The notes under the pieces are model-generated. The model was not told the DNA's origin. It made no database searches and saw nothing but the letters and a program-made list of their open reading frames with translations. A stretch of DNA of 64,000 nt. It comes from an uncultured Gammaproteobacteria bacterium. GTDB lineage: Bacteria > Pseudomonadota > Gammaproteobacteria > GCA-002705445 > GCA-002716945. The stretch is taken from the NCBI GenBank assembly GCA_902559355.1, contig CACEHM010000002.1, forward strand, positions 171,246-235,245, read 5' to 3'. Positions within the stretch are counted from its first letter, which is position 1. Each line of letters begins with the position of its first letter. Shown piece by piece: positions 1-64,000 of this stretch. The translations under genes were made by a program, and so were the position numbers.

Positions 1-366
1 ATTAAAGGCTTTTTAGAAACACTTGCTAAATCAGTTACAGCCAATCCATCGATGCCAATACGTTCAAAAAAAATAAGAAGAGTTTCTGCTGAATCAGTTC
101 ATGAAGAGATAGATCAAGACGATAATATACCTGATGAGACAATCGAAAATGAAAAAATAATACAAAATATTGAAAATGAACCACAAGAGATTAACCAAGA
201 GACATCAGTCTTATCTGATGATAACTTGTCAGGCATTGATCTAGCCAGGGCATTAATTCAAAGTGATGAAAAAGACAAAGCAAAAGAAGTATTGTTAGAT
301 ATCATTAAAAATGGCTCAGCTAACGATGCACATGAGGCGAGAGTACTTAATCTACAAATAAGTTAA
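1..366 (+). CDS. fimV: FimV-like protein, C-terminal domain (5'-truncated by window edge)
   Basis: The ORF is open from nt 1 in frame 1. Its C-terminus (DLARALIQSDEKDKAKEVLLDIIKNGS...HEARVLNLQIS) matches the FimV C-terminal motif, and it lies directly upstream of truA as in Pseudomonas-type synteny. Confidence 0.55.
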   Translation: MKGFLETLAKSVTANPSMPIRSKKIRRVSAESVHEEIDQDDNIPDETIENEKIIQNIENEPQEINQETSVLSDDNLSGIDLARALIQSDEKDKAKEVLLDIIKNGSANDAHEARVLNLQIS

Positions 367-1148
367 TGAGGCTTGCCTTATCAATTGAGTATATTGGCAG
401 TAAATATTATGGCTGGCAAAAACAAAATACTAATTCTACTAACACTATCCAGTTTTATGTTGACGCAGCGTTAACGAAAATTGCAAATCATGAAATTAAA
501 ACTGTTTGCTCTGGGAGAACGGATACAGGTGTAAATGCTCTTAATCAAGTAGTTCACTTTGATACAACATCGAGAAGGCTCGATAAAAATTGGATCGATG
601 GTGTGAATTCTAATTTACCAAACGATATAAGAATCAAAAATATTTATCATGTTGATACAGAATTTCATGCTAGATTCCAAGCACTGTCAAGAACATATCA
701 TTATTACATTAATAATAATGCTGATAGTACAATCTTTAATAATTCTTATACATGGATAATAAAAGATAAGCTTTCAATTACTAAAATGAAATCATCATTG
801 AAATATTTAAATGGATTACAAGATTTTACAAGTTTTAGATCTTCAGGTTGTCAGGCTAATACTCCATTAAGACATATTATAAATACATCAATAAAAAAAA
901 ATAAAAATATCATTATATTTTCAATCACTGCAAATGCTTTCTTATATCATATGGTAAGAAATATTATTGGGACTATTGTTGATGTTGGGACTAATAAAAT
1001 AACACCTAGCGATCTACGTAACATTATTAATAAAAAGGATAGAAAATATTGCAGTAAAATGGCACCTGCGAATGGACTTTTCTTATGGAAAGTATCCTAT
1101 CCTCGCAAATATAAAATTAATTATAATAGTGAATCTATCTTGTTGTAA
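366..1148 (+). CDS. truA: tRNA pseudouridine(38-40) synthase TruA
   Basis: The N-terminus MRLALSIEYIGSKYYGWQKQ and the catalytic-Asp motif CSGRTDTGVNAL are characteristic of TruA. The gene is coupled to the fimV stop by a TAATG overlap. Confidence 0.9.
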   Translation: MRLALSIEYIGSKYYGWQKQNTNSTNTIQFYVDAALTKIANHEIKTVCSGRTDTGVNALNQVVHFDTTSRRLDKNWIDGVNSNLPNDIRIKNIYHVDTEFHARFQALSRTYHYYINNNADSTIFNNSYTWIIKDKLSITKMKSSLKYLNGLQDFTSFRSSGCQANTPLRHIINTSIKKNKNIIIFSITANAFLYHMVRNIIGTIVDVGTNKITPSDLRNIINKKDRKYCSKMAPANGLFLWKVSYPRKYKINYNSESILL

Positions 1149-1157
1149 TATAAAGAT

Positions 1158-1784
1158 ATGACAACTCAAATTAAACTTTGTGGATTTAAAAATATTGAAG
1201 ATATTATTTTTGCTTCTTCGCTTGATATTGATTACTTAGGCATGATTTTTGTTCAAGATATGCCGAGAACAATTGATATCAAAACTGCAATTAGAGCTGT
1301 TAGTATTTGTAAAGATAATGATATTAAATCTGTAGGGGTCTTCTTAAATCAGAGCGTGGAAGATATCTCAAGTGTTATAAATAAAGTGGATTTAGATATT
1401 ATTCAACTACATGGCAATGAGAATATAGATGACTATACTATTTTTAATAAAGATATTATTAACACGATACATGCTTCAGAAAATATTCAATCTCAACTAT
1501 CAAAAATAAATTTAAATAAACATATGCATCTTATTGATGCAACTGATAATCAAATGAGAGGCGGTTCAGGCATAACATTTGATTGGAATATTTTAAAAGA
1601 CCTTAACTGTGAGAAGTTATTTATTGCTGGTGGTTTGAAACCTGATAATATATTAGACTTACTCAGAAGATATACTCCAAGATGTGTTGATGTTAGTAGT
1701 GGAATTGAGCGTAAGGTTGGATACAAAGACCATAAAATTATGAGTGATTTTGTAGAAACCATAAGAACATATTATGAAAAATAA
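1158..1784 (+). CDS. trpF: phosphoribosylanthranilate isomerase
   Basis: The N-terminus [12 protein letters not shown] and the C-terminal GGL...DV..SGIE pattern fit TrpF, and the gene directly precedes trpBA. Confidence 0.8.
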
Positions 1785-2979
1785 AATCAACTTAAAAGAC
1801 TATCCCGATAGATCAGGTCATTTTGACATTTTTGGAGGTGTCTATGTATCTGAGACATTAATTCATCCACTAAAAGAGTTATTCAGCGCATATAAGTCTA
1901 TTGCAACATCTGCAAGTTTTAGAAAAATACTTAAAGCTGAACTTAAAGATTATGTTGGGAGGCCAACTCCAATTTACTATGCTGAAGCTCTGAGCAAATA
2001 TCTTGGTAAATCTCACATATACCTCAAAAGAGAGGATTTAAATCATACCGGTGCACACAAAATCAATAACGCTCTAGGACAAGCATTACTTGCAAAGAAA
2101 ATGGGCAAAACAAGAATTATTGCAGAAACTGGTGCTGGACAGCATGGAGTAGCAACAGCAACAGCATGCGCAAGGCTAAATTTGAAATGCGTTGTTTATA
2201 TGGGAGAACAAGATATTCAAAGACAGTCAGTGAATGTTTACAGAATGAAACTTTTAGGTGCTGAAGTTGTGTCAGTAAATTCTGGCACCAAAACACTCAA
2301 AGATGCACTTAATGAAGCACTGAGAGATTGGGTTACTAATGTTGATGATACACATTATATAATTGGTTCAGTTGCTGGGCCTCACCCTTATCCAATGATA
2401 GTACGTGACTTTCAGTCAGTAATTGGTCACGAGGCAAGAGCTCAATTTAAGCGGGACTATAAATGTCTGCCTGATTACTTAATAGCTTGTGTGGGAGGCG
2501 GATCTAATGCTATAGGGTTGTTCCATCCTTTTTTGAACGACGATGTAAAAATTATTGGAGTAGAAGCTGGTGGTTCCGGTATTAAAACAGGTAAACATGC
2601 AGCACCCTTAAGCGCGGGAACTCCTGGAGTGCTTCATGGCAACAAGACATATATTATGGAAGATAAGAATGGTCAAATTAAAAATACACATTCTATTTCA
2701 GCTGGCTTGGATTACCCAGGAGTTGGTCCTGAACATTCCTGGCTTAAAGATTTAAATAGAGTGGAATATACATCTGTAACAGACAAAGAAGCTTTAAATG
2801 CATTTTTTACATTAACTCAAAAAGAAGGAATTATCCCTGCTCTTGAAACAGCCCATGCGCTTGCATATGCATTTAAACTTGCAAAAAATTCTAAACATAA
2901 AAAGTTATTAATTAATTTATCTGGAAGAGGAGATAAAGATATTGATACGATTGCCAAATTAAAAAATATTAAATTATGA
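1774..2979 (+). CDS. trpB: tryptophan synthase beta chain
   Basis: Contains [39 protein letters not shown], the PLP-lysine region of TrpB. Confidence 0.95.
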
Positions 2980-3782
2980 CTTCAAGAATCCCGTTTATAT
3001 TTAGAGAAAACGCCAAGAAAAATAAAAAAACATTTATTAGTTATTTAGTATGTGGGGATCCATCTAAAAATGACACTCTGATAGCTATGAAAATAATGGC
3101 TGATTCCGGAGTTGATGTAATTGAGCTAGGTATACCTTTTACTGATCCTATTGCAGATGGCCCAGTAATACAAAAAAGCATTGATAGAGCTTTAAAAAAT
3201 AATGTCTCACTAAAAGATGTTATATCTGTTGTTGAAAAGTTTAGAAAAACTAATAAAAAAACTGCAGTTGTACTCATGGGTTATATGAACCCGGTACATA
3301 AGATGGGTGTTGAAAAATTTACTAAATCAATTAATAAGAATGATATCGATGGAGTTCTGATTGTAGATTCACCACCTGAGGAATCAATAGACTTAAATTC
3401 ATCTCTTAAAAAATATAATAAATCTCATATATATCTTGCTTCACCAACTACGACTGACCAAAGAATGAGAAGTATTACTCAGATGTCATCAGGTTATGTT
3501 TATTATGTCACTGTTAAGGGAATAACTGGTTCAAAGTTGACTGATATATCAACAATTAAGAAAAATGTAGCTAAAATAAAAAAGTATTCTAAAAATAATA
3601 TTCCTGTTGCTGTTGGTTTTGGAATAAAAGACAGTAAATCAGCCAAACAGATGTCTAAGTTTTCAGATGGTATAATAATAGGGAGTTCTATAGTAGAATT
3701 AATCCATAAGCATTCGAATAATAAAAATGTTATGAAAAAAAATCTTACAAGCTACCTTTCATCAATCTCTAGAGCTATATAA
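2976..3782 (+). CDS. trpA: tryptophan synthase alpha chain
   Basis: Overlaps trpB by 4 nt. Contains TrpA-type motifs ([21 protein letters not shown]). Confidence 0.9.
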
Positions 3783-4648
3783 TGAGCTGGTTAGATAAAA
3801 TATTGCCTTCAAGAATTCGTGCCACTAAAGATGATAAAGGTTCAGTCCCTGAAGGACTATGGCATAAATGCAGTAATTGCGGTGCTGTACTATATACTGC
3901 TGAATTTGATAAAAATTCCCATGTTTGTCCAAAATGTAATCATCATGAAAGAATATCTGCGAGAAAAAGAGTAAACATTTTTCTTGATAAGGGTGATCAT
4001 GAAGAAATGTTTAATAATCTCTCTCCAAGAGATATGCTCAAATTTAAAGACAAACAAAAGTATCAAGATAAATTCCAACAGTCTCAAGAGAAAACAGGTG
4101 AAAAAGATGCGCTTTTAGTGTTTAAAGGAAACCTAAAAAACATACCTGTGATAGTTTGTGCCTTTGAATACTCTTTTTTTGGAGGATCAATGGGGTCTGT
4201 TGTCGGAGAAAAGTTTATTAGAGCAGTAAAGCTGTCTATCGAATTAAATAGACCATTAATATGTTTCTCTGCAAGTGGTGGAGCAAGAATGCAAGAATCA
4301 TTGTTCTCATTATTTCAAATGTCTAAAACAAGTGCTGCATTAGCAGAATTATCTGATCATGCGATACCATACATATCTGTATTGACAGATCCAACCATGG
4401 GTGGTGTGTCAGCAAGCCTGGCAGTATTAGGTGATATAAATATTGCTGAACCTAATGCTCTCATCGGATTTGCTGGGCCAAGAGTTATAGAGCAAACTGT
4501 TAGAGAAAAACTACCAGAGGGTTTTCAGCGTAGTGAGTTTCTTCAAGAACATGGAGCTATTGACATGATTGTAGAAAGGAAGGACCAGCCAGATAAGATT
4601 GCTAATATATTAAGTATTCTTGGTTTCCCTTATGAAAAGAAGATTTGA
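3782..4648 (+). CDS. accD: acetyl-CoA carboxylase carboxyltransferase subunit beta
   Basis: Has the N-terminal C4 zinc ribbon CSNCGAVLY...CPKCNHH followed by a carboxyltransferase domain. Confidence 0.9.
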
Positions 4649-5927
4649 TACAGTTAATGAATGGTTAGAATGGCAACAAACTGTCCATCCTTTAAACATT
4701 GATTTTAAACTTGAAAGAATACTTAGCGTTTATGAAAAACTTGATGTAGCTAAGGTTGCTAAGAAAGTAATTACAGTTGCCGGCACTAATGGAAAAGGGT
4801 CAACTGTTTCTTTTTTAGAGTCTATACTCTGTAAGAATAATATCAATGTTGGCACTTTCACTTCTCCTCATATATTAAAATACAATGAACGAATAAAGAT
4901 TAACGGAAAGGAAGTAGATGATGAATCGTTGTTAAATGTTTTTGAATTAATCGATCAAAGAAGAGGTAACACAACCTTAACGTATTTTGAATTTGCGACG
5001 TTAAGTGCTTTTTATTTATTTAGTAAAGCAGACCTAGATGTCGTGGTATTAGAGGTTGGTTTAGGTGGACGATTAGATGCAACTAACATTATCGATTCAG
5101 ATGTCTCTATTATTACATCCATTGGAATTGATCATACTGAATTTCTTGGAGATACCATTGACAGTATCGCTCTTGAAAAAGCAGGAGTTATGAGATCATT
5201 TAAAAAATGTATTTTTGCGCAAGAAAATCCTCCTTCTGTACTATATAAATATTCTAAAAATAGATCTGTAAATCTGCTAACCCATAACAATGATTATACT
5301 GTTAATAGATACTCAGATTCCTGGTCCATAGTTTCGAAAGCTATGGAAATACACGATATTCCGAACTTAAAAATGATCGGAGATTACCAATATAATTATG
5401 CTACAGCATCTGTAATAGCTCTAAATGATATTTTACCCGAAGCATTATCTGATCAAGAGCTCCTTAAAAATGCACTTTGTGATACTTTGATACCAGGAAG
5501 GTTTCAGTATCTTCAGCATTCACCAGATATTATTCTTGACGTAGCTCACAACGAAGATGCAGCAAGAAGTCTTGCCACGAATATAAAACGACTAGGCTAT
5601 AATAACATCCATGTTGTTTTGGGAATACTCGCAGATAAGGATGTCTATAGCATTGTAAAGCCATTTTCACATCTTGTTGATCATTGGCATATTGGGACTA
5701 TTAGTAGTGAGAGAGGTATGAATGCTGAAGAAATCAAATTTCGGATAAAGTCGTTATTCAAAAACAAATTCTCAATAGAAACATATAATTCTATTTCTGC
5801 AGCTTACCATGAAGCAGTAAAACAACAAGATGATAACACCCTAATACTAGTCTATGGTTCCTTTTATACCGTATCTGAAGCATTGCAATCAAATAGCTAT
5901 ATATTAAAAAAAGAAGATGCGATTTAG
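4620..5927 (+). CDS. folC: dihydrofolate synthase / folylpolyglutamate synthase
   Basis: Contains the P-loop [13 protein letters not shown] of the Mur ligase family. The accD-folC order is conserved. The start may instead be the Met at 4632. Confidence 0.85.
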
Positions 5928-6321
5928 ACTAATTCTATTTATTTTTTTAATAACATATATATTTTCAGGCGTACTCTTAGGCTACTTTCAATCTACGGAG
6001 TCTATATCTTTTAAAGACATACAAGAACAAATTATTCTTGATGAAAATGAATTGAATGTTTTTGAAAAAAAATCATTAGATGATATTAATGTTACTGAAA
6101 AGAGAGTAAAAGCATGGCTCATACTAATTAACTATAATGAATCTAATGAGGTCGGCATTAAATCTATATTAGATAAAAGTGGTTATAAAACTAATCATAA
6201 TGAAAAAAAAATGTATTTCTCTTTAGGACCTTTTGCTGATATCTCTCATGCAAATAATGAGGCAAAGAAGTTAAAAAAAATATACAGCATTGATAGTAAA
6301 GTTGTAGACTTTATTTTCTAA
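5917..6321 (+). CDS. SPOR-domain cell-division protein (DedD-like)
   Basis: Has an N-terminal TM helix and a C-terminal SPOR-like segment (YFSLGPFADISHANNEAKKLKK). It sits between folC and cvpA as dedD does in enterics. Confidence 0.5.
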   Translation: MRFRLILFIFLITYIFSGVLLGYFQSTESISFKDIQEQIILDENELNVFEKKSLDDINVTEKRVKAWLILINYNESNEVGIKSILDKSGYKTNHNEKKMYFSLGPFADISHANNEAKKLKKIYSIDSKVVDFIF

Positions 6322-6806
6322 TGGCCATAGTCGATTATATATTTATTCTAATTACCATCATCTATTCGATTATTGGTCTTACCCGTGGTTTTTCTAAACA
6401 ACTTATTTCATTTATAGTGTGGGTTATTTTTCTTTTTATCGTCTTTAATTATCTATCAGAACTTACAGATATAATCTCGAGCTACACTGCTCTTAGTTTG
6501 CAATATAATAGAATTATTGGCATCACCACACTTATATTATTGAGTCTGTTTAGCATATTTATATTAAATTTAACACTAGCAAAAATTATAGCTTCTGTAG
6601 TTTTTGAAAATTCTAACAGGATCCTTGGTCTACTCATGTCATTTGTGAAGGCACAAATTTATATATTGGTATTTATTCTTATTATAGTAGATACATCTTT
6701 TGCTGATGATATTCTAGATGAGTCATATATAACGCCATATTACCTTTATTTTATTGAATATATTTCTAATTATGATGATTCACTCTTTAATACTTTTAAA
6801 ATATAA
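6321..6806 (+). CDS. cvpA: colicin V production protein CvpA (membrane)
   Basis: Four predicted TM helices, placed immediately upstream of purF. Confidence 0.7.
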   Translation: MAIVDYIFILITIIYSIIGLTRGFSKQLISFIVWVIFLFIVFNYLSELTDIISSYTALSLQYNRIIGITTLILLSLFSIFILNLTLAKIIASVVFENSNRILGLLMSFVKAQIYILVFILIIVDTSFADDILDESYITPYYLYFIEYISNYDDSLFNTFKI

Positions 6807-6821
6807 ATATAATGTGCATAT

Positions 6822-8333
6822 ATGTGTGGCATTGTAGCTGTATCTGGAAGTAAAGATGTGATTCATGACATCTACGAGTCCCTGACTGTGTTACAGCATA
6901 GAGGTCAAGATGCTTCCGGAATACTTACCAATCACAAAGGTAAAATTACACTACGAAAATCATTAGGATTAGTTAGAGACGGTTTCTCTAAAAAACACAT
7001 TGATAGATTACGTGGATCTATAGGTATAGGACATGTACGTTATCCAACTGCAGGACACGCAGACAATTCTTCAGAAGCCCAACCTTTTTATGTAAATTCA
7101 CCCTATGGTATAGCATTAGCGCATAATGGAAATTTAATAAATTCTGATAAATTAAAATCTGATTTATTTAAAGAAGATCTGAGACATATTAATACGAAAT
7201 CAGATTCTGAAATTTTGCTTAATATCTTTGCTCATGAGTTATATCTTCACAGTAAAGTGGCATTTACGCCAGATAGCGTATTCTATGCTGTAGCTGGTGT
7301 ACACAGAAGAGTAAAAGGAGCTTATGCTGTCGTATCTTTGATTACTGATAAAGGTGTAGTAGCTTTTAGAGACCCTCATGGTATACGCCCCTTATGCTAT
7401 GGCCACAGAATTGTTGATGGTAAAACTGAAACAATGATTGCTTCAGAATCAGTGGCACTTGATTCAGCTGGTTACACATTAGAGAGGGATGTTAAACCTG
7501 GTGAGGCAATATTTATTGATATGGATGGTAATGTTCACACAAGATTATGTGCAAAAACAAATAGCTTCAACCCTTGTATATTCGAATACGTTTATTTTGC
7601 AAGGCCTGATTCTATAATTGATGGAATCTCAGTTTACAAAGCTAGAATGAATATGGGAACAGCACTTGCGAATAATATCAAAAATGCATTCCCAAATAAT
7701 GATATAGATGTTGTTATACCTATTCCTGATACAAGCAGAATATCAGCATTAGAATTATCTGCTAAACTTAAAATTCCATTTAGAGAAGGCTTTATAAAAA
7801 ATAGATATATTGGAAGAACGTTTATCATGTCTGAACAAAATGAAAGATCTAAATCTGTAAAAAGAAAATTAAATGCCATTAAATCGGAATTTAAAGACAA
7901 AACAGTTTTACTGGTAGATGATTCGATAGTTAGAGGCACTACATCAAAACAAATTGTTGAAATGGCTAGAGAAGCTGGAGCAAAGAAAGTTTATATGGCA
8001 TCCGCTGCACCTCCAGTCAAATTTCCTAATGTTTATGGTATTGATATGCCTGCTAGTAAAGAATTCATAGCAGATAATCGAACCATCGATGAAATAGCTC
8101 AATTTATTGGTTGTGATAAAATATTTTATCAAGATATTAATGATCTTATTGAATCTGTAAAATCTGAAAGCAAAGAAATATCAAGTTTTGACTCATCATG
8201 TTTTAGTGGCAAATATATTACTGGAAATGTGGATAAAGAGTACTTAACTGCTCTTGATAAATTAAGAAATGATGCTGAGAAAATAAAGAATAGTCAAAAA
8301 GAACAAACTTTTGATGAAGTAGTTGTTTACTAA
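6822..8333 (+). CDS. purF: amidophosphoribosyltransferase
   Basis: MCGIVAV Ntn nucleophile start plus a PRPP-binding motif (VLLVDDSIVRGTT). Confidence 0.95.
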   Translation: MCGIVAVSGSKDVIHDIYESLTVLQHRGQDASGILTNHKGKITLRKSLGLVRDGFSKKHIDRLRGSIGIGHVRYPTAGHADNSSEAQPFYVNSPYGIALAHNGNLINSDKLKSDLFKEDLRHINTKSDSEILLNIFAHELYLHSKVAFTPDSVFYAVAGVHRRVKGAYAVVSLITDKGVVAFRDPHGIRPLCYGHRIVDGKTETMIASESVALDSAGYTLERDVKPGEAIFIDMDGNVHTRLCAKTNSFNPCIFEYVYFARPDSIIDGISVYKARMNMGTALANNIKNAFPNNDIDVVIPIPDTSRISALELSAKLKIPFREGFIKNRYIGRTFIMSEQNERSKSVKRKLNAIKSEFKDKTVLLVDDSIVRGTTSKQIVEMAREAGAKKVYMASAAPPVKFPNVYGIDMPASKEFIADNRTIDEIAQFIGCDKIFYQDINDLIESVKSESKEISSFDSSCFSGKYITGNVDKEYLTALDKLRNDAEKIKNSQKEQTFDEVVVY

Positions 8334-8355
8334 TTTTTATTATTTTAATTATTGA

Positions 8356-8817
8356 ATGATATTTATTAATACAGCCAGACAAAAACTTTATCTCTTAGAT
8401 GATAATAAAATTAAATATGAATTTCCTGTATCAACTTCTTTCAATGGAACAGGTTGTCAAGAAGATTCATATAAAACTCCTATTGGTCTTCATACTGTAA
8501 TATCTAAAATTGGCGCCGGCTTACCACCAGGAACATTATTTAAAAATCGTAGGCCAACAAAAAGAATAGTAAATCTTTTACCACAAGATCAATATGATTA
8601 TATTACATCAAGAATAATTAGGCTGAGTGGATTAGAAGATGACATTAATAAAGGAGGAAATGTAGATACGTACAATAGATATATATATATTCATGGTACG
8701 CCACATATTGATAGACTAGGGGAGCCGGAATCACATGGGTGCATTAGAATGTCTGATGATGATGTGATTACTCTCTTTAATGCTATAGATTATAAGACCC
8801 TTGTCCTGATTGATTAA
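8356..8817 (+). CDS. L,D-transpeptidase (YkuD) catalytic-domain protein
   Basis: Contains the YkuD His/Cys catalytic signature HGT...SHGCIRMSDDDV. Confidence 0.6.
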   Translation: MIFINTARQKLYLLDDNKIKYEFPVSTSFNGTGCQEDSYKTPIGLHTVISKIGAGLPPGTLFKNRRPTKRIVNLLPQDQYDYITSRIIRLSGLEDDINKGGNVDTYNRYIYIHGTPHIDRLGEPESHGCIRMSDDDVITLFNAIDYKTLVLID

Positions 8818-9473
8818 ATATAATCTTTTAATTCTAATGCATTATAAATTATTAAGTCTGAGTTCCAAGATCTCACATTAATATCGTTACTAATGAAACC
8901 AAAATCTGCTGCTACAGTATTCATTCCTGCATCTCTACCAGCAATAATATCTCTTTCATCATCACCCACATAGATAATCTCATCAACGTTGCATTGAATC
9001 TCTTCAGCTGCCTTAATTAAACCATCAATTGCTGGTTTAGCATTAAGAACCATATCGCCAGTTATTACGCAATTTAATTTTTTGGTTAAGCCTAGACCAT
9101 CAATTATTTTTTTAACATATCTAGAATGTTTATTCGTTACTATACCAATCATTATATTTTTTTTTATCAGATAATTTAGTAGCTTATCCATATCTTTATT
9201 TAATTTTGTTTCAACAAAAGGATGATGTTTATAGTCATCTAAAAACTCTGATCGCAATAGTGATGAGTCAATATCTCTCCCATTAATATGTGATGCATAT
9301 TCAATAACACCGACAGCCCCTCTAGATATATGCTTTTTTAAATTCATACAGTCTACAGTTTTTAATTTATGAGAAACTAATACTCTATTAAGAGATGAAC
9401 ACATATCTGGAGAGGTATCTGCAAGAGTACCATCTAGATCGAATAAGACAGCTTTAATTTTATTTTTCTGCAT
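8814..9473 (-). CDS. HAD-superfamily phosphatase (Gph/MupP-like)
   Basis: Has HAD motif I (KIKAVLFDLDGTLADT) and motif IV (VGDDERDIIAGRDAG). It lies downstream of ubiG as in Pseudomonas. I preferred the Met at 9473 because it puts motif I near the N-terminus, although the ORF is open back to 9521. Confidence 0.65.
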   Translation of the reverse strand: MQKNKIKAVLFDLDGTLADTSPDMCSSLNRVLVSHKLKTVDCMNLKKHISRGAVGVIEYASHINGRDIDSSLLRSEFLDDYKHHPFVETKLNKDMDKLLNYLIKKNIMIGIVTNKHSRYVKKIIDGLGLTKKLNCVITGDMVLNAKPAIDGLIKAAEEIQCNVDEIIYVGDDERDIIAGRDAGMNTVAADFGFISNDINVRSWNSDLIIYNALELKDYI

Positions 9474-10146
9474 ATAGAAAATAATTAATATCAGTATTGT
9501 TTGATAAAACAAACGATTCATCTATAGGGTTAAAATTTAATCCACTTATATCACTTAAATTATAATTATTATTTTCTACCATTTTTGATAGTTCATATGG
9601 CGTTATGAATTTTGCATATTGATGAGTTCCTTTTGGTACATAATTTAGGATATATTCAGCCATTATTTTAGCTAATATAAATGATTTCAGATTCCTGTTA
9701 ATTGTAGATAAAAACAATCCAGATTTTTTTGCGCTTAGCTCATTAATTTTTTTGATTAATTTATTTGGTTTGTCTATGTGCTCAATCATTTCAAAACAAA
9801 CAATAAAATCAAAATTGTCACTACCAGTAATGTCAAAAATAGATTTGTTAATATATTTTATATCATAATTTTTCTCTTCAGCATGTTGTCTAGCGATTGT
9901 GATTGATTTACTTGATGAGTCTATACCCGTTACTATAGCTCCTTGTTTATGTAATTGTTCAGAAAGAATCCCACCTCCACATCCAATATCTAAGACTCTT
10001 TTACCATGGATGTTACATTTTGATAATATATATTCTAGTCTTACGGGGTTTAATCTATGAAGAAGCTTATAGTGACCAGACTTATTCCACCAATCATAAG
10101 CGAATTCATCAAAATGGGATTCTTGATAAGACTCTTTTTTATTCAT
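9460..10146 (-). CDS. ubiG: ubiquinone biosynthesis O-methyltransferase
   Basis: Contains the SAM-binding motif VLDIGCGGGILSE. It is divergent from gyrA, as in enteric and pseudomonad synteny. Confidence 0.85.
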   Translation of the reverse strand: MNKKESYQESHFDEFAYDWWNKSGHYKLLHRLNPVRLEYILSKCNIHGKRVLDIGCGGGILSEQLHKQGAIVTGIDSSSKSITIARQHAEEKNYDIKYINKSIFDITGSDNFDFIVCFEMIEHIDKPNKLIKKINELSAKKSGLFLSTINRNLKSFILAKIMAEYILNYVPKGTHQYAKFITPYELSKMVENNNYNLSDISGLNFNPIDESFVLSNNTDINYFLYAEK

Positions 10147-11222
10147 TACATTTTATATTGTTCACCTGCTGACCATACATGAGTTAAGCTTTGCTTGTCA
10201 AGAATGCTTAGTTTGGGATTACAATTCTTATTTTTAAGAAGTTGATTTGATGTAAAGTCAAATAAGTTAAAAGATGCCTTATTACCTCTCTTTATAGATC
10301 CTGCAGATATGAAATTAGAAAAAAGGTTTGATGCATTTTCTGTAACACAGTTGATAATTTTATTTTTATCAAAAATATTATTTGGGTTAGTATCTAGTTT
10401 CTCAATTATTTTAATAATTTGGTATAAATCATATGAATTAAATGTTTCAGTTATCAAAACACATTTAGTTTTCTTTTCAAGTAGATGTAGGTATTTCATT
10501 ATATTATCAATACTTAATAATTCATTATATGAAATTATAGCTGTGATGTTCTTTTTTTTAAAATTAGTTATCCAATAATTATTTAAACTAAGAGCCCCAT
10601 GCAAGTAACTATTATTAATTAGATTTATTTCACTCCAAAAAGTTACTAGATCATTAATTTTTTCCTTGTCTGTTATATTTTGAAGACAATTTCCTTTGAT
10701 ATGTAAATTAATATCAATTTCATTTAAAATGGACGATAATTTTATAATAATATCTTGATCAAAATCTATAATATTATTTAGACTTATACAAAACTGCTTA
10801 CTTGAATCAGATTTATAAAAGTCCAACACATCAGTCATTTCCTTTATGTCTGCCTGCTGAATGGTTTTCCCATCTAGTTCTATTATATGAACTATATCTA
10901 CCTGACTAATATCAATACTCATTATATCTTTATAATTCTTGCCATGTATGCATAATCTGGTGACACCGTTTTTTAATAATGACTTCATTTTTGTTTCAAC
11001 TTCTATTTTATTTAAACAATTATTTGAATTAAGATAGCTTTCTGTAAATGTAGGCATTAATACATGGTTTGGATATTCGATTCTAGATATTCCTTTGTAC
11101 TTTTTTTCAATAGTTTCATTTTTTAAAATTTCTGTAATTATAGGACCATCTATCAGAATAGATTTATCTATTTCTAGTTTAGTATTGTTCAAATAAATCC
11201 ATTTTGGAGATACAATTAACAT
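10146..11222 (-). CDS. amidohydrolase-family protein (TRZ/ATZ, MtaD-like), possibly catalytically degenerate
   Basis: The C-terminal GSIKRGNKASFNLFDF resembles the amidohydrolase G-S-[IL]-E-x-G-K-x-A-D-hhhhD motif. The N-terminal HVLMPTFTESY occupies the position of HVLMPGLIDAHTH, so the HxH metal ligands are not conserved. Its position upstream of ubiG matches mtaD in pseudomonads. Confidence 0.4.
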   Translation of the reverse strand: MLIVSPKWIYLNNTKLEIDKSILIDGPIITEILKNETIEKKYKGISRIEYPNHVLMPTFTESYLNSNNCLNKIEVETKMKSLLKNGVTRLCIHGKNYKDIMSIDISQVDIVHIIELDGKTIQQADIKEMTDVLDFYKSDSSKQFCISLNNIIDFDQDIIIKLSSILNEIDINLHIKGNCLQNITDKEKINDLVTFWSEINLINNSYLHGALSLNNYWITNFKKKNITAIISYNELLSIDNIMKYLHLLEKKTKCVLITETFNSYDLYQIIKIIEKLDTNPNNIFDKNKIINCVTENASNLFSNFISAGSIKRGNKASFNLFDFTSNQLLKNKNCNPKLSILDKQSLTHVWSAGEQYKM

Positions 11223-11320
11223 TATAAAATTCTATCCTGTTCGTGACTCAATTTATATCGTTTATAATCACTATTTATGCTAAAATAATGAGCATAAAAT
11301 GCCTCAAAAATTAACCATTA

Positions 11321-13849
11321 ATGTCTGAATATTCGCAAATTAAACTTGACGATGAAATGCGTCATTCGTATATAGAATATGCGATGTCAGTCATTGTTGG
11401 TAGAGCATTGCCGGACGTGAGAGATGGGCTAAAACCAGTCCACAGAAGAGTACTTTATTCAATGCATGAACTAAACAATGGTTACAACAAGGCATATAAA
11501 AAATCAGCTAGAATTGTAGGCGATGTTATTGGTAAATATCACCCACATGGTGATACTGCAGTATACGACACAATTGTAAGATTAGCTCAGCCCTTCTCAA
11601 TGAGATACCCACTGGTTGATGGACAAGGTAACTTTGGTTCAATAGATGGAGATTCTCCAGCTGCAATGAGGTATACGGAAGTAAGAATGTCTCGTCTATC
11701 TCACGAGCTTTTATCTGATATAGATAAAAATACTGTGGACTTTAATCCAAATTATGATGGGTCGGAAAATGAACCTACAGTTTTACCAACTAGGATACCT
11801 AACTTACTTATAAATGGAGCATCTGGTATTGCAGTAGGCATGGCTACAAATATTCCACCTCATAACTTGAATGAAGTCGTTGATGGAGTCATAGCTATAA
11901 TTAATGATCCGACATTAGGCCAGGATGATTATATAGAACAATTTATAATTCAAACAGGATTTAAAGGTCCAGACTTTCCCACGGGAGCTGAAATCAAAGA
12001 TAACGGAGGGATTAATGATGCTATAAAAACGGGCCGTGGTTCTTTTAAAATTAGAGCCATTCATTCTATCGAAGAAAAAAAAGATAAAAGCTCTATAGTC
12101 ATTAATGAACTGCCATACCAAGTAAATAAAGCAAAGCTAATTGAATCAATAGCTTTATTAGTTAGAGATAAAAAAATCACAGGCATAAGTCATCTTAGAG
12201 ATGAATCTGATCGAGATGGCCTTAGAGTTGTTATTGAACTAAAAAAGGGCGAACAACCTGATGTTATTTTAAGTAGTCTATACAAACAAACCAACTTACA
12301 AACTTCATTTTCAGTGAATATGGTTTGTTTAGTTGATGGCGAACCTTGCACTATAAGTGTACCAAGAGCTCTGCAAGAGTTTATTAAGCATCGTAGGGAA
12401 ATCATTACAAGAAGAACATTATATCTTTTGAATAAGACATACAGCAAAGCTCATGTGCTTGAAGGTCTAAGTATAGCCTTAGATAACATAGATGAAATGA
12501 TTGATTTGATTAAAAAATCAAAATCTACAGATGAAGCTAAGAAAAAAATAATAAATAAAACATGGGGAACAACTAAAAATAAATGGGTTCTATCTAAACT
12601 AATAAATGACTGTAAAGACTTTATGACAGTTGATAATAAAGTTGGATCGAAAGATGAAAAATATAAAATTAGCGAGGAGCAAGCCCAAGCTGTATTAGAT
12701 ATGAAACTTAACAAGTTGACAAACTTGGAGCAAGACACAATTTTAAATGATTATAATTCTGCTATCACATCTATTAGAGAATATTTAAGTATCCTATCTA
12801 ATCCTCAAGAGCTCAATAATTTAATGATTAGTGAATTATTAGAGATTAAGGACATATATGGACAAGAGCGAAAATCACAAATCTCACAAGATGAAGGTCT
12901 ATTAAATAGAGAAGACATGATTAAAAAAGAAGATGTTATAGTTGTACTTACAGATGCAAATTATGTCAAGCGTATGCCAATTACAGAATTTAGAAGTCAA
13001 AAACGTGGTGGAAGAGGCATAAATGCTGCAAATTTTAAAGAAGGAGATAAAGCAAAGCTACTTGTATGTGCTCATACTCATGATACGGTACTATGCTTTT
13101 CTACCAAGGGCAAAGCGTTTTCTATAAGAGTATTTGACATACCAGATACTAGTAGACAGGCTAGAGGAAAATCTATAAACAATATTATCCCCCTTGAATC
13201 TGATGAATCTATATCAGCAATATTAGCGATTAAAAATTTCGATGAGGATAGTTATTTATTCTTAACAACAAGAGATGGCATGGTTAATAGAATGTCATTA
13301 TCATCATTTAAAAAGGTACGTAATAGCGGGCTTAAGGCTATTCTTCTAAAAAGCAATGATTATTTATTTAACGCATTGCATACGACTGGAAATGATAAAA
13401 TTATTTTGTCTTCAACAAGTGGTAAATCAATTATGTTTTCAGAGTCGCAAATTAGAGAAAGATCGAGAGGAACGCAAGGTGTCACAGGCATCAAACTTCC
13501 TAGAGGCTCAAAGATTATTTCATCACTAAATGTACAATGTAGCCAAGTTATATTTGTTACTGAGAATGGCTTTGGTAATAAAATATCTGTTGATTCGTAC
13601 AACGAACAAAATAGAGGCGGGCAAGGGGTCATTTCTATAAAAACCTCAGATCGAAATGGTCAGGTTGTAGGTGCTGCAAATTTAGATAATACAGACCATA
13701 TAATACTAATAACAAATAAAGGAAAAACAATTAAGATATCAGCCTCTGATATGAAAACAATTAATAGAAATACTCAAGGTGTTCGATTGCAAGATATGTC
13801 GGATGATGAGAAAATATCAGCTGTATCATCTGAACGCGCGAATGATTAA
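11321..13849 (+). CDS. gyrA: DNA gyrase subunit A
   Basis: Contains [26 protein letters not shown] with the active-site Tyr region, plus C-terminal beta-pinwheel repeats. Confidence 0.97.
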
Positions 13850-13852
13850 ATA

Positions 13853-14923
13853 ATGCTAAAGAAATTTCGAACTAATATAGATAAAATAGATGAAAAGTTA
13901 CTAGATCTTTTGAATCAAAGAGCAAATATTGCTAAACAAGTTGCTGACTACAAAAAATCATCAAATAATAAAATTATATTTAGACCTGAAAGAGAATCTC
14001 AAATTATTAAAAGTTTAAGAACTCTTAATAAAGGACCTCTTAATGCAGATCACATTCATAATATATACAGGGAAATAATATCGTCTTGTCTATCACTTGA
14101 AACAAATCTTAATGTCTCCTTCTTAGGACCAATAGGAACATATAGTGAGATTGCTATGACCAAATTCTTTGGTAGTAGTATTCAAAAAAATAGCAAAAAT
14201 AATATTCATGAAGTATTTGATTCTGTTAAAAACAACACTTGCGACTATGGAGTTGTTCCTGTTGAAAATTCAAATCAAGGAAGCATCAAAAGCACATTAG
14301 ATTTCCTCATAAAATATAAAGTTAACATTTGTGGAGAGCAAAATATCCCAATTAAACACTGCTTAATGTCACAGAGTAACTCTGTGACTGGTATTAAAAA
14401 AATATATGCACATAACCAGACGTTATCTCAGTGCAGCTCATGGTTATCTAAAAATTATCCAAATGCCGAATATATAGCCTCAGATAGCAATGCACAAGCT
14501 GCCCTTATTGCAAAAAAACACAAGAATTCATCATGCATAGCCAACGAAATTTGCAGCAAACTCTATAAGTTAAAAATCATTGCTAGAAATATACATGATG
14601 TTCATAATAATACGACACGTTTTCTAATAATTGGTAATACTGAAGTCTCTAAATCTAAAAATGATAAAACTACCTTCATTATGTCGTTACAAAATAAAGC
14701 GGGAGCGTTATCAAAAGCGTTAGAAGTTTTAGCAAATAATAAGATATCAATGACTAAAATTGAATCTATACCAACAAAAGAAAAAAACTGGGAATACTTA
14801 TTCTTAATTGATATATCAGGGCACATAAGTGAAAAAAAAGTTTATAACGCACTTACTAAAATTGAGTCGTTCGCTGGATTTTTTCAATGTCTGGGATCAT
14901 ATCCAAAGAGCATAGATCAGTGA
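13853..14923 (+). CDS. pheA: bifunctional chorismate mutase / prephenate dehydratase
   Basis: An N-terminal CM_2 helix (IDKIDEKLLDLLNQRANIAKQV) is followed by PDT and ACT domains. Confidence 0.9.
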   Translation: MLKKFRTNIDKIDEKLLDLLNQRANIAKQVADYKKSSNNKIIFRPERESQIIKSLRTLNKGPLNADHIHNIYREIISSCLSLETNLNVSFLGPIGTYSEIAMTKFFGSSIQKNSKNNIHEVFDSVKNNTCDYGVVPVENSNQGSIKSTLDFLIKYKVNICGEQNIPIKHCLMSQSNSVTGIKKIYAHNQTLSQCSSWLSKNYPNAEYIASDSNAQAALIAKKHKNSSCIANEICSKLYKLKIIARNIHDVHNNTTRFLIIGNTEVSKSKNDKTTFIMSLQNKAGALSKALEVLANNKISMTKIESIPTKEKNWEYLFLIDISGHISEKKVYNALTKIESFAGFFQCLGSYPKSIDQ

Positions 14924-16023
14924 ATCTAAAAAATATAAAAAAATACACTCCTGGATTCAATATTCATGATATCCAAAAAAAATATAAATTAAAAAAAGTT
15001 ATTAAGCTTGCTTCAAATGAAAATCCATTTGTTTCAAATGACGTACTATCTTTCATTAAAAAATCAAATCATAAATTAAATCTTTATCCAGAAAGTAATC
15101 CTGATGAGCTACATAAATTATTAGCTGATACTGTTGGTCACAGGATGACTAGAAATAATATTATTCTAGGCAATGGTAGCAATGAAATTCTAGAATTTAT
15201 TGTCAGAGCAAAAGTAGATAATAAATCTGAAGTTATTATACCAAAGCATTCATTTCTAGTTTATGAAATTATATCAAAACTTCAAAATGCAAAAATTATC
15301 GTAACAAAACCAGATAATGATAAAGCCTCTGAAAACTATTTAGGCATTAATTTGGAATCAGTTATAAAAAAGATTACAAAAAAAACTAAATTAATATTTA
15401 TTGCAAATCCTGCAAATCCAACCGGAACCTACATTGATTTATCAAAAATTGATAACTTTCTTCAGTCGTTACCTAAAAATACTTCTGTAATTATTGATGA
15501 AGCTTATTATGAGTACTTAAATCCAAAGATTAATAAAACTGCAGTCAGTCTAATCAATAAATATAAAAACTTATATGTGACAAGGTCTTTTTCTAAAATT
15601 TATGGCTTAGCATCCCTGAGAGTTGGATACGGGATTTCATCACGAGATAATATATCTATATTAAAAAATTATAAACAACCATTTAACAGTAATCTATTTG
15701 CCCAAAAAGCTGCACTATTAGCCTTAAAAGATTTTAAGTTCACGCGAGTAAGTAAAGAGAATAATGATATTGCTAGGATTAAACTTACTGAACTTTTTAA
15801 TAGGTTATCTATTGATTATTTAGGGACCTATTGTAATTTTATTACTTTCAGAGCGGGTAAAAGATCAAAACAACTATTTGAATATCTGCTTAAAAATGGA
15901 GTGATAGTTCGACCTTTGACTAATTATGGACTCACGGATTACCTTCGTGTTTCACTAGGAACTCCCCATGATAATAATATTTTTATTAAACATATGAAGT
16001 TGTTTTATAGTGATAAAATATAA
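14887..16023 (+). CDS. hisC: histidinol-phosphate aminotransferase
   Basis: Class-II aminotransferase with the PLP-Lys region (YVTRSFSKIYGLASLRVGY). The pheA-hisC-tyrA-aroA order is conserved. Confidence 0.8.
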   Translation: MSGIISKEHRSVNLKNIKKYTPGFNIHDIQKKYKLKKVIKLASNENPFVSNDVLSFIKKSNHKLNLYPESNPDELHKLLADTVGHRMTRNNIILGNGSNEILEFIVRAKVDNKSEVIIPKHSFLVYEIISKLQNAKIIVTKPDNDKASENYLGINLESVIKKITKKTKLIFIANPANPTGTYIDLSKIDNFLQSLPKNTSVIIDEAYYEYLNPKINKTAVSLINKYKNLYVTRSFSKIYGLASLRVGYGISSRDNISILKNYKQPFNSNLFAQKAALLALKDFKFTRVSKENNDIARIKLTELFNRLSIDYLGTYCNFITFRAGKRSKQLFEYLLKNGVIVRPLTNYGLTDYLRVSLGTPHDNNIFIKHMKLFYSDKI

Positions 16024-16858
16024 TAATATACTTATTGTCGGTATTGGCATGATGGGTGCTTCATTATGCAAGTCAATTAAAAAAAATAAAATTTCAAAAA
16101 AAATAACTGGTTTTGATACTAACTCTAAATCCTTAGATTATGCTTTAAAAAATAAAATAATAGATAATGCTATATCTAAAATAAGCGATACTGAGCATCC
16201 TGATTTGATTATATTATGCACACCTGTAAGTTCGTATGAAAGACTTACTTTGAAGTTGAGTAAGGTAGTAACAAAAAAATCTATACTTACAGATATTGGA
16301 AGCTCTAAAGGGAATATGCATAATAATATTTATAAAATATTATTAAAAACAAAAATAAGTTATTTAAGCTCTCATCCAATGGTTGGCTCTGAAAAATCTG
16401 GTGTTCAGAATAATCAATCAAATATGTATAAAGATAAAATTATTTTTTTAATCGACAAACCTAAGTGTAGTAATTCTACCTACAAATCATTAAATAACTT
16501 TTGGAAATCATTAGGTTCATTTACATATAATTTAACAAAGAATCAACATGATACTTTAATGTCACAGACTAGCCATATCGCACATTTAATGTCTTATATT
16601 TTTGTACAGTCATTACCTCAATCAATTATAAATGATAATTTATCATTACTTCTTGGAGGAGGCATAAAAGAGCATATTAGACTTAGTAAAAGTGACCCTA
16701 AGATGTGGACAGATATATTTGTAAATAATAGATCTAATTTAATTAAGTCTATCAACCGCATTGAAAAAAATATTTCAAATCTAAAAAAAATGATATCAGA
16801 ATCAGATGTAAATAAAATAAAACGTCTTTTAAGTAAAATACAAATTAAAACTAAATGA
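16010..16858 (+). CDS. tyrA: prephenate/arogenate dehydrogenase
   Basis: Has an NAD-binding Rossmann motif (ILIVGIGMMGASL) and lies between hisC and aroA. Confidence 0.75.
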   Translation: MIKYNNILIVGIGMMGASLCKSIKKNKISKKITGFDTNSKSLDYALKNKIIDNAISKISDTEHPDLIILCTPVSSYERLTLKLSKVVTKKSILTDIGSSKGNMHNNIYKILLKTKISYLSSHPMVGSEKSGVQNNQSNMYKDKIIFLIDKPKCSNSTYKSLNNFWKSLGSFTYNLTKNQHDTLMSQTSHIAHLMSYIFVQSLPQSIINDNLSLLLGGGIKEHIRLSKSDPKMWTDIFVNNRSNLIKSINRIEKNISNLKKMISESDVNKIKRLLSKIQIKTK

Positions 16859-18159
16859 GCTCTTCGAATAATCTGATTGTTAACAAATCTAAGCCATTCC
16901 TTGGCAAGGTGATTATTCCAGGAGATAAATCAATTTCACATAGAAGTATAATTCTAGGTTCCATGGCTAAGGGTAAAATTATAATAACTAATTTTCTTAA
17001 ATCTGATGACTGTCTTAAAACTATTTCTGCTATGAGAAGTCTAGGGGCTAAAATTACAGCCTTTAATGAACAAATAATGATAGAAGGAATAGGTCTTAAT
17101 AATCTTAAAAAGCCAAATAAGACTATAGATGCTGGGAATTCTGGAACTCTTATTCGGCTATTAACAGGCATTCTCTCTGTCCAGAATTTCAGTTCAACTA
17201 TCACTGGAGATGAATCACTTAATACAAGACCGATGAGGAGAATTATAAATCCTTTAGTCGCGCACGGAGCAATGATAGATTCTAATAATTTTAAGGCACC
17301 TTTAAAAATTACAGGTAATACAAAACTCTTACCTATAAATTATAAACAAGATGTAGCAAGTGCTCAGGTGAAATCGTGCCTGATGTTAGCTGCGTTATTC
17401 ATAGAAGGAGAATCAAAATTTTATGAAGATATTGTTACACGTGATCATACTGAAAACTTACTTGAATATTTAGGCTATGATATGAATAAATCTGAACATG
17501 AGATTAGTTTTAAAGGCTGTCAACCCCTCATAGCAAAAGATATAAATATCGGCTCTGATATTTCATCAGCTGCTTTTTTTATTGTTGCTGCGCTAATATT
17601 AAAAAATTCTGAAATCAAAATTCCTAATATAAATATAAATAAGTATAGAGTTGGTATTATAACTGTTCTAAAAAAAATGGGTGCTAATATATCTATAATC
17701 AATAAACGACTTGATTCAAATGAAGAAATAGGAGATTTAATAATTAAATCAAGTCATCTTAAATCCTTAAATTTAGGTGGAGAAATAATATCAACATTAA
17801 TAGATGAATTACCTATATTATTTATTGCATGTGCTGTTTCATCAGGAGTTTCTAAAATATCTGGTATAGAAGAATTAAGATATAAAGAAAGCGATAGGAT
17901 TAAATCAATGGAAGAGGGATTAAATGCAGTGGGCATTAAATCTACATCAACACTTGATTCAATCGAAATAAATGGCGGAGAAATATTGGGTGGTAAAATA
18001 AATAGTTACGGTGATCATCGAATTGCCATGGCATTTTCGATAGCTGCACTAATCTCAAAAAAATCTATTACTATTACTGATACGAAAAATATCTCTACAT
18101 CATTTCCAAACTTTATTGATCTAATGAGAGAACAAAGAGCTGATATTTATGAACTTTAA
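16855..18159 (+). CDS. aroA: 3-phosphoshikimate 1-carboxyvinyltransferase (EPSP synthase)
   Basis: Contains EPSPS motifs (LGNSGTLIRLLTG, KESDRI). Confidence 0.9.
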   Translation: MSSSNNLIVNKSKPFLGKVIIPGDKSISHRSIILGSMAKGKIIITNFLKSDDCLKTISAMRSLGAKITAFNEQIMIEGIGLNNLKKPNKTIDAGNSGTLIRLLTGILSVQNFSSTITGDESLNTRPMRRIINPLVAHGAMIDSNNFKAPLKITGNTKLLPINYKQDVASAQVKSCLMLAALFIEGESKFYEDIVTRDHTENLLEYLGYDMNKSEHEISFKGCQPLIAKDINIGSDISSAAFFIVAALILKNSEIKIPNININKYRVGIITVLKKMGANISIINKRLDSNEEIGDLIIKSSHLKSLNLGGEIISTLIDELPILFIACAVSSGVSKISGIEELRYKESDRIKSMEEGLNAVGIKSTSTLDSIEINGGEILGGKINSYGDHRIAMAFSIAALISKKSITITDTKNISTSFPNFIDLMREQRADIYEL

Positions 18160-18829
18160 TCCTACTTATATAATTACTATTGATGGTACTAGTAGTTCAG
18201 GAAAATCAACAATATCGAGATTACTTGCAAAAAAGCTAAACTTTAAATTATTAGATAGTGGTAAATTATATAGGTCAGCAGGTTATATTGCATGTGACAT
18301 GTATGATTCACTTGATATGGTCAAAGACTACCCCGGATTAGTATCTAAAATATCATTAAAACCAAATATCAACTCTCATGAATATGAAGTCTATTATAAA
18401 AATAAAATAATTGACTCTCTTCTCTATGACGAAAATATTGGTTTAGCTGCATCGATAGTTTCAAAAGTACCTCAAGTTCGAGAAAGTATGTATAACCTTC
18501 AACATTCTTGCGTTCAAGGCAATGGCTTAATTGCAAATGGTCGAGATATGGGTACAGAAGTATTTAAAGATGCACAATTGAAAATATATATTACTGCGGA
18601 AATTAATATAAGAGCAAGAAGAAGATTTGAAGAACTTATAGATAAAGGCGATGATGTCCACTATCAGGATATATACAATTCTCTCAAGAAAAGAGATGAT
18701 AGTGATATAAATAGAGACATATCACCCCTTAAAATACCTAATAATGCACATATATTAGATACTTCTCACGTAAAACCCGATGCAATTGTTGATAAAATAT
18801 TAAATTTGTATACTATTACAAACAATTAA
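18149..18829 (+). CDS. cmk: cytidylate kinase
   Basis: P-loop ITIDGTSSSGKST, located upstream of rpsA. Confidence 0.9.
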   Translation: MNFNPTYIITIDGTSSSGKSTISRLLAKKLNFKLLDSGKLYRSAGYIACDMYDSLDMVKDYPGLVSKISLKPNINSHEYEVYYKNKIIDSLLYDENIGLAASIVSKVPQVRESMYNLQHSCVQGNGLIANGRDMGTEVFKDAQLKIYITAEINIRARRRFEELIDKGDDVHYQDIYNSLKKRDDSDINRDISPLKIPNNAHILDTSHVKPDAIVDKILNLYTITNN

Positions 18830-18842
18830 TTGAATATAACAT

Positions 18843-20417
18843 ATGACTACAACATCAGAATTTGAACAACTAATAGAATCAAATATTTCACAGCTAAATA
18901 TGAATGTCGGAGAAATTATTCCTGCAACCGTCATAGATATAAAAAATGACTTCGTTATCACAAATGCAGGTCTGAAATCTGAAGGTATAATTCCAAAAAG
19001 TCAGTTTATAAATTCGAATGGAGAGTTAGAAGTTGCTATTGGAGATATAGTCGAAGTTACTCTTGATATAGTTGAGGACGGATATGGAGAAACAATCATG
19101 TCCAGAGATAAGGCTAAACGGAAAAAAGTTTGGTCAACATTAGAAGGATTATTAAAAAACCAAGAAATTGTTCCAGGTAAAGTTTGTGGAAAAGTCAAAG
19201 GTGGGTTTACTGTTGAGCTAATGGATGTAAAAGCATTTCTTCCAGGATCACTTGTTGATGTAAGACCAACCAAAGAAACTGATTATCTGGAAGGTAAAAC
19301 TTTAGACTTTAAAATTATAAAAATGGACAAGATTAGAAATAATATCGTCTTATCAAGAAAGGCAGTATTATTGGATCAAAATTCTAGTTCTGAAGAAATA
19401 AAAGAAAAATACGCAGAAGGAAATGTTACTAAAGGGTTTGTTAAGAATTTAACAGATTACGGTGCTTTTATTGATTTGGGTGGTATGGATGGTTTACTTC
19501 ATATCACAGATATATCTTGGAAACGTATTAATCATCCTCAAGAAATATTAAAAGTTGGTGATGAGATTGATGTTAAGGTACTCAAATTTGATGACGAAAA
19601 AAATAGAGTGAGCCTTGGAATGAAACAACTTACTGATGACCCTTGGGATAAAGTAGAGGGAAATATTGAGCTTGATGCTACATACGAAAGTAAAGTTGTA
19701 AACATCGCTGATTATGGTGTATTCGTTGATCTTGGAGATAGTATTGAAGGATTGATCAGAACGTCTGAGCTTGATTGGACTAATAAAAATATAAGTCCTA
19801 AAAAAGTACTCAACCTCGGAGATAAGATAAATGTTAAGGTCATTGAGATCGATGATGAAAAAAGAAGATTGTCTCTGAGTTACAAACAATGCTTGCCAAA
19901 TCCTTGGTCAGATTTTTCGTCTCGACATAACAAAAACGATGTCATTAAAAGTGAAATTAAATCTATAACAGATTTTGGTATTTTTGTTGGTCTGGAAGGT
20001 GGCATTGATGGATTGGTTCATATATCTGATGTCACAAACCTAGGTAAACCTGAGGATTTTATTCGTACATATAAAAAAGGTGATGTGATAGAGACAATTG
20101 TTCTATCTATTGACGCCGAAAGAGAGAGGATATCTCTAGGGTTAAAGCAATTTATTGAATTAAATTTTAATTCTCTCACGGATAGTATTGAAGTCGGTTC
20201 TGAGATGTCTGCTGATATAGTTAGTATTTCTGATACTGGTGTATATCTGAAATTAAAAAATAATCTCAATGGTACACTTAAGCTTCTTCAAAAAGAACTT
20301 CGTGAAATATTAGAAAGTAATACGTTAGAAGTAGCTCAATCTGTAAAATGCAACATAAAATCAATTGATAAGAAAAACTTTCAAGTAATTTGTACTTTAT
20401 CAAGTGATAGTAAATAA
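18843..20417 (+). CDS. rpsA: 30S ribosomal protein S1
   Basis: Six S1 repeats (GAFIDLGG..GLLHI, GVFVDLG..GLI, and others). Confidence 0.95.
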   Translation: MTTTSEFEQLIESNISQLNMNVGEIIPATVIDIKNDFVITNAGLKSEGIIPKSQFINSNGELEVAIGDIVEVTLDIVEDGYGETIMSRDKAKRKKVWSTLEGLLKNQEIVPGKVCGKVKGGFTVELMDVKAFLPGSLVDVRPTKETDYLEGKTLDFKIIKMDKIRNNIVLSRKAVLLDQNSSSEEIKEKYAEGNVTKGFVKNLTDYGAFIDLGGMDGLLHITDISWKRINHPQEILKVGDEIDVKVLKFDDEKNRVSLGMKQLTDDPWDKVEGNIELDATYESKVVNIADYGVFVDLGDSIEGLIRTSELDWTNKNISPKKVLNLGDKINVKVIEIDDEKRRLSLSYKQCLPNPWSDFSSRHNKNDVIKSEIKSITDFGIFVGLEGGIDGLVHISDVTNLGKPEDFIRTYKKGDVIETIVLSIDAERERISLGLKQFIELNFNSLTDSIEVGSEMSADIVSISDTGVYLKLKNNLNGTLKLLQKELREILESNTLEVAQSVKCNIKSIDKKNFQVICTLSSDSK

Positions 20418-20688
20418 ATCTGACATTATAAATCTTGTATCTGAGAAAAACAGTCTTAGTCTAGCTGATACTGAGTATTCTATAAAAAAGCTCATTGATT
20501 ATATGGGTTCGAACCTATATTCGGGCAATAGAATTGAAATTAGAGGTTTTGGTACATTTTGTCTTCACACACATAAGTCACGCATAGCTAGAAACCCTAA
20601 AACGGGTGAAAAGATTGCGCTAGAAAGAAGGAACACTGTGCATTTCAAACCTAGTAAAGAACTCAAGTCTAGAGTTAATAATATATAA
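20404..20688 (+). CDS. ihfB: integration host factor subunit beta
   Basis: Contains the HU/IHF arm GFGTFCLHTHKSRIARNPKTGEKIALERRNTVHFKPSKEL. Confidence 0.85.
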   Translation: MIVNKSDIINLVSEKNSLSLADTEYSIKKLIDYMGSNLYSGNRIEIRGFGTFCLHTHKSRIARNPKTGEKIALERRNTVHFKPSKELKSRVNNI

Positions 20689-20725
20689 TCTATTCAATTT
20701 CGTTAAATTACATTAGAATATAGAT

Positions 20726-21022
20726 ATGGGTAGACTGTTTTTTCTAATATTCACATCTATATTAATTATAATTTCAGTTGTAATATCAACTTATAACTTT
20801 AAAGTTACAGAGATTAGCTTTTATTTACAAACCTATGAACTACCATTATCTATTATAATTCTATACTCTTTCATAGCGGGTGTAGTAACAACATCTATAT
20901 ATCTTATTGCTACAATCTTCTCATATAAAAAAAAATATCGTGAAATGAAGATCTCACTCCAGAATAACCAAGAGGAACTTGATAATCTTAGAAGAAATCC
21001 ATTAAGAGATGGAACTGAATGA
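20726..21022 (+). CDS. lapA: lipopolysaccharide assembly protein LapA (two-TM)
   Basis: Two TM helices and a coiled C-terminus, immediately upstream of lapB. Confidence 0.5.
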   Translation: MGRLFFLIFTSILIIISVVISTYNFKVTEISFYLQTYELPLSIIILYSFIAGVVTTSIYLIATIFSYKKKYREMKISLQNNQEELDNLRRNPLRDGTE

Positions 21023-22176
21023 TAGAAATTTTTATTATACTTATTGTCATTTTTTTGCTTTTCATTTTTCTAACAACCAGAAAATATCAAAAAGAAAGCT
21101 TATCAAACAATGTTTATAGTGCGGAATACTATCGTGGCCTTAACTACCTTTTAAATGATGAAAATGATAAAGCTCTAAAAATATTTACAGATCTTATAGA
21201 TGTGGATAGCTCTACTATTGAAACCCACTTAGCGTTAGGAGGCGTCTACAGAAGAAGAGGAGAATTTGATAAGGCCATTTTAATACATCAAAATTTACTA
21301 TCAAGACCAAAACTAGATAGAGGAATTAAAAATCAAACTCTTTATGAGCTTGGTAAAGATTTCTTCTCTGCTGGTCTTTATGATAAATCTGAAAAAATCC
21401 TCTATAACTTACAAAAAAATAAATCATATGAAGAATCATGTTCAGAATATCTCTTGTTGATATATGAACTTTCAAAAGATTGGGACAGTGCTATCAAATT
21501 AACTAAAAATATCAATAAGGATCAAATAAGAAATCTTTCAATTAATGATTTAATCTCACAATACTATTGTGAAAAAGCGAGTGAATATCAAAAGGATAAT
21601 CAATTAAATAAAGCTATTACAGTATTAAGAAAAGCAATTAATATTAATGACTCTAGTAGAAGACCATATTCAATGTTATTTAAGTTAAATATTCAATCTA
21701 ACCCAAGTAGTGCTATAGAAAATCTTCTTAATCTCGTCCGTTTAGATTCTTCATTTCTAGTAATATTGGCTAATGAAATAATTGAATTATCCACTATTCA
21801 TCAAGACAAAGATATTGATAAAAGGATTTCAGATATTATTCTTGAATTTTCTAGTGAAGATCGATTTTCACCTCAAATTTATGAATTTATGTTTAATATT
21901 AACGGTTATTGTTCACCAGATGAATATATAAACAGAATAAGAAAAAATGTATTTGCAAATATATTTGATAATTTATACTCAGAGAAGAGCATGAACAGTA
22001 ATGAGTCGAAAACTAATTTAGATATACTAACTCTGATTGGAGAAAACTTCCTCACATATAACTGTAGTAATTGCGGACATTCTGTAAGAAATCATATATG
22101 GCAATGTCCATCATGTAATCATTGGGAAACATTTAAGCCTAATACTATAAGTGATAGGGTAGCAATTAATGATTGA
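21019..22176 (+). CDS. lapB: lipopolysaccharide assembly protein LapB (TPR + rubredoxin-type zinc finger)
   Basis: An N-terminal TM helix and TPR repeats are followed by the C-terminal CSNCGHSVRNHIWQCPSCNHW. The gene lies upstream of pyrF. Confidence 0.75.
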   Translation: MIEIFIILIVIFLLFIFLTTRKYQKESLSNNVYSAEYYRGLNYLLNDENDKALKIFTDLIDVDSSTIETHLALGGVYRRRGEFDKAILIHQNLLSRPKLDRGIKNQTLYELGKDFFSAGLYDKSEKILYNLQKNKSYEESCSEYLLLIYELSKDWDSAIKLTKNINKDQIRNLSINDLISQYYCEKASEYQKDNQLNKAITVLRKAININDSSRRPYSMLFKLNIQSNPSSAIENLLNLVRLDSSFLVILANEIIELSTIHQDKDIDKRISDIILEFSSEDRFSPQIYEFMFNINGYCSPDEYINRIRKNVFANIFDNLYSEKSMNSNESKTNLDILTLIGENFLTYNCSNCGHSVRNHIWQCPSCNHWETFKPNTISDRVAIND

Positions 22177-22846
22177 TTCTAAAAAAATTATTATTGCTTT
22201 AGATTATAATAATAGTCAAGAAGTATCAAAATTGATAAATAACATAGATCCAAATCTTTGCCGTCTTAAAATTGGAAAAGAACTTTTTACAAAATATGGC
22301 CCTAAAACTATACTTGAACTTCATGATAAGGGATTTGAGGTTTTCCTAGATTTAAAATTTCATGATATTCCAACCACAGTCTATAAAGCATGTATATCTG
22401 CTTTTTCACTAAATGTTTGGATGTTAAACATACATTTGTCTGGCGGTTATGATATGGCTATAGCAGCGATGAATGCAAAGAAGGACTGTCAATCTAATTC
22501 AAAACTAATCGGAGTTACTGCGTTAACGAGCTTAACAGATGATGATTGTATAAGAATATATGGCTGCAATAGATCAGATCAACTAAAAAGATTAAAAGAT
22601 ATTGGTCTAGATGCAAATATAGATGGTTTCGTGTGTTCACCATATGATATAGATACTCTTAAAGCAGATAATAAAATATTTGTAACACCTGGTATAAGAA
22701 CTAATAATAATACCAATGATCATCATAAAGTTATTGCCCCACAAGAAGCTCTAAAACTAGGCTCTAATTATTTAGTCATTGGAAGAAGTATCACCGAGAG
22801 TTCAAATCCAAATAAAGAGATAGAGAAAATTGTAAATTCTTTATAA
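22169..22846 (+). CDS. pyrF: orotidine-5'-phosphate decarboxylase
   Basis: Contains the DLKFHDIPTT active-site motif. Confidence 0.9.
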   Translation: MIDSKKIIIALDYNNSQEVSKLINNIDPNLCRLKIGKELFTKYGPKTILELHDKGFEVFLDLKFHDIPTTVYKACISAFSLNVWMLNIHLSGGYDMAIAAMNAKKDCQSNSKLIGVTALTSLTDDDCIRIYGCNRSDQLKRLKDIGLDANIDGFVCSPYDIDTLKADNKIFVTPGIRTNNNTNDHHKVIAPQEALKLGSNYLVIGRSITESSNPNKEIEKIVNSL

Positions 22847-23833
22847 ATCTGAGTAAAGCGCTTTATACTCACTTTCACTATCAAACTTAGGACCATATTC
22901 TTGAATAATTTTTCCAGAACATTTATTTGCAAATTTGATAGATTCAGAAATATTTTTATTTTTAGCTTTTGATGAAAGATATGCAGCTAAGAACATATCT
23001 CCTGCACCTGTTAGATCAACTGGTACAACTTTTTCACAGGATACATGTGTAAGAGCATTGTCATGATACACATATGCGCCATCACTACCTGAAGTAATTA
23101 TTATTTCATCAGAAAACTTATTAAGAAATTCTACAGCAGCATCTATGTTATCTGATGAAGAGATATTATATGCTTCTTGTTTATTACAAAATATAATATC
23201 AAATTTCTTATTAATCAATTCCATCATATTATCTTTAAAAAAATTTACTACATTCGGATCTGATAAAGTAATGATTTTTTTAATATTATTTTCATTTGCT
23301 ATATCTAAGCAATGTTTTGCAACATTATTTGTTTCATCGGAAGTGACTAAATAACCTTCAATCAAGATATACTCCGAGTTCATAATTGCTTCTTTCGAAA
23401 CATCCTTTATAGATAAATCAGATGAAACGCCAAGGTAGGTGTACATTGTTCTCTCATGATCAGGCGTTATAAGTACAATACATTCTCCAGTAATTCCATC
23501 CTTGACTTGTTTAATCGCAGATTGCATTCCAACAAATTTCAAGGATTCTTCAAATGTTGCACCTACATTATCTTTTGCGACTCTTCCAGTGAACGACACG
23601 TTTTCTCCAAATTGCGCAAGTGCATATAATGAATTTGCAACTGATCCTCCAGGCATCATTTTTACAACCCCATATTCTTTTTTAAGTTGATTGCTTAATT
23701 TATTATGATTATCTACATCATTAAGTTCCATGCAGCCTTTTGTTAAATTAAGTTGTAAGAGCTCTTCGTCAGTGATTTTATATTCACTATCCACAAGTGC
23801 GTTTCCAATCCCATATATAAATGTTTTATTCAT
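22841..23833 (-). CDS. PfkB-family sugar/nucleoside kinase (adenosine kinase-like)
   Basis: N-terminal GGSVANSLYALAQFG and the C-terminal anion-hole motif DLTGAGDMFLAAYL. Confidence 0.75.
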   Translation of the reverse strand: MNKTFIYGIGNALVDSEYKITDEELLQLNLTKGCMELNDVDNHNKLSNQLKKEYGVVKMMPGGSVANSLYALAQFGENVSFTGRVAKDNVGATFEESLKFVGMQSAIKQVKDGITGECIVLITPDHERTMYTYLGVSSDLSIKDVSKEAIMNSEYILIEGYLVTSDETNNVAKHCLDIANENNIKKIITLSDPNVVNFFKDNMMELINKKFDIIFCNKQEAYNISSSDNIDAAVEFLNKFSDEIIITSGSDGAYVYHDNALTHVSCEKVVPVDLTGAGDMFLAAYLSSKAKNKNISESIKFANKCSGKIIQEYGPKFDSESEYKALYSDL

Positions 23834-23848
23834 TTTAATCCTCTTGAT

Positions 23849-24870
23849 TTATGTTAAATATTCTAGTGTCTGCATTTCATTAAGTCTACTTTTACATCTT
23901 CTCCAAAGTTCTATAAGTTTATCACCTGTATAAATATGATTATATGAGCAGTTATTAAAAAAAAATTTAATCTTTATTTTGTTTCTATAGCAAATATCTA
24001 TAAAGGATATAAACCTTCTGATAAGATCGGCTGAATCATCATTACAAATAATAAAATCATTTATAAAGATCCACTCTATGTTTTCTGACATCTCAATATA
24101 TTCTTTATCTCCTCCAGGCTCTTTGAAGAAGTCTGAAAAAGAAATCCATAAAAAATCACATGATGTTGCTTTACAACTAAAACTTCTAGAATTGATACAG
24201 TACTTTTTATTAAAAGTTAGATTTTCAAAATTATTTTTTAAAAACTTTACAATATCTTTATCATCATAATTTTGATTTACATTATCATTATACATATTAA
24301 CAATATTTCTTGATCTATAATCTACCAAGCCTTCTACTTTATATAGATTAATTGATTCTTGCATAATCTTCATCTCATTAATAAACACTTCTCTCTGTAG
24401 ACCATTTTTATATAATTCTTCTGGATGTGTATTAGAAGTTAAATACAGAGTAACATTTAATTTAATGAGCTGATTTAGTAGGCTTCCGATAATCATCGCG
24501 TCTGATATATCCTCAACTTGAAATTCATCAATAAATATAACTTTACATTTTTTACTTAAAGATCTAGCTACAATATTCAAAGGATTTTTTTTACCTGACA
24601 AGCCAGATAATTCATCATGTACGATCTGCATGAGCTCCATGTAATGGAATGATGCTTTTCTTTCTGTTAGTAAATTAATAAAAGATTTTGTAATTAAAGT
24701 TTTACCTGTTCCAACATCTCCCCATATATAGAAACCTTTCTTGGAATCTTTATTTTCTAATTTATTTGTTAAATCTTTTTCAGGTTGAATAGATTCAATC
24801 ATTTTGTGAATCAAATCTGATTGTGCTGAATCTAATTTAATCCCTCTTTTTTTTAAACTTTTTTCAATAT
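23849..24870 (-). CDS. zapE: AFG1-family ATPase (cell division protein ZapE)
   Basis: Walker A IWGDVGTGKT and Walker B VIFIDEFQVEDI. I chose the ATG at 24870 (MFEYIEKSL...). The ORF is open upstream to 24982, but only by reading through a tRNA fragment. Confidence 0.7.
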
Positions 24871-24888
24871 ACTCAAACATTTTTTTAA

Positions 24889-24940
24889 TACCACTGATCG
24901 GACTCGAACCGATACTTTCTTGCGAAAAAGGGATCTTGAG
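24889..24940 (-). pseudogene. 3' half of a split tRNA-Leu(CAA) gene: anticodon 3' stem, variable arm, T-arm, acceptor 3' strand
   Basis: The minus strand reads CTCAAGA-TCCCT-TTTTCGCAAGAAAGT-ATCGG-TTCGAGT-CCGAT-CAGTGGT-A. This gives a T-arm with a GGTTCGAGTCC loop, a GNRA-capped variable hairpin, and an acceptor 3' strand complementary to GCCACTG at 29674-29680. Confidence 0.7.
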
Positions 24941-24999
24941 TGCATTGTCTGCACCAACCCAACAGTTACAAGATTTTAACACATTTTTTAATATTTTTT

Positions 25000-25028
25000 T
25001 TACATAAGATATTCATAAGTGCTATAAT
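25000..25028 (+). promoter_or_regulatory. sigma70-like promoter (TTACAT-17 nt-TATAAT)
   Basis: -35 TTACAT at 25000-25005, a 17-nt spacer, and a perfect -10 TATAAT at 25023-25028. An AAGGAGA Shine-Dalgarno sits 7 nt before the ATG at 25097. Confidence 0.4.
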
Positions 25029-25096
25029 AGAGTCTGTCTTGATTTAGAAATTACTCTACTTGCTGGGACATTAAACAAACGCTAAAGGAGAATATA

Positions 25097-25279
25097 ATGA
25101 AATTATCTATTCAGACTATCAAAGACTATTTCAAAAGTAAAAAAGATAAAAATAAAGATCTCATCTTTTTTGAAGAAATAGGAAATCAAAAAACTTCTAA
25201 AGATGACATCATGAAAAATTTGGTCAAGATCTTAGAAAAAAAAGGTTTCAAATATATAGATACAAAATATAAAGACTAA
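25097..25279 (+). CDS. small charged hypothetical protein (60 aa), first gene of the insertion
   Basis: Strong SD (AAAGGAGA), a promoter upstream and a terminator 20 nt downstream. I recognise no homolog. Confidence 0.45.
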   Translation: MKLSIQTIKDYFKSKKDKNKDLIFFEEIGNQKTSKDDIMKNLVKILEKKGFKYIDTKYKD

Positions 25280-25300
25280 ACACATATAATTGTGTAATAC

Positions 25301-25343
25301 AAAAAGAGAGTAACGAGTGCATCTCAACTACTCTCTTTTTTTG
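25301..25343. terminator. rho-independent terminator (bidirectional: A-run / hairpin / T-run)
   Basis: AAAAA-AGAGAGTA-(16-nt loop with inner GAG/CTC pairing)-TACTCTCT-TTTTTTT. Confidence 0.5.
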
Positions 25344-25411
25344 TGATAATCCATTCAATCTGATATCTATCCGATCAACAATCCTACTCTATACAGATTG
25401 TAGTAGAAAAT

Positions 25412-25440
25412 TTGACTTACAAATATCAGTAAACATAATA
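25412..25440 (+). promoter_or_regulatory. candidate sigma70 promoter for the five-gene cassette (TTGACT-17 nt-ATAATA)
   Basis: -35 TTGACT at 25412-25417, a 17-nt spacer, and -10 ATAATA at 25435-25440, about 70 nt upstream of the 25511 ATG. Confidence 0.35.
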
Positions 25441-25510
25441 ATTATTTTTCATAATAAAAAAGTATTTTTTTTTACTTGCTTTTATTATTTATCAGAATAA
25501 AGATACTAAT

Positions 25511-26134
25511 ATGGATAAAGAAAAAATTAAAAATAAAATCTTAGATATTGAAACCAAGTATAATTTTACCGAGGGATACAAATTGCTATATTGTCCATGG
25601 TCAACTATTGAACACTCTTCGATTGCGTTTATATCATTAAACCCTGGCAGTAAAATGCCTGATGAGGCAGATATTAGATTGTTATCTGATGAGAGAGGTA
25701 ATTCATATGAAATAGAAATGCATACTACTAAATCTCCTATTACTCATCAATTTTTAGAACTGTGCAAACTTCTCAATAAGAATCCCTCAGATATTCTTAC
25801 TGGCACAATTTGTCCATTTAGAGGTAAATCATGGACATCATTTTCTCGTGATCAGAGAAATGCAGGTCTAATGCTAGGCAAATATTTCTGGCACAAAACT
25901 CTAGATAAGATTAACTTACTCATTTGCGTTGGTAATGATGTTGCAAAAAATATGACTTCTATTTCTGATTTTAAAAAAGAGAAAATTTTTGATTCAGGTT
26001 GGGGTGATATTAAAATAACAAGATATAAAGACAGCACAGGTAAGATACTTATTCATTTACCACACCTCTCTACTTTTAAACTTTTTTCTCGAAAAGAGTG
26101 CTTACTTGTTCTAAAACAAGTTTTTAAGTTATAG
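25511..26134 (+). CDS. hypothetical protein with UDG-superfamily (uracil-DNA glycosylase fold, family 4/SMUG-like) motif pattern
   Basis: IAFISLNPGSKMPDEAD resembles UDG motif 1 (hhhhG-x-[NA]-PG followed by acidic residues). HQFLELCKLL matches the following helix. TICPFRGKSW...LLICVGNDVA resembles the V-x-C-RP..NR...hhV-LG region. The C-terminal HLPHLS resembles UDG motif 2 (HPSPL). This is a recalled pattern match, not a database hit. Confidence 0.45.
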   Translation: MDKEKIKNKILDIETKYNFTEGYKLLYCPWSTIEHSSIAFISLNPGSKMPDEADIRLLSDERGNSYEIEMHTTKSPITHQFLELCKLLNKNPSDILTGTICPFRGKSWTSFSRDQRNAGLMLGKYFWHKTLDKINLLICVGNDVAKNMTSISDFKKEKIFDSGWGDIKITRYKDSTGKILIHLPHLSTFKLFSRKECLLVLKQVFKL

Positions 26135-26149
26135 ACTATAATTTAAATA

Positions 26150-27226
26150 ATGATTGATATACATGATAAACTGCCCTCTGATCTAATTATTGGCAATGAA
26201 TATACTAAACAAGAATTAGATAAGTTGTTTAAGACATCTGAAATTGAAAACATTTATGGGGGTATTGGAAAGATAAATAATCGTTTAATCTTGCTTATCA
26301 CTCTAGACAAAACCTACACCGCAGAACTTCCTAAAAATGAGTCTGAAATGTCAAGAGAAGAGAAGGAAGAGCATAATTATCGTCATCTTGACTATTTTGA
26401 TATGGAGGAAAATATTTTCTGTTGGGATGGACCTACTAATATGAATCTTGAGAGTCCTTTAATAAAAGACTTTACCTCAAAATTATATCAATGCCTGTTG
26501 TTTGTTAGAGAGTATTATCATAAAGATGAATATGAATTTAAGAATAAAATTACTAATGATAAGTATTTTTACTGTGGGAAGATAAGATATCAAAAACATA
26601 TTGATACTAAAATTAAACATTTTATTTCAAGTTTAGAAGATGAACCTAATAAGAAACTTAATCATTTATATAAATTCATACCGACTGAATTAGATGAAAG
26701 AAAGAAAGAATTTAATATCTTAAAAGAAAAAGAGAAAAATGATTTTATTGAGTTAGTGCATCAAGAAGAATCTCGCACTCATGAAAGGAAAAGCACTTTT
26801 TCTGGAAATCCAGGCATTAAAAAAGAGTATATGGTTGAAAGTAACCTCAAAGCAGTATGCGGTTTTCTTAATGAAAGAGGTGGTAACCTTATGATTGGTA
26901 TCGAAGACGATGGGGAGGTTACTGGTATAGAGAAAGATTATAATTATAAAGACAATGATCAATTTGAGAGACATATTCTTTTTCAAATGAGAAAACTAAT
27001 GGATAAATTTGAAGTAATTGAAAAATATATTAAGTTTCAATTTGAATATGCTTCTTTAAGTGATAAAGACTCATCTAGAAAAATAGTATGTAGAATAAAT
27101 TGTAGACCATTACCTGATGATGAAGTTTCTTATGTTAACGGTAAACTTTATTTAAGAGTAGGACCCCAAACTAATGAATTAAGTGTAAAAGAGGCGTTAT
27201 CATGGTTAAAGAGAAGACAAAAGTAA
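26150..27226 (+). CDS. protein with C-terminal AlbA_2 / Schlafen-like (divergent AAA-4) domain
   Basis: EESRTHERKSTF...AVCGFLNERGGNLMIGIEDDGEVTGIEKD matches the AlbA_2 signature (E-S-x-T-x-E-[FY]-K ... A-F-x-N-x-x-GG-x-L-x-IG-V-x-D-D-G-x-V-x-G-I). I recognise no family for the N-terminal ~190 aa. Confidence 0.5.
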   Translation: MIDIHDKLPSDLIIGNEYTKQELDKLFKTSEIENIYGGIGKINNRLILLITLDKTYTAELPKNESEMSREEKEEHNYRHLDYFDMEENIFCWDGPTNMNLESPLIKDFTSKLYQCLLFVREYYHKDEYEFKNKITNDKYFYCGKIRYQKHIDTKIKHFISSLEDEPNKKLNHLYKFIPTELDERKKEFNILKEKEKNDFIELVHQEESRTHERKSTFSGNPGIKKEYMVESNLKAVCGFLNERGGNLMIGIEDDGEVTGIEKDYNYKDNDQFERHILFQMRKLMDKFEVIEKYIKFQFEYASLSDKDSSRKIVCRINCRPLPDDEVSYVNGKLYLRVGPQTNELSVKEALSWLKRRQK

Positions 27227-27636
27227 AGATATACCAAGGTGGTTCAACAGGTTTAGTTCAACAAAATAAACGCATGATTATGAAGTCTTCTCACACCAAA
27301 GGTGATGTAGGGATTCAAAGACAATTAAAAGATATGTTAAAAGCGAAATTTTCTTTTCATATAGTAATTATGCACTTTGGTGATTTTTTCAGGATAATCG
27401 AAGAGGACGCAGAGTTTTTTAATAAAGAATTTAATTTTAAACTTTCACAACCAGGACGATACACTTTCGTTACAACTGCGTTCCCTCTAAATAGTAGGCA
27501 AAAATATATAGATAAACTTACTGATATGGAAAAACAATTTTGTCTTCTAGATCAATATAAAGTTGACGGTACAGAGGAATTTTATAGGAAGGTAAACATA
27601 TCAACAAATAAAGATGCACTAGGGTTCTGGTACTAA
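27202..27636 (+). CDS. stand-alone MutS domain I (mismatch-recognition domain)-like protein
   Basis: [45 protein letters not shown] parallels E. coli MutS [71 protein letters not shown] parallels [28 protein letters not shown]. The GDF-Y-E Glu is Arg here (GDFFR). The gene overlaps the upstream ORF by 25 nt; an alternative start is the Met at 27274. Confidence 0.5.
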   Translation: [144 protein letters not shown]

Positions 27637-27656
27637 ATAAGAGAAGTCTCTAGTTC

Positions 27657-28352
27657 ATGATTGATATAACTTTTGATATGTTCTCGGATACTCCTGAAGG
27701 AAAAGATCCAGATACATGGAGTCCAACGTTAAGAAAGTACCATCAAATTTTATGGAATAAACGATTACCCAATGGAACTATGTTTAGTCTTGATCTTGAG
27801 ACAAGACAGTTATTACATCACAGATCTCAATTAGGAGAATTTTATTTATCAAGTGATTGTATAGGTCATACATACAGTCGTACTAAAAGTATTTCTGATA
27901 TAGTCAATCAGATTCCCTTAAGTGAAATAGATTCGTTTTATAAACTATGTAGCACAATAGGTTCTTATATCATATATCCTTGCAAAAGAATTGATAATAA
28001 GATGACATTTAATGGTGCTCGAGGTACTAATCGCAAGATAAAAGATAGATTCGACCTAACATTAGAATGTATTCGATTGTTTTATCAAAATGAAAAAAGT
28101 CCACTTAGTGAGACTATAGAAAGATATAAATCATATTTTAAACTATTTGATAACTTTCAAGGTTATGTTGATTTCTTTTTACTTCAAGATTTAGTATCAA
28201 GTGATTATTCGTCTATTAAATATCTTATACCTTTTAAAGATTTCGATAGTCCAGCACTACCATGCAACGTAGAAGAATATATTACTTATAAAGATAATAC
28301 GACAAAATTTATTTCACAAAGAAATGAAAGAATATTAAAATCAATACAATGA
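27657..28352 (+). CDS. hypothetical protein (orphan, 231 aa)
   Basis: Tightly linked to its neighbours (ATGA overlap with the next gene). I recognise no motif. Conserved-looking stretch: DPDTWSPTLRKYHQILWNKRLPNG. Confidence 0.5.
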   Translation: MIDITFDMFSDTPEGKDPDTWSPTLRKYHQILWNKRLPNGTMFSLDLETRQLLHHRSQLGEFYLSSDCIGHTYSRTKSISDIVNQIPLSEIDSFYKLCSTIGSYIIYPCKRIDNKMTFNGARGTNRKIKDRFDLTLECIRLFYQNEKSPLSETIERYKSYFKLFDNFQGYVDFFLLQDLVSSDYSSIKYLIPFKDFDSPALPCNVEEYITYKDNTTKFISQRNERILKSIQ

Positions 28353-29419
28353 GTAAATTTAAACCTATCTTATACGACGAACTATTTAAATTAATAACAC
28401 TTGGTGATGATGAAGAATGGGAAAAATTTTCTTCAGAGTACGAACATGTCTTTACACCAGGGTTTTTCTCACAACTTTCTGACACCGAAATTTATGAACT
28501 ATTTAATCATTATCAATTTTTATCCATTGAATATTGGAATATTTATTCTTCTTCATTAATTAACTCAGAGAATAATAAAATTAGATCCAATCAACTTCTA
28601 AAAAAATATCGTGAAATATGGGAAGGAAAAACACATAATAAAAATAGCACAGTCACTCCTGGAATTAACGAAAGAAAAATTAAAGAAATTGATGATTTTG
28701 AATTTGCAATTAATTATCCAGTCGAGGAAATATTAGATCCATCATTAAGCGCCGCAGGACCACATTTCTCAGAGATTGTATTTTGTTCAATACTTTATAG
28801 TTTTTTTGAGGAAATACTAACAACCTTCGTATTTAATGTATCTGGAAGTAAGTGTTTTTTTAATAATATAAAATATAAAGATCATTACTTCTATAAAACA
28901 AATAGATATACAGACTTGTATAAAGATTATATGAAACATTCAATCAAAGAACCAAAGAGAAAAGACTATAAGAATTTAGATGATTTTTATTCGGAAAGAT
29001 TAAGATATAGAAACATTACTAAAAAAAGTCTTCCTGAAATTAAAAACAATGAATGGTTAGAGTTTTATAGAAATAATAAGGGTATTGATGGTCGAGAAGT
29101 CCCTGATTACATTATTAAAGCAAAATATATAGATCAAAGATGTGACAGTACATTATATTCTGACTTAATATCACAGAGTAGATTTAAAGAATTCAAAATT
29201 AAAAGGAACAATGTGATGCATGCAAAATCAAATGAATCTAATATATCAACTCTTGCATGTTTTGATATTATAACTGATTTGCTTAACTTCTTAATTAATG
29301 ATAAGAATATTATCAATCAATATTCTAGTTGTATAAGTCAAAACAGTCTAAGATTTGATATTGATAAATTAGATGACGATGATGCTATTTGGGTATTTCA
29401 ATCTGAGATGACTTATTAA
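28349..29419 (+). CDS. hypothetical protein with C-terminal HEPN/Abi_2-like R-x4-H motif (candidate RNase effector)
   Basis: The C-terminal FKIKRNNVMHAKSNESNISTLACFDII contains an R-N-x-x-x-H motif typical of HEPN abortive-infection proteins. Size and composition are compatible with AbiD/AbiF-like proteins. Weak. Confidence 0.35.
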   Translation: MSKFKPILYDELFKLITLGDDEEWEKFSSEYEHVFTPGFFSQLSDTEIYELFNHYQFLSIEYWNIYSSSLINSENNKIRSNQLLKKYREIWEGKTHNKNSTVTPGINERKIKEIDDFEFAINYPVEEILDPSLSAAGPHFSEIVFCSILYSFFEEILTTFVFNVSGSKCFFNNIKYKDHYFYKTNRYTDLYKDYMKHSIKEPKRKDYKNLDDFYSERLRYRNITKKSLPEIKNNEWLEFYRNNKGIDGREVPDYIIKAKYIDQRCDSTLYSDLISQSRFKEFKIKRNNVMHAKSNESNISTLACFDIITDLLNFLINDKNIINQYSSCISQNSLRFDIDKLDDDDAIWVFQSEMTY

Positions 29420-29425
29420 TATTTA

Positions 29426-29509
29426 TAGCGATAGACAGACTCGAACTGTCACTCTGTTGCCAGAATCGGATTTTGAGTCCGACGCGTCTACCAATTCCGC
29501 CATATCGCC
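29426..29509 (-). tRNA. tRNA-Leu (anticodon CAA), class II with long variable arm
   Basis: Cloverleaf read manually on the minus strand: acceptor GGCGATA/TATCGCT (G1-U72), D-arm GCG-GAATTGGTAGA-CGC, anticodon arm TCGGA-CTCAAAA-TCCGA, variable hairpin TCTG-GCAA-CAGA, T-arm GACAG-TTCGAGT-CTGTC, discriminator A, and no encoded CCA. Confidence 0.85.
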
Positions 29510-29640
29510 ATGAGTAATTTATTCTATCAAAAACACAAACACTTTGGAAAGGTGTATGTACGGATAAATGTTTGTGCAATGTTTGTGACTAAAATTTACA
29601 AATTATAAGCATTACCAAGGCATCTGATGCATCCGTCTTC

Positions 29641-29680
29641 GTTTTGAGTCCCTCGTGTCTACCAATTCCACCACAGTGGC
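29641..29680 (-). pseudogene. 5' half of the split tRNA-Leu(CAA): acceptor 5' strand, D-arm, anticodon 5' stem and loop
   Basis: The minus strand reads GCCACTG-TG-GTG-GAATTGGTAGA-CAC-G-AGGGA-CTCAAAA, then diverges into GAAGACGG... with no anticodon 3' stem or T-arm. AGGGA pairs with TCCCT in the fragment at 24929-24933. Confidence 0.65.
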
Positions 29681-29717
29681 ATAATATTATTTATTTATGT
29701 GTTATCATTACAGAATA

Positions 29718-29915
29718 ATGGATTATATCACATATATTGTTCTCATTGTTCTCGTAATATTCGGTGTCATATATTTTAAAAAACAGTTTTTACTCTCTAG
29801 AGATATTCGTTTAGAAGATACAACACTAGAAGAACTAGATGAAAAATTAAAAAAGCATAAATTAATTGGCGGACGCCATAAAAGAACTAATAAAAAGAAC
29901 CCGCCAATAGTTTAG
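29718..29915 (+). CDS. small single-TM hypothetical protein
   Basis: MDYITYIVLIVLVIFGVIYF gives a TM helix followed by a charged tail. The ORF track starts 21 nt earlier, at 29697. Confidence 0.3.
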   Translation: MDYITYIVLIVLVIFGVIYFKKQFLLSRDIRLEDTTLEELDEKLKKHKLIGGRHKRTNKKNPPIV

Positions 29916-30355
29916 CTGTTTTCTTCTTTTGCAGACTGAGCCATTTTAGCCATCTCAGGCGTATATGCCTCACCTTGCCAGAGCATATCATAGACTATTT
30001 CTTCATTTCCATTTTCACAAAGATCTATTACTTTTTGGAATAAAGGTTGGAACTTATCACTTTTATGAGAGTTTTCATGTTCTTCATATGATTTCCAATA
30101 AGTTATTATAAGAGCTTCCTTGTCCTTTAGATCACTTTCTAGAGCTTTACCTAAATTACTTCCTTCATTAGATATTTGTCCACTATTCAAAACAACCATA
30201 CCCCCTATAAAACCAGTTTCTGAGTGATATGTTTTTACATTTTCGCACATTAAAGCCACTCTTTCTTGCAGTTCGTCTAAAGTACGGCCTTTTTTAAGAA
30301 TTACACGATTGATGGTAACGATACCATCATGAGGGAAACCTTTTATTAATGCCAT
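29912..30355 (-). CDS. ABM-domain (antibiotic biosynthesis monooxygenase-like) protein
   Basis: ITYWKSYEEHENSHKSDKFQ fits the ABM W-x-S-x-E-x-H-x-x-S-x-x-F pattern. Weak. Confidence 0.35.
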   Translation of the reverse strand: MALIKGFPHDGIVTINRVILKKGRTLDELQERVALMCENVKTYHSETGFIGGMVVLNSGQISNEGSNLGKALESDLKDKEALIITYWKSYEEHENSHKSDKFQPLFQKVIDLCENGNEEIVYDMLWQGEAYTPEMAKMAQSAKEENS

Positions 30356-30452
30356 GTTACACTCCTTTGTGTATTGATTGAATCTATGAACTACCTATTT
30401 TGTAACAAATTTCTTTTTAATTTGCAATGATGATGATCTATAATTCAGCCCT

Positions 30453-32887
<2,435 letters not shown>

Positions 32888-32888
<1 letters not shown>

Positions 32889-34672
32889 TGCATAAGTATC
32901 CTACCTGGAAATATATTTTAGTACTAATAGTTTTAACTTATGCAGTAATTTATTCATTACCAAATTTTTATAACACATACCCATCTATTAATGTTACAAC
33001 GTTCGAGAACAAAGAAATATCTAAGGAAGAGTTATTAACGCTTTCAAACAAACATAAATTTTCTAATATTGGTATTGATGGAAATAGCATCTTTTTTGAA
33101 TCGATAGATAATCAACTAAAAGCATACAATAAATTATCTCAAGAAAAACTGTATCAGTATACGCTCAGTAATTATAATCAAATTCCTCGATGGTTAAGTG
33201 CTATTAATGCAAACCCTGTTTCATTGGGCCTTGACTTAAAAGGAGGGGTTCATTTCTTACTTCAAATAGACAGTGAAAACGTAAAAAAATCTAGAGTGAA
33301 TCAACTAGAGAGTAATCTTAGGAATTTTTTTATTGATAATGGCATAAGGTATAGCAGCTTTGTAAGTAATGATGAAAAAGTCACTTTCAATTTATCGAAT
33401 AAAACAATTGATCCAGAAGTTATGACTATACTTGAAGATAACTTTTCAGACTATGAAATAATTACTACTGATTCAAATGATGGATTAGATCTAATTGCCA
33501 ACTTATCACAAGAATCATTAGATAATGATATTAAAGCCTCAATGAAAAAGAATATCACTATTCTAAGATCACGAGTGAATGAGCTTGGAGTTTCTCAACC
33601 CATTATTCAACAACAAGGAAAAGAACGTATAATAGTTCAGCTCCCAGGACTTCAAGATTCTACAAGAGCTAAAAATATACTTGGCTCTACGGCAACACTT
33701 GAATTCAGATTAACAAAAGGGACTCCTGATGATTGGAATCAATCACTAGCAGCGGGAACAAATACCATCAGTGAATCACTTCTTTACAGGCACAAAAATG
33801 GTTCACCAATCTTGCTTTCAAGAAATGTAATTGCTTCTGGAAAAGATATTGAAGGAGCAAATTCAGGTTTTGACGGTCAGACCAATCAGCCTGCTGTCTT
33901 TGTAAACTTAAGCTCATTTGGCGCTTCTAATATGTTAGAGACTACTTCGAGAAATATTGGAAATAGGATGGCTGTAGTCTTTGTAGAACAAGATAAAAAT
34001 CAAGTTATTAATGTTGCTACAATTAGAGAGGCATTCAGCAAGCGTTTTCAAATTACTGGCCTTGATCTTCAAGAAGCTAAAGATTTAGCAATACTTTTAA
34101 GGTCAGGTTCATTGAGCGCACCTATGGCTATAGTAGAAGAGAGAACAGTTGGACCTAGCTTGGGTAGTCAAAATATTATCTCAGGACGAGACTCAATGGC
34201 ATTAGGGATGATGTTAGTTATTATATTTATGTTTATTTATTATAAAAAATTTGGCTTTGTAGCAAACATAGCATTAATAGTTAACATCTTAATAATTACT
34301 GCAACATTATCATTATTTCAGGCTACTTTGACTTTATCGGGTATAGCTGGAATTGTACTGACAGTTGGAATGGCCGTAGATGCCAATGTACTCATATATG
34401 AACGAATAAGAGAAGAGCTCCTTAATGGGAATAGCCCAAATGCTAGTATTATTTCTGGGTATAATAAAGCATTCTCAACAATCTCTGATGCAAATATTAC
34501 TACGTTAATAGCTGCTATTGCTCTACTAACCATAGGTACTGGCGTTGTAAAAGGGTTTGCTGTCACTCTTGTCATAGGAATACTATCCTCAATGTTTACA
34601 GCAATCGTTGGGACGAGAGCTATAGTAAGTATCATTTACGAAAATAAAAATAACAAAGGACTGTCTATATAA
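32888..34672 (+). CDS. secD: protein translocase subunit SecD
   Basis: Large periplasmic domain followed by a C-terminal 6-TM bundle; yajC-secD-secF order. Confidence 0.9.
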
Positions 34673-35562
34673 TGTTTAGAATTGTCAAAGATTTAGATAT
34701 TAAATTTATGAATATTAGAAGAGTTCCATTAATCATATCTGCTCTATTAATATTTATTTCTATGTCAAGTATAGCAGTGAAAGGCTTCAATTTCGGTATA
34801 GACTTTTCAAGTGGGTACATTGTACAGCTGAAATTTGACAATCAAGTTACAGTTGCAACTATTCAGGAAAAACTATATGAAAACAACTTAAACGATGTTT
34901 CGGTTCAGTTATATGGCTCTAGTAATGAAATATTAATAAAGCTTAGAGATGAAGAAATATTTAAAAAAATAAATATTAATAATCATATTAATGAAATCTT
35001 TAAAGATGATACTTTTATTATAACAAAACTTGAATATGTTGGAGCACAGGTAGGTAGCGAATTAAGAGATAAAGGAGAATGGGCAATGTTAATTGCACTA
35101 TTTAGTATTCTTATTTATGTTGCTCTAAGATTCGAGCTGATCTATGGATTAGGTGCTATATCAGCACTAGTGCATGATGTGATAATTACTCTTGGAATAT
35201 TTTCGTTTTTCAATCTAACCTTTGACCTTAGTGTCCTAGCTGCAATTTTAGCTGTAATAGGTTACTCACTAAATGATTCGATTGTCGTTTTTGATCGTAT
35301 AAGGGAGAATAATATCATTCTCAGGAAACTTTCAATATTTGACGTTCTTGATAAATCGATAAATCAGACTCTATCTAGAACGCTTGTAACATCACTGACT
35401 ACACTATTGGTCATAATATCGTTGTTAATGTTTGGAGGCAATGCTGTAGAAAACTTCGCTATCGCAATGCTAATAGGCATAATAATTGGGACTTATTCTT
35501 CAATCTTTATAGCGAGTGCAAGCTTATCTTATTTTGGGATAACTAGGCCTGAGGAAAATTAA
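34672..35562 (+). CDS. secF: protein translocase subunit SecF
   Basis: SecF topology and motifs (FGIDFSSG...). Confidence 0.9.
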   Translation: MFRIVKDLDIKFMNIRRVPLIISALLIFISMSSIAVKGFNFGIDFSSGYIVQLKFDNQVTVATIQEKLYENNLNDVSVQLYGSSNEILIKLRDEEIFKKININNHINEIFKDDTFIITKLEYVGAQVGSELRDKGEWAMLIALFSILIYVALRFELIYGLGAISALVHDVIITLGIFSFFNLTFDLSVLAAILAVIGYSLNDSIVVFDRIRENNIILRKLSIFDVLDKSINQTLSRTLVTSLTTLLVIISLLMFGGNAVENFAIAMLIGIIIGTYSSIFIASASLSYFGITRPEEN

Positions 35563-36290
35563 TTTAGTTTTTTCATATTATTTTCATTAGCCAGTATCAA
35601 ATAATCGCCAGATGTTTCTATGATAATTCCAGCTTCTTTCGCAATAAGTATACAATCTTGATTATGATTATATTCATCCATACTTAATAAATAAAAGTCA
35701 ATTAGACCTCTTGAAAGGTAAATTAATTCAACAGATACAGAATTAAGAGATATTTTTTCCATAGTATTAAAATATTCAGGAATAATTATATCTTTAGAAG
35801 TTCCATAAATAAGTCTTTCTGTACTAATATTTGATCTAATCTTCCTCTGATTATTTACAGAACCAGAACCTTTCTCGCTAAATAGCAATATATCTAGAAA
35901 TGGGTTTAATAAGAACGAAGATATAACATTTTTTTTGTGAATAATTGATAATGATAAAGTCCAAAAAGGTAATTTCCTACAAAAGTTATCATAATCATGT
36001 ATAAAGTTAATTGCCCATACATACGACTCCTCTTTATGTTTTGATGCGTTGTAGATAATATTAGGATCTTCTAGACGAAGTCGCTTCTCATCCTCTATAT
36101 ATGTAAAACTAATAAAATCATTTTCACCAAACTTATAATATGTATTAATATGTTCTACAGCTTTACTCGTAAGTATTTCTCTTACAGGCATATTTTTTAG
36201 TGCATCAGTACTTTTATTAATAAAGAATCTTCTGACTTCCTCTTCAATAAGTTCGCCTGCAGATTTTGCTATATTCAGTCTTGGTTGCAT
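35559..36290 (-). CDS. suhB: SuhB/inositol-monophosphatase-family protein with degenerate metal-binding motif
   Basis: The N-terminus MQPRLNIAKSAGELI parallels SuhB MHPMLNIAVRAARKAG. The gene is divergent from trmJ-iscR, as suhB is in enterics. The W-V-I-DPLDGT-TNF region reads W-A-I-NFIHDY-DNF, so both Asp of DPxDGT are lost. Confidence 0.6.
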   Translation of the reverse strand: MQPRLNIAKSAGELIEEEVRRFFINKSTDALKNMPVREILTSKAVEHINTYYKFGENDFISFTYIEDEKRLRLEDPNIIYNASKHKEESYVWAINFIHDYDNFCRKLPFWTLSLSIIHKKNVISSFLLNPFLDILLFSEKGSGSVNNQRKIRSNISTERLIYGTSKDIIIPEYFNTMEKISLNSVSVELIYLSRGLIDFYLLSMDEYNHNQDCILIAKEAGIIIETSGDYLILANENNMKKLN

Positions 36291-37034
36291 AATATAATTT
36301 TGTTAGATAGTGTATATTACATTATGTCTAGTAATATTAATATTGTTTTAGTTAAGACCAGTCACCCAGGAAATATTGGCTCTACAGCAAGGGCTATGAA
36401 AACTATGGGTTTAAAGAATCTCACTCTCGTGCAACCAAAAAACTTTCCATCCGATATTGCAAAAGCACAAGCTGTTGGATGTGTTGACATTTTAAATAAT
36501 GCTAATATTACTACAGTTTTAAAAGAGGCTTTAGGTTCTTCAAAATTAGCAATCGGCTTCTCAGCAAGATCTAGAAAATCAAATATACCATCACTTTCAA
36601 TGAATGAATTGATGGACCTATTGAATGTGTATGATAAAGAAAATGTTTCTATTGTTTTTGGAAATGAGCAATCAGGTTTATCTAATGAAGAACTTCAATT
36701 ATGTAATTATCTAGTATCTATTCCTACAGACAGTGCTTATACCTCTCTAAATTTAGCATCTTCAGTTCAAATATTTTCTTATGAGTACTTTAAATCATGT
36801 GACGCTAAACCAATCTCCAAAAAACTTCAAGATTTAGCAAGTCATTCCAGTAAACTTGTCTTGATAGAGAAATTTTTATCAATAATGTCTGACTTAGATA
36901 TCATTACAGAAAAGAATAAAAAATCACTTGTCCAAAATATTCATATAATTTTTAATAAAACAAATTTTACTGAAAATGAAGTCAATTTATACCTTGGTAT
37001 TCTTACTAAAATAGGAAAAGCCTTAAAAAAATAA
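36285..37034 (+). CDS. trmJ: tRNA (cytidine/uridine-2'-O)-methyltransferase TrmJ (SpoU family)
   Basis: SPOUT motifs (VLVKTSHPGNIGSTARAMKTMG, VFGNEQSGLSNEEL), located upstream of iscR. Confidence 0.8.
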   Translation: MHNIILLDSVYYIMSSNINIVLVKTSHPGNIGSTARAMKTMGLKNLTLVQPKNFPSDIAKAQAVGCVDILNNANITTVLKEALGSSKLAIGFSARSRKSNIPSLSMNELMDLLNVYDKENVSIVFGNEQSGLSNEELQLCNYLVSIPTDSAYTSLNLASSVQIFSYEYFKSCDAKPISKKLQDLASHSSKLVLIEKFLSIMSDLDIITEKNKKSLVQNIHIIFNKTNFTENEVNLYLGILTKIGKALKK

Positions 37035-37072
37035 TTGTTGACTAGATAAGTCAGGTATATGATAATTCACTC

Positions 37073-37519
37073 ATGAAATTAAGTACTAAATCAAGATATG
37101 CTATCACAGCTATAATTGACCTTGCGCAAAATCAAAATGGCGCAGTTTCTCTTAAGGATATCTCTATTAGACAGGGAATATCCCTTTCTTATTTAGAACA
37201 GCTTTTTTGTAAATTGAAAAATAAAAAAGTTGTAACAAGTAGAAGAGGGCCTGGTGGCGGATACACTTTGAATAGAAAAAGCAGTGATATTTCATTGTTT
37301 CAAATTATTACAGCTGTAGATGAAAATATTGATCAAACCCAATGCGCAGGAAGCATGAATTGCTTAAAAGATAAACCATGTACAACGCATCATGTTTGGA
37401 CCGGACTTAATAAAATTATAAAGGACTATATGAAAAGCATAACTATTGAAGATGTAATTACAAATCAAGTTATACATAATTTGCATGATGCAAGGGAGAG
37501 CAAGACTCATGTCAGCTAA
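37073..37519 (+). CDS. iscR: Fe-S cluster assembly transcriptional regulator IscR (Rrf2 family)
   Basis: An Rrf2 helix-turn-helix ([18 protein letters not shown]...[10 protein letters not shown]) and Cys ligands (CAGSMNC...C). Confidence 0.85.
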
Positions 37520-38756
37520 CACTAAAAAAATAAATTCTACTTTAAGTATTCCAATATATTTGGATTACTCATCAACAACACCTGTGGATAAACGTGTTGC
37601 TGATAAAATGTCGGAGTGTCTAACACTAGATGGAGCTTTTGGAAATCCAGCTTCAAGGTCACACTCTTTTGGTTGGGATAGCGACCATCTTATTAAAACA
37701 GCACGAGCAAATGTTGCTAATCTTCTTAAATGTGATAGCAAAGAAATTGTTTGGACTAGTGGTGCAACCGAATCTAACAATCTTGCAATCAAAGGCGCTG
37801 CACATTTTTATAAATCTAAAGGTGATCATTTAATTACACTTACAACTGAACATAAAGCAGTTTTAGATACTATGAGACAGTTAGAGCTTGAAGGGTACAA
37901 TGTAACATACCTTGATCCTGAGCCAAATGGATTAGTAGATCTTAAAAAACTAGAAGATGCCATAACAGAGAAAACTCTTCTTGTATCCATAATGCATGTA
38001 AATAATGAAATAGGCGTCATACAAGATTTGGAAAGTATTGGTAAATTATGTAAAAAGCATAAAATATTATTTCATGTTGATGCTGCTCAAAGCCCAGGGA
38101 AAGTTGATATTGATGTAAATAAATTTAATGTTGATTTAATGTCATTATCTGCTCATAAAGTCTATGGGCCAAAAGGCATAGGAGCTTTATTCATTAGAAG
38201 AAAGCCTAGAGTTAGGTTAGAAGCTCAAATGCATGGAGGAGGCCATGAAAGAGGTTTTAGATCTGGTACTCTACCAACTCATCAAATAGTAGGAATGGGA
38301 GAAGCTTTCAGAATTGCAAATGAAGAAATGGAAGTTGATAACATACGTATAAGAAAACTTAGAGATAAATTTTGGGCTCAACTTAAAGATGTTGAAGAAA
38401 TATATCTAAATGGTGATTTAGACAGCAGAATCCCTGGAAACCTTAACGTTAGTTTCAATTATGTTGAGGGTGAAAGCTTAATCATGGCAATTAAAGATAT
38501 CGCTGTATCATCAGGTTCAGCATGTACCTCTGCCAGTCTAGAGCCTAGTTATGTTCTTCGTGCACTTGGAAGAGATGATGAACTGGCTCATAGTTCAATT
38601 AGAATTACTATCGGAAGATACACAACTGAAGAAGAAGTCGATTATGCAGTGGAATTGTTAAAAAAATCTGTAGCCAAGCTTAGAGATTTATCACCATTAT
38701 GGGATATGTATAAAGATGGTGTGGATATTAAATCTATCAAATGGAATACACATTAA
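37509..38756 (+). CDS. iscS: cysteine desulfurase IscS
   Basis: N-terminus [15 protein letters not shown]-Lys region [15 protein letters not shown], active-site loop SSGSACTS, and a C-terminus ([20 protein letters not shown]) close to E. coli IscS. The ORF is open upstream to 37485. Confidence 0.9.
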
Positions 38757-38759
38757 TTC

Positions 38760-39080
38760 ATGATTAGTATAACTGAAAAAGCAGCAGATCATATTAAGGG
38801 ACAATTAAGCCAACGTGGTAAAGGTCTAGGCATAAGACTTGGTGTGAAAACTACTGGATGCTCAGGATTAGCATATGTTATAGAGTTCGCTGATAGTGAA
38901 AATGACGATGATAATGTATTTTTAGACAAAGGAATTAAGTTAATAGTAAATCCAAAAAGCTATGTTTATTTAAAAGGCACTGAAGTAGATTTTGCAAAAG
39001 AGGGTATCAATGAAGGATTTAAGTTTAAGAATCCAAATGTAAAAGATACTTGTGGTTGCGGCGAAAGCTTCAATGTGTAA
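38760..39080 (+). CDS. iscA: Fe-S cluster A-type carrier IscA
   Basis: HesB-family protein with the C-terminal CGCGESF motif. It starts 4 nt after the iscS stop. Confidence 0.8.
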
Positions 39081-39571
39081 TGTCACCACTAAACCTTACT
39101 TATTTCGAAATATTTGATGTAGAAATTAACATCTCTATAGATCTTAATGATCTAGACTCGAAATATCTAAAACTACAATCAAAGTTCCATCCTGATAAGT
39201 TTGTCAATGCATCTTCAATTGAAAAATCTATGGCAGTGAGAATATCAACTCATATCAATGATGGTTATAAAACACTAAAAGATCTTGTATCAAGAGTAGA
39301 TTATATTTTAAAAATTAATAACTTTATTATTGACGAAAATAAAACCTTTAAAAACAGTAAATTCTTAGTTGAACAAATGGAACTTACAGAGATAATCAAA
39401 GATAGTGAAAAATCTAAATATGACGCTATTAGAATGGATATTAAAAATAAAATATCTTTATTAATTATAGAGATGAAAAATAATCTTTTTAACAAAGATT
39501 TTGATATACTTCACCAAAATAATTCAATGATAAAATTTTACAAAAAAAACATCAATCAACTCAGTATGTAA
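39080..39571 (+). CDS. hscB: co-chaperone HscB (J-domain)
   Basis: J-domain with HPDKF, upstream of hscA. The start is taken at the ATG that overlaps the iscA stop. Confidence 0.7.
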
Positions 39572-39572
39572 T

Positions 39573-41372
39573 ATGGCTTTAATACAGATATCTGATCCAG
39601 AAATTAAAACCGAGATAAAAAGAAAATTCTCTGTTGGTATTGACCTTGGAACCACCCATTCATTGATAGCAGAAAGAGTAAACAATAAGATTACAATCTT
39701 TGAGGAAAATGGCTCTTCTTTAATTCCGTCTATAGTTTCAGAAGTTGAGGGAAACTTAGTTATTGGTCAAAAACATCATAATAATTCAATATCATCCATA
39801 AAAAGACTTATGGGCTTGACTTCAGATGAAACCTTAAAAATTGACTTTGGTAAATTATTAATTGATTCAAGCCTGGATATGCCAACAGTAAAACTCGGAG
39901 AAAAAAAATATAATGCTATAGAGCTATCATCAAAAATTCTCTCCCATTTATGCTCTATTGCACATAATGATAAGTCTGTTGAATCTGCTGTTATAACGGT
40001 ACCAGCATACTTCAATGATATGCAGCGGCAAGCTACAAAATTAGCTGCAGAGATGGCAGATATTGAGGTATTACGCTTAATTAGCGAACCTACAGCGGCT
40101 GCAATTGCTTATGGTATTCAAGATAACCAGAAAGGAAATTTTATTATTTATGATTTAGGTGGTGGCACTTTTGATGTCTCAGTTCTAACAATTGATAAAG
40201 GTATATTTAAGGTTCTCTCTACTAAAGGCGACACACATCTGGGAGGCGATGATATAGATAGATTGTTGGTTGAGTATATATGTACTAGATATGAAAATTT
40301 ATTAAACCTATCTACAATTGATTTGTATAAACTAGCAAGATCGTTAAAACATCAGTTATCACAAAAAAATATTGCTATAGAGAATAGTCATAATGTCTCA
40401 GTTTCTATCGATGATTTTAATAGTATAATTAATCCGCTAATAGAAAAAACTATCAATATTATAACTGAGGCACTCAATGAATCGTCATTAAGTATAGATC
40501 AAATAAATAATATCATTTTAGTTGGAGGATCATCGAGACTTAAGCTTGTTAAAGAAAAGCTTAATAAAAAATATAATATTAATATTTTAGATCATCTTAA
40601 TCCAGATACTGTGGTTGCTGAGGGTGCTGCTATACAAGCAGAGATTTTATCAGGAAATACTAAAGATGATCTACTATTACTAGACGTATTACCTCTATCA
40701 CTTGGCGTTGAAACATATGGTGGGCTCTCAGAAAAAGTTATTACTAGAAATACTCCAATTCCTACATCATCAGAAAAAACATTTACTACATTTAAAGATG
40801 GACAAACTAAAATGATGATTAAAATAGTCCAAGGTGAGAGAGAGGACATATCGGAATGTATATCTTTAGGTGAATTTGTTTTATCTGATATTCCACCTCT
40901 TGTCGCTGGTGCTGCAAGAATACTTGTTAGGTTTCAAGTTGATGCTGACGGCCTATTAACTGTTAGTGCAAAAGAACAAACCATAAATAAGGAAGCATCA
41001 ATAGTAATTAAGCCTTCACATGGTTTAACTCCTGAGAAAATTCAAGAAATGATCACTTCATCTAATAAAAAAGCTGAAACTGATAAAGACTTTAGAGCTC
41101 TAAAAGAGCATATTGTTGAATCTGAAAGAGCAATTTATGCAATAGAGGAGGCCTTGAAGACAGACAGCGATGAATTATTGAATAAAACTGAACTTAAATT
41201 GATCAATGATGCCGTTACAAAGTTAAAAAATACCATCAAAACAAATCATCTAGATGCTATTAAAGACGCAAATAAAAATCTTGAAAATATTTGCGAATTT
41301 TATGTAGAACGAAGAATGAATAATAGCATCAAGTCATTAATTACAGGCAAAGATATTAATGATATAGTGTGA
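39573..41372 (+). CDS. hscA: Fe-S assembly chaperone HscA (Hsp70-type)
   Basis: Hsp70 signatures ([27 protein letters not shown]). Confidence 0.9.
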
Positions 41373-41713
41373 TTATGCCAAAATTAACATTTCTACCAAA
41401 CTCTGAACTCTGTCCCGAAGGAATTACAGTTGATGCTAAAAAGGGTGATTCGATTTGCAAAATTGCCTTGGATAATGGAATAAAAATTGAACACGCATGT
41501 GAAATGTCATGTGCCTGTACAACATGTCATGTTTATATCAATAACGGTTATGATACTTTAGAATCACCAACTGATGATGAAGATGATTACCTTGACAAAG
41601 CATGGGGATTAAGACCGGAGTCACGACTAAGCTGTCAAGCCAAGATCGCAGATGATGATTTGGTTATAGAGATACCAAAATATACGATTAATCATGCTTC
41701 GGAGAATCACTAA
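41369..41713 (+). CDS. fdx: [2Fe-2S] ferredoxin of the ISC system
   Basis: Cys pattern [12 protein letters not shown]...C. Confidence 0.85.
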
Positions 41714-41913
41714 TGCCACTTAAATGGACAGATAGCCTTGATATTGCAATTGATTTAACTGAAAAATACCCTGATATAGATCCAAAGTACATTCGGTTTA
41801 CTGATCTCCATAAGTGGGTTGTTGAGTTAGAAGATTTTGAAGACAATCCTGATAATTCAAATGAGAAAATACTTGAAGCAATTCAAATGAACTGGATAGA
41901 GGAATCACAATAA
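41713..41913 (+). CDS. iscX: Fe-S assembly protein IscX
   Basis: 66 aa, acidic, beginning [15 protein letters not shown], immediately after fdx. Confidence 0.7.
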   Translation: MPLKWTDSLDIAIDLTEKYPDIDPKYIRFTDLHKWVVELEDFEDNPDNSNEKILEAIQMNWIEESQ

Positions 41914-42314
41914 TGGAACAGACCTTGGCGCTAATAAAACCTGATGCTGTTGAAAGAAATATAATTGGAAAAATATTAGCAATGATAGAAAATGATAACT
42001 TCAAAATAAGACATATGAAGTTAACTCAAATGTCTGAACAACTTGCTAAAACATTCTATGCTATTCATGAAGGAAAGTCATTTTATGATAAATTAATAAA
42101 ATATATGACCTCTGGAAGTATTATTGCGTTAGTACTTGAAAAAGAAAATGCTGTTGCAAGTTATAGAAAATTAATTGGAGCAACTGACCCAGCTAAAGCT
42201 GACGATAACACTATAAGAAAGCTTTATGCGCTTGATAAATCATTCAATTCAGTGCATGGCTCTGATTCAGTTGAAAATGCAAAGATAGAGATTTCTATTA
42301 TGTTCGGTGACTAA
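41913..42314 (+). CDS. ndk: nucleoside-diphosphate kinase
   Basis: N-terminus LALIKPDAVERNIIG, active-site His in NSVHGSDS, and the C-terminal EISIMF. Confidence 0.85.
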   Translation: MEQTLALIKPDAVERNIIGKILAMIENDNFKIRHMKLTQMSEQLAKTFYAIHEGKSFYDKLIKYMTSGSIIALVLEKENAVASYRKLIGATDPAKADDNTIRKLYALDKSFNSVHGSDSVENAKIEISIMFGD

Positions 42315-43580
42315 ATGAGTAATCTAATTTCTAAAAAAATACGTGGCTTCCGTGACATTCTTCCTATTGAAAGTAAGAAATTTCTTTATATCGAAAATGT
42401 AATTCATAGAATTGCACCATTATTTAATGTTCAACAAATTAGATTACCTGCTCTTGAGTCAATTGATTTATTTAAAAGATCAATAGGTGAAACATCCGAT
42501 ATAGTTACAAAAGAAATGTATTCCTTTGAGGATAGAAATAATGATATTTTGTGTATGATTCCTGAGGGAACAGCTTCATGCGTTAGACTGGCATTAGAAA
42601 ATAATCTTATCTATGATAGAGGTCCTAAAAAACAACGGTTATACTACATAGCGCCTATGTTCAGACATGAGCGCCCTCAGAAAGGAAGGTATAGACAGTT
42701 TACACAATTTGGCGCAGAGTTCTTTGGTGATACATCATACACAAATGACATAGACCTTATTTTGTTAATAACAAAGATTTTTGAAAAACTTAATTTATTA
42801 GATATTAAGTTATCTATAAATACAATTGGCACTGCTGTTGACAGAAAAAAGTATTCTCAAGAATTAGTTACATATTTTCATTCTTGTAGTGAGGAATTAT
42901 CCGATGCACAACACGATACTTTAAGTAAAAACCCCATGAGATTACTTGACAGTAAGGACCCAAAACTAAAATCTATCATTGCATCTGCCCCGCTTATTAG
43001 TGGTTTTCTTAATGAAGAATCACAAGCTAATTTTGATACTATCAAGGAAAAACTTGATAGATTAAAAATTCCTTTCATACATGATCCTAAATTAGTACGA
43101 GGACTTGATTATTATAATGACCTTGTATTTGAATGGAAAACCAATAAACTTGGTTCCCAAGACGCTGTATGTGCGGGTGGAAGATATGATAATCTATCCG
43201 AAACTATAGGAGGCAAGCCTGTCCCATCTGTAGGTTTTGCGATGGGCTTAGATCGAATTGTAGAGCTTGTAGACTATGAATCAAATGTATTAATTATTGG
43301 TCTAGCTGTCATTAGTAATTCAAATGATGAAAGTTATAAAATTCTGAACTCATTAAGAAAAATTGACTTAACATTTAATCTTATTCATATGGATGATAAT
43401 AAATCACTATCCAAGCAAATAAAGCAAGCTGATAAGTCTAACTGCGATATTTTAATAATTGTAGGCAATGATGAAATAAGTAATAATACGTTTACTGTAA
43501 AACACTTGAAATGTGACAGGAAAGACCAAAATATTCCATTTGGGCAGCTAATTGATTTAATAACAGAGTATAAGAAATGA
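42315..43580 (+). CDS. hisS: histidyl-tRNA synthetase
   Basis: Class II aaRS motifs (MFRHERPQKGRYRQFTQFG, GGRYD). Confidence 0.9.
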   Translation: MSNLISKKIRGFRDILPIESKKFLYIENVIHRIAPLFNVQQIRLPALESIDLFKRSIGETSDIVTKEMYSFEDRNNDILCMIPEGTASCVRLALENNLIYDRGPKKQRLYYIAPMFRHERPQKGRYRQFTQFGAEFFGDTSYTNDIDLILLITKIFEKLNLLDIKLSINTIGTAVDRKKYSQELVTYFHSCSEELSDAQHDTLSKNPMRLLDSKDPKLKSIIASAPLISGFLNEESQANFDTIKEKLDRLKIPFIHDPKLVRGLDYYNDLVFEWKTNKLGSQDAVCAGGRYDNLSETIGGKPVPSVGFAMGLDRIVELVDYESNVLIIGLAVISNSNDESYKILNSLRKIDLTFNLIHMDDNKSLSKQIKQADKSNCDILIIVGNDEISNNTFTVKHLKCDRKDQNIPFGQLIDLITEYKK

Positions 43581-44170
43581 GTGATGAAGAAAAGGTTGTA
43601 AGTTGGCTAGAAGAAAATTATAAAGGTTTGATTGTAGGTGTAATTATAGGATTAAGCATTCTTTATGGTTACAAAGCCTACATATCAAATCAAAATACCA
43701 AACAGTTGAATTTATCTCGTGAGTATGATCTCGCAATAAACGAATATAATAGTGGAAAGATAAATGAAGTTTTAAAATTTTCCAGAAATAATATTTCTCA
43801 AAATCCTGAAAATATATATACAAGCTTAGCAAGCTTGTATTCAGCAAAGGAAATGTATAAGCAAAATAATTTTGAGGAGGCATATGTATTTTTAGAGCAC
43901 ATCATAAAATATTCATCTGATAAAGAAATAAAAAGCCTCGCTAAATACAGAAAAGCTAAATTACTTATTGAAGAGCAAAGATATGAGGAGGCTCACTTAT
44001 TAATAGGAGATGAGCCAGATAATTATCAACATATTGAATTAAAAGGAGATCTATATTTAATTCAAAATCAATACACCAAAGCAATCAATCATTATAATGA
44101 TGTTCTTACTTATAGCATCACACCAAATGAAAGAAAAAATATTATTGCTAAAATAAATTTAATCAAATGA
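43577..44170 (+). CDS. YfgM-like TPR membrane protein (ancillary SecYEG subunit)
   Basis: One N-terminal TM helix plus TPR-like helices, at the conserved hisS-yfgM-bamB-der position. Confidence 0.5.
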   Translation: MSDEEKVVSWLEENYKGLIVGVIIGLSILYGYKAYISNQNTKQLNLSREYDLAINEYNSGKINEVLKFSRNNISQNPENIYTSLASLYSAKEMYKQNNFEEAYVFLEHIIKYSSDKEIKSLAKYRKAKLLIEEQRYEEAHLLIGDEPDNYQHIELKGDLYLIQNQYTKAINHYNDVLTYSITPNERKNIIAKINLIK

Positions 44171-45426
44171 TTACTCTTAAACCCTTTATTATTGTATTTC
44201 TTTTGTTTATTACATCATGTTCTAATTTATTAACTTGGCATCTTGATAAAGGTATCCACAAACAAGCTAAGATTGATGCAAATCAATCACCATCCGCGCA
44301 GGATGATGATAATGAAGTTATAGTCAAGGTCGATATCTCAGCGAATATGGTATGGTCGAAATCTATAAATTCTGGATTAGAGGGCAATAGTGGATATCTG
44401 TATCCAGTAAAAAATAATAACACTATTTACACTGTTGACACTGATGGACTATTATCTGCGATAGATTTGACGAACGGTAATGTAAACTGGGCTATACCTA
44501 CAAATAGAGAGATCAGTTCTGGCTTAAGTGTGCTAAATGATTCGATATGTCTTGGCACAGCGAGAGCTAAATTAATATGTCATAATATTAATCAACTTGC
44601 TTCAAATAAACACACACCTATAATTACCTCATTGTCCAATCTGACAAAATTCTCTGAATATCCAGTGGATACTGAAGTGGATTTGATCACTGAACTAGCA
44701 GCCCCAGTTGTAGGTATTAATAACCTATTTTTACTTAAACTTGATAATGATGATTTATATTTAATAAATCCAGATAACGCAGAAGTCATTTGGAAGTCTG
44801 AAAGTCAAAATATTCCTTTGAGAACGAAAGGTTCCTCTAGACCATTATATCTTGATAATGCTGTCTTTGTTGCTAGAGACAATGGTTCTGTTTCTTCTTA
44901 TAGTGCTATCGATGGAACACTGAACTGGTTTACAATAATCTCCTCAAGATCTGGAAGAAATGATCTAGAGTCACAAAGAGATGCAGAAATGGAGATTCTC
45001 ATAGACAATGATAAATTATATTATGGGCATTTCCAGGGTGAACTCAATGCTCTTGATATTAATACTGGGAACATTATATGGACTAGTCCATTTTCATTTA
45101 TCAATAATATTATTATAAATAATAATTCAATCTACGGGTCTACATCAGATAATATGATTGTTTCTATTGACCAAGCATCAGGCTTTGTAAACTGGAAAAG
45201 TAAGACCTCAAGTGAGCAACTTACGCAGCCATTCATTATTAGTGATGTGGTTATGGCTTTTACTACCAAAGGAACATTAGTAGCATTTAATCAGGATGGT
45301 TACCTTATTTATGAAAAAGCATTTGACTTGGACATACACTCTCAGACACAATTTATGCAAGATGGAAATAAACTATATTTTCAAACCATAGATGGTGATA
45401 TAGTTCATTTTATAATTAATCTATAA
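44167..45426 (+). CDS. bamB: outer-membrane protein assembly factor BamB (PQQ beta-propeller lipoprotein)
   Basis: Lipobox LFITSCS, repeated PQQ-like blades (NW-containing repeats), located upstream of der. Confidence 0.7.
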   Translation: MITLKPFIIVFLLFITSCSNLLTWHLDKGIHKQAKIDANQSPSAQDDDNEVIVKVDISANMVWSKSINSGLEGNSGYLYPVKNNNTIYTVDTDGLLSAIDLTNGNVNWAIPTNREISSGLSVLNDSICLGTARAKLICHNINQLASNKHTPIITSLSNLTKFSEYPVDTEVDLITELAAPVVGINNLFLLKLDNDDLYLINPDNAEVIWKSESQNIPLRTKGSSRPLYLDNAVFVARDNGSVSSYSAIDGTLNWFTIISSRSGRNDLESQRDAEMEILIDNDKLYYGHFQGELNALDINTGNIIWTSPFSFINNIIINNNSIYGSTSDNMIVSIDQASGFVNWKSKTSSEQLTQPFIISDVVMAFTTKGTLVAFNQDGYLIYEKAFDLDIHSQTQFMQDGNKLYFQTIDGDIVHFIINL

Positions 45427-45430
45427 CTCC

Positions 45431-46756
45431 ATGACTGATTCAATCGCCCTTGTTGGCAGAACTAATGTAGGAAAATCTCTATTATTTAATAAATTAGTTC
45501 AGTATAAAAACTCGATAGTTCTAAATAAACATGGCGTTACAAGAGATGTCAATCAAGGCAAACTTTTGTATGAAGATAAATATCTACATTTATATGATAC
45601 AGCAGGTATAACATCTCAAGATGAACAGTTCACCAAACTAGCCTATGAAAAAACACTGCAAGCTATAGATAAATCATCAGTCGTACTATTTGTTACCTCA
45701 TTAGAAGATGGTGTTACATCCAGCGATAAAGAAATATGTTCAATATTGAGAAAACTTAATAAAGAGATTATTTTGGTAATTAATAAATCTGATAAACAGA
45801 AATCTATCCTTAAAAAGTATGAATTTTCAGAATTAGGAATTAATAATTCTTTTGAAGTCTCAGCTAAAACAAACAAAGGACTGCTTGATTTAATAAAAAA
45901 AACTTTTTCTTTAACTAACTCAGGTATTTATTCTGAAATAAAAACCAATCGAATTGCATTCATAGGAAAACCAAATGTAGGAAAATCAACTTTGATTAAT
46001 AGCATTTTAAATGAAAGTAGATCCATAATATCTGATACTCCAGGCACAACTATAGATTCACTTGAAATACCTTTTACATTTAAAGATCAAAACTACTTGA
46101 TTTATGATACTGCTGGTATTATGAAAAAATCCTCTACTAAAGATATTATCAATAAATATTCTATAAATATGTCATTAAAATGCATTAACGATGCAAATGT
46201 ATGCATACTAGTCATATCGGGTACTGAACTTGTATCAAAACAAGATAAAAATATATTTAATATAATTAAAGAAAACAATAAACCATTTATTCTTGTAATA
46301 AATAAAGTTGATTTAATAAATAAAAATGATATGAAAAAACTTAGAAGTAGTATTGATTATTTTTCTAATATTTTATTTGGAACAAAAATTATCTATTTAT
46401 CGGCACTTGAAAATAGAAATATAAGAAAACTTCTTTTTACAATCAAAGGATTGGTTTCTAACTTACATAAAGAATATAGACCATCAAAGCTGACAAAAAT
46501 ATTAAATGACGCGTGTAATAAACATCCAGTAAAAAATAATCGCAACAGATTAATAAAACTTAAATTTGCAAAACAGAACAAAAGTTCTGATTTCTCGATT
46601 TCAATACATGGAAATCAAACTGATAAGATTCCAGATTCATATCGGAAATATTTAGTAAATTATTTTTCAGATCAGTTGGGACTTTCAGGTGTTCCTATAA
46701 GATTAATTTTTAAAAAAGAAAAGAACCCATATGATATGGGTTCTAATTCAAAATAA
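45431..46756 (+). CDS. der: ribosome-biogenesis GTPase Der (EngA)
   Basis: Two G domains (GRTNVGKSLLFN, GKPNVGKSTLIN) and a KH-like C-terminus. Confidence 0.9.
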   Translation: MTDSIALVGRTNVGKSLLFNKLVQYKNSIVLNKHGVTRDVNQGKLLYEDKYLHLYDTAGITSQDEQFTKLAYEKTLQAIDKSSVVLFVTSLEDGVTSSDKEICSILRKLNKEIILVINKSDKQKSILKKYEFSELGINNSFEVSAKTNKGLLDLIKKTFSLTNSGIYSEIKTNRIAFIGKPNVGKSTLINSILNESRSIISDTPGTTIDSLEIPFTFKDQNYLIYDTAGIMKKSSTKDIINKYSINMSLKCINDANVCILVISGTELVSKQDKNIFNIIKENNKPFILVINKVDLINKNDMKKLRSSIDYFSNILFGTKIIYLSALENRNIRKLLFTIKGLVSNLHKEYRPSKLTKILNDACNKHPVKNNRNRLIKLKFAKQNKSSDFSISIHGNQTDKIPDSYRKYLVNYFSDQLGLSGVPIRLIFKKEKNPYDMGSNSK

Positions 46757-46761
46757 TTCAA

Positions 46762-47034
46762 TTAGTCGGCTGTTTTTGGACTAATTATATTTTTTACTTC
46801 TGAGATACTATTTGCAGGAAAACCACCTGTGTTAGCATGCTCTTTGATAAGTTCTGCATTATCAGCATTATAGACACAGTAAACTTTATCTCCTGTTACA
46901 TAACTTTGAACCCATTCGATACCAGTACCCATATCTTTAAGAATTCCACATGATTTTTGTGAAATACCCTTTAGATCATCAGATGTAAGATCTCCAGCAC
47001 CTGCTATCTCTCTTTCTATTACATATTGTGGCAT
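46762..47034 (-). CDS. DUF4242-family small protein
   Basis: MPQYVIEREIAGAGDLTSDDL...GFPANSISEV resembles the DUF4242 consensus (MP.F..ER...GAG.LT..EL...GFPA). Confidence 0.4.
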   Translation of the reverse strand: MPQYVIEREIAGAGDLTSDDLKGISQKSCGILKDMGTGIEWVQSYVTGDKVYCVYNADNAELIKEHANTGGFPANSISEVKNIISPKTAD

Positions 47035-47102
47035 ATTACCCCTCCTTTATTTATATCTTGATATTATCTTATTATATTAATTAATTATCAAGCATACATA
47101 GT

Positions 47103-47918
47103 CTAGTTATTAATCAATTCTAGCGGATCTATGTAACTATTATTGAGCATGACCGACCAATGCAAGTGTGGCCCTGTTGATAGACCCGTTGATCCAATGG
47201 CTCCTATGATTTGACCTTTCTCAATAATGTCATCTTTTTTCACAGCTATTTCATCTAGATGAAGAAATATACTAATAAGATTATTTCCATGGTTTACCAT
47301 TATAAATTTACCATTATAATAGTAGTCTCCAGTGAGAGTCACTATTCCTGATGAAGGTGCATATACTGGAGAACCTAAGTCTGCAGCAATATCATATCCA
47401 TTATGATAATTACCTTTTTTACCATTATAATATCTGACTGTACCATATGTACCTGATGATGGTCCTACCGCTGGCATAGTAAACTTATAATCAGGAAACC
47501 TATCATAGGTTTGTTTTTTTGCTTTAATCATTTCGTCTCTTTCTTTTGCTATACGCTTATATTCATCTTCTGTTTTAGTTTTAAACTTTTTTATTTCAAT
47601 TCTTTGAATAGGATATTTATTTTTTAAAATATTTAAAGTCACTTTCTTAATGATTTTTTCACTCTTGAATATAAACTGATTCTTACCATCTTTTGTATAA
47701 TAAGGGATACCAAATAGTAGATAGGGACTGTTATCTTTTAAGACCTTAGTAGTTAGATTGCTATTATAATAAAAGTTCATCGATCTTTCATTTTCTTCTA
47801 ATGAAATAAAAACAATATCACCAGGACTATAATCTGTATCTGAATATGTATTTACAGAAAAAATAAAAAGTATCGATAATATTAGTAATCTAGATAAGAT
47901 TGGTATTTTTCCATCCAT
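47103..47918 (-). CDS. M23-family metallopeptidase (peptidoglycan DD-endopeptidase)
   Basis: An N-terminal signal/TM segment and M23 motifs (HNGYDIAA...GSPVYA; NHG; TGLSTGPHLHWSV). Confidence 0.8.
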   Translation of the reverse strand: MDGKIPILSRLLILSILFIFSVNTYSDTDYSPGDIVFISLEENERSMNFYYNSNLTTKVLKDNSPYLLFGIPYYTKDGKNQFIFKSEKIIKKVTLNILKNKYPIQRIEIKKFKTKTEDEYKRIAKERDEMIKAKKQTYDRFPDYKFTMPAVGPSSGTYGTVRYYNGKKGNYHNGYDIAADLGSPVYAPSSGIVTLTGDYYYNGKFIMVNHGNNLISIFLHLDEIAVKKDDIIEKGQIIGAIGSTGLSTGPHLHWSVMLNNSYIDPLELINN

Positions 47919-48258
47919 TTTTCTTTTTCTTTATTTCTACGTATGTAGTTATGCCACCTCTAACTTTCCAATGAGCATTAATCTTCATGAATCTGGGTTT
48001 TATGAGCGTAAAAAGGTGGTTAAAGATCTTGTTAGTGATGTCTTCGTGAAAAGCCCCAATATCCCTATACGAACCCATGTATAATTTGAGCGACTTGAGC
48101 TCAACACATAACTTATCAGGAACATATTCAAGATAAAATTCTGCAAAATCTGGTTGCGACGTTAAAGGACAAATACATGTGAATTCAGGTATATCCATTT
48201 TTATAAGATAATCATCTTTCTTTTGTGGATTTTCAAATGTCTCTAAAATATCTTTCAT
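47890..48258 (-). CDS. queF: NADPH-dependent 7-cyano-7-deazaguanine reductase QueF (type I)
   Basis: Catalytic-Cys motif EFTCICPLTSQPDFA and the QueF motif ELKSLKLYM. Confidence 0.75.
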   Translation of the reverse strand: MKDILETFENPQKKDDYLIKMDIPEFTCICPLTSQPDFAEFYLEYVPDKLCVELKSLKLYMGSYRDIGAFHEDITNKIFNHLFTLIKPRFMKINAHWKVRGGITTYVEIKKKKNGWKNTNLI

Positions 48259-48321
48259 ATGAATTATAAAGTCAATCTATAGTATAATACAAAATAACAT
48301 ATTATAATTTAAAATCATCAA

Positions 48322-51102
48322 ATGAGATTATCTAGAATAAAATTATCAGGCTTTAAAACATTTGTTGATTCTACTTCTCTAAACTTACCAAGTAATCTAA
48401 CTGGTATCGTAGGACCAAATGGATGCGGCAAGTCAAATATTATAGATGCAATCAGATGGGTTATGGGAGAATCATCAGCCCGAAATTTACGGGGAGAAAC
48501 AATGGATGATGTCATATTCTCAGGTTCATCATCAAGAAGTGAAGTAAGCCATGCTAGTATCGAACTATTATTTGACAACTCAGACAATAAACTAGATTCA
48601 AAATTTGCAAAATTCAGTGAGATCATGATACGCCGAGAAGCTAATCGTGATGGGACTTCAACGTATTTTTTAAATAATGCTCGTTGTAGAAGAAAAGATA
48701 TTAGAGAGGTTTTTCTTGGAACGGGACTTGGGCCTAGAAGTTATGCAATTATCGAGCAAGGTATGATATCGAAGATTATAGATTCAAAACCTGAGGAACT
48801 AAGAACATACTTAGAAGAAGCAGCTGGAATTAGTAAATATAAAGAAAAAAGAAGAGAAACTGAGTTGCGACTAAAGCATACCTCTGAAAACCTATCTAGA
48901 TTAAATGATATTATGCGTGAAATAAATTCATCTTTGACAAAACTTCAAAAACAAGCCAGAGATGCGGAATTATACAAAGAATTAAAATCTAAAGAAGAAA
49001 GTTTGAAAATAAAAATCACCGCAAAAAAAATCATAAGCTTTGATGGAAAATTAGAAGATTCTAAAAAAGAAAATCACACATACTTAGTTCAAAAAGAAAA
49101 ATATAAATCAGAGTCAACAGGATATGTTAGTAAAGTTGATGAATTAAGATTATCCAGAGATACTGAACAAGACAGATATGCAAAAATTCAATCAGAGTCA
49201 TTTCATATTGCTGCTGAGATTGCTAGAGCAGAAAAAGATATAGAATACACCCAACAAATCGAAACAAGCAAAAAAGATAATATTAATGACATAAATACAG
49301 ATATTGAAAAAATTCAAACCCAAATAGACGATTTAAATAATAAAAAATTATTAAACAATAATTTAATTGATAAAAATGAAATTAATAAAAAAGAATTAGA
49401 AACAAAAATAAAAAATATAGATAAAGCAATTAAAGATTCTTCATTCTCACTTCAGAACTGGCAGTCAAACTTTAATAAATTCCTTGCTGATAAACTTGAG
49501 CTACAAAAGAAAATTGAACTAGAAAAATCTAGAATAGAGTCTTATATTGAAAATATTAAAAATTTGGAAAATAGACTTGATAAATATAATGAATCTGATG
49601 ACTCTACTGAAAATAATATTCAAATAGAACTTCTAGAAAACTCTGAGGTATTCCAAAAAAAGTTAATTAATTTTAAAGTTGACTACGAAAGGTATATAAA
49701 AAAACTTCCATCTGATGCAACTAAATCTCTAAATCAGATGTTAAATAATTTAATTGATGAATTTAAAGGGATTGTTATCAAAATTAAGGAAAATAATAAA
49801 TCTGTTAGACAACAAATTAAAGATACACAAAATAATATCAAAATTTATAAAGATAAAATTATATCAAGCGAAGATCTGCTAATTAAGTTTGCTAATCAAA
49901 ATGATGAATATGAAAAACATAAAAATTATCTTGAAAAACAAAAAATAGACTTAAAACAAGTCCATGATAAATTAAACTGGCAATTTAATGAGTCTTCTGA
50001 AGAGCTTAATGTCAAAAATGTTCAAGTCACAACTTTAAAGACTGAAATCTCATCTTATGCAGATAACCTTGCTAGATCATCAGCTGATATAGATGTACTC
50101 GTCCAAAAAAAACAAGAATTATTGTCTAATTCTGAAAAACCCATTGGATTAAACATTAAAAACAAACTACATAATTTTATAAATCATAAAAAAGAAAAAG
50201 ATATACAACTTACAAAATCTCAAGACAAAATATCTTATATTGATAATGAAATTAGACAATATGAAGATATGATAGGCAAATTATCAATCAAATCACAATC
50301 AGTGGAGAAGCAAATAAATGATTCGAATATTGCTCTAGCTGAAATAAAAACAAATAAACTTGCGTTATTAGAAAATTCAGACTTCGATAAAGATAGAATA
50401 TTACAAACAATTAAAACTATTGATGAAATCGCATTAGATGATAATGAAAAGATGTTGTCTGAGACTAAGAATAAAATTGATAAGTTAGGTGCTATCAACC
50501 TTGCAGCTATAGACGAGCTTAAAGAGCAGGAGGAACGTAAGATATATCTTGATAAGCAATTTGAAGATCTTACAAAATCTGTGGAAATACTTGAAAGCGC
50601 AATAAAGAAAATCGATATTGAAACAAAATCTAAATTTAAAGATACTTTTGATGCTATCAATAAAAATCTTTCTTACTTTTTCCCGAAAATCTTTGGTGGT
50701 GGGAAATCTTATTTGGAGCTTACTGATAACGATTTACTAAATACAGGTGTTAATATTATGGCTAAGCCGCCAGGCAAATTAGTTAAAAATTTAAACTTAC
50801 TATCAGGTGGTGAAAAAGCAGGTACAGGAATTGCATTTGTTTTTTCTATCTTTAGAATCAATCCTGCTCCTTTCTGTTTACTTGATGAGGTAGATGCACC
50901 ACTAGATGAGGCTAATAACGAAAGGTTTTGTAACGTTGTTAAAGAGATGTCTGAAACAGTCCAATTTATATTTATTACTCATAACAAATCAACTATGCAA
51001 ATGGCAGACGTTCTATCAGGTGTCACCATGAGAGAGGCTGGAGTCTCTAAGATGGTATCTGTTAATGTGGAAGATGCTCTTCAAATGACATCAGAAAATT
51101 AA
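48322..51102 (+). CDS. smc: chromosome segregation protein SMC (short, 926 aa)
   Basis: N-terminal Walker A GPNGCGKSNIIDAIRWVMGE, long coiled coils, the C-terminal LSGGEK signature, and Walker B LLDEVDAPLD. It is followed by ligA. Confidence 0.8.
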   Translation: MRLSRIKLSGFKTFVDSTSLNLPSNLTGIVGPNGCGKSNIIDAIRWVMGESSARNLRGETMDDVIFSGSSSRSEVSHASIELLFDNSDNKLDSKFAKFSEIMIRREANRDGTSTYFLNNARCRRKDIREVFLGTGLGPRSYAIIEQGMISKIIDSKPEELRTYLEEAAGISKYKEKRRETELRLKHTSENLSRLNDIMREINSSLTKLQKQARDAELYKELKSKEESLKIKITAKKIISFDGKLEDSKKENHTYLVQKEKYKSESTGYVSKVDELRLSRDTEQDRYAKIQSESFHIAAEIARAEKDIEYTQQIETSKKDNINDINTDIEKIQTQIDDLNNKKLLNNNLIDKNEINKKELETKIKNIDKAIKDSSFSLQNWQSNFNKFLADKLELQKKIELEKSRIESYIENIKNLENRLDKYNESDDSTENNIQIELLENSEVFQKKLINFKVDYERYIKKLPSDATKSLNQMLNNLIDEFKGIVIKIKENNKSVRQQIKDTQNNIKIYKDKIISSEDLLIKFANQNDEYEKHKNYLEKQKIDLKQVHDKLNWQFNESSEELNVKNVQVTTLKTEISSYADNLARSSADIDVLVQKKQELLSNSEKPIGLNIKNKLHNFINHKKEKDIQLTKSQDKISYIDNEIRQYEDMIGKLSIKSQSVEKQINDSNIALAEIKTNKLALLENSDFDKDRILQTIKTIDEIALDDNEKMLSETKNKIDKLGAINLAAIDELKEQEERKIYLDKQFEDLTKSVEILESAIKKIDIETKSKFKDTFDAINKNLSYFFPKIFGGGKSYLELTDNDLLNTGVNIMAKPPGKLVKNLNLLSGGEKAGTGIAFVFSIFRINPAPFCLLDEVDAPLDEANNERFCNVVKEMSETVQFIFITHNKSTMQMADVLSGVTMREAGVSKMVSVNVEDALQMTSEN

Positions 51103-51117
51103 TCTATCTGCCAATAA

Positions 51118-53124
51118 TTGTTTATGACTGATGAAAAAAATATAAAGATGCGTTATCAAGAACTAATCAGTATCATTAATAAACATAATCTGCTGTATCA
51201 CTCGTATGACTCCCCAGAGATATCTGACTCTGAGTATGATAATTTATATAAAGAGTTAAAGATAATTGAAAGTAATAATCCAAAGATCATTAAAATTAAT
51301 TCTCCTACTCAAAGGGTAGGTGCAAGTTTATTGGACCATTTTGATAAAATTAAACATGATATTCCCATGCTTTCCTTATCAAATGCAGCTGATGAATCGG
51401 AATTTAAAGACTATTATGTCAGAATAACAAAGTCATTATCTTCATCTAATGTTGAATTATTTGCTGAGCCTAAATTTGATGGTTTGGCTGTCAGCATTAC
51501 TTATAAAGACGGCAAGTTTGATAAAGCCGTTACAAGAGGTGATGGATATATTGGAGAAGATGTAACACAAAATGTGAAGACGATCAAATCGATACCATTG
51601 TTCATAAAGGATAAGCATCTCCCTAGTAAATTCACACTCAAAGGAGAGGTATTTATAGATAAAAAAGATTTTGAAATAATTAATAAGGAGCTTAATAACA
51701 AAGAGGATAAAAAATATTCAAATCCTAGAAATTTAGCTGCTGGAAGTATACGACAATTAGACCCCTTAGTTGCATCAAATCGTAATTTAAAGTTATTTAT
51801 TCATGGAATATCAGATTATGAAAAATTCAGACATATCAATAAGCATGATATCTTAATAGAACATCTAAAAGATCTTGGTTTCCCAATAAATAAATATTAT
51901 AAGGTATTAAAAAATTTAGACGAGGCTATTCATTATTTCAATGAGATGAAAAAAACTAGAAATTCTATTCCTTATGAGATTGATGGCCTTGTTTATCGCA
52001 TAAATAACTTAACTGATTATAAAACCCTAGGCTCTACTTCAAAAGCGCCTAAATGGGCAATTGCATATAAATTTAAAGCGTTGGAAGCACTAACAAGAAT
52101 ACGTGATGTTACTTTCCAAGTTGGGAGAACAGGTACCATAACGCCTGTTGCTGAACTCGATAAAGTAAATATTGGCGGGGTAAGTGTTTCAAGGGCAACA
52201 CTCCATAATTTTTCAGAAATTAGATCGAAAGATATACATATAAACGATTATGTCTATGTTAAAAGAGCAGGTGATGTAATTCCAGATATTGACAGAGTTG
52301 AATTGAAAAAGAGGAATAATGTAAAAAAAATTAGCACACCAAAAAGATGTCCAAGTTGCAACAGCCTATTATCACAGCTTGAAGGACAAATTGCTTTCAG
52401 ATGTCTAAATTCAAAAAAATGTACTCCTCAGATAGAGCAAACTATAATTCATTTTATCTCACGCAAAGCCATGAATATAGTTGGAATAGGCGATCAAATA
52501 ATAAAAGAGCTTGTTTCTAAAAAAATAATATCTAGATCTGCTGATTTATTTATCCTTGATAAGGCTAGCTTTGAAAAACTTGATCGTGTAGGGGATAAGT
52601 CGATTAATAATTATTTGTCTGCTATAGAGAAATCTAAAACTGTAACATTTGATAAGTTTATTTTTGCACTAGGTATCAAAGAGGTAGGTGAAGCATCATC
52701 TAAATCACTAGCAAGGACCTTTAAAAGTATTAATGAATTTTTAAAATGCAATAAAGATAACCTTATCGAGATCAATGACATTGGCCCAATAGTTGCTGAT
52801 AATATTATTGATTTTATAAAAGACTCTGATAATAAAAAAAATATTACGGACCTCTTAAATTCTGGGATTAATCTTAACTATCCGTCACATACAAGTAACT
52901 ATAAAGTAGTAGTAATAACCGGAAAATTTCTAACTCTCTCTAGAGATGAAATTATTAATGATCTTACGAAGCTTGGATATCATGTTTCCAACACTGTATC
53001 TAAAAAGACTGAATTTTTAATCTGTGGAGAAAAGCCAGGAAGCAAAGAAAAAAAAGCCAATGACCTCGGTATAAAAATTATTTATGAAGATGAGCTCGTC
53101 AAGCTTCTCGCAAAAGCTCATTGA
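51118..53124 (+). CDS. ligA: NAD-dependent DNA ligase
   Basis: Adenylation motif KFDGLAV, an OB fold, a Cys4 zinc finger (CPSCNS...C..KC), HhH motifs and a C-terminal BRCT domain. Confidence 0.95.
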
Positions 53125-53908
53125 TACCGACTTTACTCAAAGTCTTTGCATCAACTTTTTTTACAATTACTGCGCAGTATAAGTTGCATGTACCGTCTTT
53201 TGATGGAAGCGAACCTGAGACTACAACAGAGCCTTCGGGAACTTCACCATATGAAACTGACTTGGTTTCTCTGTCATATATCTTTGTACTTTTTCCTATA
53301 AAGACTCCCATAGAAATTACTGAATTTTTTCTTACAATGACGCCTTCTACAACTTCAGACCTTGCTCCTATAAAGCAATTATCTTCAATTATCGTTGGGG
53401 AGGCTTGTAAAGGTTCCAGAACACCACCTATACCTACACCACCGGATAAGTGTACATTTTCGCCTATCTGAGCACATGACCCTACTGTTGCCCATGTATC
53501 AACCATTGTTCCTTCACCGACGTATGCACCAATATTTACAAATGATGGCATTAAGACTACATTCTTATCTATAAAGGACCCATGACGCGCTATAGCCTGT
53601 GGAACTATTCGAATATTCTTTTCTTTTAGAAACTGTTCTGAAGTGTATAAAAATTTTGAATCAACTTTATCATAAAATTTTGTATAGCCTGTATCAATTG
53701 CTTTATTTTGATTTAATCTAAACGATAGTAAAATAGCCTTTTTAGCCCATTCATTTACAGTCCATTGGCCATCTTTATTTTCAGCAACTCTTAATATACC
53801 CTGATCTAGAGAAGATATAGTTTCCGATACAGCATTTGATACGTGCTTCTTATTATCATCAGTTATACCACTCTCGAATGCTTCATTAATTATATCTGTG
53901 TTATTCAT
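53099..53908 (-). CDS. dapD: 2,3,4,5-tetrahydropyridine-2,6-dicarboxylate N-succinyltransferase
   Basis: Left-handed beta-helix hexapeptide repeats with DapD N- and C-termini. Confidence 0.85.
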
Positions 53909-55215
53909 AATGTATCCGGAACCTCGTCAAGTATTTTATTATCTATCTTATTATCTTTTTGTTCTAAAAATGAGATTATATCATAGTATTGTTTAACATT
54001 TTCTATATATTGAACTGCTTCCCAGCCTCGTGCATATCCATATTTCATTTGTTTATAAAATTGTTTTTTATTTAACTTCAGTAAATATTTTTTAAGCGTA
54101 TCCCAATCCTCAATGCTTTTATTATCTAAAATAGAAAGTTTAATAATATCGCTTATATGACCAGGACCAAGGTTATAGGCACCAAGTGTCATGTTAATTT
54201 GTGTATCTTCATTAAATTCAGTATATTTTCCTCTTAGTTTTTTTAAGTACCTAGATGCTCCAATGATACTCTCATCAGGTATTAGTCTATTAACTCCTAG
54301 CATTTCAGCAGTATTCTTTGTAAGCATCATTAAACCTCTGACCCCTGTTGGTGATATTGCATCATTATTCCATTTTGATTCCTGATACGAAATTGCAGCA
54401 AGTAATTTCCAATCCAGATTATTTAGTGACGCTGCTTGTTTGAACTTACTTTCATAAACAGGAAGCTTTGTAACCATATCTGAAATAAATATTCTGGATC
54501 CTATAAATATATATGATGATATAGAATTCTTTGAATAATACTTATTATTTAAATCAGCAACTAAAGAGGATGTTTCGCTTGATTCTAAAAACTTAAAAAG
54601 ATTATTTTGTAATGAACCATCATCTACTGAAAATTTCCACAATAGATTGATTTTCCCAATAACTTTTTTTATAGATAAGTTTGGATAATATTTTTTATAA
54701 AACAAGTATGAGCTTCTTGTTATAATTGTATGAGAAATAAGGTTTTTACTAAGATTATAAATTAAGTCATCTAAACTGTTATTCACATAGCTCATTTTAT
54801 AATTTTTTAAAATAGCATTATCAATTAAACTTTTTTGAAATGTCTCTATAATTTCAATATCATATTCTTCATTATCATAATCATTAGAAACTAATAATAA
54901 ATCTTGATTGTTGATAACAATACATTTTTCACAAATATCCTTAGAATAAAATATCTTTAAATCAAACTTACTATCATTAAATTTTACTTTTTTCTTATTT
55001 AAACTATCAAGGTACTCTATTAAAATTTCATATTGATAACCAGCATTTTCCTCTTTTGCGGGAAGAATTATTTCAGGTAAGTTCTCAAGACTTACAAAAA
55101 TTATTTCTTTCTTTTTGAATTGTGTAAATGATGTTTGTGTGGTATTTGTGTACAGTAAATAGATTACAGCAATGAGTATCATTGCAGCTAAAAATCTAGC
55201 AAATAACCTTAACAT
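53905..55215 (-). CDS. mltF: membrane-bound lytic murein transglycosylase F-like (PBP-like N-domain + SLT domain)
   Basis: C-terminal SLT motif [26 protein letters not shown] and an N-terminal signal peptide. Confidence 0.65.
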
Positions 55216-57029
55216 TACTCTTCGTTATTTTTTGACCGAGTATTTTTTGTATAGTTCCTTCTATTATTGGATTTATATTTATTATATTTATAATTTTTAT
55301 TATAACGTCTATTCTTATTATAATATCTTCTCGGTTTTGAAGATTTCTTTTCTTCTTCTTTACCAAAGAGCATGTTAAATATTCTCTTAAATATATTCAA
55401 TTTAGATTTTGATATTTTTGCGTTAGTTTTGCGCGGTTTAGGTGGCGCACTCTTTGGTGCAACTGCAGACATAAGAGCAACCTCTTGATCTTGAATAATC
55501 TTTCCATCTACTGCATTATTATTTTTGTTATAACGTTGACTTTTATTTTTATTTTTCAATCTTTCTTTAAAATCAGATTCACTAAGACCCTCATTATCTA
55601 TTTCATATCCAGAGGCATCTAGTTCAGGATCAGGTACAATTTTAATAGCTACATTATGTCTAGACTCAATATTTTGTATTGTTCCTTTCTTTTCATTTAA
55701 CAAAAAAGTTGCCAATCTTACTGGGAGATATACTGTTTGTTTTGTTTCAGCATTCATTGCTTCTTCTTCTATTATTCTTAGAAGGGATATGGCCAGCGAA
55801 GATAGAGATTTAATCTGTCCTGTTCCTCCGCAAGTAGGACAATTTTCATAGTTATTTTGTATTATTGATGATTTTAGTTTTTGCCTAGATAGCTCCATTA
55901 GACCAAATTTTGATATTCTAGCAAATTGTATTTTAGCTTTATCTTTTTTTGCATATTCAGCAACTTTTCTCATTACATTTTTTTGAGAATTAATAGACAT
56001 CATATCAATAAAATCAATTACAATAAGTCCACCTATGTCCCTAAGCCTCAGTTGAGTTAATATTTCTATTGCAGCTTCAATATTTGTATTTTGTGCCGTG
56101 TCTTCTATATCACTTCCTTTAGTAGATCTAGCAGAGTTAACATCAATGCTCACCAGAGCTTCTGTTGAATCAATTACTATATTACCACCAGAAGGTAAGT
56201 TAATATTTCTTTTGTAAACAGTTTGTACTTGCCTTTCAATTTTATGTTTACTGAATATTGGCGTTAGGTCCGAGTGATGCTCAGTCTTAACTTTATGATG
56301 AGGCATAAAAAGTTTCTTTGCACCAATAAAATCATCAAAAAACTTCTTATCATCAATGAAGACTTCATCAATAGTCTCATCACAATAATCTCTAATAAGC
56401 CTAGCCATCATACTACTTTCTTGATAGATAAGAAATGGAGCAGTTTGCTGTATAGATGTCTCCAAAACTGATTCATATATCTGAATTAAATATTCAATGT
56501 CCCATTTAACCGATTCATTTGACGCTTCGAGACTTGATGTTCTGAGTATAACGCTCATTCCTTCAGGAATTTCAAGTGATTCCATAAGTTTTTTTGCCTT
56601 CACTCTGTCTTCACCTTCTATTCTTCTCGAAATTCCTCCTGTAGATGGATTCTTTGGAAGTAATACTAGGTATTTTCCAGCAAGGCTTAGATAAGTAGTT
56701 AATGCGGCACCCTTGTTTCCACGTTCTTCTTTATCAACTTGTACTATTACTTCTTTTCCAGATTGAAGACAATCACGAGATGACTTGTTTGTATGTGAGA
56801 ATATCTCAGGGGAAATCTCTTTAAATGGAAGAAACCCATGTCTGGTTCTTCCAAAGTTAATGAACGCTGCTTCTAAGCTTGGTTCAACCCTTGAGATTGT
56901 GCCTTTGTATATGTTTGATTTGATGTTCCTTGATGGAAAGTCTATATCTAAATCTATCAGCTTGTTGTCTTCTATGACAGCAAGTCTCACCTCTTCCTTC
57001 TGAGAGGCGTTGAGTAATATTTTTTTCAT
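55215..57029 (-). CDS. rne: ribonuclease E (minimal form: catalytic domain + short basic tail)
   Basis: S1 and catalytic-domain motifs (NIYKGTISRVEPSLEAAFINFG, DIDVNSAR), a zinc link (CPTCGGTG), a low-complexity R/K/N/Y-rich C-terminus, and the divergent rluC neighbour as in enterics. Confidence 0.85.
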   Translation of the reverse strand: MKKILLNASQKEEVRLAVIEDNKLIDLDIDFPSRNIKSNIYKGTISRVEPSLEAAFINFGRTRHGFLPFKEISPEIFSHTNKSSRDCLQSGKEVIVQVDKEERGNKGAALTTYLSLAGKYLVLLPKNPSTGGISRRIEGEDRVKAKKLMESLEIPEGMSVILRTSSLEASNESVKWDIEYLIQIYESVLETSIQQTAPFLIYQESSMMARLIRDYCDETIDEVFIDDKKFFDDFIGAKKLFMPHHKVKTEHHSDLTPIFSKHKIERQVQTVYKRNINLPSGGNIVIDSTEALVSIDVNSARSTKGSDIEDTAQNTNIEAAIEILTQLRLRDIGGLIVIDFIDMMSINSQKNVMRKVAEYAKKDKAKIQFARISKFGLMELSRQKLKSSIIQNNYENCPTCGGTGQIKSLSSLAISLLRIIEEEAMNAETKQTVYLPVRLATFLLNEKKGTIQNIESRHNVAIKIVPDPELDASGYEIDNEGLSESDFKERLKNKNKSQRYNKNNNAVDGKIIQDQEVALMSAVAPKSAPPKPRKTNAKISKSKLNIFKRIFNMLFGKEEEKKSSKPRRYYNKNRRYNKNYKYNKYKSNNRRNYTKNTRSKNNEE

Positions 57030-57229
57030 TATGAATCCTGTTTATCATTATATTTATGTATATATTTCTTTATTTATTGCGCATTTTTTAGCTATTTTTT
57101 TGCTCGCGCTTCTATCTAATTTATATATGTTTTTTGTTATATAAAATGTCTATGTTAATACATTTGAACTTTATAAAACACTAATATAGCAATGATTGAT
57201 GCTATCATCAATCTAAAATAGATAATCAG

Positions 57230-58144
57230 ATGATGAAAAAATCTAATATTTTTGAAATAAATCAAGAACTAAGCGGGCAAAGACTTGATAATTTCTTGAT
57301 TAAAAAGCTAAAAGGCTTACCAAAAAGTCTTATTTATAAGCTCGTGAGAAGCGGGCAAGTCAGGGTCAATAAGAAGCGTAGTAAAGTATCCTATAGGATT
57401 TCAGATAATGACCTCATACGAATACCACCATATCTTCTTCAGGAGAATGTAATAGCAGATAAAATCTTACTAAATACCAACGAATATATATATTATGAAA
57501 ATGAAAATTTCTTGGTAATTGATAAACCATATGGCATATCAGTCCATTCTGGGACTAATCAAGAAGTTGATTTCTTATCTTCATTAAGAAAGGCTCAAAA
57601 TAATCTTAATTTATCATTGGTTCATCGTTTAGATAAAAATACCTCCGGGTGCCTCCTAGTATCAAAAAATTATCATGTAGCATCCGACCTAGGTAAAGAA
57701 CTAATGAATAAAAATATTAAGAAAAAATATTATGCTTTATTAGTAGGAGTATTAGACAAGGAAATTATTGAAATAGAATCAAAGATAGAAAAAGATGCTA
57801 AGTATCAAAAAATGATAGTGAATGAAGATGATGGAAGAGAAGCATATACTAAGATAACTCTTCTACAAAAGTATAAATCTTTTTCATTTGTTGAGATCGA
57901 GATCGAAACAGGCAGAACACATCAAATTAGAGTTCATACATCATCTATTGGACATCCTGTAGTGGGCGATAGCAAATATGGTGTATTAAATAGTAAAAAG
58001 ATTAATAAAGAATTAAATTTAAAAAGGTTATTCTTGCATGCGTATTACTTATCTTTTTACTATGATAAAAAATATGAATTTATATTAGATTTACCTGATG
58101 ACTTAAAAGAAGTATTATCAGTATTAGAGAAAGATAATGAGTGA
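57230..58144 (+). CDS. rluC: 23S rRNA pseudouridine synthase RluC
   Basis: An S4 domain and the RluA-family catalytic motif HRLDKNTSGCLL. Confidence 0.8.
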   Translation: MMKKSNIFEINQELSGQRLDNFLIKKLKGLPKSLIYKLVRSGQVRVNKKRSKVSYRISDNDLIRIPPYLLQENVIADKILLNTNEYIYYENENFLVIDKPYGISVHSGTNQEVDFLSSLRKAQNNLNLSLVHRLDKNTSGCLLVSKNYHVASDLGKELMNKNIKKKYYALLVGVLDKEIIEIESKIEKDAKYQKMIVNEDDGREAYTKITLLQKYKSFSFVEIEIETGRTHQIRVHTSSIGHPVVGDSKYGVLNSKKINKELNLKRLFLHAYYLSFYYDKKYEFILDLPDDLKEVLSVLEKDNE

Positions 58145-59033
58145 AAACGATAAAACATTAAATGATATAGTCTCTGCGCTCTTAGCGGAAAGAAAGCGAG
58201 ATTATCGGAATAAGCTTATTTTTAGATCATTATTTGTATTAGTTATTTTTTTTATTGTCTTTTTTGCTCCGATGGCAAAAGATATTAATTTTAATGATCC
58301 ACATGTTGCTATGATTGAAATAAATGGACTAATTTCATCAGAGACTAAATCTAGTGCCGAGAAGATTATTCCTCTCTTGCAAAGAGCAAGTCAAAATATA
58401 AATGCATCAGCTATTATTATTAAAATCAATAGCGGAGGTGGAAGTGCAACTCAATCTAAGATTATTTATGACGAAATCGTTAAAATTAAAAAAACATCGA
58501 ATAAGAAGATCATATCTGTTATAGAGGACGTCGGGGCATCTGGCGGTTATTATATAGCTATGGCAGCTGATCATATTATTGCATCGGAGACGAGCATAGT
58601 TGGTTCTATTGGAGTAAGGTTAGATAGTTATGATATAAGACGTTTATTTAATAATCTGGGTATTAAGTCAAGAACAATTTATTCTGGAGAAAATAAATTA
58701 ATATTAGACCCATTTCATGAATTAACATCAAAACAATATGATCATGTAAAAAGTTTAACAGATGAGATTCACACTCAGTTTATCAATGACCTAAAAAGCA
58801 GCAGAAAAGATAAAATCAATCCTGATGATAAACTTATTTATTCAGGCCTATTTTATACTGGCAATCAGGCCAAAGCACTTGGTTTGGTAGATGATATATC
58901 TTCTATTTATAAGTTAAATAATGAAGAATATGAGAATATGAAAATCCAAAAATATAATAGTGAAAATAATTTAATCAATCAGCTAATACAAACATCTTTT
59001 CATTATTTATTTCAAAGTAAAATAAATTATTAA
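58137..59033 (+). CDS. sppA: signal peptide peptidase SppA (S49, 36K type)
   Basis: S49 motifs (EDVGASGGYYIAMAADHI, GSIGV). Confidence 0.8.
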   Translation: MSENDKTLNDIVSALLAERKRDYRNKLIFRSLFVLVIFFIVFFAPMAKDINFNDPHVAMIEINGLISSETKSSAEKIIPLLQRASQNINASAIIIKINSGGGSATQSKIIYDEIVKIKKTSNKKIISVIEDVGASGGYYIAMAADHIIASETSIVGSIGVRLDSYDIRRLFNNLGIKSRTIYSGENKLILDPFHELTSKQYDHVKSLTDEIHTQFINDLKSSRKDKINPDDKLIYSGLFYTGNQAKALGLVDDISSIYKLNNEEYENMKIQKYNSENNLINQLIQTSFHYLFQSKINY

Positions 59034-60496
59034 TGGCAAATATATATTTTCATCCTGATATTGATTATCAAGGGATAAAAGATATTGAAAATAAATATAC
59101 TTCTATTGATAAAGATTATTTAGTAAATGAAGCTTCAGATTATATCTGTCAAATTCTGAAGAAATTAGTAAAAAAAACAGACAGCATTCTTTTCATTTGT
59201 GGACCTGGTCATAATGGTCTCGATACTTTATTTACTGCACATAAACTCTTAGATCTAAAATACAATATCTCAATTTTTTTGATACAAAAAAACACCCATG
59301 TAGAATATGTTAAAAAATATGACCTAAATAATTTTATTATTAGTGCTTATGATGCATACGATAGTTATGCATATATCATAGATGGCATTTTTGGATACGG
59401 ATTAAATAGAAACCTTGATAACAATTCAATAGATCTAATTAAATCAATCAATCAATCGTCATCGAAAGTAATTTCTGTGGATATGCCAAGTGGACTTAAC
59501 CATACTACTGGACAATCCATGCCTGTAAGCCTTAGATGTGAGCTTCTAATTTCATTATTAACTATGAAAAGAGGCCTTTTTACTAATCGAGGCAGGGACT
59601 CTTGGAAAGAAATCACTATTTGTAAGCTTATAAATGCAGAGATTACATCTAAGAATTATTTAGTAACTGCTAATAATAAATTTGGTAATGATTCAAATAT
59701 TAAATCTAAAGATTATTATCATGAAGAATCTCATTCAACACATAAGAAATCAAATGGAGTAAGTTGTATTGTTGCAGGAGAAAAACCGTATCATGGAGCG
59801 ATGATACTTGCTGCCTCAGCAGCCATTCAAACTGGATCAAAGTATCTACAAATTTATACAGACTCCGAGTATGCCCATACTTTACCAATGATTATGCCTC
59901 AAATCATCGCAAAGCCATTTTCGATATCTGATTTTAAAGATAACATTGGAACAGTCAAACATGTATTAATTGGTCCAGGTGCTAATGATGTTAAGGCATA
60001 TGTCGATGTTGCTCTGGAAAATATTACTTCACTCAGCTCATTGATAATTGATGCAGGAGGATTGAGTCACATTGATAAAAACAAATCATACTCAGATAAA
60101 TTAATTATCACCCCTCATCCAGGTGAAGCAGCTAGAATATTGAATATCTCGGTATCAGAAGTTCAAGCAGATAGATATAAAACAGCTCGTAAGTTATATG
60201 ATTTATTCAATTGTCTTATAATACTTAAAGGTTCAGGATCAATTATATTTGATGGTGATAGATTTTATACCTGCATGGACGGCAATTATAAAATGGGGAC
60301 TGCAGGTATGGGTGATACGCTTAGTGGAATTTTATTAACTGAAACAGCATTATTTAAAAACAATCTAGATGCTTGTATAAAAAGTGTTGTTTTTCACTCT
60401 TATGCGTCTGATGTCTTGTATCAGGAATCAAAAAATAAGAATATTACACCATCAATTTTATCAAATAAATATAGCGAACTGACGGATGGCAAATAA
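59033..60496 (+). CDS. nnr: bifunctional NAD(P)H-hydrate repair enzyme Nnr (epimerase + dehydratase)
   Basis: YjeF-N motif ICGPGHNGLD and C-terminal kinase-like motifs (GMGDTLSGIL). Confidence 0.85.
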   Translation: MANIYFHPDIDYQGIKDIENKYTSIDKDYLVNEASDYICQILKKLVKKTDSILFICGPGHNGLDTLFTAHKLLDLKYNISIFLIQKNTHVEYVKKYDLNNFIISAYDAYDSYAYIIDGIFGYGLNRNLDNNSIDLIKSINQSSSKVISVDMPSGLNHTTGQSMPVSLRCELLISLLTMKRGLFTNRGRDSWKEITICKLINAEITSKNYLVTANNKFGNDSNIKSKDYYHEESHSTHKKSNGVSCIVAGEKPYHGAMILAASAAIQTGSKYLQIYTDSEYAHTLPMIMPQIIAKPFSISDFKDNIGTVKHVLIGPGANDVKAYVDVALENITSLSSLIIDAGGLSHIDKNKSYSDKLIITPHPGEAARILNISVSEVQADRYKTARKLYDLFNCLIILKGSGSIIFDGDRFYTCMDGNYKMGTAGMGDTLSGILLTETALFKNNLDACIKSVVFHSYASDVLYQESKNKNITPSILSNKYSELTDGK

Positions 60497-60908
60497 AAAT
60501 TACCTCATTAAAAATCTTGGTGATTATGTATCACTTTTTAAAAACATCAACCTTTGTGTCAATAGTAGAACGGTAATTTTTTTAAAAGGAGAACTTGGTT
60601 CCGGAAAAACGACTTTTGTTCAAAATTATCTCAAATATAAATATGCTTTTACAAATGCCACTAGTCCAACATTTGGAATAGTGAATACGTATTCAATTAG
60701 TCAAATAATGATATATCATTATGATTTATACAGAATCACAAAACCAGAGGAGCTTAATGACATAGGACTTTATGATAATTTAGAGGCAAACGCTCTTCAT
60801 TTTGTCGAGTGGCCTGAAATAATTCCTAAACAAATCTGTAAGCCAAATATTATAATTAATTTTCAATCACTTTCTAAAGAACGAATAATATCTATCAATA
60901 TTATATGA
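60486..60908 (+). CDS. tsaE: tRNA threonylcarbamoyladenosine biosynthesis protein TsaE
   Basis: P-loop GELGSGKTTF and the conserved HFD/YR motifs. Confidence 0.8.
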   Translation: MANKNYLIKNLGDYVSLFKNINLCVNSRTVIFLKGELGSGKTTFVQNYLKYKYAFTNATSPTFGIVNTYSISQIMIYHYDLYRITKPEELNDIGLYDNLEANALHFVEWPEIIPKQICKPNIIINFQSLSKERIISINII

Positions 60909-61822
60909 ATAATATTTTTATCCTCATAGGACCTACTGCTTCTGGGAAATCTAATTTAGCCATGATGTTGATGAGCAAATTCCCTTTTGAAATAATTAAT
61001 GCAGATTTATATTCTACATACAAAGGTTTAAATATAGGAACAGCAAAACCCTTAAAAGAAGAATTAAATAAATATAAGCATCATTTAATTAATATCCTTG
61101 AACCTACAATGGATTATAATGTTTCTCAATATTGTAAAGATGCAAATGAATGTATTAATGAGATATTATCATTAAATAAAGTTCCACTAATTGTTGGCGG
61201 CACCATGATGTATATATATCAATTATTAAACGGACTTTCTCATGAGTATGATCTGTCTGATACTGACTCAAAACTTATCAAATTTATACAAAACCAATAT
61301 ACTAATGAACAAATAGTTAAGGCTATTTCTAGTTTTAGTCCTGCTTTGACTGACAAAATTAATATTAACGATTCGTATCGTATAGAAAAACTCTTAGAGC
61401 GTTTAATATCAAATAAGAATAAAAAAAATAATTTTAAAGGTTTATATAAAGAAAAAAATCTAAAAATTCATATTATTTTTATTACTATCGATGATAGAGA
61501 ACTTTTGAGGGAAAACATAATGAAAAGAACTTCTAATATGTTGCAAGATGGACTGATTGATGAAGTTAAAAATCTATTATGTAAATTTAATTTAAATTAT
61601 AAGACCCAATGTATGAAAGCAATTGGATACAAGGAAACTTTACAGTTTCTTAATAAAGACATTAGTCTTGAGGAGCTTCATTCGTCAATAACAATTGCCA
61701 CTCAGCAACTTGCTAAACGTCAAGTAACTTGGATGAATAAATTCAAGATTGATTATCGATTTTCATATCCTGAGAATAATTACCATAGTCTTTTTAATTA
61801 TATTAAAAAAATATTAAATTAA
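60905..61822 (+). CDS. miaA: tRNA dimethylallyltransferase
   Basis: P-loop GPTASGKS plus the MiaA body. Confidence 0.9.
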   Translation: MNNIFILIGPTASGKSNLAMMLMSKFPFEIINADLYSTYKGLNIGTAKPLKEELNKYKHHLINILEPTMDYNVSQYCKDANECINEILSLNKVPLIVGGTMMYIYQLLNGLSHEYDLSDTDSKLIKFIQNQYTNEQIVKAISSFSPALTDKININDSYRIEKLLERLISNKNKKNNFKGLYKEKNLKIHIIFITIDDRELLRENIMKRTSNMLQDGLIDEVKNLLCKFNLNYKTQCMKAIGYKETLQFLNKDISLEELHSSITIATQQLAKRQVTWMNKFKIDYRFSYPENNYHSLFNYIKKILN

Positions 61823-61882
61823 ACTAATATAAAATTGATGAGCTGATATCTATGGTATATTATCTAACTGGAGATAATTTAT

Positions 61883-63001
61883 ATGGCATGGAATGAACCT
61901 GGTAATAAAGACCCTTGGGGCAGAAACAAGAATAACTCTAGTTTAGATGGAGTTTTCAAAGATTTTAAAAAAACAATAGATGATTTATTAGGAGGTAAAG
62001 CAGGCTCGACTCCACCTTCTTCTCAAAAAAGTGCCGGATTTTTATCTGTAATCATTTTAGTTATTTACCTATTATCTGGGATCTATATTGTAAATGATGG
62101 AGAAAGAGGCGTCGTTCTTCAGTTTGGGGGTTTCAATGAGATAACAATGCCGGGTCCTCATTGGTATCCAAGATTTATACAAGCTGTTGAAATTGTAGAT
62201 GTGAGTAAAATAAGATCTGTTCAACAAAAAGCTGTAATGCTTACAGAGGATGAGAATATTGTAAGCATAAGTTTCGCAATACAGTATGATATTAAAGATG
62301 CTAGTGACTTTATATTTAATCTGCGTGAACCAGATACAACAGTCTCACAAGCTGGAGAAAGTGCTATAAGGGAAGTTATGGGACAAAATACAATGGACTA
62401 CATCATCACGGAAGGTAGGACTGGAGTAGCTGCGGATACAAAAAAATTGCTACAAAGCGTACTTGATAGCTATGGAGCTGGTGTAAATGTTCAAACTCTT
62501 AACATTTTAGAGGCACAGCCACCTGAACAAGTTCAGGATGCATTTTCCGATGCAATTAAAGCAAGAGAAGATGAGCAAAGATATATCAATGAAGCTGAGG
62601 CTTACAGAAATGAAATCATCCCACTTGCAAGAGGTGAAGCTAAACAAATGTTGGAGCAAGCCATAGCTTATAGAGTTAAATTAATCAATGCAGCAGAAGG
62701 TGAGGCATCAAGGTTTACTCAGCTATATAATGAATATAAAAAAGCTCCCGACGTTACTAAAGAAAGATTATATATTGAAGCAGTTCAATCAGTTTTATCT
62801 AATAGCAGCAAAGTAATGATTGATATTGAAGGTGGGAATAACTTAATGTATCTTCCTCTAGATCAACTTATCAATAATAATAAGCAGCCTAGAAATAATA
62901 ATGATCTACAAAAATCAGATAATGAAACCAACATAATGGATCGCATAAATGAAAATAAAAATAATTTTAATCTAAGGAAAAGGGATTTATATAATGAATA
63001 A
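61883..63001 (+). CDS. hflK: FtsH protease modulator HflK
   Basis: Single TM helix followed by an SPFH/band-7 domain, with hflC downstream. Confidence 0.9.
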   Translation: MAWNEPGNKDPWGRNKNNSSLDGVFKDFKKTIDDLLGGKAGSTPPSSQKSAGFLSVIILVIYLLSGIYIVNDGERGVVLQFGGFNEITMPGPHWYPRFIQAVEIVDVSKIRSVQQKAVMLTEDENIVSISFAIQYDIKDASDFIFNLREPDTTVSQAGESAIREVMGQNTMDYIITEGRTGVAADTKKLLQSVLDSYGAGVNVQTLNILEAQPPEQVQDAFSDAIKAREDEQRYINEAEAYRNEIIPLARGEAKQMLEQAIAYRVKLINAAEGEASRFTQLYNEYKKAPDVTKERLYIEAVQSVLSNSSKVMIDIEGGNNLMYLPLDQLINNNKQPRNNNDLQKSDNETNIMDRINENKNNFNLRKRDLYNE

Positions 63002-63863
63002 TAGAAACCTTGTTACAGGATTAGTCGCTTTAGTATTAATTGCAATATCTTCAACTTTTATAGTCGATGAAAGGGAAGTTGTAATAAAGTTCAGATTAGG
63101 CGAGATTGTAACAACTTATAATGAGCCAGGCTTATATTTTATGATTCCTTTTTTGAATAATGTTAAAAAATATGATTCAAGGCTCTTAACAATGGACTCT
63201 AAACCAGAACAGTTTCTTACAAGTGAAAAGAAAAACGTTATAGTTGATTCGTTCGTCAAGTGGAGAATATCCGACCCTAGAAACTTTTACAGATCTTCCA
63301 AGGGTGATGAAAGAATCGGGGTCAATCGTTTATCACAAATAGTCAATGATTTGACAAAAAGTGAGTTCAGTAAACGAACTGTTAATGATGTGGTATCAGG
63401 TGATAGAGTAGAAATAATGGCTAAAGTTACAAAAGAGGCTAACCAATTGTCTCAGACATTAGGAATAACTGTGGTAGATGTAAGACTTAAAAAAGTTGAT
63501 TTACCTAGTGAGGTTAGTAACTCTGTATATGCACGAATGGTAAAAGAAAGAGCTACAGTAGCTAAATCATTTAGGTCTAAAGGTAAAGAAGAAGCAAAGG
63601 GTATTACTTCTCTCGCTGAGCGTGAGTCTGAAACAATTATTGCTGAGGCTTATAGAGAGTCTCAAGAAATAAAAGGACAAGGTGATGCGCAATCTACACA
63701 AATCTATGCAGATGCATTTTCTGTTAGCCCTGATTTCTACTCATTTTATAGAAGTTTAGAAGCATATAAATCAACGTTTAATGATAAAGGAAATATGATA
63801 CTTCTAAAACCAGATTCTGATTTCTTTAAATTTTTTAATGACACTGATGGTGTTACAAAATAA
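62994..63863 (+). CDS. hflC: FtsH protease modulator HflC
   Basis: SPFH domain, 8-nt overlap with hflK. Confidence 0.9.
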   Translation: MNNRNLVTGLVALVLIAISSTFIVDEREVVIKFRLGEIVTTYNEPGLYFMIPFLNNVKKYDSRLLTMDSKPEQFLTSEKKNVIVDSFVKWRISDPRNFYRSSKGDERIGVNRLSQIVNDLTKSEFSKRTVNDVVSGDRVEIMAKVTKEANQLSQTLGITVVDVRLKKVDLPSEVSNSVYARMVKERATVAKSFRSKGKEEAKGITSLAERESETIIAEAYRESQEIKGQGDAQSTQIYADAFSVSPDFYSFYRSLEAYKSTFNDKGNMILLKPDSDFFKFFNDTDGVTK

Positions 63864-63865
63864 CG

Positions 63866-64000
63866 ACTTTAGAAACAGTAGCACTAGTTTTTGCATTTAT
63901 TTTAATAATCGAAGGTATTATTCCACTAATTTACCCCAACAAGTTCAAAAACTTACTTTCCTCAATAATAGATATGGACGATAAATCATTGAGAATGATT
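63866..64000 (+). CDS. possible DUF2065 (YjeT-like) small membrane protein, 3'-truncated, start unclear
   Basis: The frame reads TLETVALVFAFILIIEGIIPLIYPNKFKNLL, which is YjeT-like, and it follows hflC as yjeT does in E. coli. There is no ATG/GTG/TTG between the upstream in-frame stop at 63845 and this region. Confidence 0.25.

Follow-up and report, generated by a model that had tools for sequence, protein, structure and literature searches.

An ISC operon without iscU in a low-GC marine gammaproteobacterial clade, and a stand-alone rrf2-iscU module as the candidate site of the scaffold gene

Introduction

Where is the Fe-S scaffold of an organism whose ISC operon runs directly from iscS into iscA? 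The 64-kb stretch of DNA analyzed here (the window, whose first base is position 1 of all coordinates) encodes the ISC gene set iscR-iscS-iscA-hscB-hscA-fdx-iscX. A preliminary description offered two options: a scaffold encoded elsewhere as a NifU/SufU-type gene, or an A-type carrier with HscAB chemistry operating without a local IscU. The clade that contains the window is a streamlined, low-GC, marine gammaproteobacterial group, probably related to SAR86. We searched the window, related genomes, and metagenomic contigs for the scaffold gene and compared the IscU-binding surfaces of the remaining proteins with those of operons that retain iscU.

Results

Operon structure

NCBIfam model scoring identified all seven genes as the named ISC proteins, upholding the first account of the operon as otherwise canonical in membership and order. 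The features of the locus are as follows.

36285-37034, + strand: trmJ, tRNA 2'-O-methyltransferase (NCBIfam TIGR00050, 195 bits; same synteny in relatives)
37038-37066, + strand: promoter-like site from a promoter scan (TTGACT, 17 nt, GATAAT)
37038-37058: IscR-box-like inverted repeat TTGACTAGATAAGTCAGGTAT, overlapping the promoter-like site
37073-37519, + strand: iscR, Rrf2-family regulator (TIGR02010 IscR, E 1e-51)
37509-38756, + strand: iscS, group I cysteine desulfurase, 415 aa (NF010611, 739 bits against a cut-off of 548)
38757-38759, no strand: spacer TTC, 3 nt, read from the sequence, where canonical operons have iscU
38760-39080, + strand: iscA, A-type carrier, 106 aa (TIGR02011, 165 bits against a cut-off of 150.6)
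39080-39571, + strand: hscB, J-type co-chaperone, 163 aa (TIGR00714)
39573-41372, + strand: hscA, Hsp70-type chaperone, 599 aa (NF003520, 657 bits)
41375-41713, + strand: fdx, ISC [2Fe-2S] ferredoxin (TIGR02007, 173 bits)
41713-41913, + strand: iscX (yfhJ) (TIGR03412, 112 bits)
41913-42314, + strand: ndk (NF001908; synteny in relatives)

IscS, IscA, Fdx, and IscX scored above the cut-off of their own specific models, HscA above the HscA-subfamily cut-off, and HscB above that of TIGR00714. The window IscR was best matched by IscR models, at 174 bits versus a curated cut-off of 207.55, and cleared only the Rrf2-superfamily cut-off; its translation contains the C-X5-C-X5-C-X2-H cluster ligands. 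The active-site loop and C-terminal IscU-docking helix of IscS were intact when aligned to E. coli numbering. Three gene starts were revised slightly. The hscB start lies at 39080, through a TAATG overlap with iscA. The iscS start is most likely 37509, as called in relatives, which would overlap iscR by 11 nt, and that of fdx is most likely 41375, judging from the 112-aa calls in relatives.

Upstream, trmJ is a conserved neighbor of the isc operon, and the trmJ-iscR interval contains no cysE. Downstream, ndk directly abuts iscX as in pseudomonads, with hisS next. The IscR-box-like repeat is kept 5' of iscR throughout the window's clade, and we take it to resemble the E. coli type 1 IscR site.

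Absence of iscU

The iscS stop codon (TAA, 38754-38756) is followed by TTC and the iscA ATG at 38760, so the 4-nt step from iscS to iscA in the preliminary description was borne out, and there was no iscU remnant between the two genes. The further claim that the window has no IscU-like ORF held up under tblastn, profile, and motif searches. Queries with E. coli IscU, B. subtilis SufU, NfuA, SufE, CyaY, and SufB gave no significant scaffold match by tblastn against the window: nothing fell below E 0.89 for IscU or SufU, and the sole significant match was that of the NfuA N-terminal A-type domain to iscA itself (E 1.4e-4). An IscU profile HMM found nothing below E 0.9 among all six-frame stop-to-stop segments of the window. 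No ORF in the window carries LPPVK, and an LPPVK-like motif was absent from IscA and all neighboring ORFs. SufB/SufC/SufD and SufU/NifU scaffold genes had no match within the 64 kb, and no relative had IscU within 10 kb on either side of the operon.

Recurrence of the junction

The same iscS-iscA junction was found on more than 30 independent contigs from short-read and long-read assemblies, MAGs, and SAGs. It was identical on seven independent seawater contigs encoding the same IscA, and also occurred on 468-785 kb long-read contigs and, among NCBI records, on MAG/SAG contigs from close relatives. Carriers of the junction include GCA_036129075.1, GCA_029979505.1, the SAG-like GCA_902511695.1, and the ENA contigs lagoon_1__contig_9617_pilon (784,620 bp, ERZ28548082) and myrmidon_3__contig_12514_pilon (ERZ28548090). 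A check of related genomes for the same deletion found the junction in four further genomes, each at species level, from this low-GC (~30%) marine gammaproteobacterial clade; iscS-iscA spacers in relatives were 3-20 nt. An assembly gap at 38756-38760, which had been named as a possible undoing of the original observation, is ruled out by this recurrence in independent contigs. More broadly, the independent contigs and the four other species representatives refute both an artefact of assembly or binning and a deletion confined to one strain, a reading to which we attach a negligible probability. The observation of an ISC operon without iscU is confirmed.

Sister lineage and other iscU-less operons

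Genomes of a sister lineage (L055/L077/L095-97) have a 399-nt iscU, encoding 132 aa, between iscS and iscA. In a tree of concatenated IscS, IscA, HscA, and Fdx, the window grouped with L008, L010, and L011, all iscU-less, next to the iscU-containing L055; the iscU-less L009 was too short to be included. The window clade and the sister lineage have in common a yajC-secDF/suhB/trmJ-isc-ndk-hisS synteny. Since the sister lineage keeps iscU in this same synteny, iscU was cleanly removed from the operon of the clade. At least three further gammaproteobacterial lineages had the same operon gap.

Conservation of IscU-binding surfaces

Two regions of IscS contact IscU according to Shi et al. 2010 (PMC2854127), alpha8 (309-316) and the C-terminal helix (379-391), and both were unchanged in the alignment of all window-clade members. 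We took a census of HscB residues in 112 clade proteins versus 63 iscU-containing loci. In 112/112 clade proteins, HPD and the residues corresponding to L92 and F153 of E. coli were kept, with two of three key IscU-contact residues and the J-domain conserved, while the positions equivalent to M93 and E97 were hypervariable, having lost their conservation in the window clade only. The substrate-binding domain of HscA was largely conserved, with 3/54 invariant SBD-beta positions changed. Of the 170 HscA positions with a conservation of 95% or more among iscU-containing operons, 8 were changed; the arch Met is Tyr in the clade, and three other clade-specific changes lie near the substrate cleft. 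The drift at M93/E97 and the changes at the HscA cleft could mean an altered client. HscB identity to a panel in a relative-rate comparison of ISC proteins was 30-32% for the iscU-less clade versus 43% for the sister lineage. We rejected this greater HscB divergence as a specific signal because Ndk is likewise more diverged.

A stand-alone rrf2-iscU module

Scanning metagenomes for an AT-codon IscU motif recovered bacterial contigs with Rrf2-IscU and no iscS (L142, L159). In this module, a canonical iscU directly follows the gene of an IscR-like Rrf2 protein that lacks the cysteines, and iscS is not adjacent; it was seen in L142, L159, L223-L232, L263-L272, L143, L207, L218, L188, and L210. 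The orphan gene is a true IscU (TIGR01999, 227.6 bits versus a cut-off of 192.4) with Cys37, Cys63, Cys106, and LPPVK. Low-GC modules are flanked by infA/DUF1249 on one side and by a DUF2892-like gene and an HhH-GPD glycosylase on the other, and the modules are set among housekeeping genes (acn, mnmA, aceA, icd, infA, purL). One orphan IscU (P0352) was present in 292 index blocks on contigs of up to 870 kb with constant context. The orphan family was comparable in abundance to the clade's HscB clusters and roughly 10x as abundant as the in-operon IscU of the sister lineage. Among the best 120 matches, the longest contigs with orphan-type IscU were all shorter than the 1.1-Mb genome contigs of the sister lineage.

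The orphan Rrf2 resembled IscR most closely (TIGR02010, E 1e-37 to 1e-43), although it scored below the IscR model cut-off (126-146 bits versus 207.55) and lacked the three Cys ligands. No IscR box of the clade's type was found upstream of the orphan module, and a metagenome scan for iscU directly preceded by that box gave zero matches. Resolution of the IscU phylogeny was too poor to place the orphans. Within the literature searched, no publication described an operon lacking iscU together with an rrf2-iscU module.

Probable link between the module and the iscU-less clade

Compared with ~70 reference loci, the orphan contigs L142, L159, and L263 had their best tetranucleotide match in the iscU-less L008/L010/L011. 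Independently, orphans with a GC content of 0.55 (L143, L207) were best matched by the iscU-less loci of GC 0.55, L052, L039, and L050, and then by L081. Tetranucleotide values were 0.81-0.89 for the iscU-less clade versus 0.82-0.86 for the iscU-containing sister lineage, with no clean separation of the two. Close relatives of the low-GC clade's iscU were carried by many phage-like contigs; these contigs were compositionally distinct, with a correlation of 0.3-0.5. Of the IscU matches nearest to those of the sister lineage, P0031 and P0111 had a phage-like context, and P0102 lay in a canonical operon.

No contig, MAG, or SAG among the matches listed held the operon and the orphan module together, and neighboring NCBI accessions likewise did not join HscB and IscU in one MAG. 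The clade's HscB was found in GCA_036129075.1, GCA_029979505.1, GCA_902511695.1, and ERZ285480xx and the orphan IscU in GCA_028245655.1, GCA_028042585.1, GCA_028044555.1, ERZ1699694, and ERZ23498669 (SOLA22-1 scaffold_2, 609 kb), with no overlap in assemblies among the matches listed. The longest contigs of the IscU matches and of the clade HscB matches did not coincide in length among the best 120 matches, a comparison that is uninformative either way. Orphan loci of 20 kb had only Rrf2/IscR homology in common with the window. The link between operon and module is therefore one that we infer, as the two loci were not found on one contig or in one assembly.

Discussion

The reading we favor, with a probability of roughly three in four, is that the ISC pathway is normal and functional and that its scaffold gene has been relocated from the operon. 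The system would then be a known one in which gene order varies. In relatives, an ordinary iscU is very probably retained at another site, next to a small regulator of its own, and the window's own genome presumably carries the orphan module too. The ISC genes would thus be split into two transcription units. One, iscR-iscS-iscA-hscB-hscA-fdx-iscX, would be driven from the putative IscR-box promoter, and the other, elsewhere in the genome, would consist of the cysteine-less IscR-like Rrf2 regulator followed by canonical iscU, which this paralogue presumably regulates. The pathway itself would run as in E. coli: IscU would be docked by alpha8 and the C-terminal helices of IscS and receive sulfur, Fdx would supply electrons, and HscB and HscA would recognize IscU by its LPPVK, so releasing the cluster to IscA and other targets. 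Of the first option in the preliminary description, an external scaffold is supported by the constrained IscU surfaces and the orphan module, whereas a NifU/SufU type is not, the orphan being a TIGR01999 IscU. This comes near to the relocation under IscR control that was named there as a refutation, except that the neighboring regulator is a cysteine-less IscR paralogue and not IscR, and that the module and the window's operon are only presumed to reside in one genome.

The alternative that the genome lacks a U-type scaffold altogether, with IscS loading IscA or another carrier directly and HscB/HscA retargeted to another client, draws on the missing IscU in the window and around the operon in relatives, on the hypervariable M93 and E97 positions confined to the window clade, on the clade-specific HscA changes adjoining the substrate cleft, and on the fact that no long operon-bearing contig was paired by length with an IscU match among the matches listed. 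A scaffold-free system is nevertheless unlikely because the IscS docking helices, the J-domain and contacts of HscB (L92, F153, and HPD being invariant), and the substrate domain of HscA are conserved, and the second option of the preliminary description, IscA with HscAB and no IscU, fares poorly for the same constraint on IscU-binding surfaces. It is opposed as well by the lack of an LPPVK-like motif in IscA or neighboring ORFs and by the abundant orphan iscU on compositionally matching contigs. We know of no free-living organism with HscAB that lacks IscU, which also counts against this alternative, and we regard it as quite improbable.

SUF or NifU/SufU-type machinery could instead reside elsewhere, with the operon retained mainly for IscS sulfur trafficking, for example in tRNA thiolation, and for cluster carriage. 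IscS does have roles independent of IscU, through TusA and ThiI (PMC2854127). The window has no Suf, SufU, or NifU signal, though, and the genes specific to an ISC scaffold (hscB, hscA, fdx, iscX) are all intact and lie close together, stop codons overlapping the next starts; moreover, the orphan scaffold on matching contigs is a true IscU rather than SufU or NifU. A switch of machinery is improbable. We also think it unlikely that iscU lies elsewhere in the genome but outside the rrf2-iscU module, at another locus or in a prophage, with the rrf2-iscU contigs belonging to another low-GC lineage. The many phage-like contigs with iscU near that of the low-GC clade (PMC5332604) and the purely compositional link between module and window clade speak for it. 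Against it, the phage-like contigs differ clearly in composition, the owner of the abundant rrf2-iscU must keep iscS and hscBA somewhere, and no abundant low-GC iscU-less operon other than that of the window clade was found.

It is conceivable, at somewhat short of even odds, that several gammaproteobacterial lineages, one of the most abundant clades of the surface ocean among them, have placed iscU under a permanently cluster-free IscR paralogue and iscS, carrier, and chaperones under a cluster-sensing IscR, uncoupling scaffold from desulfurase supply, with the client-binding residues of HscB/HscA having drifted accordingly. If the split is real, the tight iscS-iscU coupling, usually regarded as a hallmark of ISC operons, would be dispensable in free-living bacteria, and scaffold expression in a marine clade of global abundance would seem to be controlled separately, through an uncharacterized cysteine-less IscR paralogue. 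Where binning captures the operon contig alone, MAG completeness calls for the clade would wrongly flag the ISC scaffold as missing. The split leaves the mechanism of Fe-S assembly standing.

Known systems resemble parts of this arrangement. Phages encode IscU and A-type carriers as auxiliary genes (Nishimura et al. 2017, PMC5332604). Like the orphan module, phage iscU stands alone, away from iscS, on marine contigs rich in AT, and the IscU it encodes is close in sequence to that of the low-GC clade, but it differs in its viral context (S21, AAA_5, and many small ORFs). The sister low-GC marine lineage (1.1-Mb contigs, GCA_038141665.1) is closest to the window clade in the concatenated ISC tree and has the same yajC-hisS synteny and a similar GC content of 0.29-0.30, yet has iscU in place and a rodZ-like gene between ndk and hisS. 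Loci L039/L050/L052 (GC 0.55), L081 (an Arenicellales MAG), and L027 (a Thiohalobacter MAG) likewise have iscR-iscS-iscA-hscBA-fdx-iscX, with iscS-iscA spacers of 11-70 nt, but in the ISC tree they and the window clade are not monophyletic, and their HscB, unlike that of the window clade, keeps all canonical IscU-contact residues. In E. coli, apo-IscR is the cluster-less form of IscR that acts at type 2 sites. The orphan Rrf2, lacking the three Cys ligands, can only resemble this apo form, from which it differs in being a separate gene without a clade-type IscR box upstream. A further parallel is the canonical gammaproteobacterial ISC operon (iscRSUA-hscBA-fdx-iscX in E. coli, followed by ndk in the Pseudomonas type). 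The window shares with it the same proteins, order, and flanks (trmJ upstream, ndk and hisS downstream), as well as the IscR cluster ligands and a box-like promoter repeat, and departs from it in the missing iscU between iscS and iscA, the missing cysE upstream, and genes that overlap or abut.

The isc operon of the window

On the + strand at 37073-41913, the window encodes iscR, iscS, iscA, hscB, hscA, fdx, and iscX, flanked by trmJ upstream and by ndk and hisS downstream. For each protein the best NCBIfam model was the matching ISC family, and all seven passed their own family's curated cut-off except IscR, which passed only that of the Rrf2 superfamily. IscR retains the ligands C-X5-C-X5-C-X2-H, and a conserved box-like repeat overlaps the iscR promoter. 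The whole operon is densely packed in the window sequence:

37509, + strand, iscS start as called in relatives, giving an 11-nt overlap with iscR
38754-38756, + strand, iscS stop codon TAA, read from the sequence
38760, + strand, iscA start, read from the sequence, with only TTC between the iscS stop and iscA

The end of iscA and the start of hscB share TAATG, and there is a 1-nt overlap of iscX with ndk. Overlapping genes and a GC content of 30% are typical of a streamlined genome. The preliminary description of an isc operon without iscU, and of a window without any IscU-like ORF, was correct: the iscS-iscA gap is 3 nt, tblastn of E. coli IscU and B. subtilis SufU against the 64-kb window returned nothing below E 0.89, an IscU profile HMM run over all of its six-frame segments returned nothing below E 0.9, and it contains no ORF bearing LPPVK.

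Recurrence in a low-GC marine clade

Seven independent seawater contigs carried an identical IscA protein, each with the same iscS-iscA junction. The closest relatives by IscS (76-77% identity, scanning one genome per species) were four marine gammaproteobacterial MAGs (L008-L011, GC 0.30-0.33), with iscR-iscS-iscA-hscBA in 4/4 and iscU in 0/4; fdx-iscX-ndk came next in L008, L010, and L011, and the L009 contig stops within hscA. HscB relatives at 60-98% identity formed a large marine-metagenome family with clusters of 96-306 members, and iscA directly followed iscS at every place inspected, including long-read contigs of 468-785 kb, NCBI MAGs, and one SAG-like assembly. Since the junction recurs across independent contigs, we excluded an assembly artefact as the cause of the missing iscU. 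We refer to the window genome and these relatives as the clade.

A neighbour-joining tree of concatenated IscS, IscA, HscA, and Fdx grouped the window with L008, L010, and L011 (the L009 contig was too short to include), and this group was sister to L055. The sister lineage (L055, L077, L095-97; GC 0.29, 1.1-Mb contigs) has the same yajC-secDF/suhB/trmJ...ndk...hisS synteny as the window but, unlike the clade, a 132-aa iscU between iscS and iscA; iscU was thus cleanly excised from the clade's operon once the lineages had diverged. Other operons without iscU, in three loci of GC 0.55 (L039, L050, L052), an Arenicellales MAG (L081), and a Thiohalobacter MAG (L027), were placed elsewhere in the tree, away from the clade. 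In some gammaproteobacterial isc loci (L023, L027, L043, L064, L106, L113, and others), a second IscS-like desulfurase (~35% identical) lies between iscR and iscS.

The window also lacks cysE between trmJ and iscR and, at 42314-42315, the rodZ-like HTH_25 gene that separates ndk from hisS in the sister lineage (L095-L097, 10147-10996); both absences are consistent with further small deletions that fit genome streamlining. The gene at the suhB position (35559-36290, - strand, divergent from trmJ) is strongly diverged, with weak NCBIfam matches only. In relatives the homologues match no Pfam family; in the sister lineage this gene clearly belongs to Inositol_P.

Conservation of IscU-facing surfaces

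E. coli IscS contacts IscU via helix alpha8 (309-316) and the C-terminal helix (379-391), and loss of residues 376-404 abolishes IscU binding (PMC2854127). Both contact regions are unchanged in every clade member. At IscS positions otherwise at least 95% conserved, the clade-specific changes were A47S, K101S/T, I163L, and loss of R116, which we take to be part of the CyaY/IscX/Fdx patch and not of the IscU patch. The window IscS (37509-38756) has an N-terminal extension of ~10 residues.

In 112/112 clade sequences, HscB retained HPD together with the residues equivalent to L92 and F153 of E. coli. The M93 and E97 equivalents were hypervariable in the clade (window hscB, 39080-39571): in 63 loci with iscU, M93 is Met in 94% and otherwise Leu, vs T/S/V/I/N/L in the clade, and E97 is Glu in 84%, vs E/I/M/A/K. 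Other lineages without iscU kept all canonical HscB residues. In HscA (window 39573-41372), 8 of 170 positions at least 95% conserved in iscU-containing operons differed in the clade, and the 54 invariant positions within the beta-domain that binds substrate account for three of these. The arch Met is replaced by Tyr (ETMGG to ETYGG), and further changes near the cleft were A413K, H417K/N, and R430I/N (window numbering). Overall, the clade machinery still seems suited to a client resembling IscU, with a degree of drift where chaperones and client meet.

Stand-alone iscU genes

As a protein query, the sister-lineage IscU recovered only very conserved IscUs (identity of 83% or higher), and we could link none of them to long contigs of the clade. 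By context, clusters P0111 and P0031 were rejected as phage-like contigs and P0102 as a canonical operon. A metagenome scan for the clade's IscR box immediately followed by iscU gave 0 loci. A second metagenome scan, for the motif DHYENPRN with Arg written as the AT-rich codon AGA, gave at least 120 loci: canonical operons, many phage-like contigs with iscU (and an A-type carrier), some eukaryotic mitochondrial ISCU, and bacterial Rrf2-iscU pairs without iscS nearby. The mitochondrial-type loci (L129, L139, L150, L179, L191, L120) are AT-rich, with N-terminal presequences and LPPVKLHCSMLAED, and presumably come from metagenomic protists. Stand-alone iscU, often with an A-type carrier, also lies on phage-like contigs of marine and freshwater origin (L099-L101, L098, many of L103-L222), which encode ribosomal protein S21, AAA_5, SLT, and numerous small ORFs. 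In sequence, these IscUs group with the low-GC sister lineage. A few INPHARED phage records contain iscU too. The iscU coordinates include:

L099-L101, 4001-4408, iscU on phage-like contigs
L098, 1344-1742, iscU on a phage-like contig

In both low-GC bacterial pairs, L142 (GC 0.345) and L159 (GC 0.30), the gene for Rrf2 (144-151 aa) is followed in order by iscU (125-126 aa), a gene for a 70-aa DUF2892-like membrane protein, and one for an HhH-GPD glycosylase, with aceA-icd-infA-DUF1249 upstream in L142. The L159 IscU belongs to a very abundant family: cluster P0352 was found on 216 contigs (292 index blocks, contigs up to 870 kb), and P0360, P0330, P0364, and P0312 on 210, 130, 129, and 123 contigs. 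In 20/20 places displayed the context was exbB...acn-hflD-mnmA-aceA-icd-infA-DUF1249-rrf2-iscU-DUF2892-alkA-like...ydjM...ggt-purL, which is plainly chromosomal and housekeeping. This orphan IscU scored 227.6 bits against the curated model (cut-off 192.4) and contains the three Cys, Asp39, His105, and LPPVK. The orphan Rrf2 is nearest to IscR yet below the IscR model cut-off; without the three cluster-ligand Cys, it can resemble apo-IscR only. The two genes alone also occurred on gammaproteobacterial contigs of higher GC, at 0.41 (L188, L210), 0.48 (L218), and 0.55 (L143, L207):

L143, 1504-2361, Rrf2 and iscU
L207, 4463-5320, Rrf2 and iscU
L218, 1365-2277, Rrf2 and iscU

A probable link between the orphan module and the clade

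Among the places displayed, no contig and no assembly was found to hold both the iscU-less operon and the orphan module; HscB and orphan IscU were displayed from different assemblies, and the 20-kb orphan loci did not overlap the window. We infer the link from three indirect arguments. By composition (GC-normalised tetranucleotide profiles, ~70 reference loci), L142, L159, and L263 correlated best with iscU-less L008, L010, and L011 (0.76-0.89), with the iscU-containing sister close behind (0.74-0.86) and far lower values against phage-like (0.3-0.5) and Thioglobus-like (0.4-0.6) contigs. Independently, for the orphans of GC 0.55 (L143, L207), the top four matches were iscU-less L052, L039, L050, and L081, above iscU-containing loci of equal GC, so the split arrangement may be recurrent or shared among lineages. 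By complementarity, a lineage in which iscU stands alone needs iscS and hscBA at another site, and the clade's is the sole abundant low-GC iscU-less operon found; module and clade operon are similarly abundant, both ~10x the sister's in-operon IscU. Lastly, the longest contig of every orphan-type IscU among the best 120 is shorter than the sister's 1.1-Mb contigs, which weakly suggests that the module is not from the sister lineage.

Some iscU very probably lies elsewhere in the window's genome. The best-supported explanation, to which we give a probability of about 0.75, is a split ISC system in which iscU would sit at a second locus, the rrf2-iscU module, beside a cysteine-less IscR paralogue. 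A scaffold-free system, in which IscA and HscAB would work without any IscU, is unlikely, because the IscU-facing features of IscS, HscB, and HscA are largely conserved. That conservation makes true absence of IscU, with HscAB retargeted, very improbable. The HscB M93/E97 drift and the HscA cleft-proximal changes would speak for this rival. We also think it very improbable that another system replaced the ISC scaffold role; tblastn queries with NfuA, SufE, CyaY, and SufB matched the window only where the NfuA A-type domain met iscA itself. An iscU elsewhere in the genome but outside the module is similarly improbable.

Comparison with known systems

Phage-encoded IscU and A-type carriers have been described, one assigned to a SAR86 host, with the published phage IscU closest to SAR86 homologues (PMC5332604); our phage-like iscU contigs match these phage Fe-S auxiliary genes. 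That report, the clustering of phage-like and sister IscUs in the IscU tree, habitat, GC, and genome size suggest that the clade may belong to SAR86. In the literature searched we found no description of an iscU-less operon paired with an rrf2-iscU module. The arrangement would be a variant, in gene order and regulation, of a pathway that is well known, and its interest is modest.

What the first reader, a model, noticed from the sequence alone, without database searches (positions are those of the whole stretch)
60486..61900. tsaE-miaA-hflK block lacking amiB/mutL and hfq/hflX
In most gammaproteobacteria the order is nnr(yjeF)-tsaE-amiB-mutL-miaA-hfq-hflX-hflK-hflC. Here tsaE overlaps miaA, and miaA is followed 60 nt later by hflK. 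No Hfq-like Sm ORF (about 80 aa) and no HflX GTPase occur anywhere in this window. Loss or relocation of hfq and mutL fits a streamlined, fast-evolving genome and bears on sRNA regulation and mutation rate.
Basis: partly seen in the sequence, partly recalled or inferred. Interest (0 to 1): 0.5.

Follow-up and report, generated by a model that had tools for sequence, protein, structure and literature searches.

The report
hfq and mutL deleted from operon
In a tiny-genome marine gammaproteobacterium, the usual gene row tsaE-amiB-mutL-miaA-hfq-hflX-hflK-hflC has been cut down to tsaE-miaA-hflK-hflC; this is an ordinary case of genome streamlining, and whether Hfq and mismatch repair are gone from the whole genome is likely but could not be checked here.

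Summary
On the + strand the window carries nnr (59033-60496), tsaE (60486-60908), miaA (60905-61822, 4-nt ATGA overlap with tsaE), a 60-nt spacer, hflK (61883-63001), hflC (62994-63863) and the start of yjeT. BLAST and profile-HMM scans of all six frames find no hfq, hflX, mutL or amiB in the 64 kb.

The same junctions occur in four independent assemblies of relatives. MiaA identity to these falls as low as 62-63%, so the two deletions are old and fixed.

One relative (BS301-5m-G69) is classified in GTDB order GCA-002705445, family GCA-002716945. This is an uncultured, about 30% GC marine lineage with genomes of roughly 1.1 Mb, reported as a sister group of SAR86. Published SAR86 marker tables show MutS and MutL absent even from a closed genome.

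The 60-nt spacer is more conserved than the flanking genes. It reads as a sigma-70-type promoter plus ribosome-binding site for hflKC.

Another low-GC marine lineage with contigs of about 1.1 Mb keeps miaA-hfq-hflX-hflK, so losing hfq/hflX is not automatic at this genome size.

Genome-wide loss versus relocation could not be tested with the scans available. I judge loss likely, at about 0.7. This is a new member of a known kind of event and of low to moderate interest.

The parts
57230..58144 (+). RluC-like RluA-family pseudouridine synthase. First gene of the tightly packed + strand run, divergent from rne.
   Evidence: TIGR00005 1.4e-68; S4 plus PseudoU_synth_2.
58137..59033 (+). S49 (SppA/SohB-like) peptidase. 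Overlaps rluC by 8 nt and nnr by 1 nt.
   Evidence: PF01343 1e-31. Coordinates.
59033..60496 (+). nnr (yjeF), the bifunctional NAD(P)HX epimerase/dehydratase. It is the canonical upstream neighbour of tsaE.
   Evidence: YjeF_N 8e-28 plus Carb_kinase 6e-42. tblastn to E. coli Nnr 4e-42.
60486..60908 (+). tsaE, the t6A ATPase subunit. Intact, with a P-loop GELGSGKTT.
   Evidence: TIGR00150 7e-32, above cut-off. PF02367 3.6e-29.
60905..60908 (+). First deletion junction: the ATGA overlap of the tsaE stop and miaA start, at the place where amiB-mutL lie in E. coli.
   Evidence: Sequence. E. coli order. The same tsaE-miaA overlap occurs in L001, L002 and L008 (4 nt) and in L003, where the listed TTG start gives a longer overlap.
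60905..61822 (+). miaA, tRNA dimethylallyltransferase. Intact, with an N-terminal P-loop GPTASGKS.
   Evidence: TIGR00174 1.4e-70. PF01715 9e-65.
61823..61882 (+). Second deletion junction: a 60-nt spacer at the place where hfq-hflX lie in E. coli. It contains TTGATG (61835-61840), a 17-nt gap, TATTAT (61858-61863) and GGAG (61870-61873). I infer it is the hflKC promoter plus Shine-Dalgarno sequence.
   Evidence: Promoter-like hit. The spacer is 83.6% identical to L003/L008, against 65-68% for tsaE and miaA DNA and 79-80% for hflK DNA; it is 100% identical to L001. No significant RNA fold, z -1.3.
61883..63001 (+). hflK, an FtsH modulator.
   Evidence: TIGR01933 1.5e-95; HflK_N plus Band_7.
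62994..63863 (+). hflC, an FtsH modulator. Overlaps hflK by 8 nt.
   Evidence: TIGR01932 8.7e-80.
63872..64000 (+). Start of a yjeT-like (DUF2065) ORF, cut off by the window end. It continues the canonical order.
   Evidence: tblastn to E. coli YjeT 6.5e-8 in the window and 1e-9 to 1.6e-11 in L001-L003.
42315..46756 (+). hisS-yfgM-bamB-der run. In betaproteobacterial-type gene orders hfq follows der; here it does not.
   Evidence: Pfam. A der-hfq-hflK order is seen in L048/L065. No Hfq anywhere in the window.
55215..57029 (-). Short RNase E of 604 aa: the catalytic half plus a basic tail, without the long C-terminal scaffold of E. coli Rne. This is context for reduced RNA-decay and sRNA machinery.
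   Evidence: NF008074 matches profile positions 1-628 of 1068 only.

Best explanation
The region is the ancestral gammaproteobacterial gene row nnr-tsaE-amiB-mutL-miaA-hfq-hflX-hflK-hflC-yjeT-(hisZ)-purA after two clean internal deletions: one of amiB-mutL and one of hfq-hflX.

Shown:
- Both deletions are fixed in a lineage related to GTDB order GCA-002705445, family GCA-002716945. This is a low-GC, free-living marine group with genomes of about 1.1 Mb.
- The window holds none of the four genes.

Inferred:
- What remains works as two units. The first is a run rluC-S49 peptidase-nnr-tsaE-miaA in which each gene overlaps the next by 1 to 11 nt, so the genes are probably co-transcribed and translationally coupled.
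- The second is hflK-hflC(-yjeT), now driven by its own sigma-70-type promoter and ribosome-binding site in the conserved 60-nt spacer. In E. coli these genes are reported to be driven from promoters upstream of and within miaA/hfq (from memory, not checked).
- The four genes were most likely lost from the genome, not moved. That would leave the cell without Hfq-dependent riboregulation, the HflX ribosome-splitting factor, MutL-dependent mismatch repair and this amidase. Such losses fit, and would feed, the small genome, low GC and long branches of the lineage.
For: Gene identities and geometry.

Canonical order: E. coli and many metagenomic contigs.

No hfq, hflX, mutL or amiB in the window or in about 10 kb of extra flank in relatives, by tblastn and by purpose-built profile HMMs.

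Identical junctions in independent assemblies:
- L001 and L002, from MAG LRMED-302 (MiaA 86-90% identical).
- L003, from Black Sea MAG BS301-5m-G69 (62%).
- L008, from the 1,065,287-bp contig of GCA_038143935.1 (63%).

Lineage: BS301-5m-G69 is o__GCA-002705445; f__GCA-002716945, 31.3% GC. The order has genomes of about 1.1 Mb. It is reported as a sister of SAR86. Its circular genomes still score below 85% (CheckM1) or about 75% (CheckM2) completeness, meaning many 'universal' markers are missing.

SAR86 marker table: MutS domains I, II and IV, MutL, RuvABC, RadA and RecN are absent from the closed HIMB1674 genome and from almost all genomes shown.

Further erosion in the same syntenic stretch of L008: purA is followed directly by rlmB (no nsrR-rnr), and rpsF directly by rpsR (no priB).

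No hfq after der.

Spacer conservation and promoter-like hexamers. Sequence differences between relatives fall between the -35 and -10 hexamers and between the -10 hexamer and the Shine-Dalgarno sequence. That pattern is typical of a promoter.
Against: Only about 74 kb of a roughly 1.1 Mb genome (6-7%) was examined, so relocation of any of the four genes is not excluded.

A comparably small, low-GC marine lineage (L131, with contigs of 1.06-1.15 Mb) keeps hfq-hflX between miaA and hflK. Genome size alone therefore does not predict the loss.

The SAR86 mismatch-repair data come from a sister order, not from this lineage.

Its failure to find an Hfq from this lineage is weak evidence.

The promoter reading rests on a consensus match in AT-rich DNA. 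Such matches are no more frequent here than in shuffled sequence (36 found against 43.5 expected). Only the conservation argues for function.
Confidence: 0.7

Rival explanations
1. Relocation. One or more of hfq, hflX, mutL or an AmiB-type amidase is still encoded elsewhere in the genome, and only the gene order has changed.
For: Most of the genome was not seen. Hfq sits at other positions in other bacteria, for example after der in L048/L065. E. coli itself has several amidase paralogues (established knowledge). A similarly small marine lineage retains hfq-hflX.
Against: Neither of the two usual hfq positions (after miaA, after der) holds it. The junctions are clean and ancient. MutS and MutL are absent from the genomes of the sister order. 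Circular genomes of this order lack many universal markers. Streamlined genomes tend to lose genes, not shuffle them (general knowledge).
Confidence: 0.22
2. The ancestor of this lineage never had amiB-mutL and hfq-hflX at this locus, so the arrangement is primitive and no deletion took place.
For: The lineage branches deeply in the Gammaproteobacteria. The L131 lineage also lacks amiB-mutL before miaA and has tsaB there instead.
Against: Both flanks (nnr-tsaE; hflK-hflC-yjeT-hisZ-purA) match the canonical row gene for gene. mutL-miaA-hfq and miaA-hfq-hflX-hflK-hflC recur across very different bacteria in the metagenome sample, including Firmicutes-type Hfq loci. The L131 lineage, weakly placed as sister, has miaA-hfq-hflX-hflK.
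Confidence: 0.06
3. Assembly or binning artefact: the junctions come from misassembly of a metagenomic contig.
For: Related MAGs show long-read frameshifts (split rluC, hisZ and purA in L008; truncated miaA and hflK in L002).
Against: The same tsaE/miaA overlap and the same 60-61-nt spacer appear in the window and in four other loci from three projects and different sequencing technologies. All genes at the junctions are full-length in the window.
Confidence: 0.01

Closest known systems
E. coli amiB-mutL-miaA-hfq-hflX-hflK-hflC superoperon (b4169-b4175), with nnr-tsaE upstream and yjeT-purA downstream
   Same: Same genes in the same order and orientation for nnr, tsaE, miaA, hflK, hflC and yjeT in the window, with purA following in relatives. 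Protein identities to E. coli are 25-51%.
   Different: amiB, mutL, hfq and hflX are missing. tsaE overlaps miaA. hflK follows miaA after 60 nt that carry their own promoter-like element. hisZ lies between yjeT and purA, as in many non-enteric Gammaproteobacteria.
SAR86 (Magnimaribacterales) genome streamlining with loss of mismatch-repair and recombination genes (PMC11582366)
   Same: Reported sister lineage with low GC and genomes of 1.05-1.66 Mb. MutS and MutL markers are absent even from the closed isolate genome. CheckM completeness is underestimated for circular genomes of both orders.
   Different: It is a different order. That paper's marker table does not cover hfq or hflX, and I could not read gene order at this locus in a named SAR86 genome.
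Low-GC marine lineage with contigs of about 1.1 Mb, represented by L131 (GCA_045561235.1) and L050/L125
   Same: About 29-30% GC, contigs of 1.06-1.15 Mb, very abundant in marine metagenomes. No amiB-mutL before miaA. hflK-hflC-hisZ-purA lie downstream.
   Different: It keeps hfq and hflX between miaA and hflK and has tsaB, not tsaE, before miaA. Its taxonomy was not resolved here. A sister relation to the window's lineage has only about 50% bootstrap support.
28% GC lineage with a betaproteobacterial-type order, represented by L048/L065
   Same: Another streamlined marine genome in which the same superoperon is partly eroded.
   Different: Its order is der-hfq-hflK-hflC-hisZ-purA. hflX is lost but hfq is kept.
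Loss of hfq and/or mutLS in other reduced genomes (Buchnera, high-light Prochlorococcus, SAR11). Recalled from memory, not checked here.
   Same: Small, AT-rich genomes with fewer regulatory and repair genes.
   Different: Different phyla or lifestyles.

Membership tests
TsaE (TIGR00150 / PF02367) | Equivalog HMM score above the curated cut-off, plus a Walker A P-loop | tested here: met
   110.1 bits against a cut-off of 60.1. GELGSGKTT is in the translation.
MiaA (TIGR00174 / PF01715) | Equivalog HMM score above the cut-off over the full length, plus an N-terminal P-loop | tested here: met
   237.9 bits against a cut-off of 148.65, covering residues 5-281. GPTASGKS is present.
HflK / HflC (TIGR01933 / TIGR01932) | Paired adjacent SPFH/Band_7 genes, each best matched by its own equivalog model; HflK_N domain on HflK | tested here: met
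   319.6 and 267.9 bits against cut-offs of 159.4 and 134.4. PF12221 is present on HflK.
Hfq (PF17209) | An Sm-fold ORF of about 70-100 aa with the Sm2 motif YKHAIST, present in the window | tested here: not met
   No tblastn hit at E<=1 with E. coli, Pseudomonas or Bacillus Hfq. The best HMM hit, from a model of 93 Hfq sequences, had E 0.73.
Hfq (PF17209) | Present anywhere in the genome of this lineage | not testable with these tools
   Only the window and 10-kb flanks of relatives could be read.
HflX (TIGR03156; GTP-bdg_N plus GTP-bdg_M plus MMR_HSR1) | A GTPase with the HflX-specific N-terminal domains, present in the window | tested here: not met
   The only GTPase hit is ORF 45431-46756. 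It has two MMR_HSR1 domains plus KH_dom-like, so it is Der.
MutL / MutS mismatch repair | Full-length MutL (GHKL ATPase plus DNA_mis_repair plus MutL_C) or full-length MutS (domains I-V), present in the window | tested here: not met
   No MutL hit. The only MutS signal is a 144-aa ORF carrying domain I alone.
Canonical gammaproteobacterial nnr-tsaE-amiB-mutL-miaA-hfq-hflX-hflK-hflC row | All nine genes contiguous and in this order | tested here: not met
   Five of the nine are present in the right order; four are missing at two junctions.
GTDB order GCA-002705445, family GCA-002716945 | Placement by genome-wide marker phylogeny | tested here: inconclusive
   Assignment is indirect. The window's MiaA is 62% identical to that of MAG BS301-5m-G69, and the two regions are fully syntenic. 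The MAG's authors classified it there. The window itself was not placed on a tree.

The most novel reading that the evidence does not exclude
An abundant, free-living marine gammaproteobacterial family has completely lost Hfq, HflX, MutL/MutS and its AmiB-type amidase, while a similarly small marine lineage, weakly placed as its neighbour, keeps Hfq and HflX. That would give a natural paired comparison. It could show what Hfq-dependent regulation and mismatch repair are worth to a cell with a 1.1-Mb genome, and whether their loss drives the lineage's long branches and low GC.
Probability: 0.5. Interest if true: 0.4.

Novelty: new member of a known kind. Interest (0 to 1): 0.25.

Why it matters
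If the loss is genome-wide, this lineage joins the short list of free-living bacteria that do without Hfq and mismatch repair.

- Absence of MutL/MutS would help explain its fast sequence evolution, low GC and high microdiversity.
- Absence of Hfq, together with a short RNase E, would mean post-transcriptional control works differently or hardly at all.
- The contrast with a comparably small lineage that keeps hfq-hflX gives a usable natural comparison.
- A practical point: such systematic losses are why completeness estimators under-score these genomes.

Taken by itself, though, the finding is a routine consequence of genome streamlining and reveals no new mechanism.

Tried and rejected
1. 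I first assumed the lineage was SAR86/TMED112. This was rejected: the relative BS301-5m-G69 is classified in order GCA-002705445. SAR86 data are therefore used only as sister-group context.
2. An exact look-up of the window's MiaA in public assemblies found nothing on record.
3. Literature searches for SAR86 plus hfq or mutL, and for the accession numbers, returned nothing useful on hfq. The supplement of the LRMED MAG paper is not held. The accession numbers were not in the SAR86 supplement.
4. I scanned metagenomes for an AT-rich coding version of the Hfq Sm2 motif, to catch a relocated hfq. Every low-GC proteobacterial-type locus carries its own hflK and/or hflC at only 43-51% identity to the window's. 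None is therefore from this lineage, and the result is inconclusive for absence.
5. A protein search with a low-GC marine Hfq, looking for a hit on the 1,065,287-bp contig, was filled by one other abundant lineage. All 120 hits were at least 91% identical to the query.
6. I tried to step outward with MiaA against 1.84 billion cluster representatives. There are no intermediate relatives: one representative at 59%, then 40% or below. The depth of the deletion beyond the family could not be mapped this way.
7. A neighbour-joining tree of HflK plus HflC put the window's lineage next to the L131 lineage with only 158/300 bootstrap support (146/300 after Dayhoff recoding). This was not used as evidence. 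A first attempt timed out.
8. Reading the spacer as a structured RNA was rejected: z-score -1.3, and no Rfam family in the window except one tRNA.
9. A PADLOC search of the island proteins gave no meaningful hit.


Full report
**What is there**

The + strand from 57230 to the end of the window is a tightly packed run of genes:
- an RluC-like pseudouridine synthase (57230-58144)
- an S49 peptidase (58137-59033)
- nnr/yjeF (59033-60496)
- tsaE (60486-60908)
- miaA (60905-61822)
- a 60-nt spacer
- hflK (61883-63001)
- hflC (62994-63863)
- the first 43 codons of a yjeT-like ORF

All assignments rest on curated equivalog or Pfam models scoring well above their cut-offs. tsaE and miaA overlap by the four bases ATGA. 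nnr and tsaE overlap by 11 nt. The miaA stop and the hflK start are exactly 60 nt apart.

**What is missing**

E. coli K-12 has nnr-tsaE-amiB-mutL-miaA-hfq-hflX-hflK-hflC-yjeT-purA. The same partial orders recur in many unrelated metagenomic contigs.

In the window:
- tblastn with the E. coli proteins finds no Hfq at all and nothing credible for MutL or AmiB.
- For HflX it finds only a weak match to another GTPase.
- I then built profile HMMs from 93 Hfq, 48 HflX, 22 MutL and 11 AmiB sequences taken from the fetched loci. I ran them without filters on every stop-to-stop segment of at least 30 aa in the window and four related loci. Again there was no Hfq (best E 0.73), no MutL and no AmiB.
- The HflX model hit only ORF 45431-46756. 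Pfam shows that ORF to be Der/EngA, within a hisS-yfgM-bamB-der run.
- hfq follows der in betaproteobacterial-type gene orders (seen in L048/L065). So the second usual home of hfq is also empty here.

**How old and how real the junctions are**

A scan of one genome per species found three related loci. A protein search plus contig look-up found a fourth.
- L001 and L002 come from Mediterranean long-read MAG LRMED-302 (MiaA 86-90% identical).
- L003 comes from Black Sea MAG BS301-5m-G69 (62%).
- L008 comes from the 1,065,287-bp contig of GCA_038143935.1 (63%).

All four have nnr-tsaE-miaA, a 60-61-nt spacer, then hflK-hflC, followed by yjeT-hisZ-purA. Five assemblies from different projects and technologies rule out an assembly artefact. 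The MiaA divergence shows the deletions are old and fixed.

In L008 the erosion continues downstream. purA is followed directly by rlmB (no nsrR-rnr), and rpsF directly by rpsR (no priB).

**Whose genome this is**

- The authors of BS301-5m-G69 classified it as c__Gammaproteobacteria; o__GCA-002705445; f__GCA-002716945, with 31.3% GC and an estimated size of 1.27 Mb.
- North Sea members of the order have 1.1-Mb genomes.
- A phylogenomic study of SAR86 places GCA-002705445, together with PIVX01, as sharing a common origin with SAR86.
- The Great Barrier Reef study recovered 135 genomes of the order, 34 of them circular. It notes that even the circular ones score below 85% (CheckM1) or about 75% (CheckM2) completeness, so many 'universal' markers are truly missing.
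- The window's own 30% GC and overlapping genes fit this picture.
- Against 1.84 billion cluster representatives, the window's MiaA has a single full-length relative at 59% identity, and everything else is at 40% or below. The lineage is isolated and probably fast-evolving.

The assignment of the window itself to this family is indirect. It rests on synteny plus 62% MiaA identity.

**Loss or relocation**

Evidence pointing to loss:
- Both canonical hfq sites are empty.
- The junctions are clean.
- Neighbouring non-essential genes have also been shed.
- In the sister order SAR86, the published marker table shows MutS domains I, II and IV, MutL, RuvA/B/C, RadA, RecN and others absent from the closed HIMB1674 genome and from nearly all the genomes listed.

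Evidence urging caution:
- A metagenome scan for an AT-rich coding version of the Hfq Sm2 motif, and a follow-up protein search, uncovered a very abundant marine lineage with 29-30% GC and contigs of 1.06-1.15 Mb (L050, L125, L131 = GCA_045561235.1, and reef assemblies).
- That lineage carries ispD-ispF-tsaB-miaA-hfq-hflX-hflK-hflC-hisZ-purA. It also has no amiB-mutL before miaA, but it keeps hfq and hflX.
- A third lineage, at 28% GC (L048/L065), has der-hfq-hflK-hflC, so it has lost hflX alone.

The superoperon is therefore being eroded piecemeal and independently in different streamlined marine bacteria, and small size does not by itself predict which genes go. I put genome-wide loss of hfq and mutL in this lineage at about 0.7, and relocation of at least one of the four genes at about 0.2.

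**How the remnant probably works**

The five upstream genes overlap or abut one another. They are most simply read as one operon with translational coupling, starting in the 200-nt rne/rluC divergent intergenic region (inference from geometry).

The only real intergenic gap is the 60-nt spacer, and it is under stronger constraint than the genes around it:
- Against L003/L008 it is 83.6% identical, compared with 65-68% for tsaE and miaA DNA and 79-80% for hflK DNA.
- Against L001 it is 100% identical, compared with 87-90% for the coding DNA.

It contains TTGATG, a 17-nt gap, TATTAT (TATCAT in the distant relatives), and GGAG nine bases before the ATG. The differences between relatives fall between these elements. 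It has no significant RNA structure.

I therefore read the spacer as a dedicated sigma-70-type promoter and ribosome-binding site for hflKC. It replaces transcription that in E. coli is reported to come from promoters upstream of and within miaA/hfq (my recollection of the literature, not checked here). The promoter call is an inference. Consensus matches in this AT-rich DNA are no more frequent than in shuffled sequence, so only the conservation supports it.

**Comparison with what is known, and verdict**

The kind of event is well known: loss of regulatory and repair genes, with preserved synteny, in a streamlined, AT-rich genome. SAR86 gives a documented parallel for mismatch repair. I found no paper mentioning hfq in this order or in SAR86, so the specific case appears undescribed. 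It is still a new member of a known kind.

It would interest people who work on marine genome streamlining or on the phyletic distribution of Hfq, mostly as a lead for a simple genome-wide check. Interest: 0.25.

Noticed in passing
window 27202-27636 (+), within an island at about 25500-29420 next to tRNA-Leu(CAA) 29425-29510 (-): A stand-alone 144-aa protein made of MutS domain I only (PF01624, 1.1e-7, 32.5 bits against a cut-off of 20.6). It is not a gene fragment: 34 homologue clusters of about 138 aa, 35-95% identical, exist in public (mostly marine) metagenome assemblies. In the window it sits between a Schlafen AlbA_2 protein (26150-27226) and a DUF6994 protein (27657-28352). In other strains (L140, L141) it lies between Schlafen AlbA_2 plus DUF2130 and a type I restriction-modification system (hsdM-hsdS-hsdR). 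There are no PADLOC hits. It is possibly a defence-island gene, and worth a separate look in a lineage that may lack full-length MutS.
   Followed up: partly
window 61823-61882: The miaA-hflK spacer is more conserved than the genes that flank it: 83.6% against 65-80% versus distant relatives, and 100% against 87-90% versus close ones. It carries promoter-like hexamers and a Shine-Dalgarno sequence.
   Followed up: yes
window 55215-57029 (-): RNase E is only 604 aa. It matches positions 1-628 of the 1068-position E. coli-type model and ends in a lysine-, asparagine- and arginine-rich tail. The long C-terminal degradosome scaffold is absent.
   Followed up: no
L048 1170-1388 and L065 6565-6783 (28% GC metagenome contigs): The gene order is hisS ... 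der-hfq-hflK-hflC-hisZ-purA, with only about 48 nt between hfq and hflK. hflX has been lost but hfq kept, in a different low-GC marine lineage with a betaproteobacterial-type order.
   Followed up: partly
L131 (GCA_045561235.1, JBJKYB010000002.1, 1,064,527 bp), L130, L132-L139, L050, L125: A very abundant marine 'Gammaproteobacteria bacterium' lineage with about 29-30% GC and contigs of 1.06-1.15 Mb. It carries ispD-ispF-tsaB-miaA-hfq-hflX-hflK-hflC-hisZ-purA: it keeps hfq-hflX and has no amiB-mutL before miaA. Its taxonomy was not resolved. A sister relation to the window's lineage has about 50% bootstrap support.
   Followed up: partly
L008 13147-17162: Downstream of hflC the relative's genome runs hisZ-purA-rlmB-rpsF-rpsR-rplI-dnaB. 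Compared with E. coli, nsrR and rnr are missing between purA and rlmB, and priB is missing between rpsF and rpsR. Several genes (rluC, hisZ, purA) are split in L008, probably by long-read frameshift errors.
   Followed up: no
L001 and L002 (both from MAG LRMED-302, contigs C1 and C8): The same MAG holds two contigs covering the same region, at 86% and 90% MiaA identity to the window, so the bin mixes at least two strains. L002 has truncated miaA (270 aa) and hflK (284 aa), and L001 has a broken rne. These are probably assembly errors.
   Followed up: no
window 42315-47918: A hisS-yfgM-bamB-der run is followed on the opposite strand by an M23 (LytM-type) peptidase at 47103-47918. Such proteins usually activate cell-wall amidases, so this one may be an orphan if the AmiB-type amidase is really gone.
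   Followed up: no
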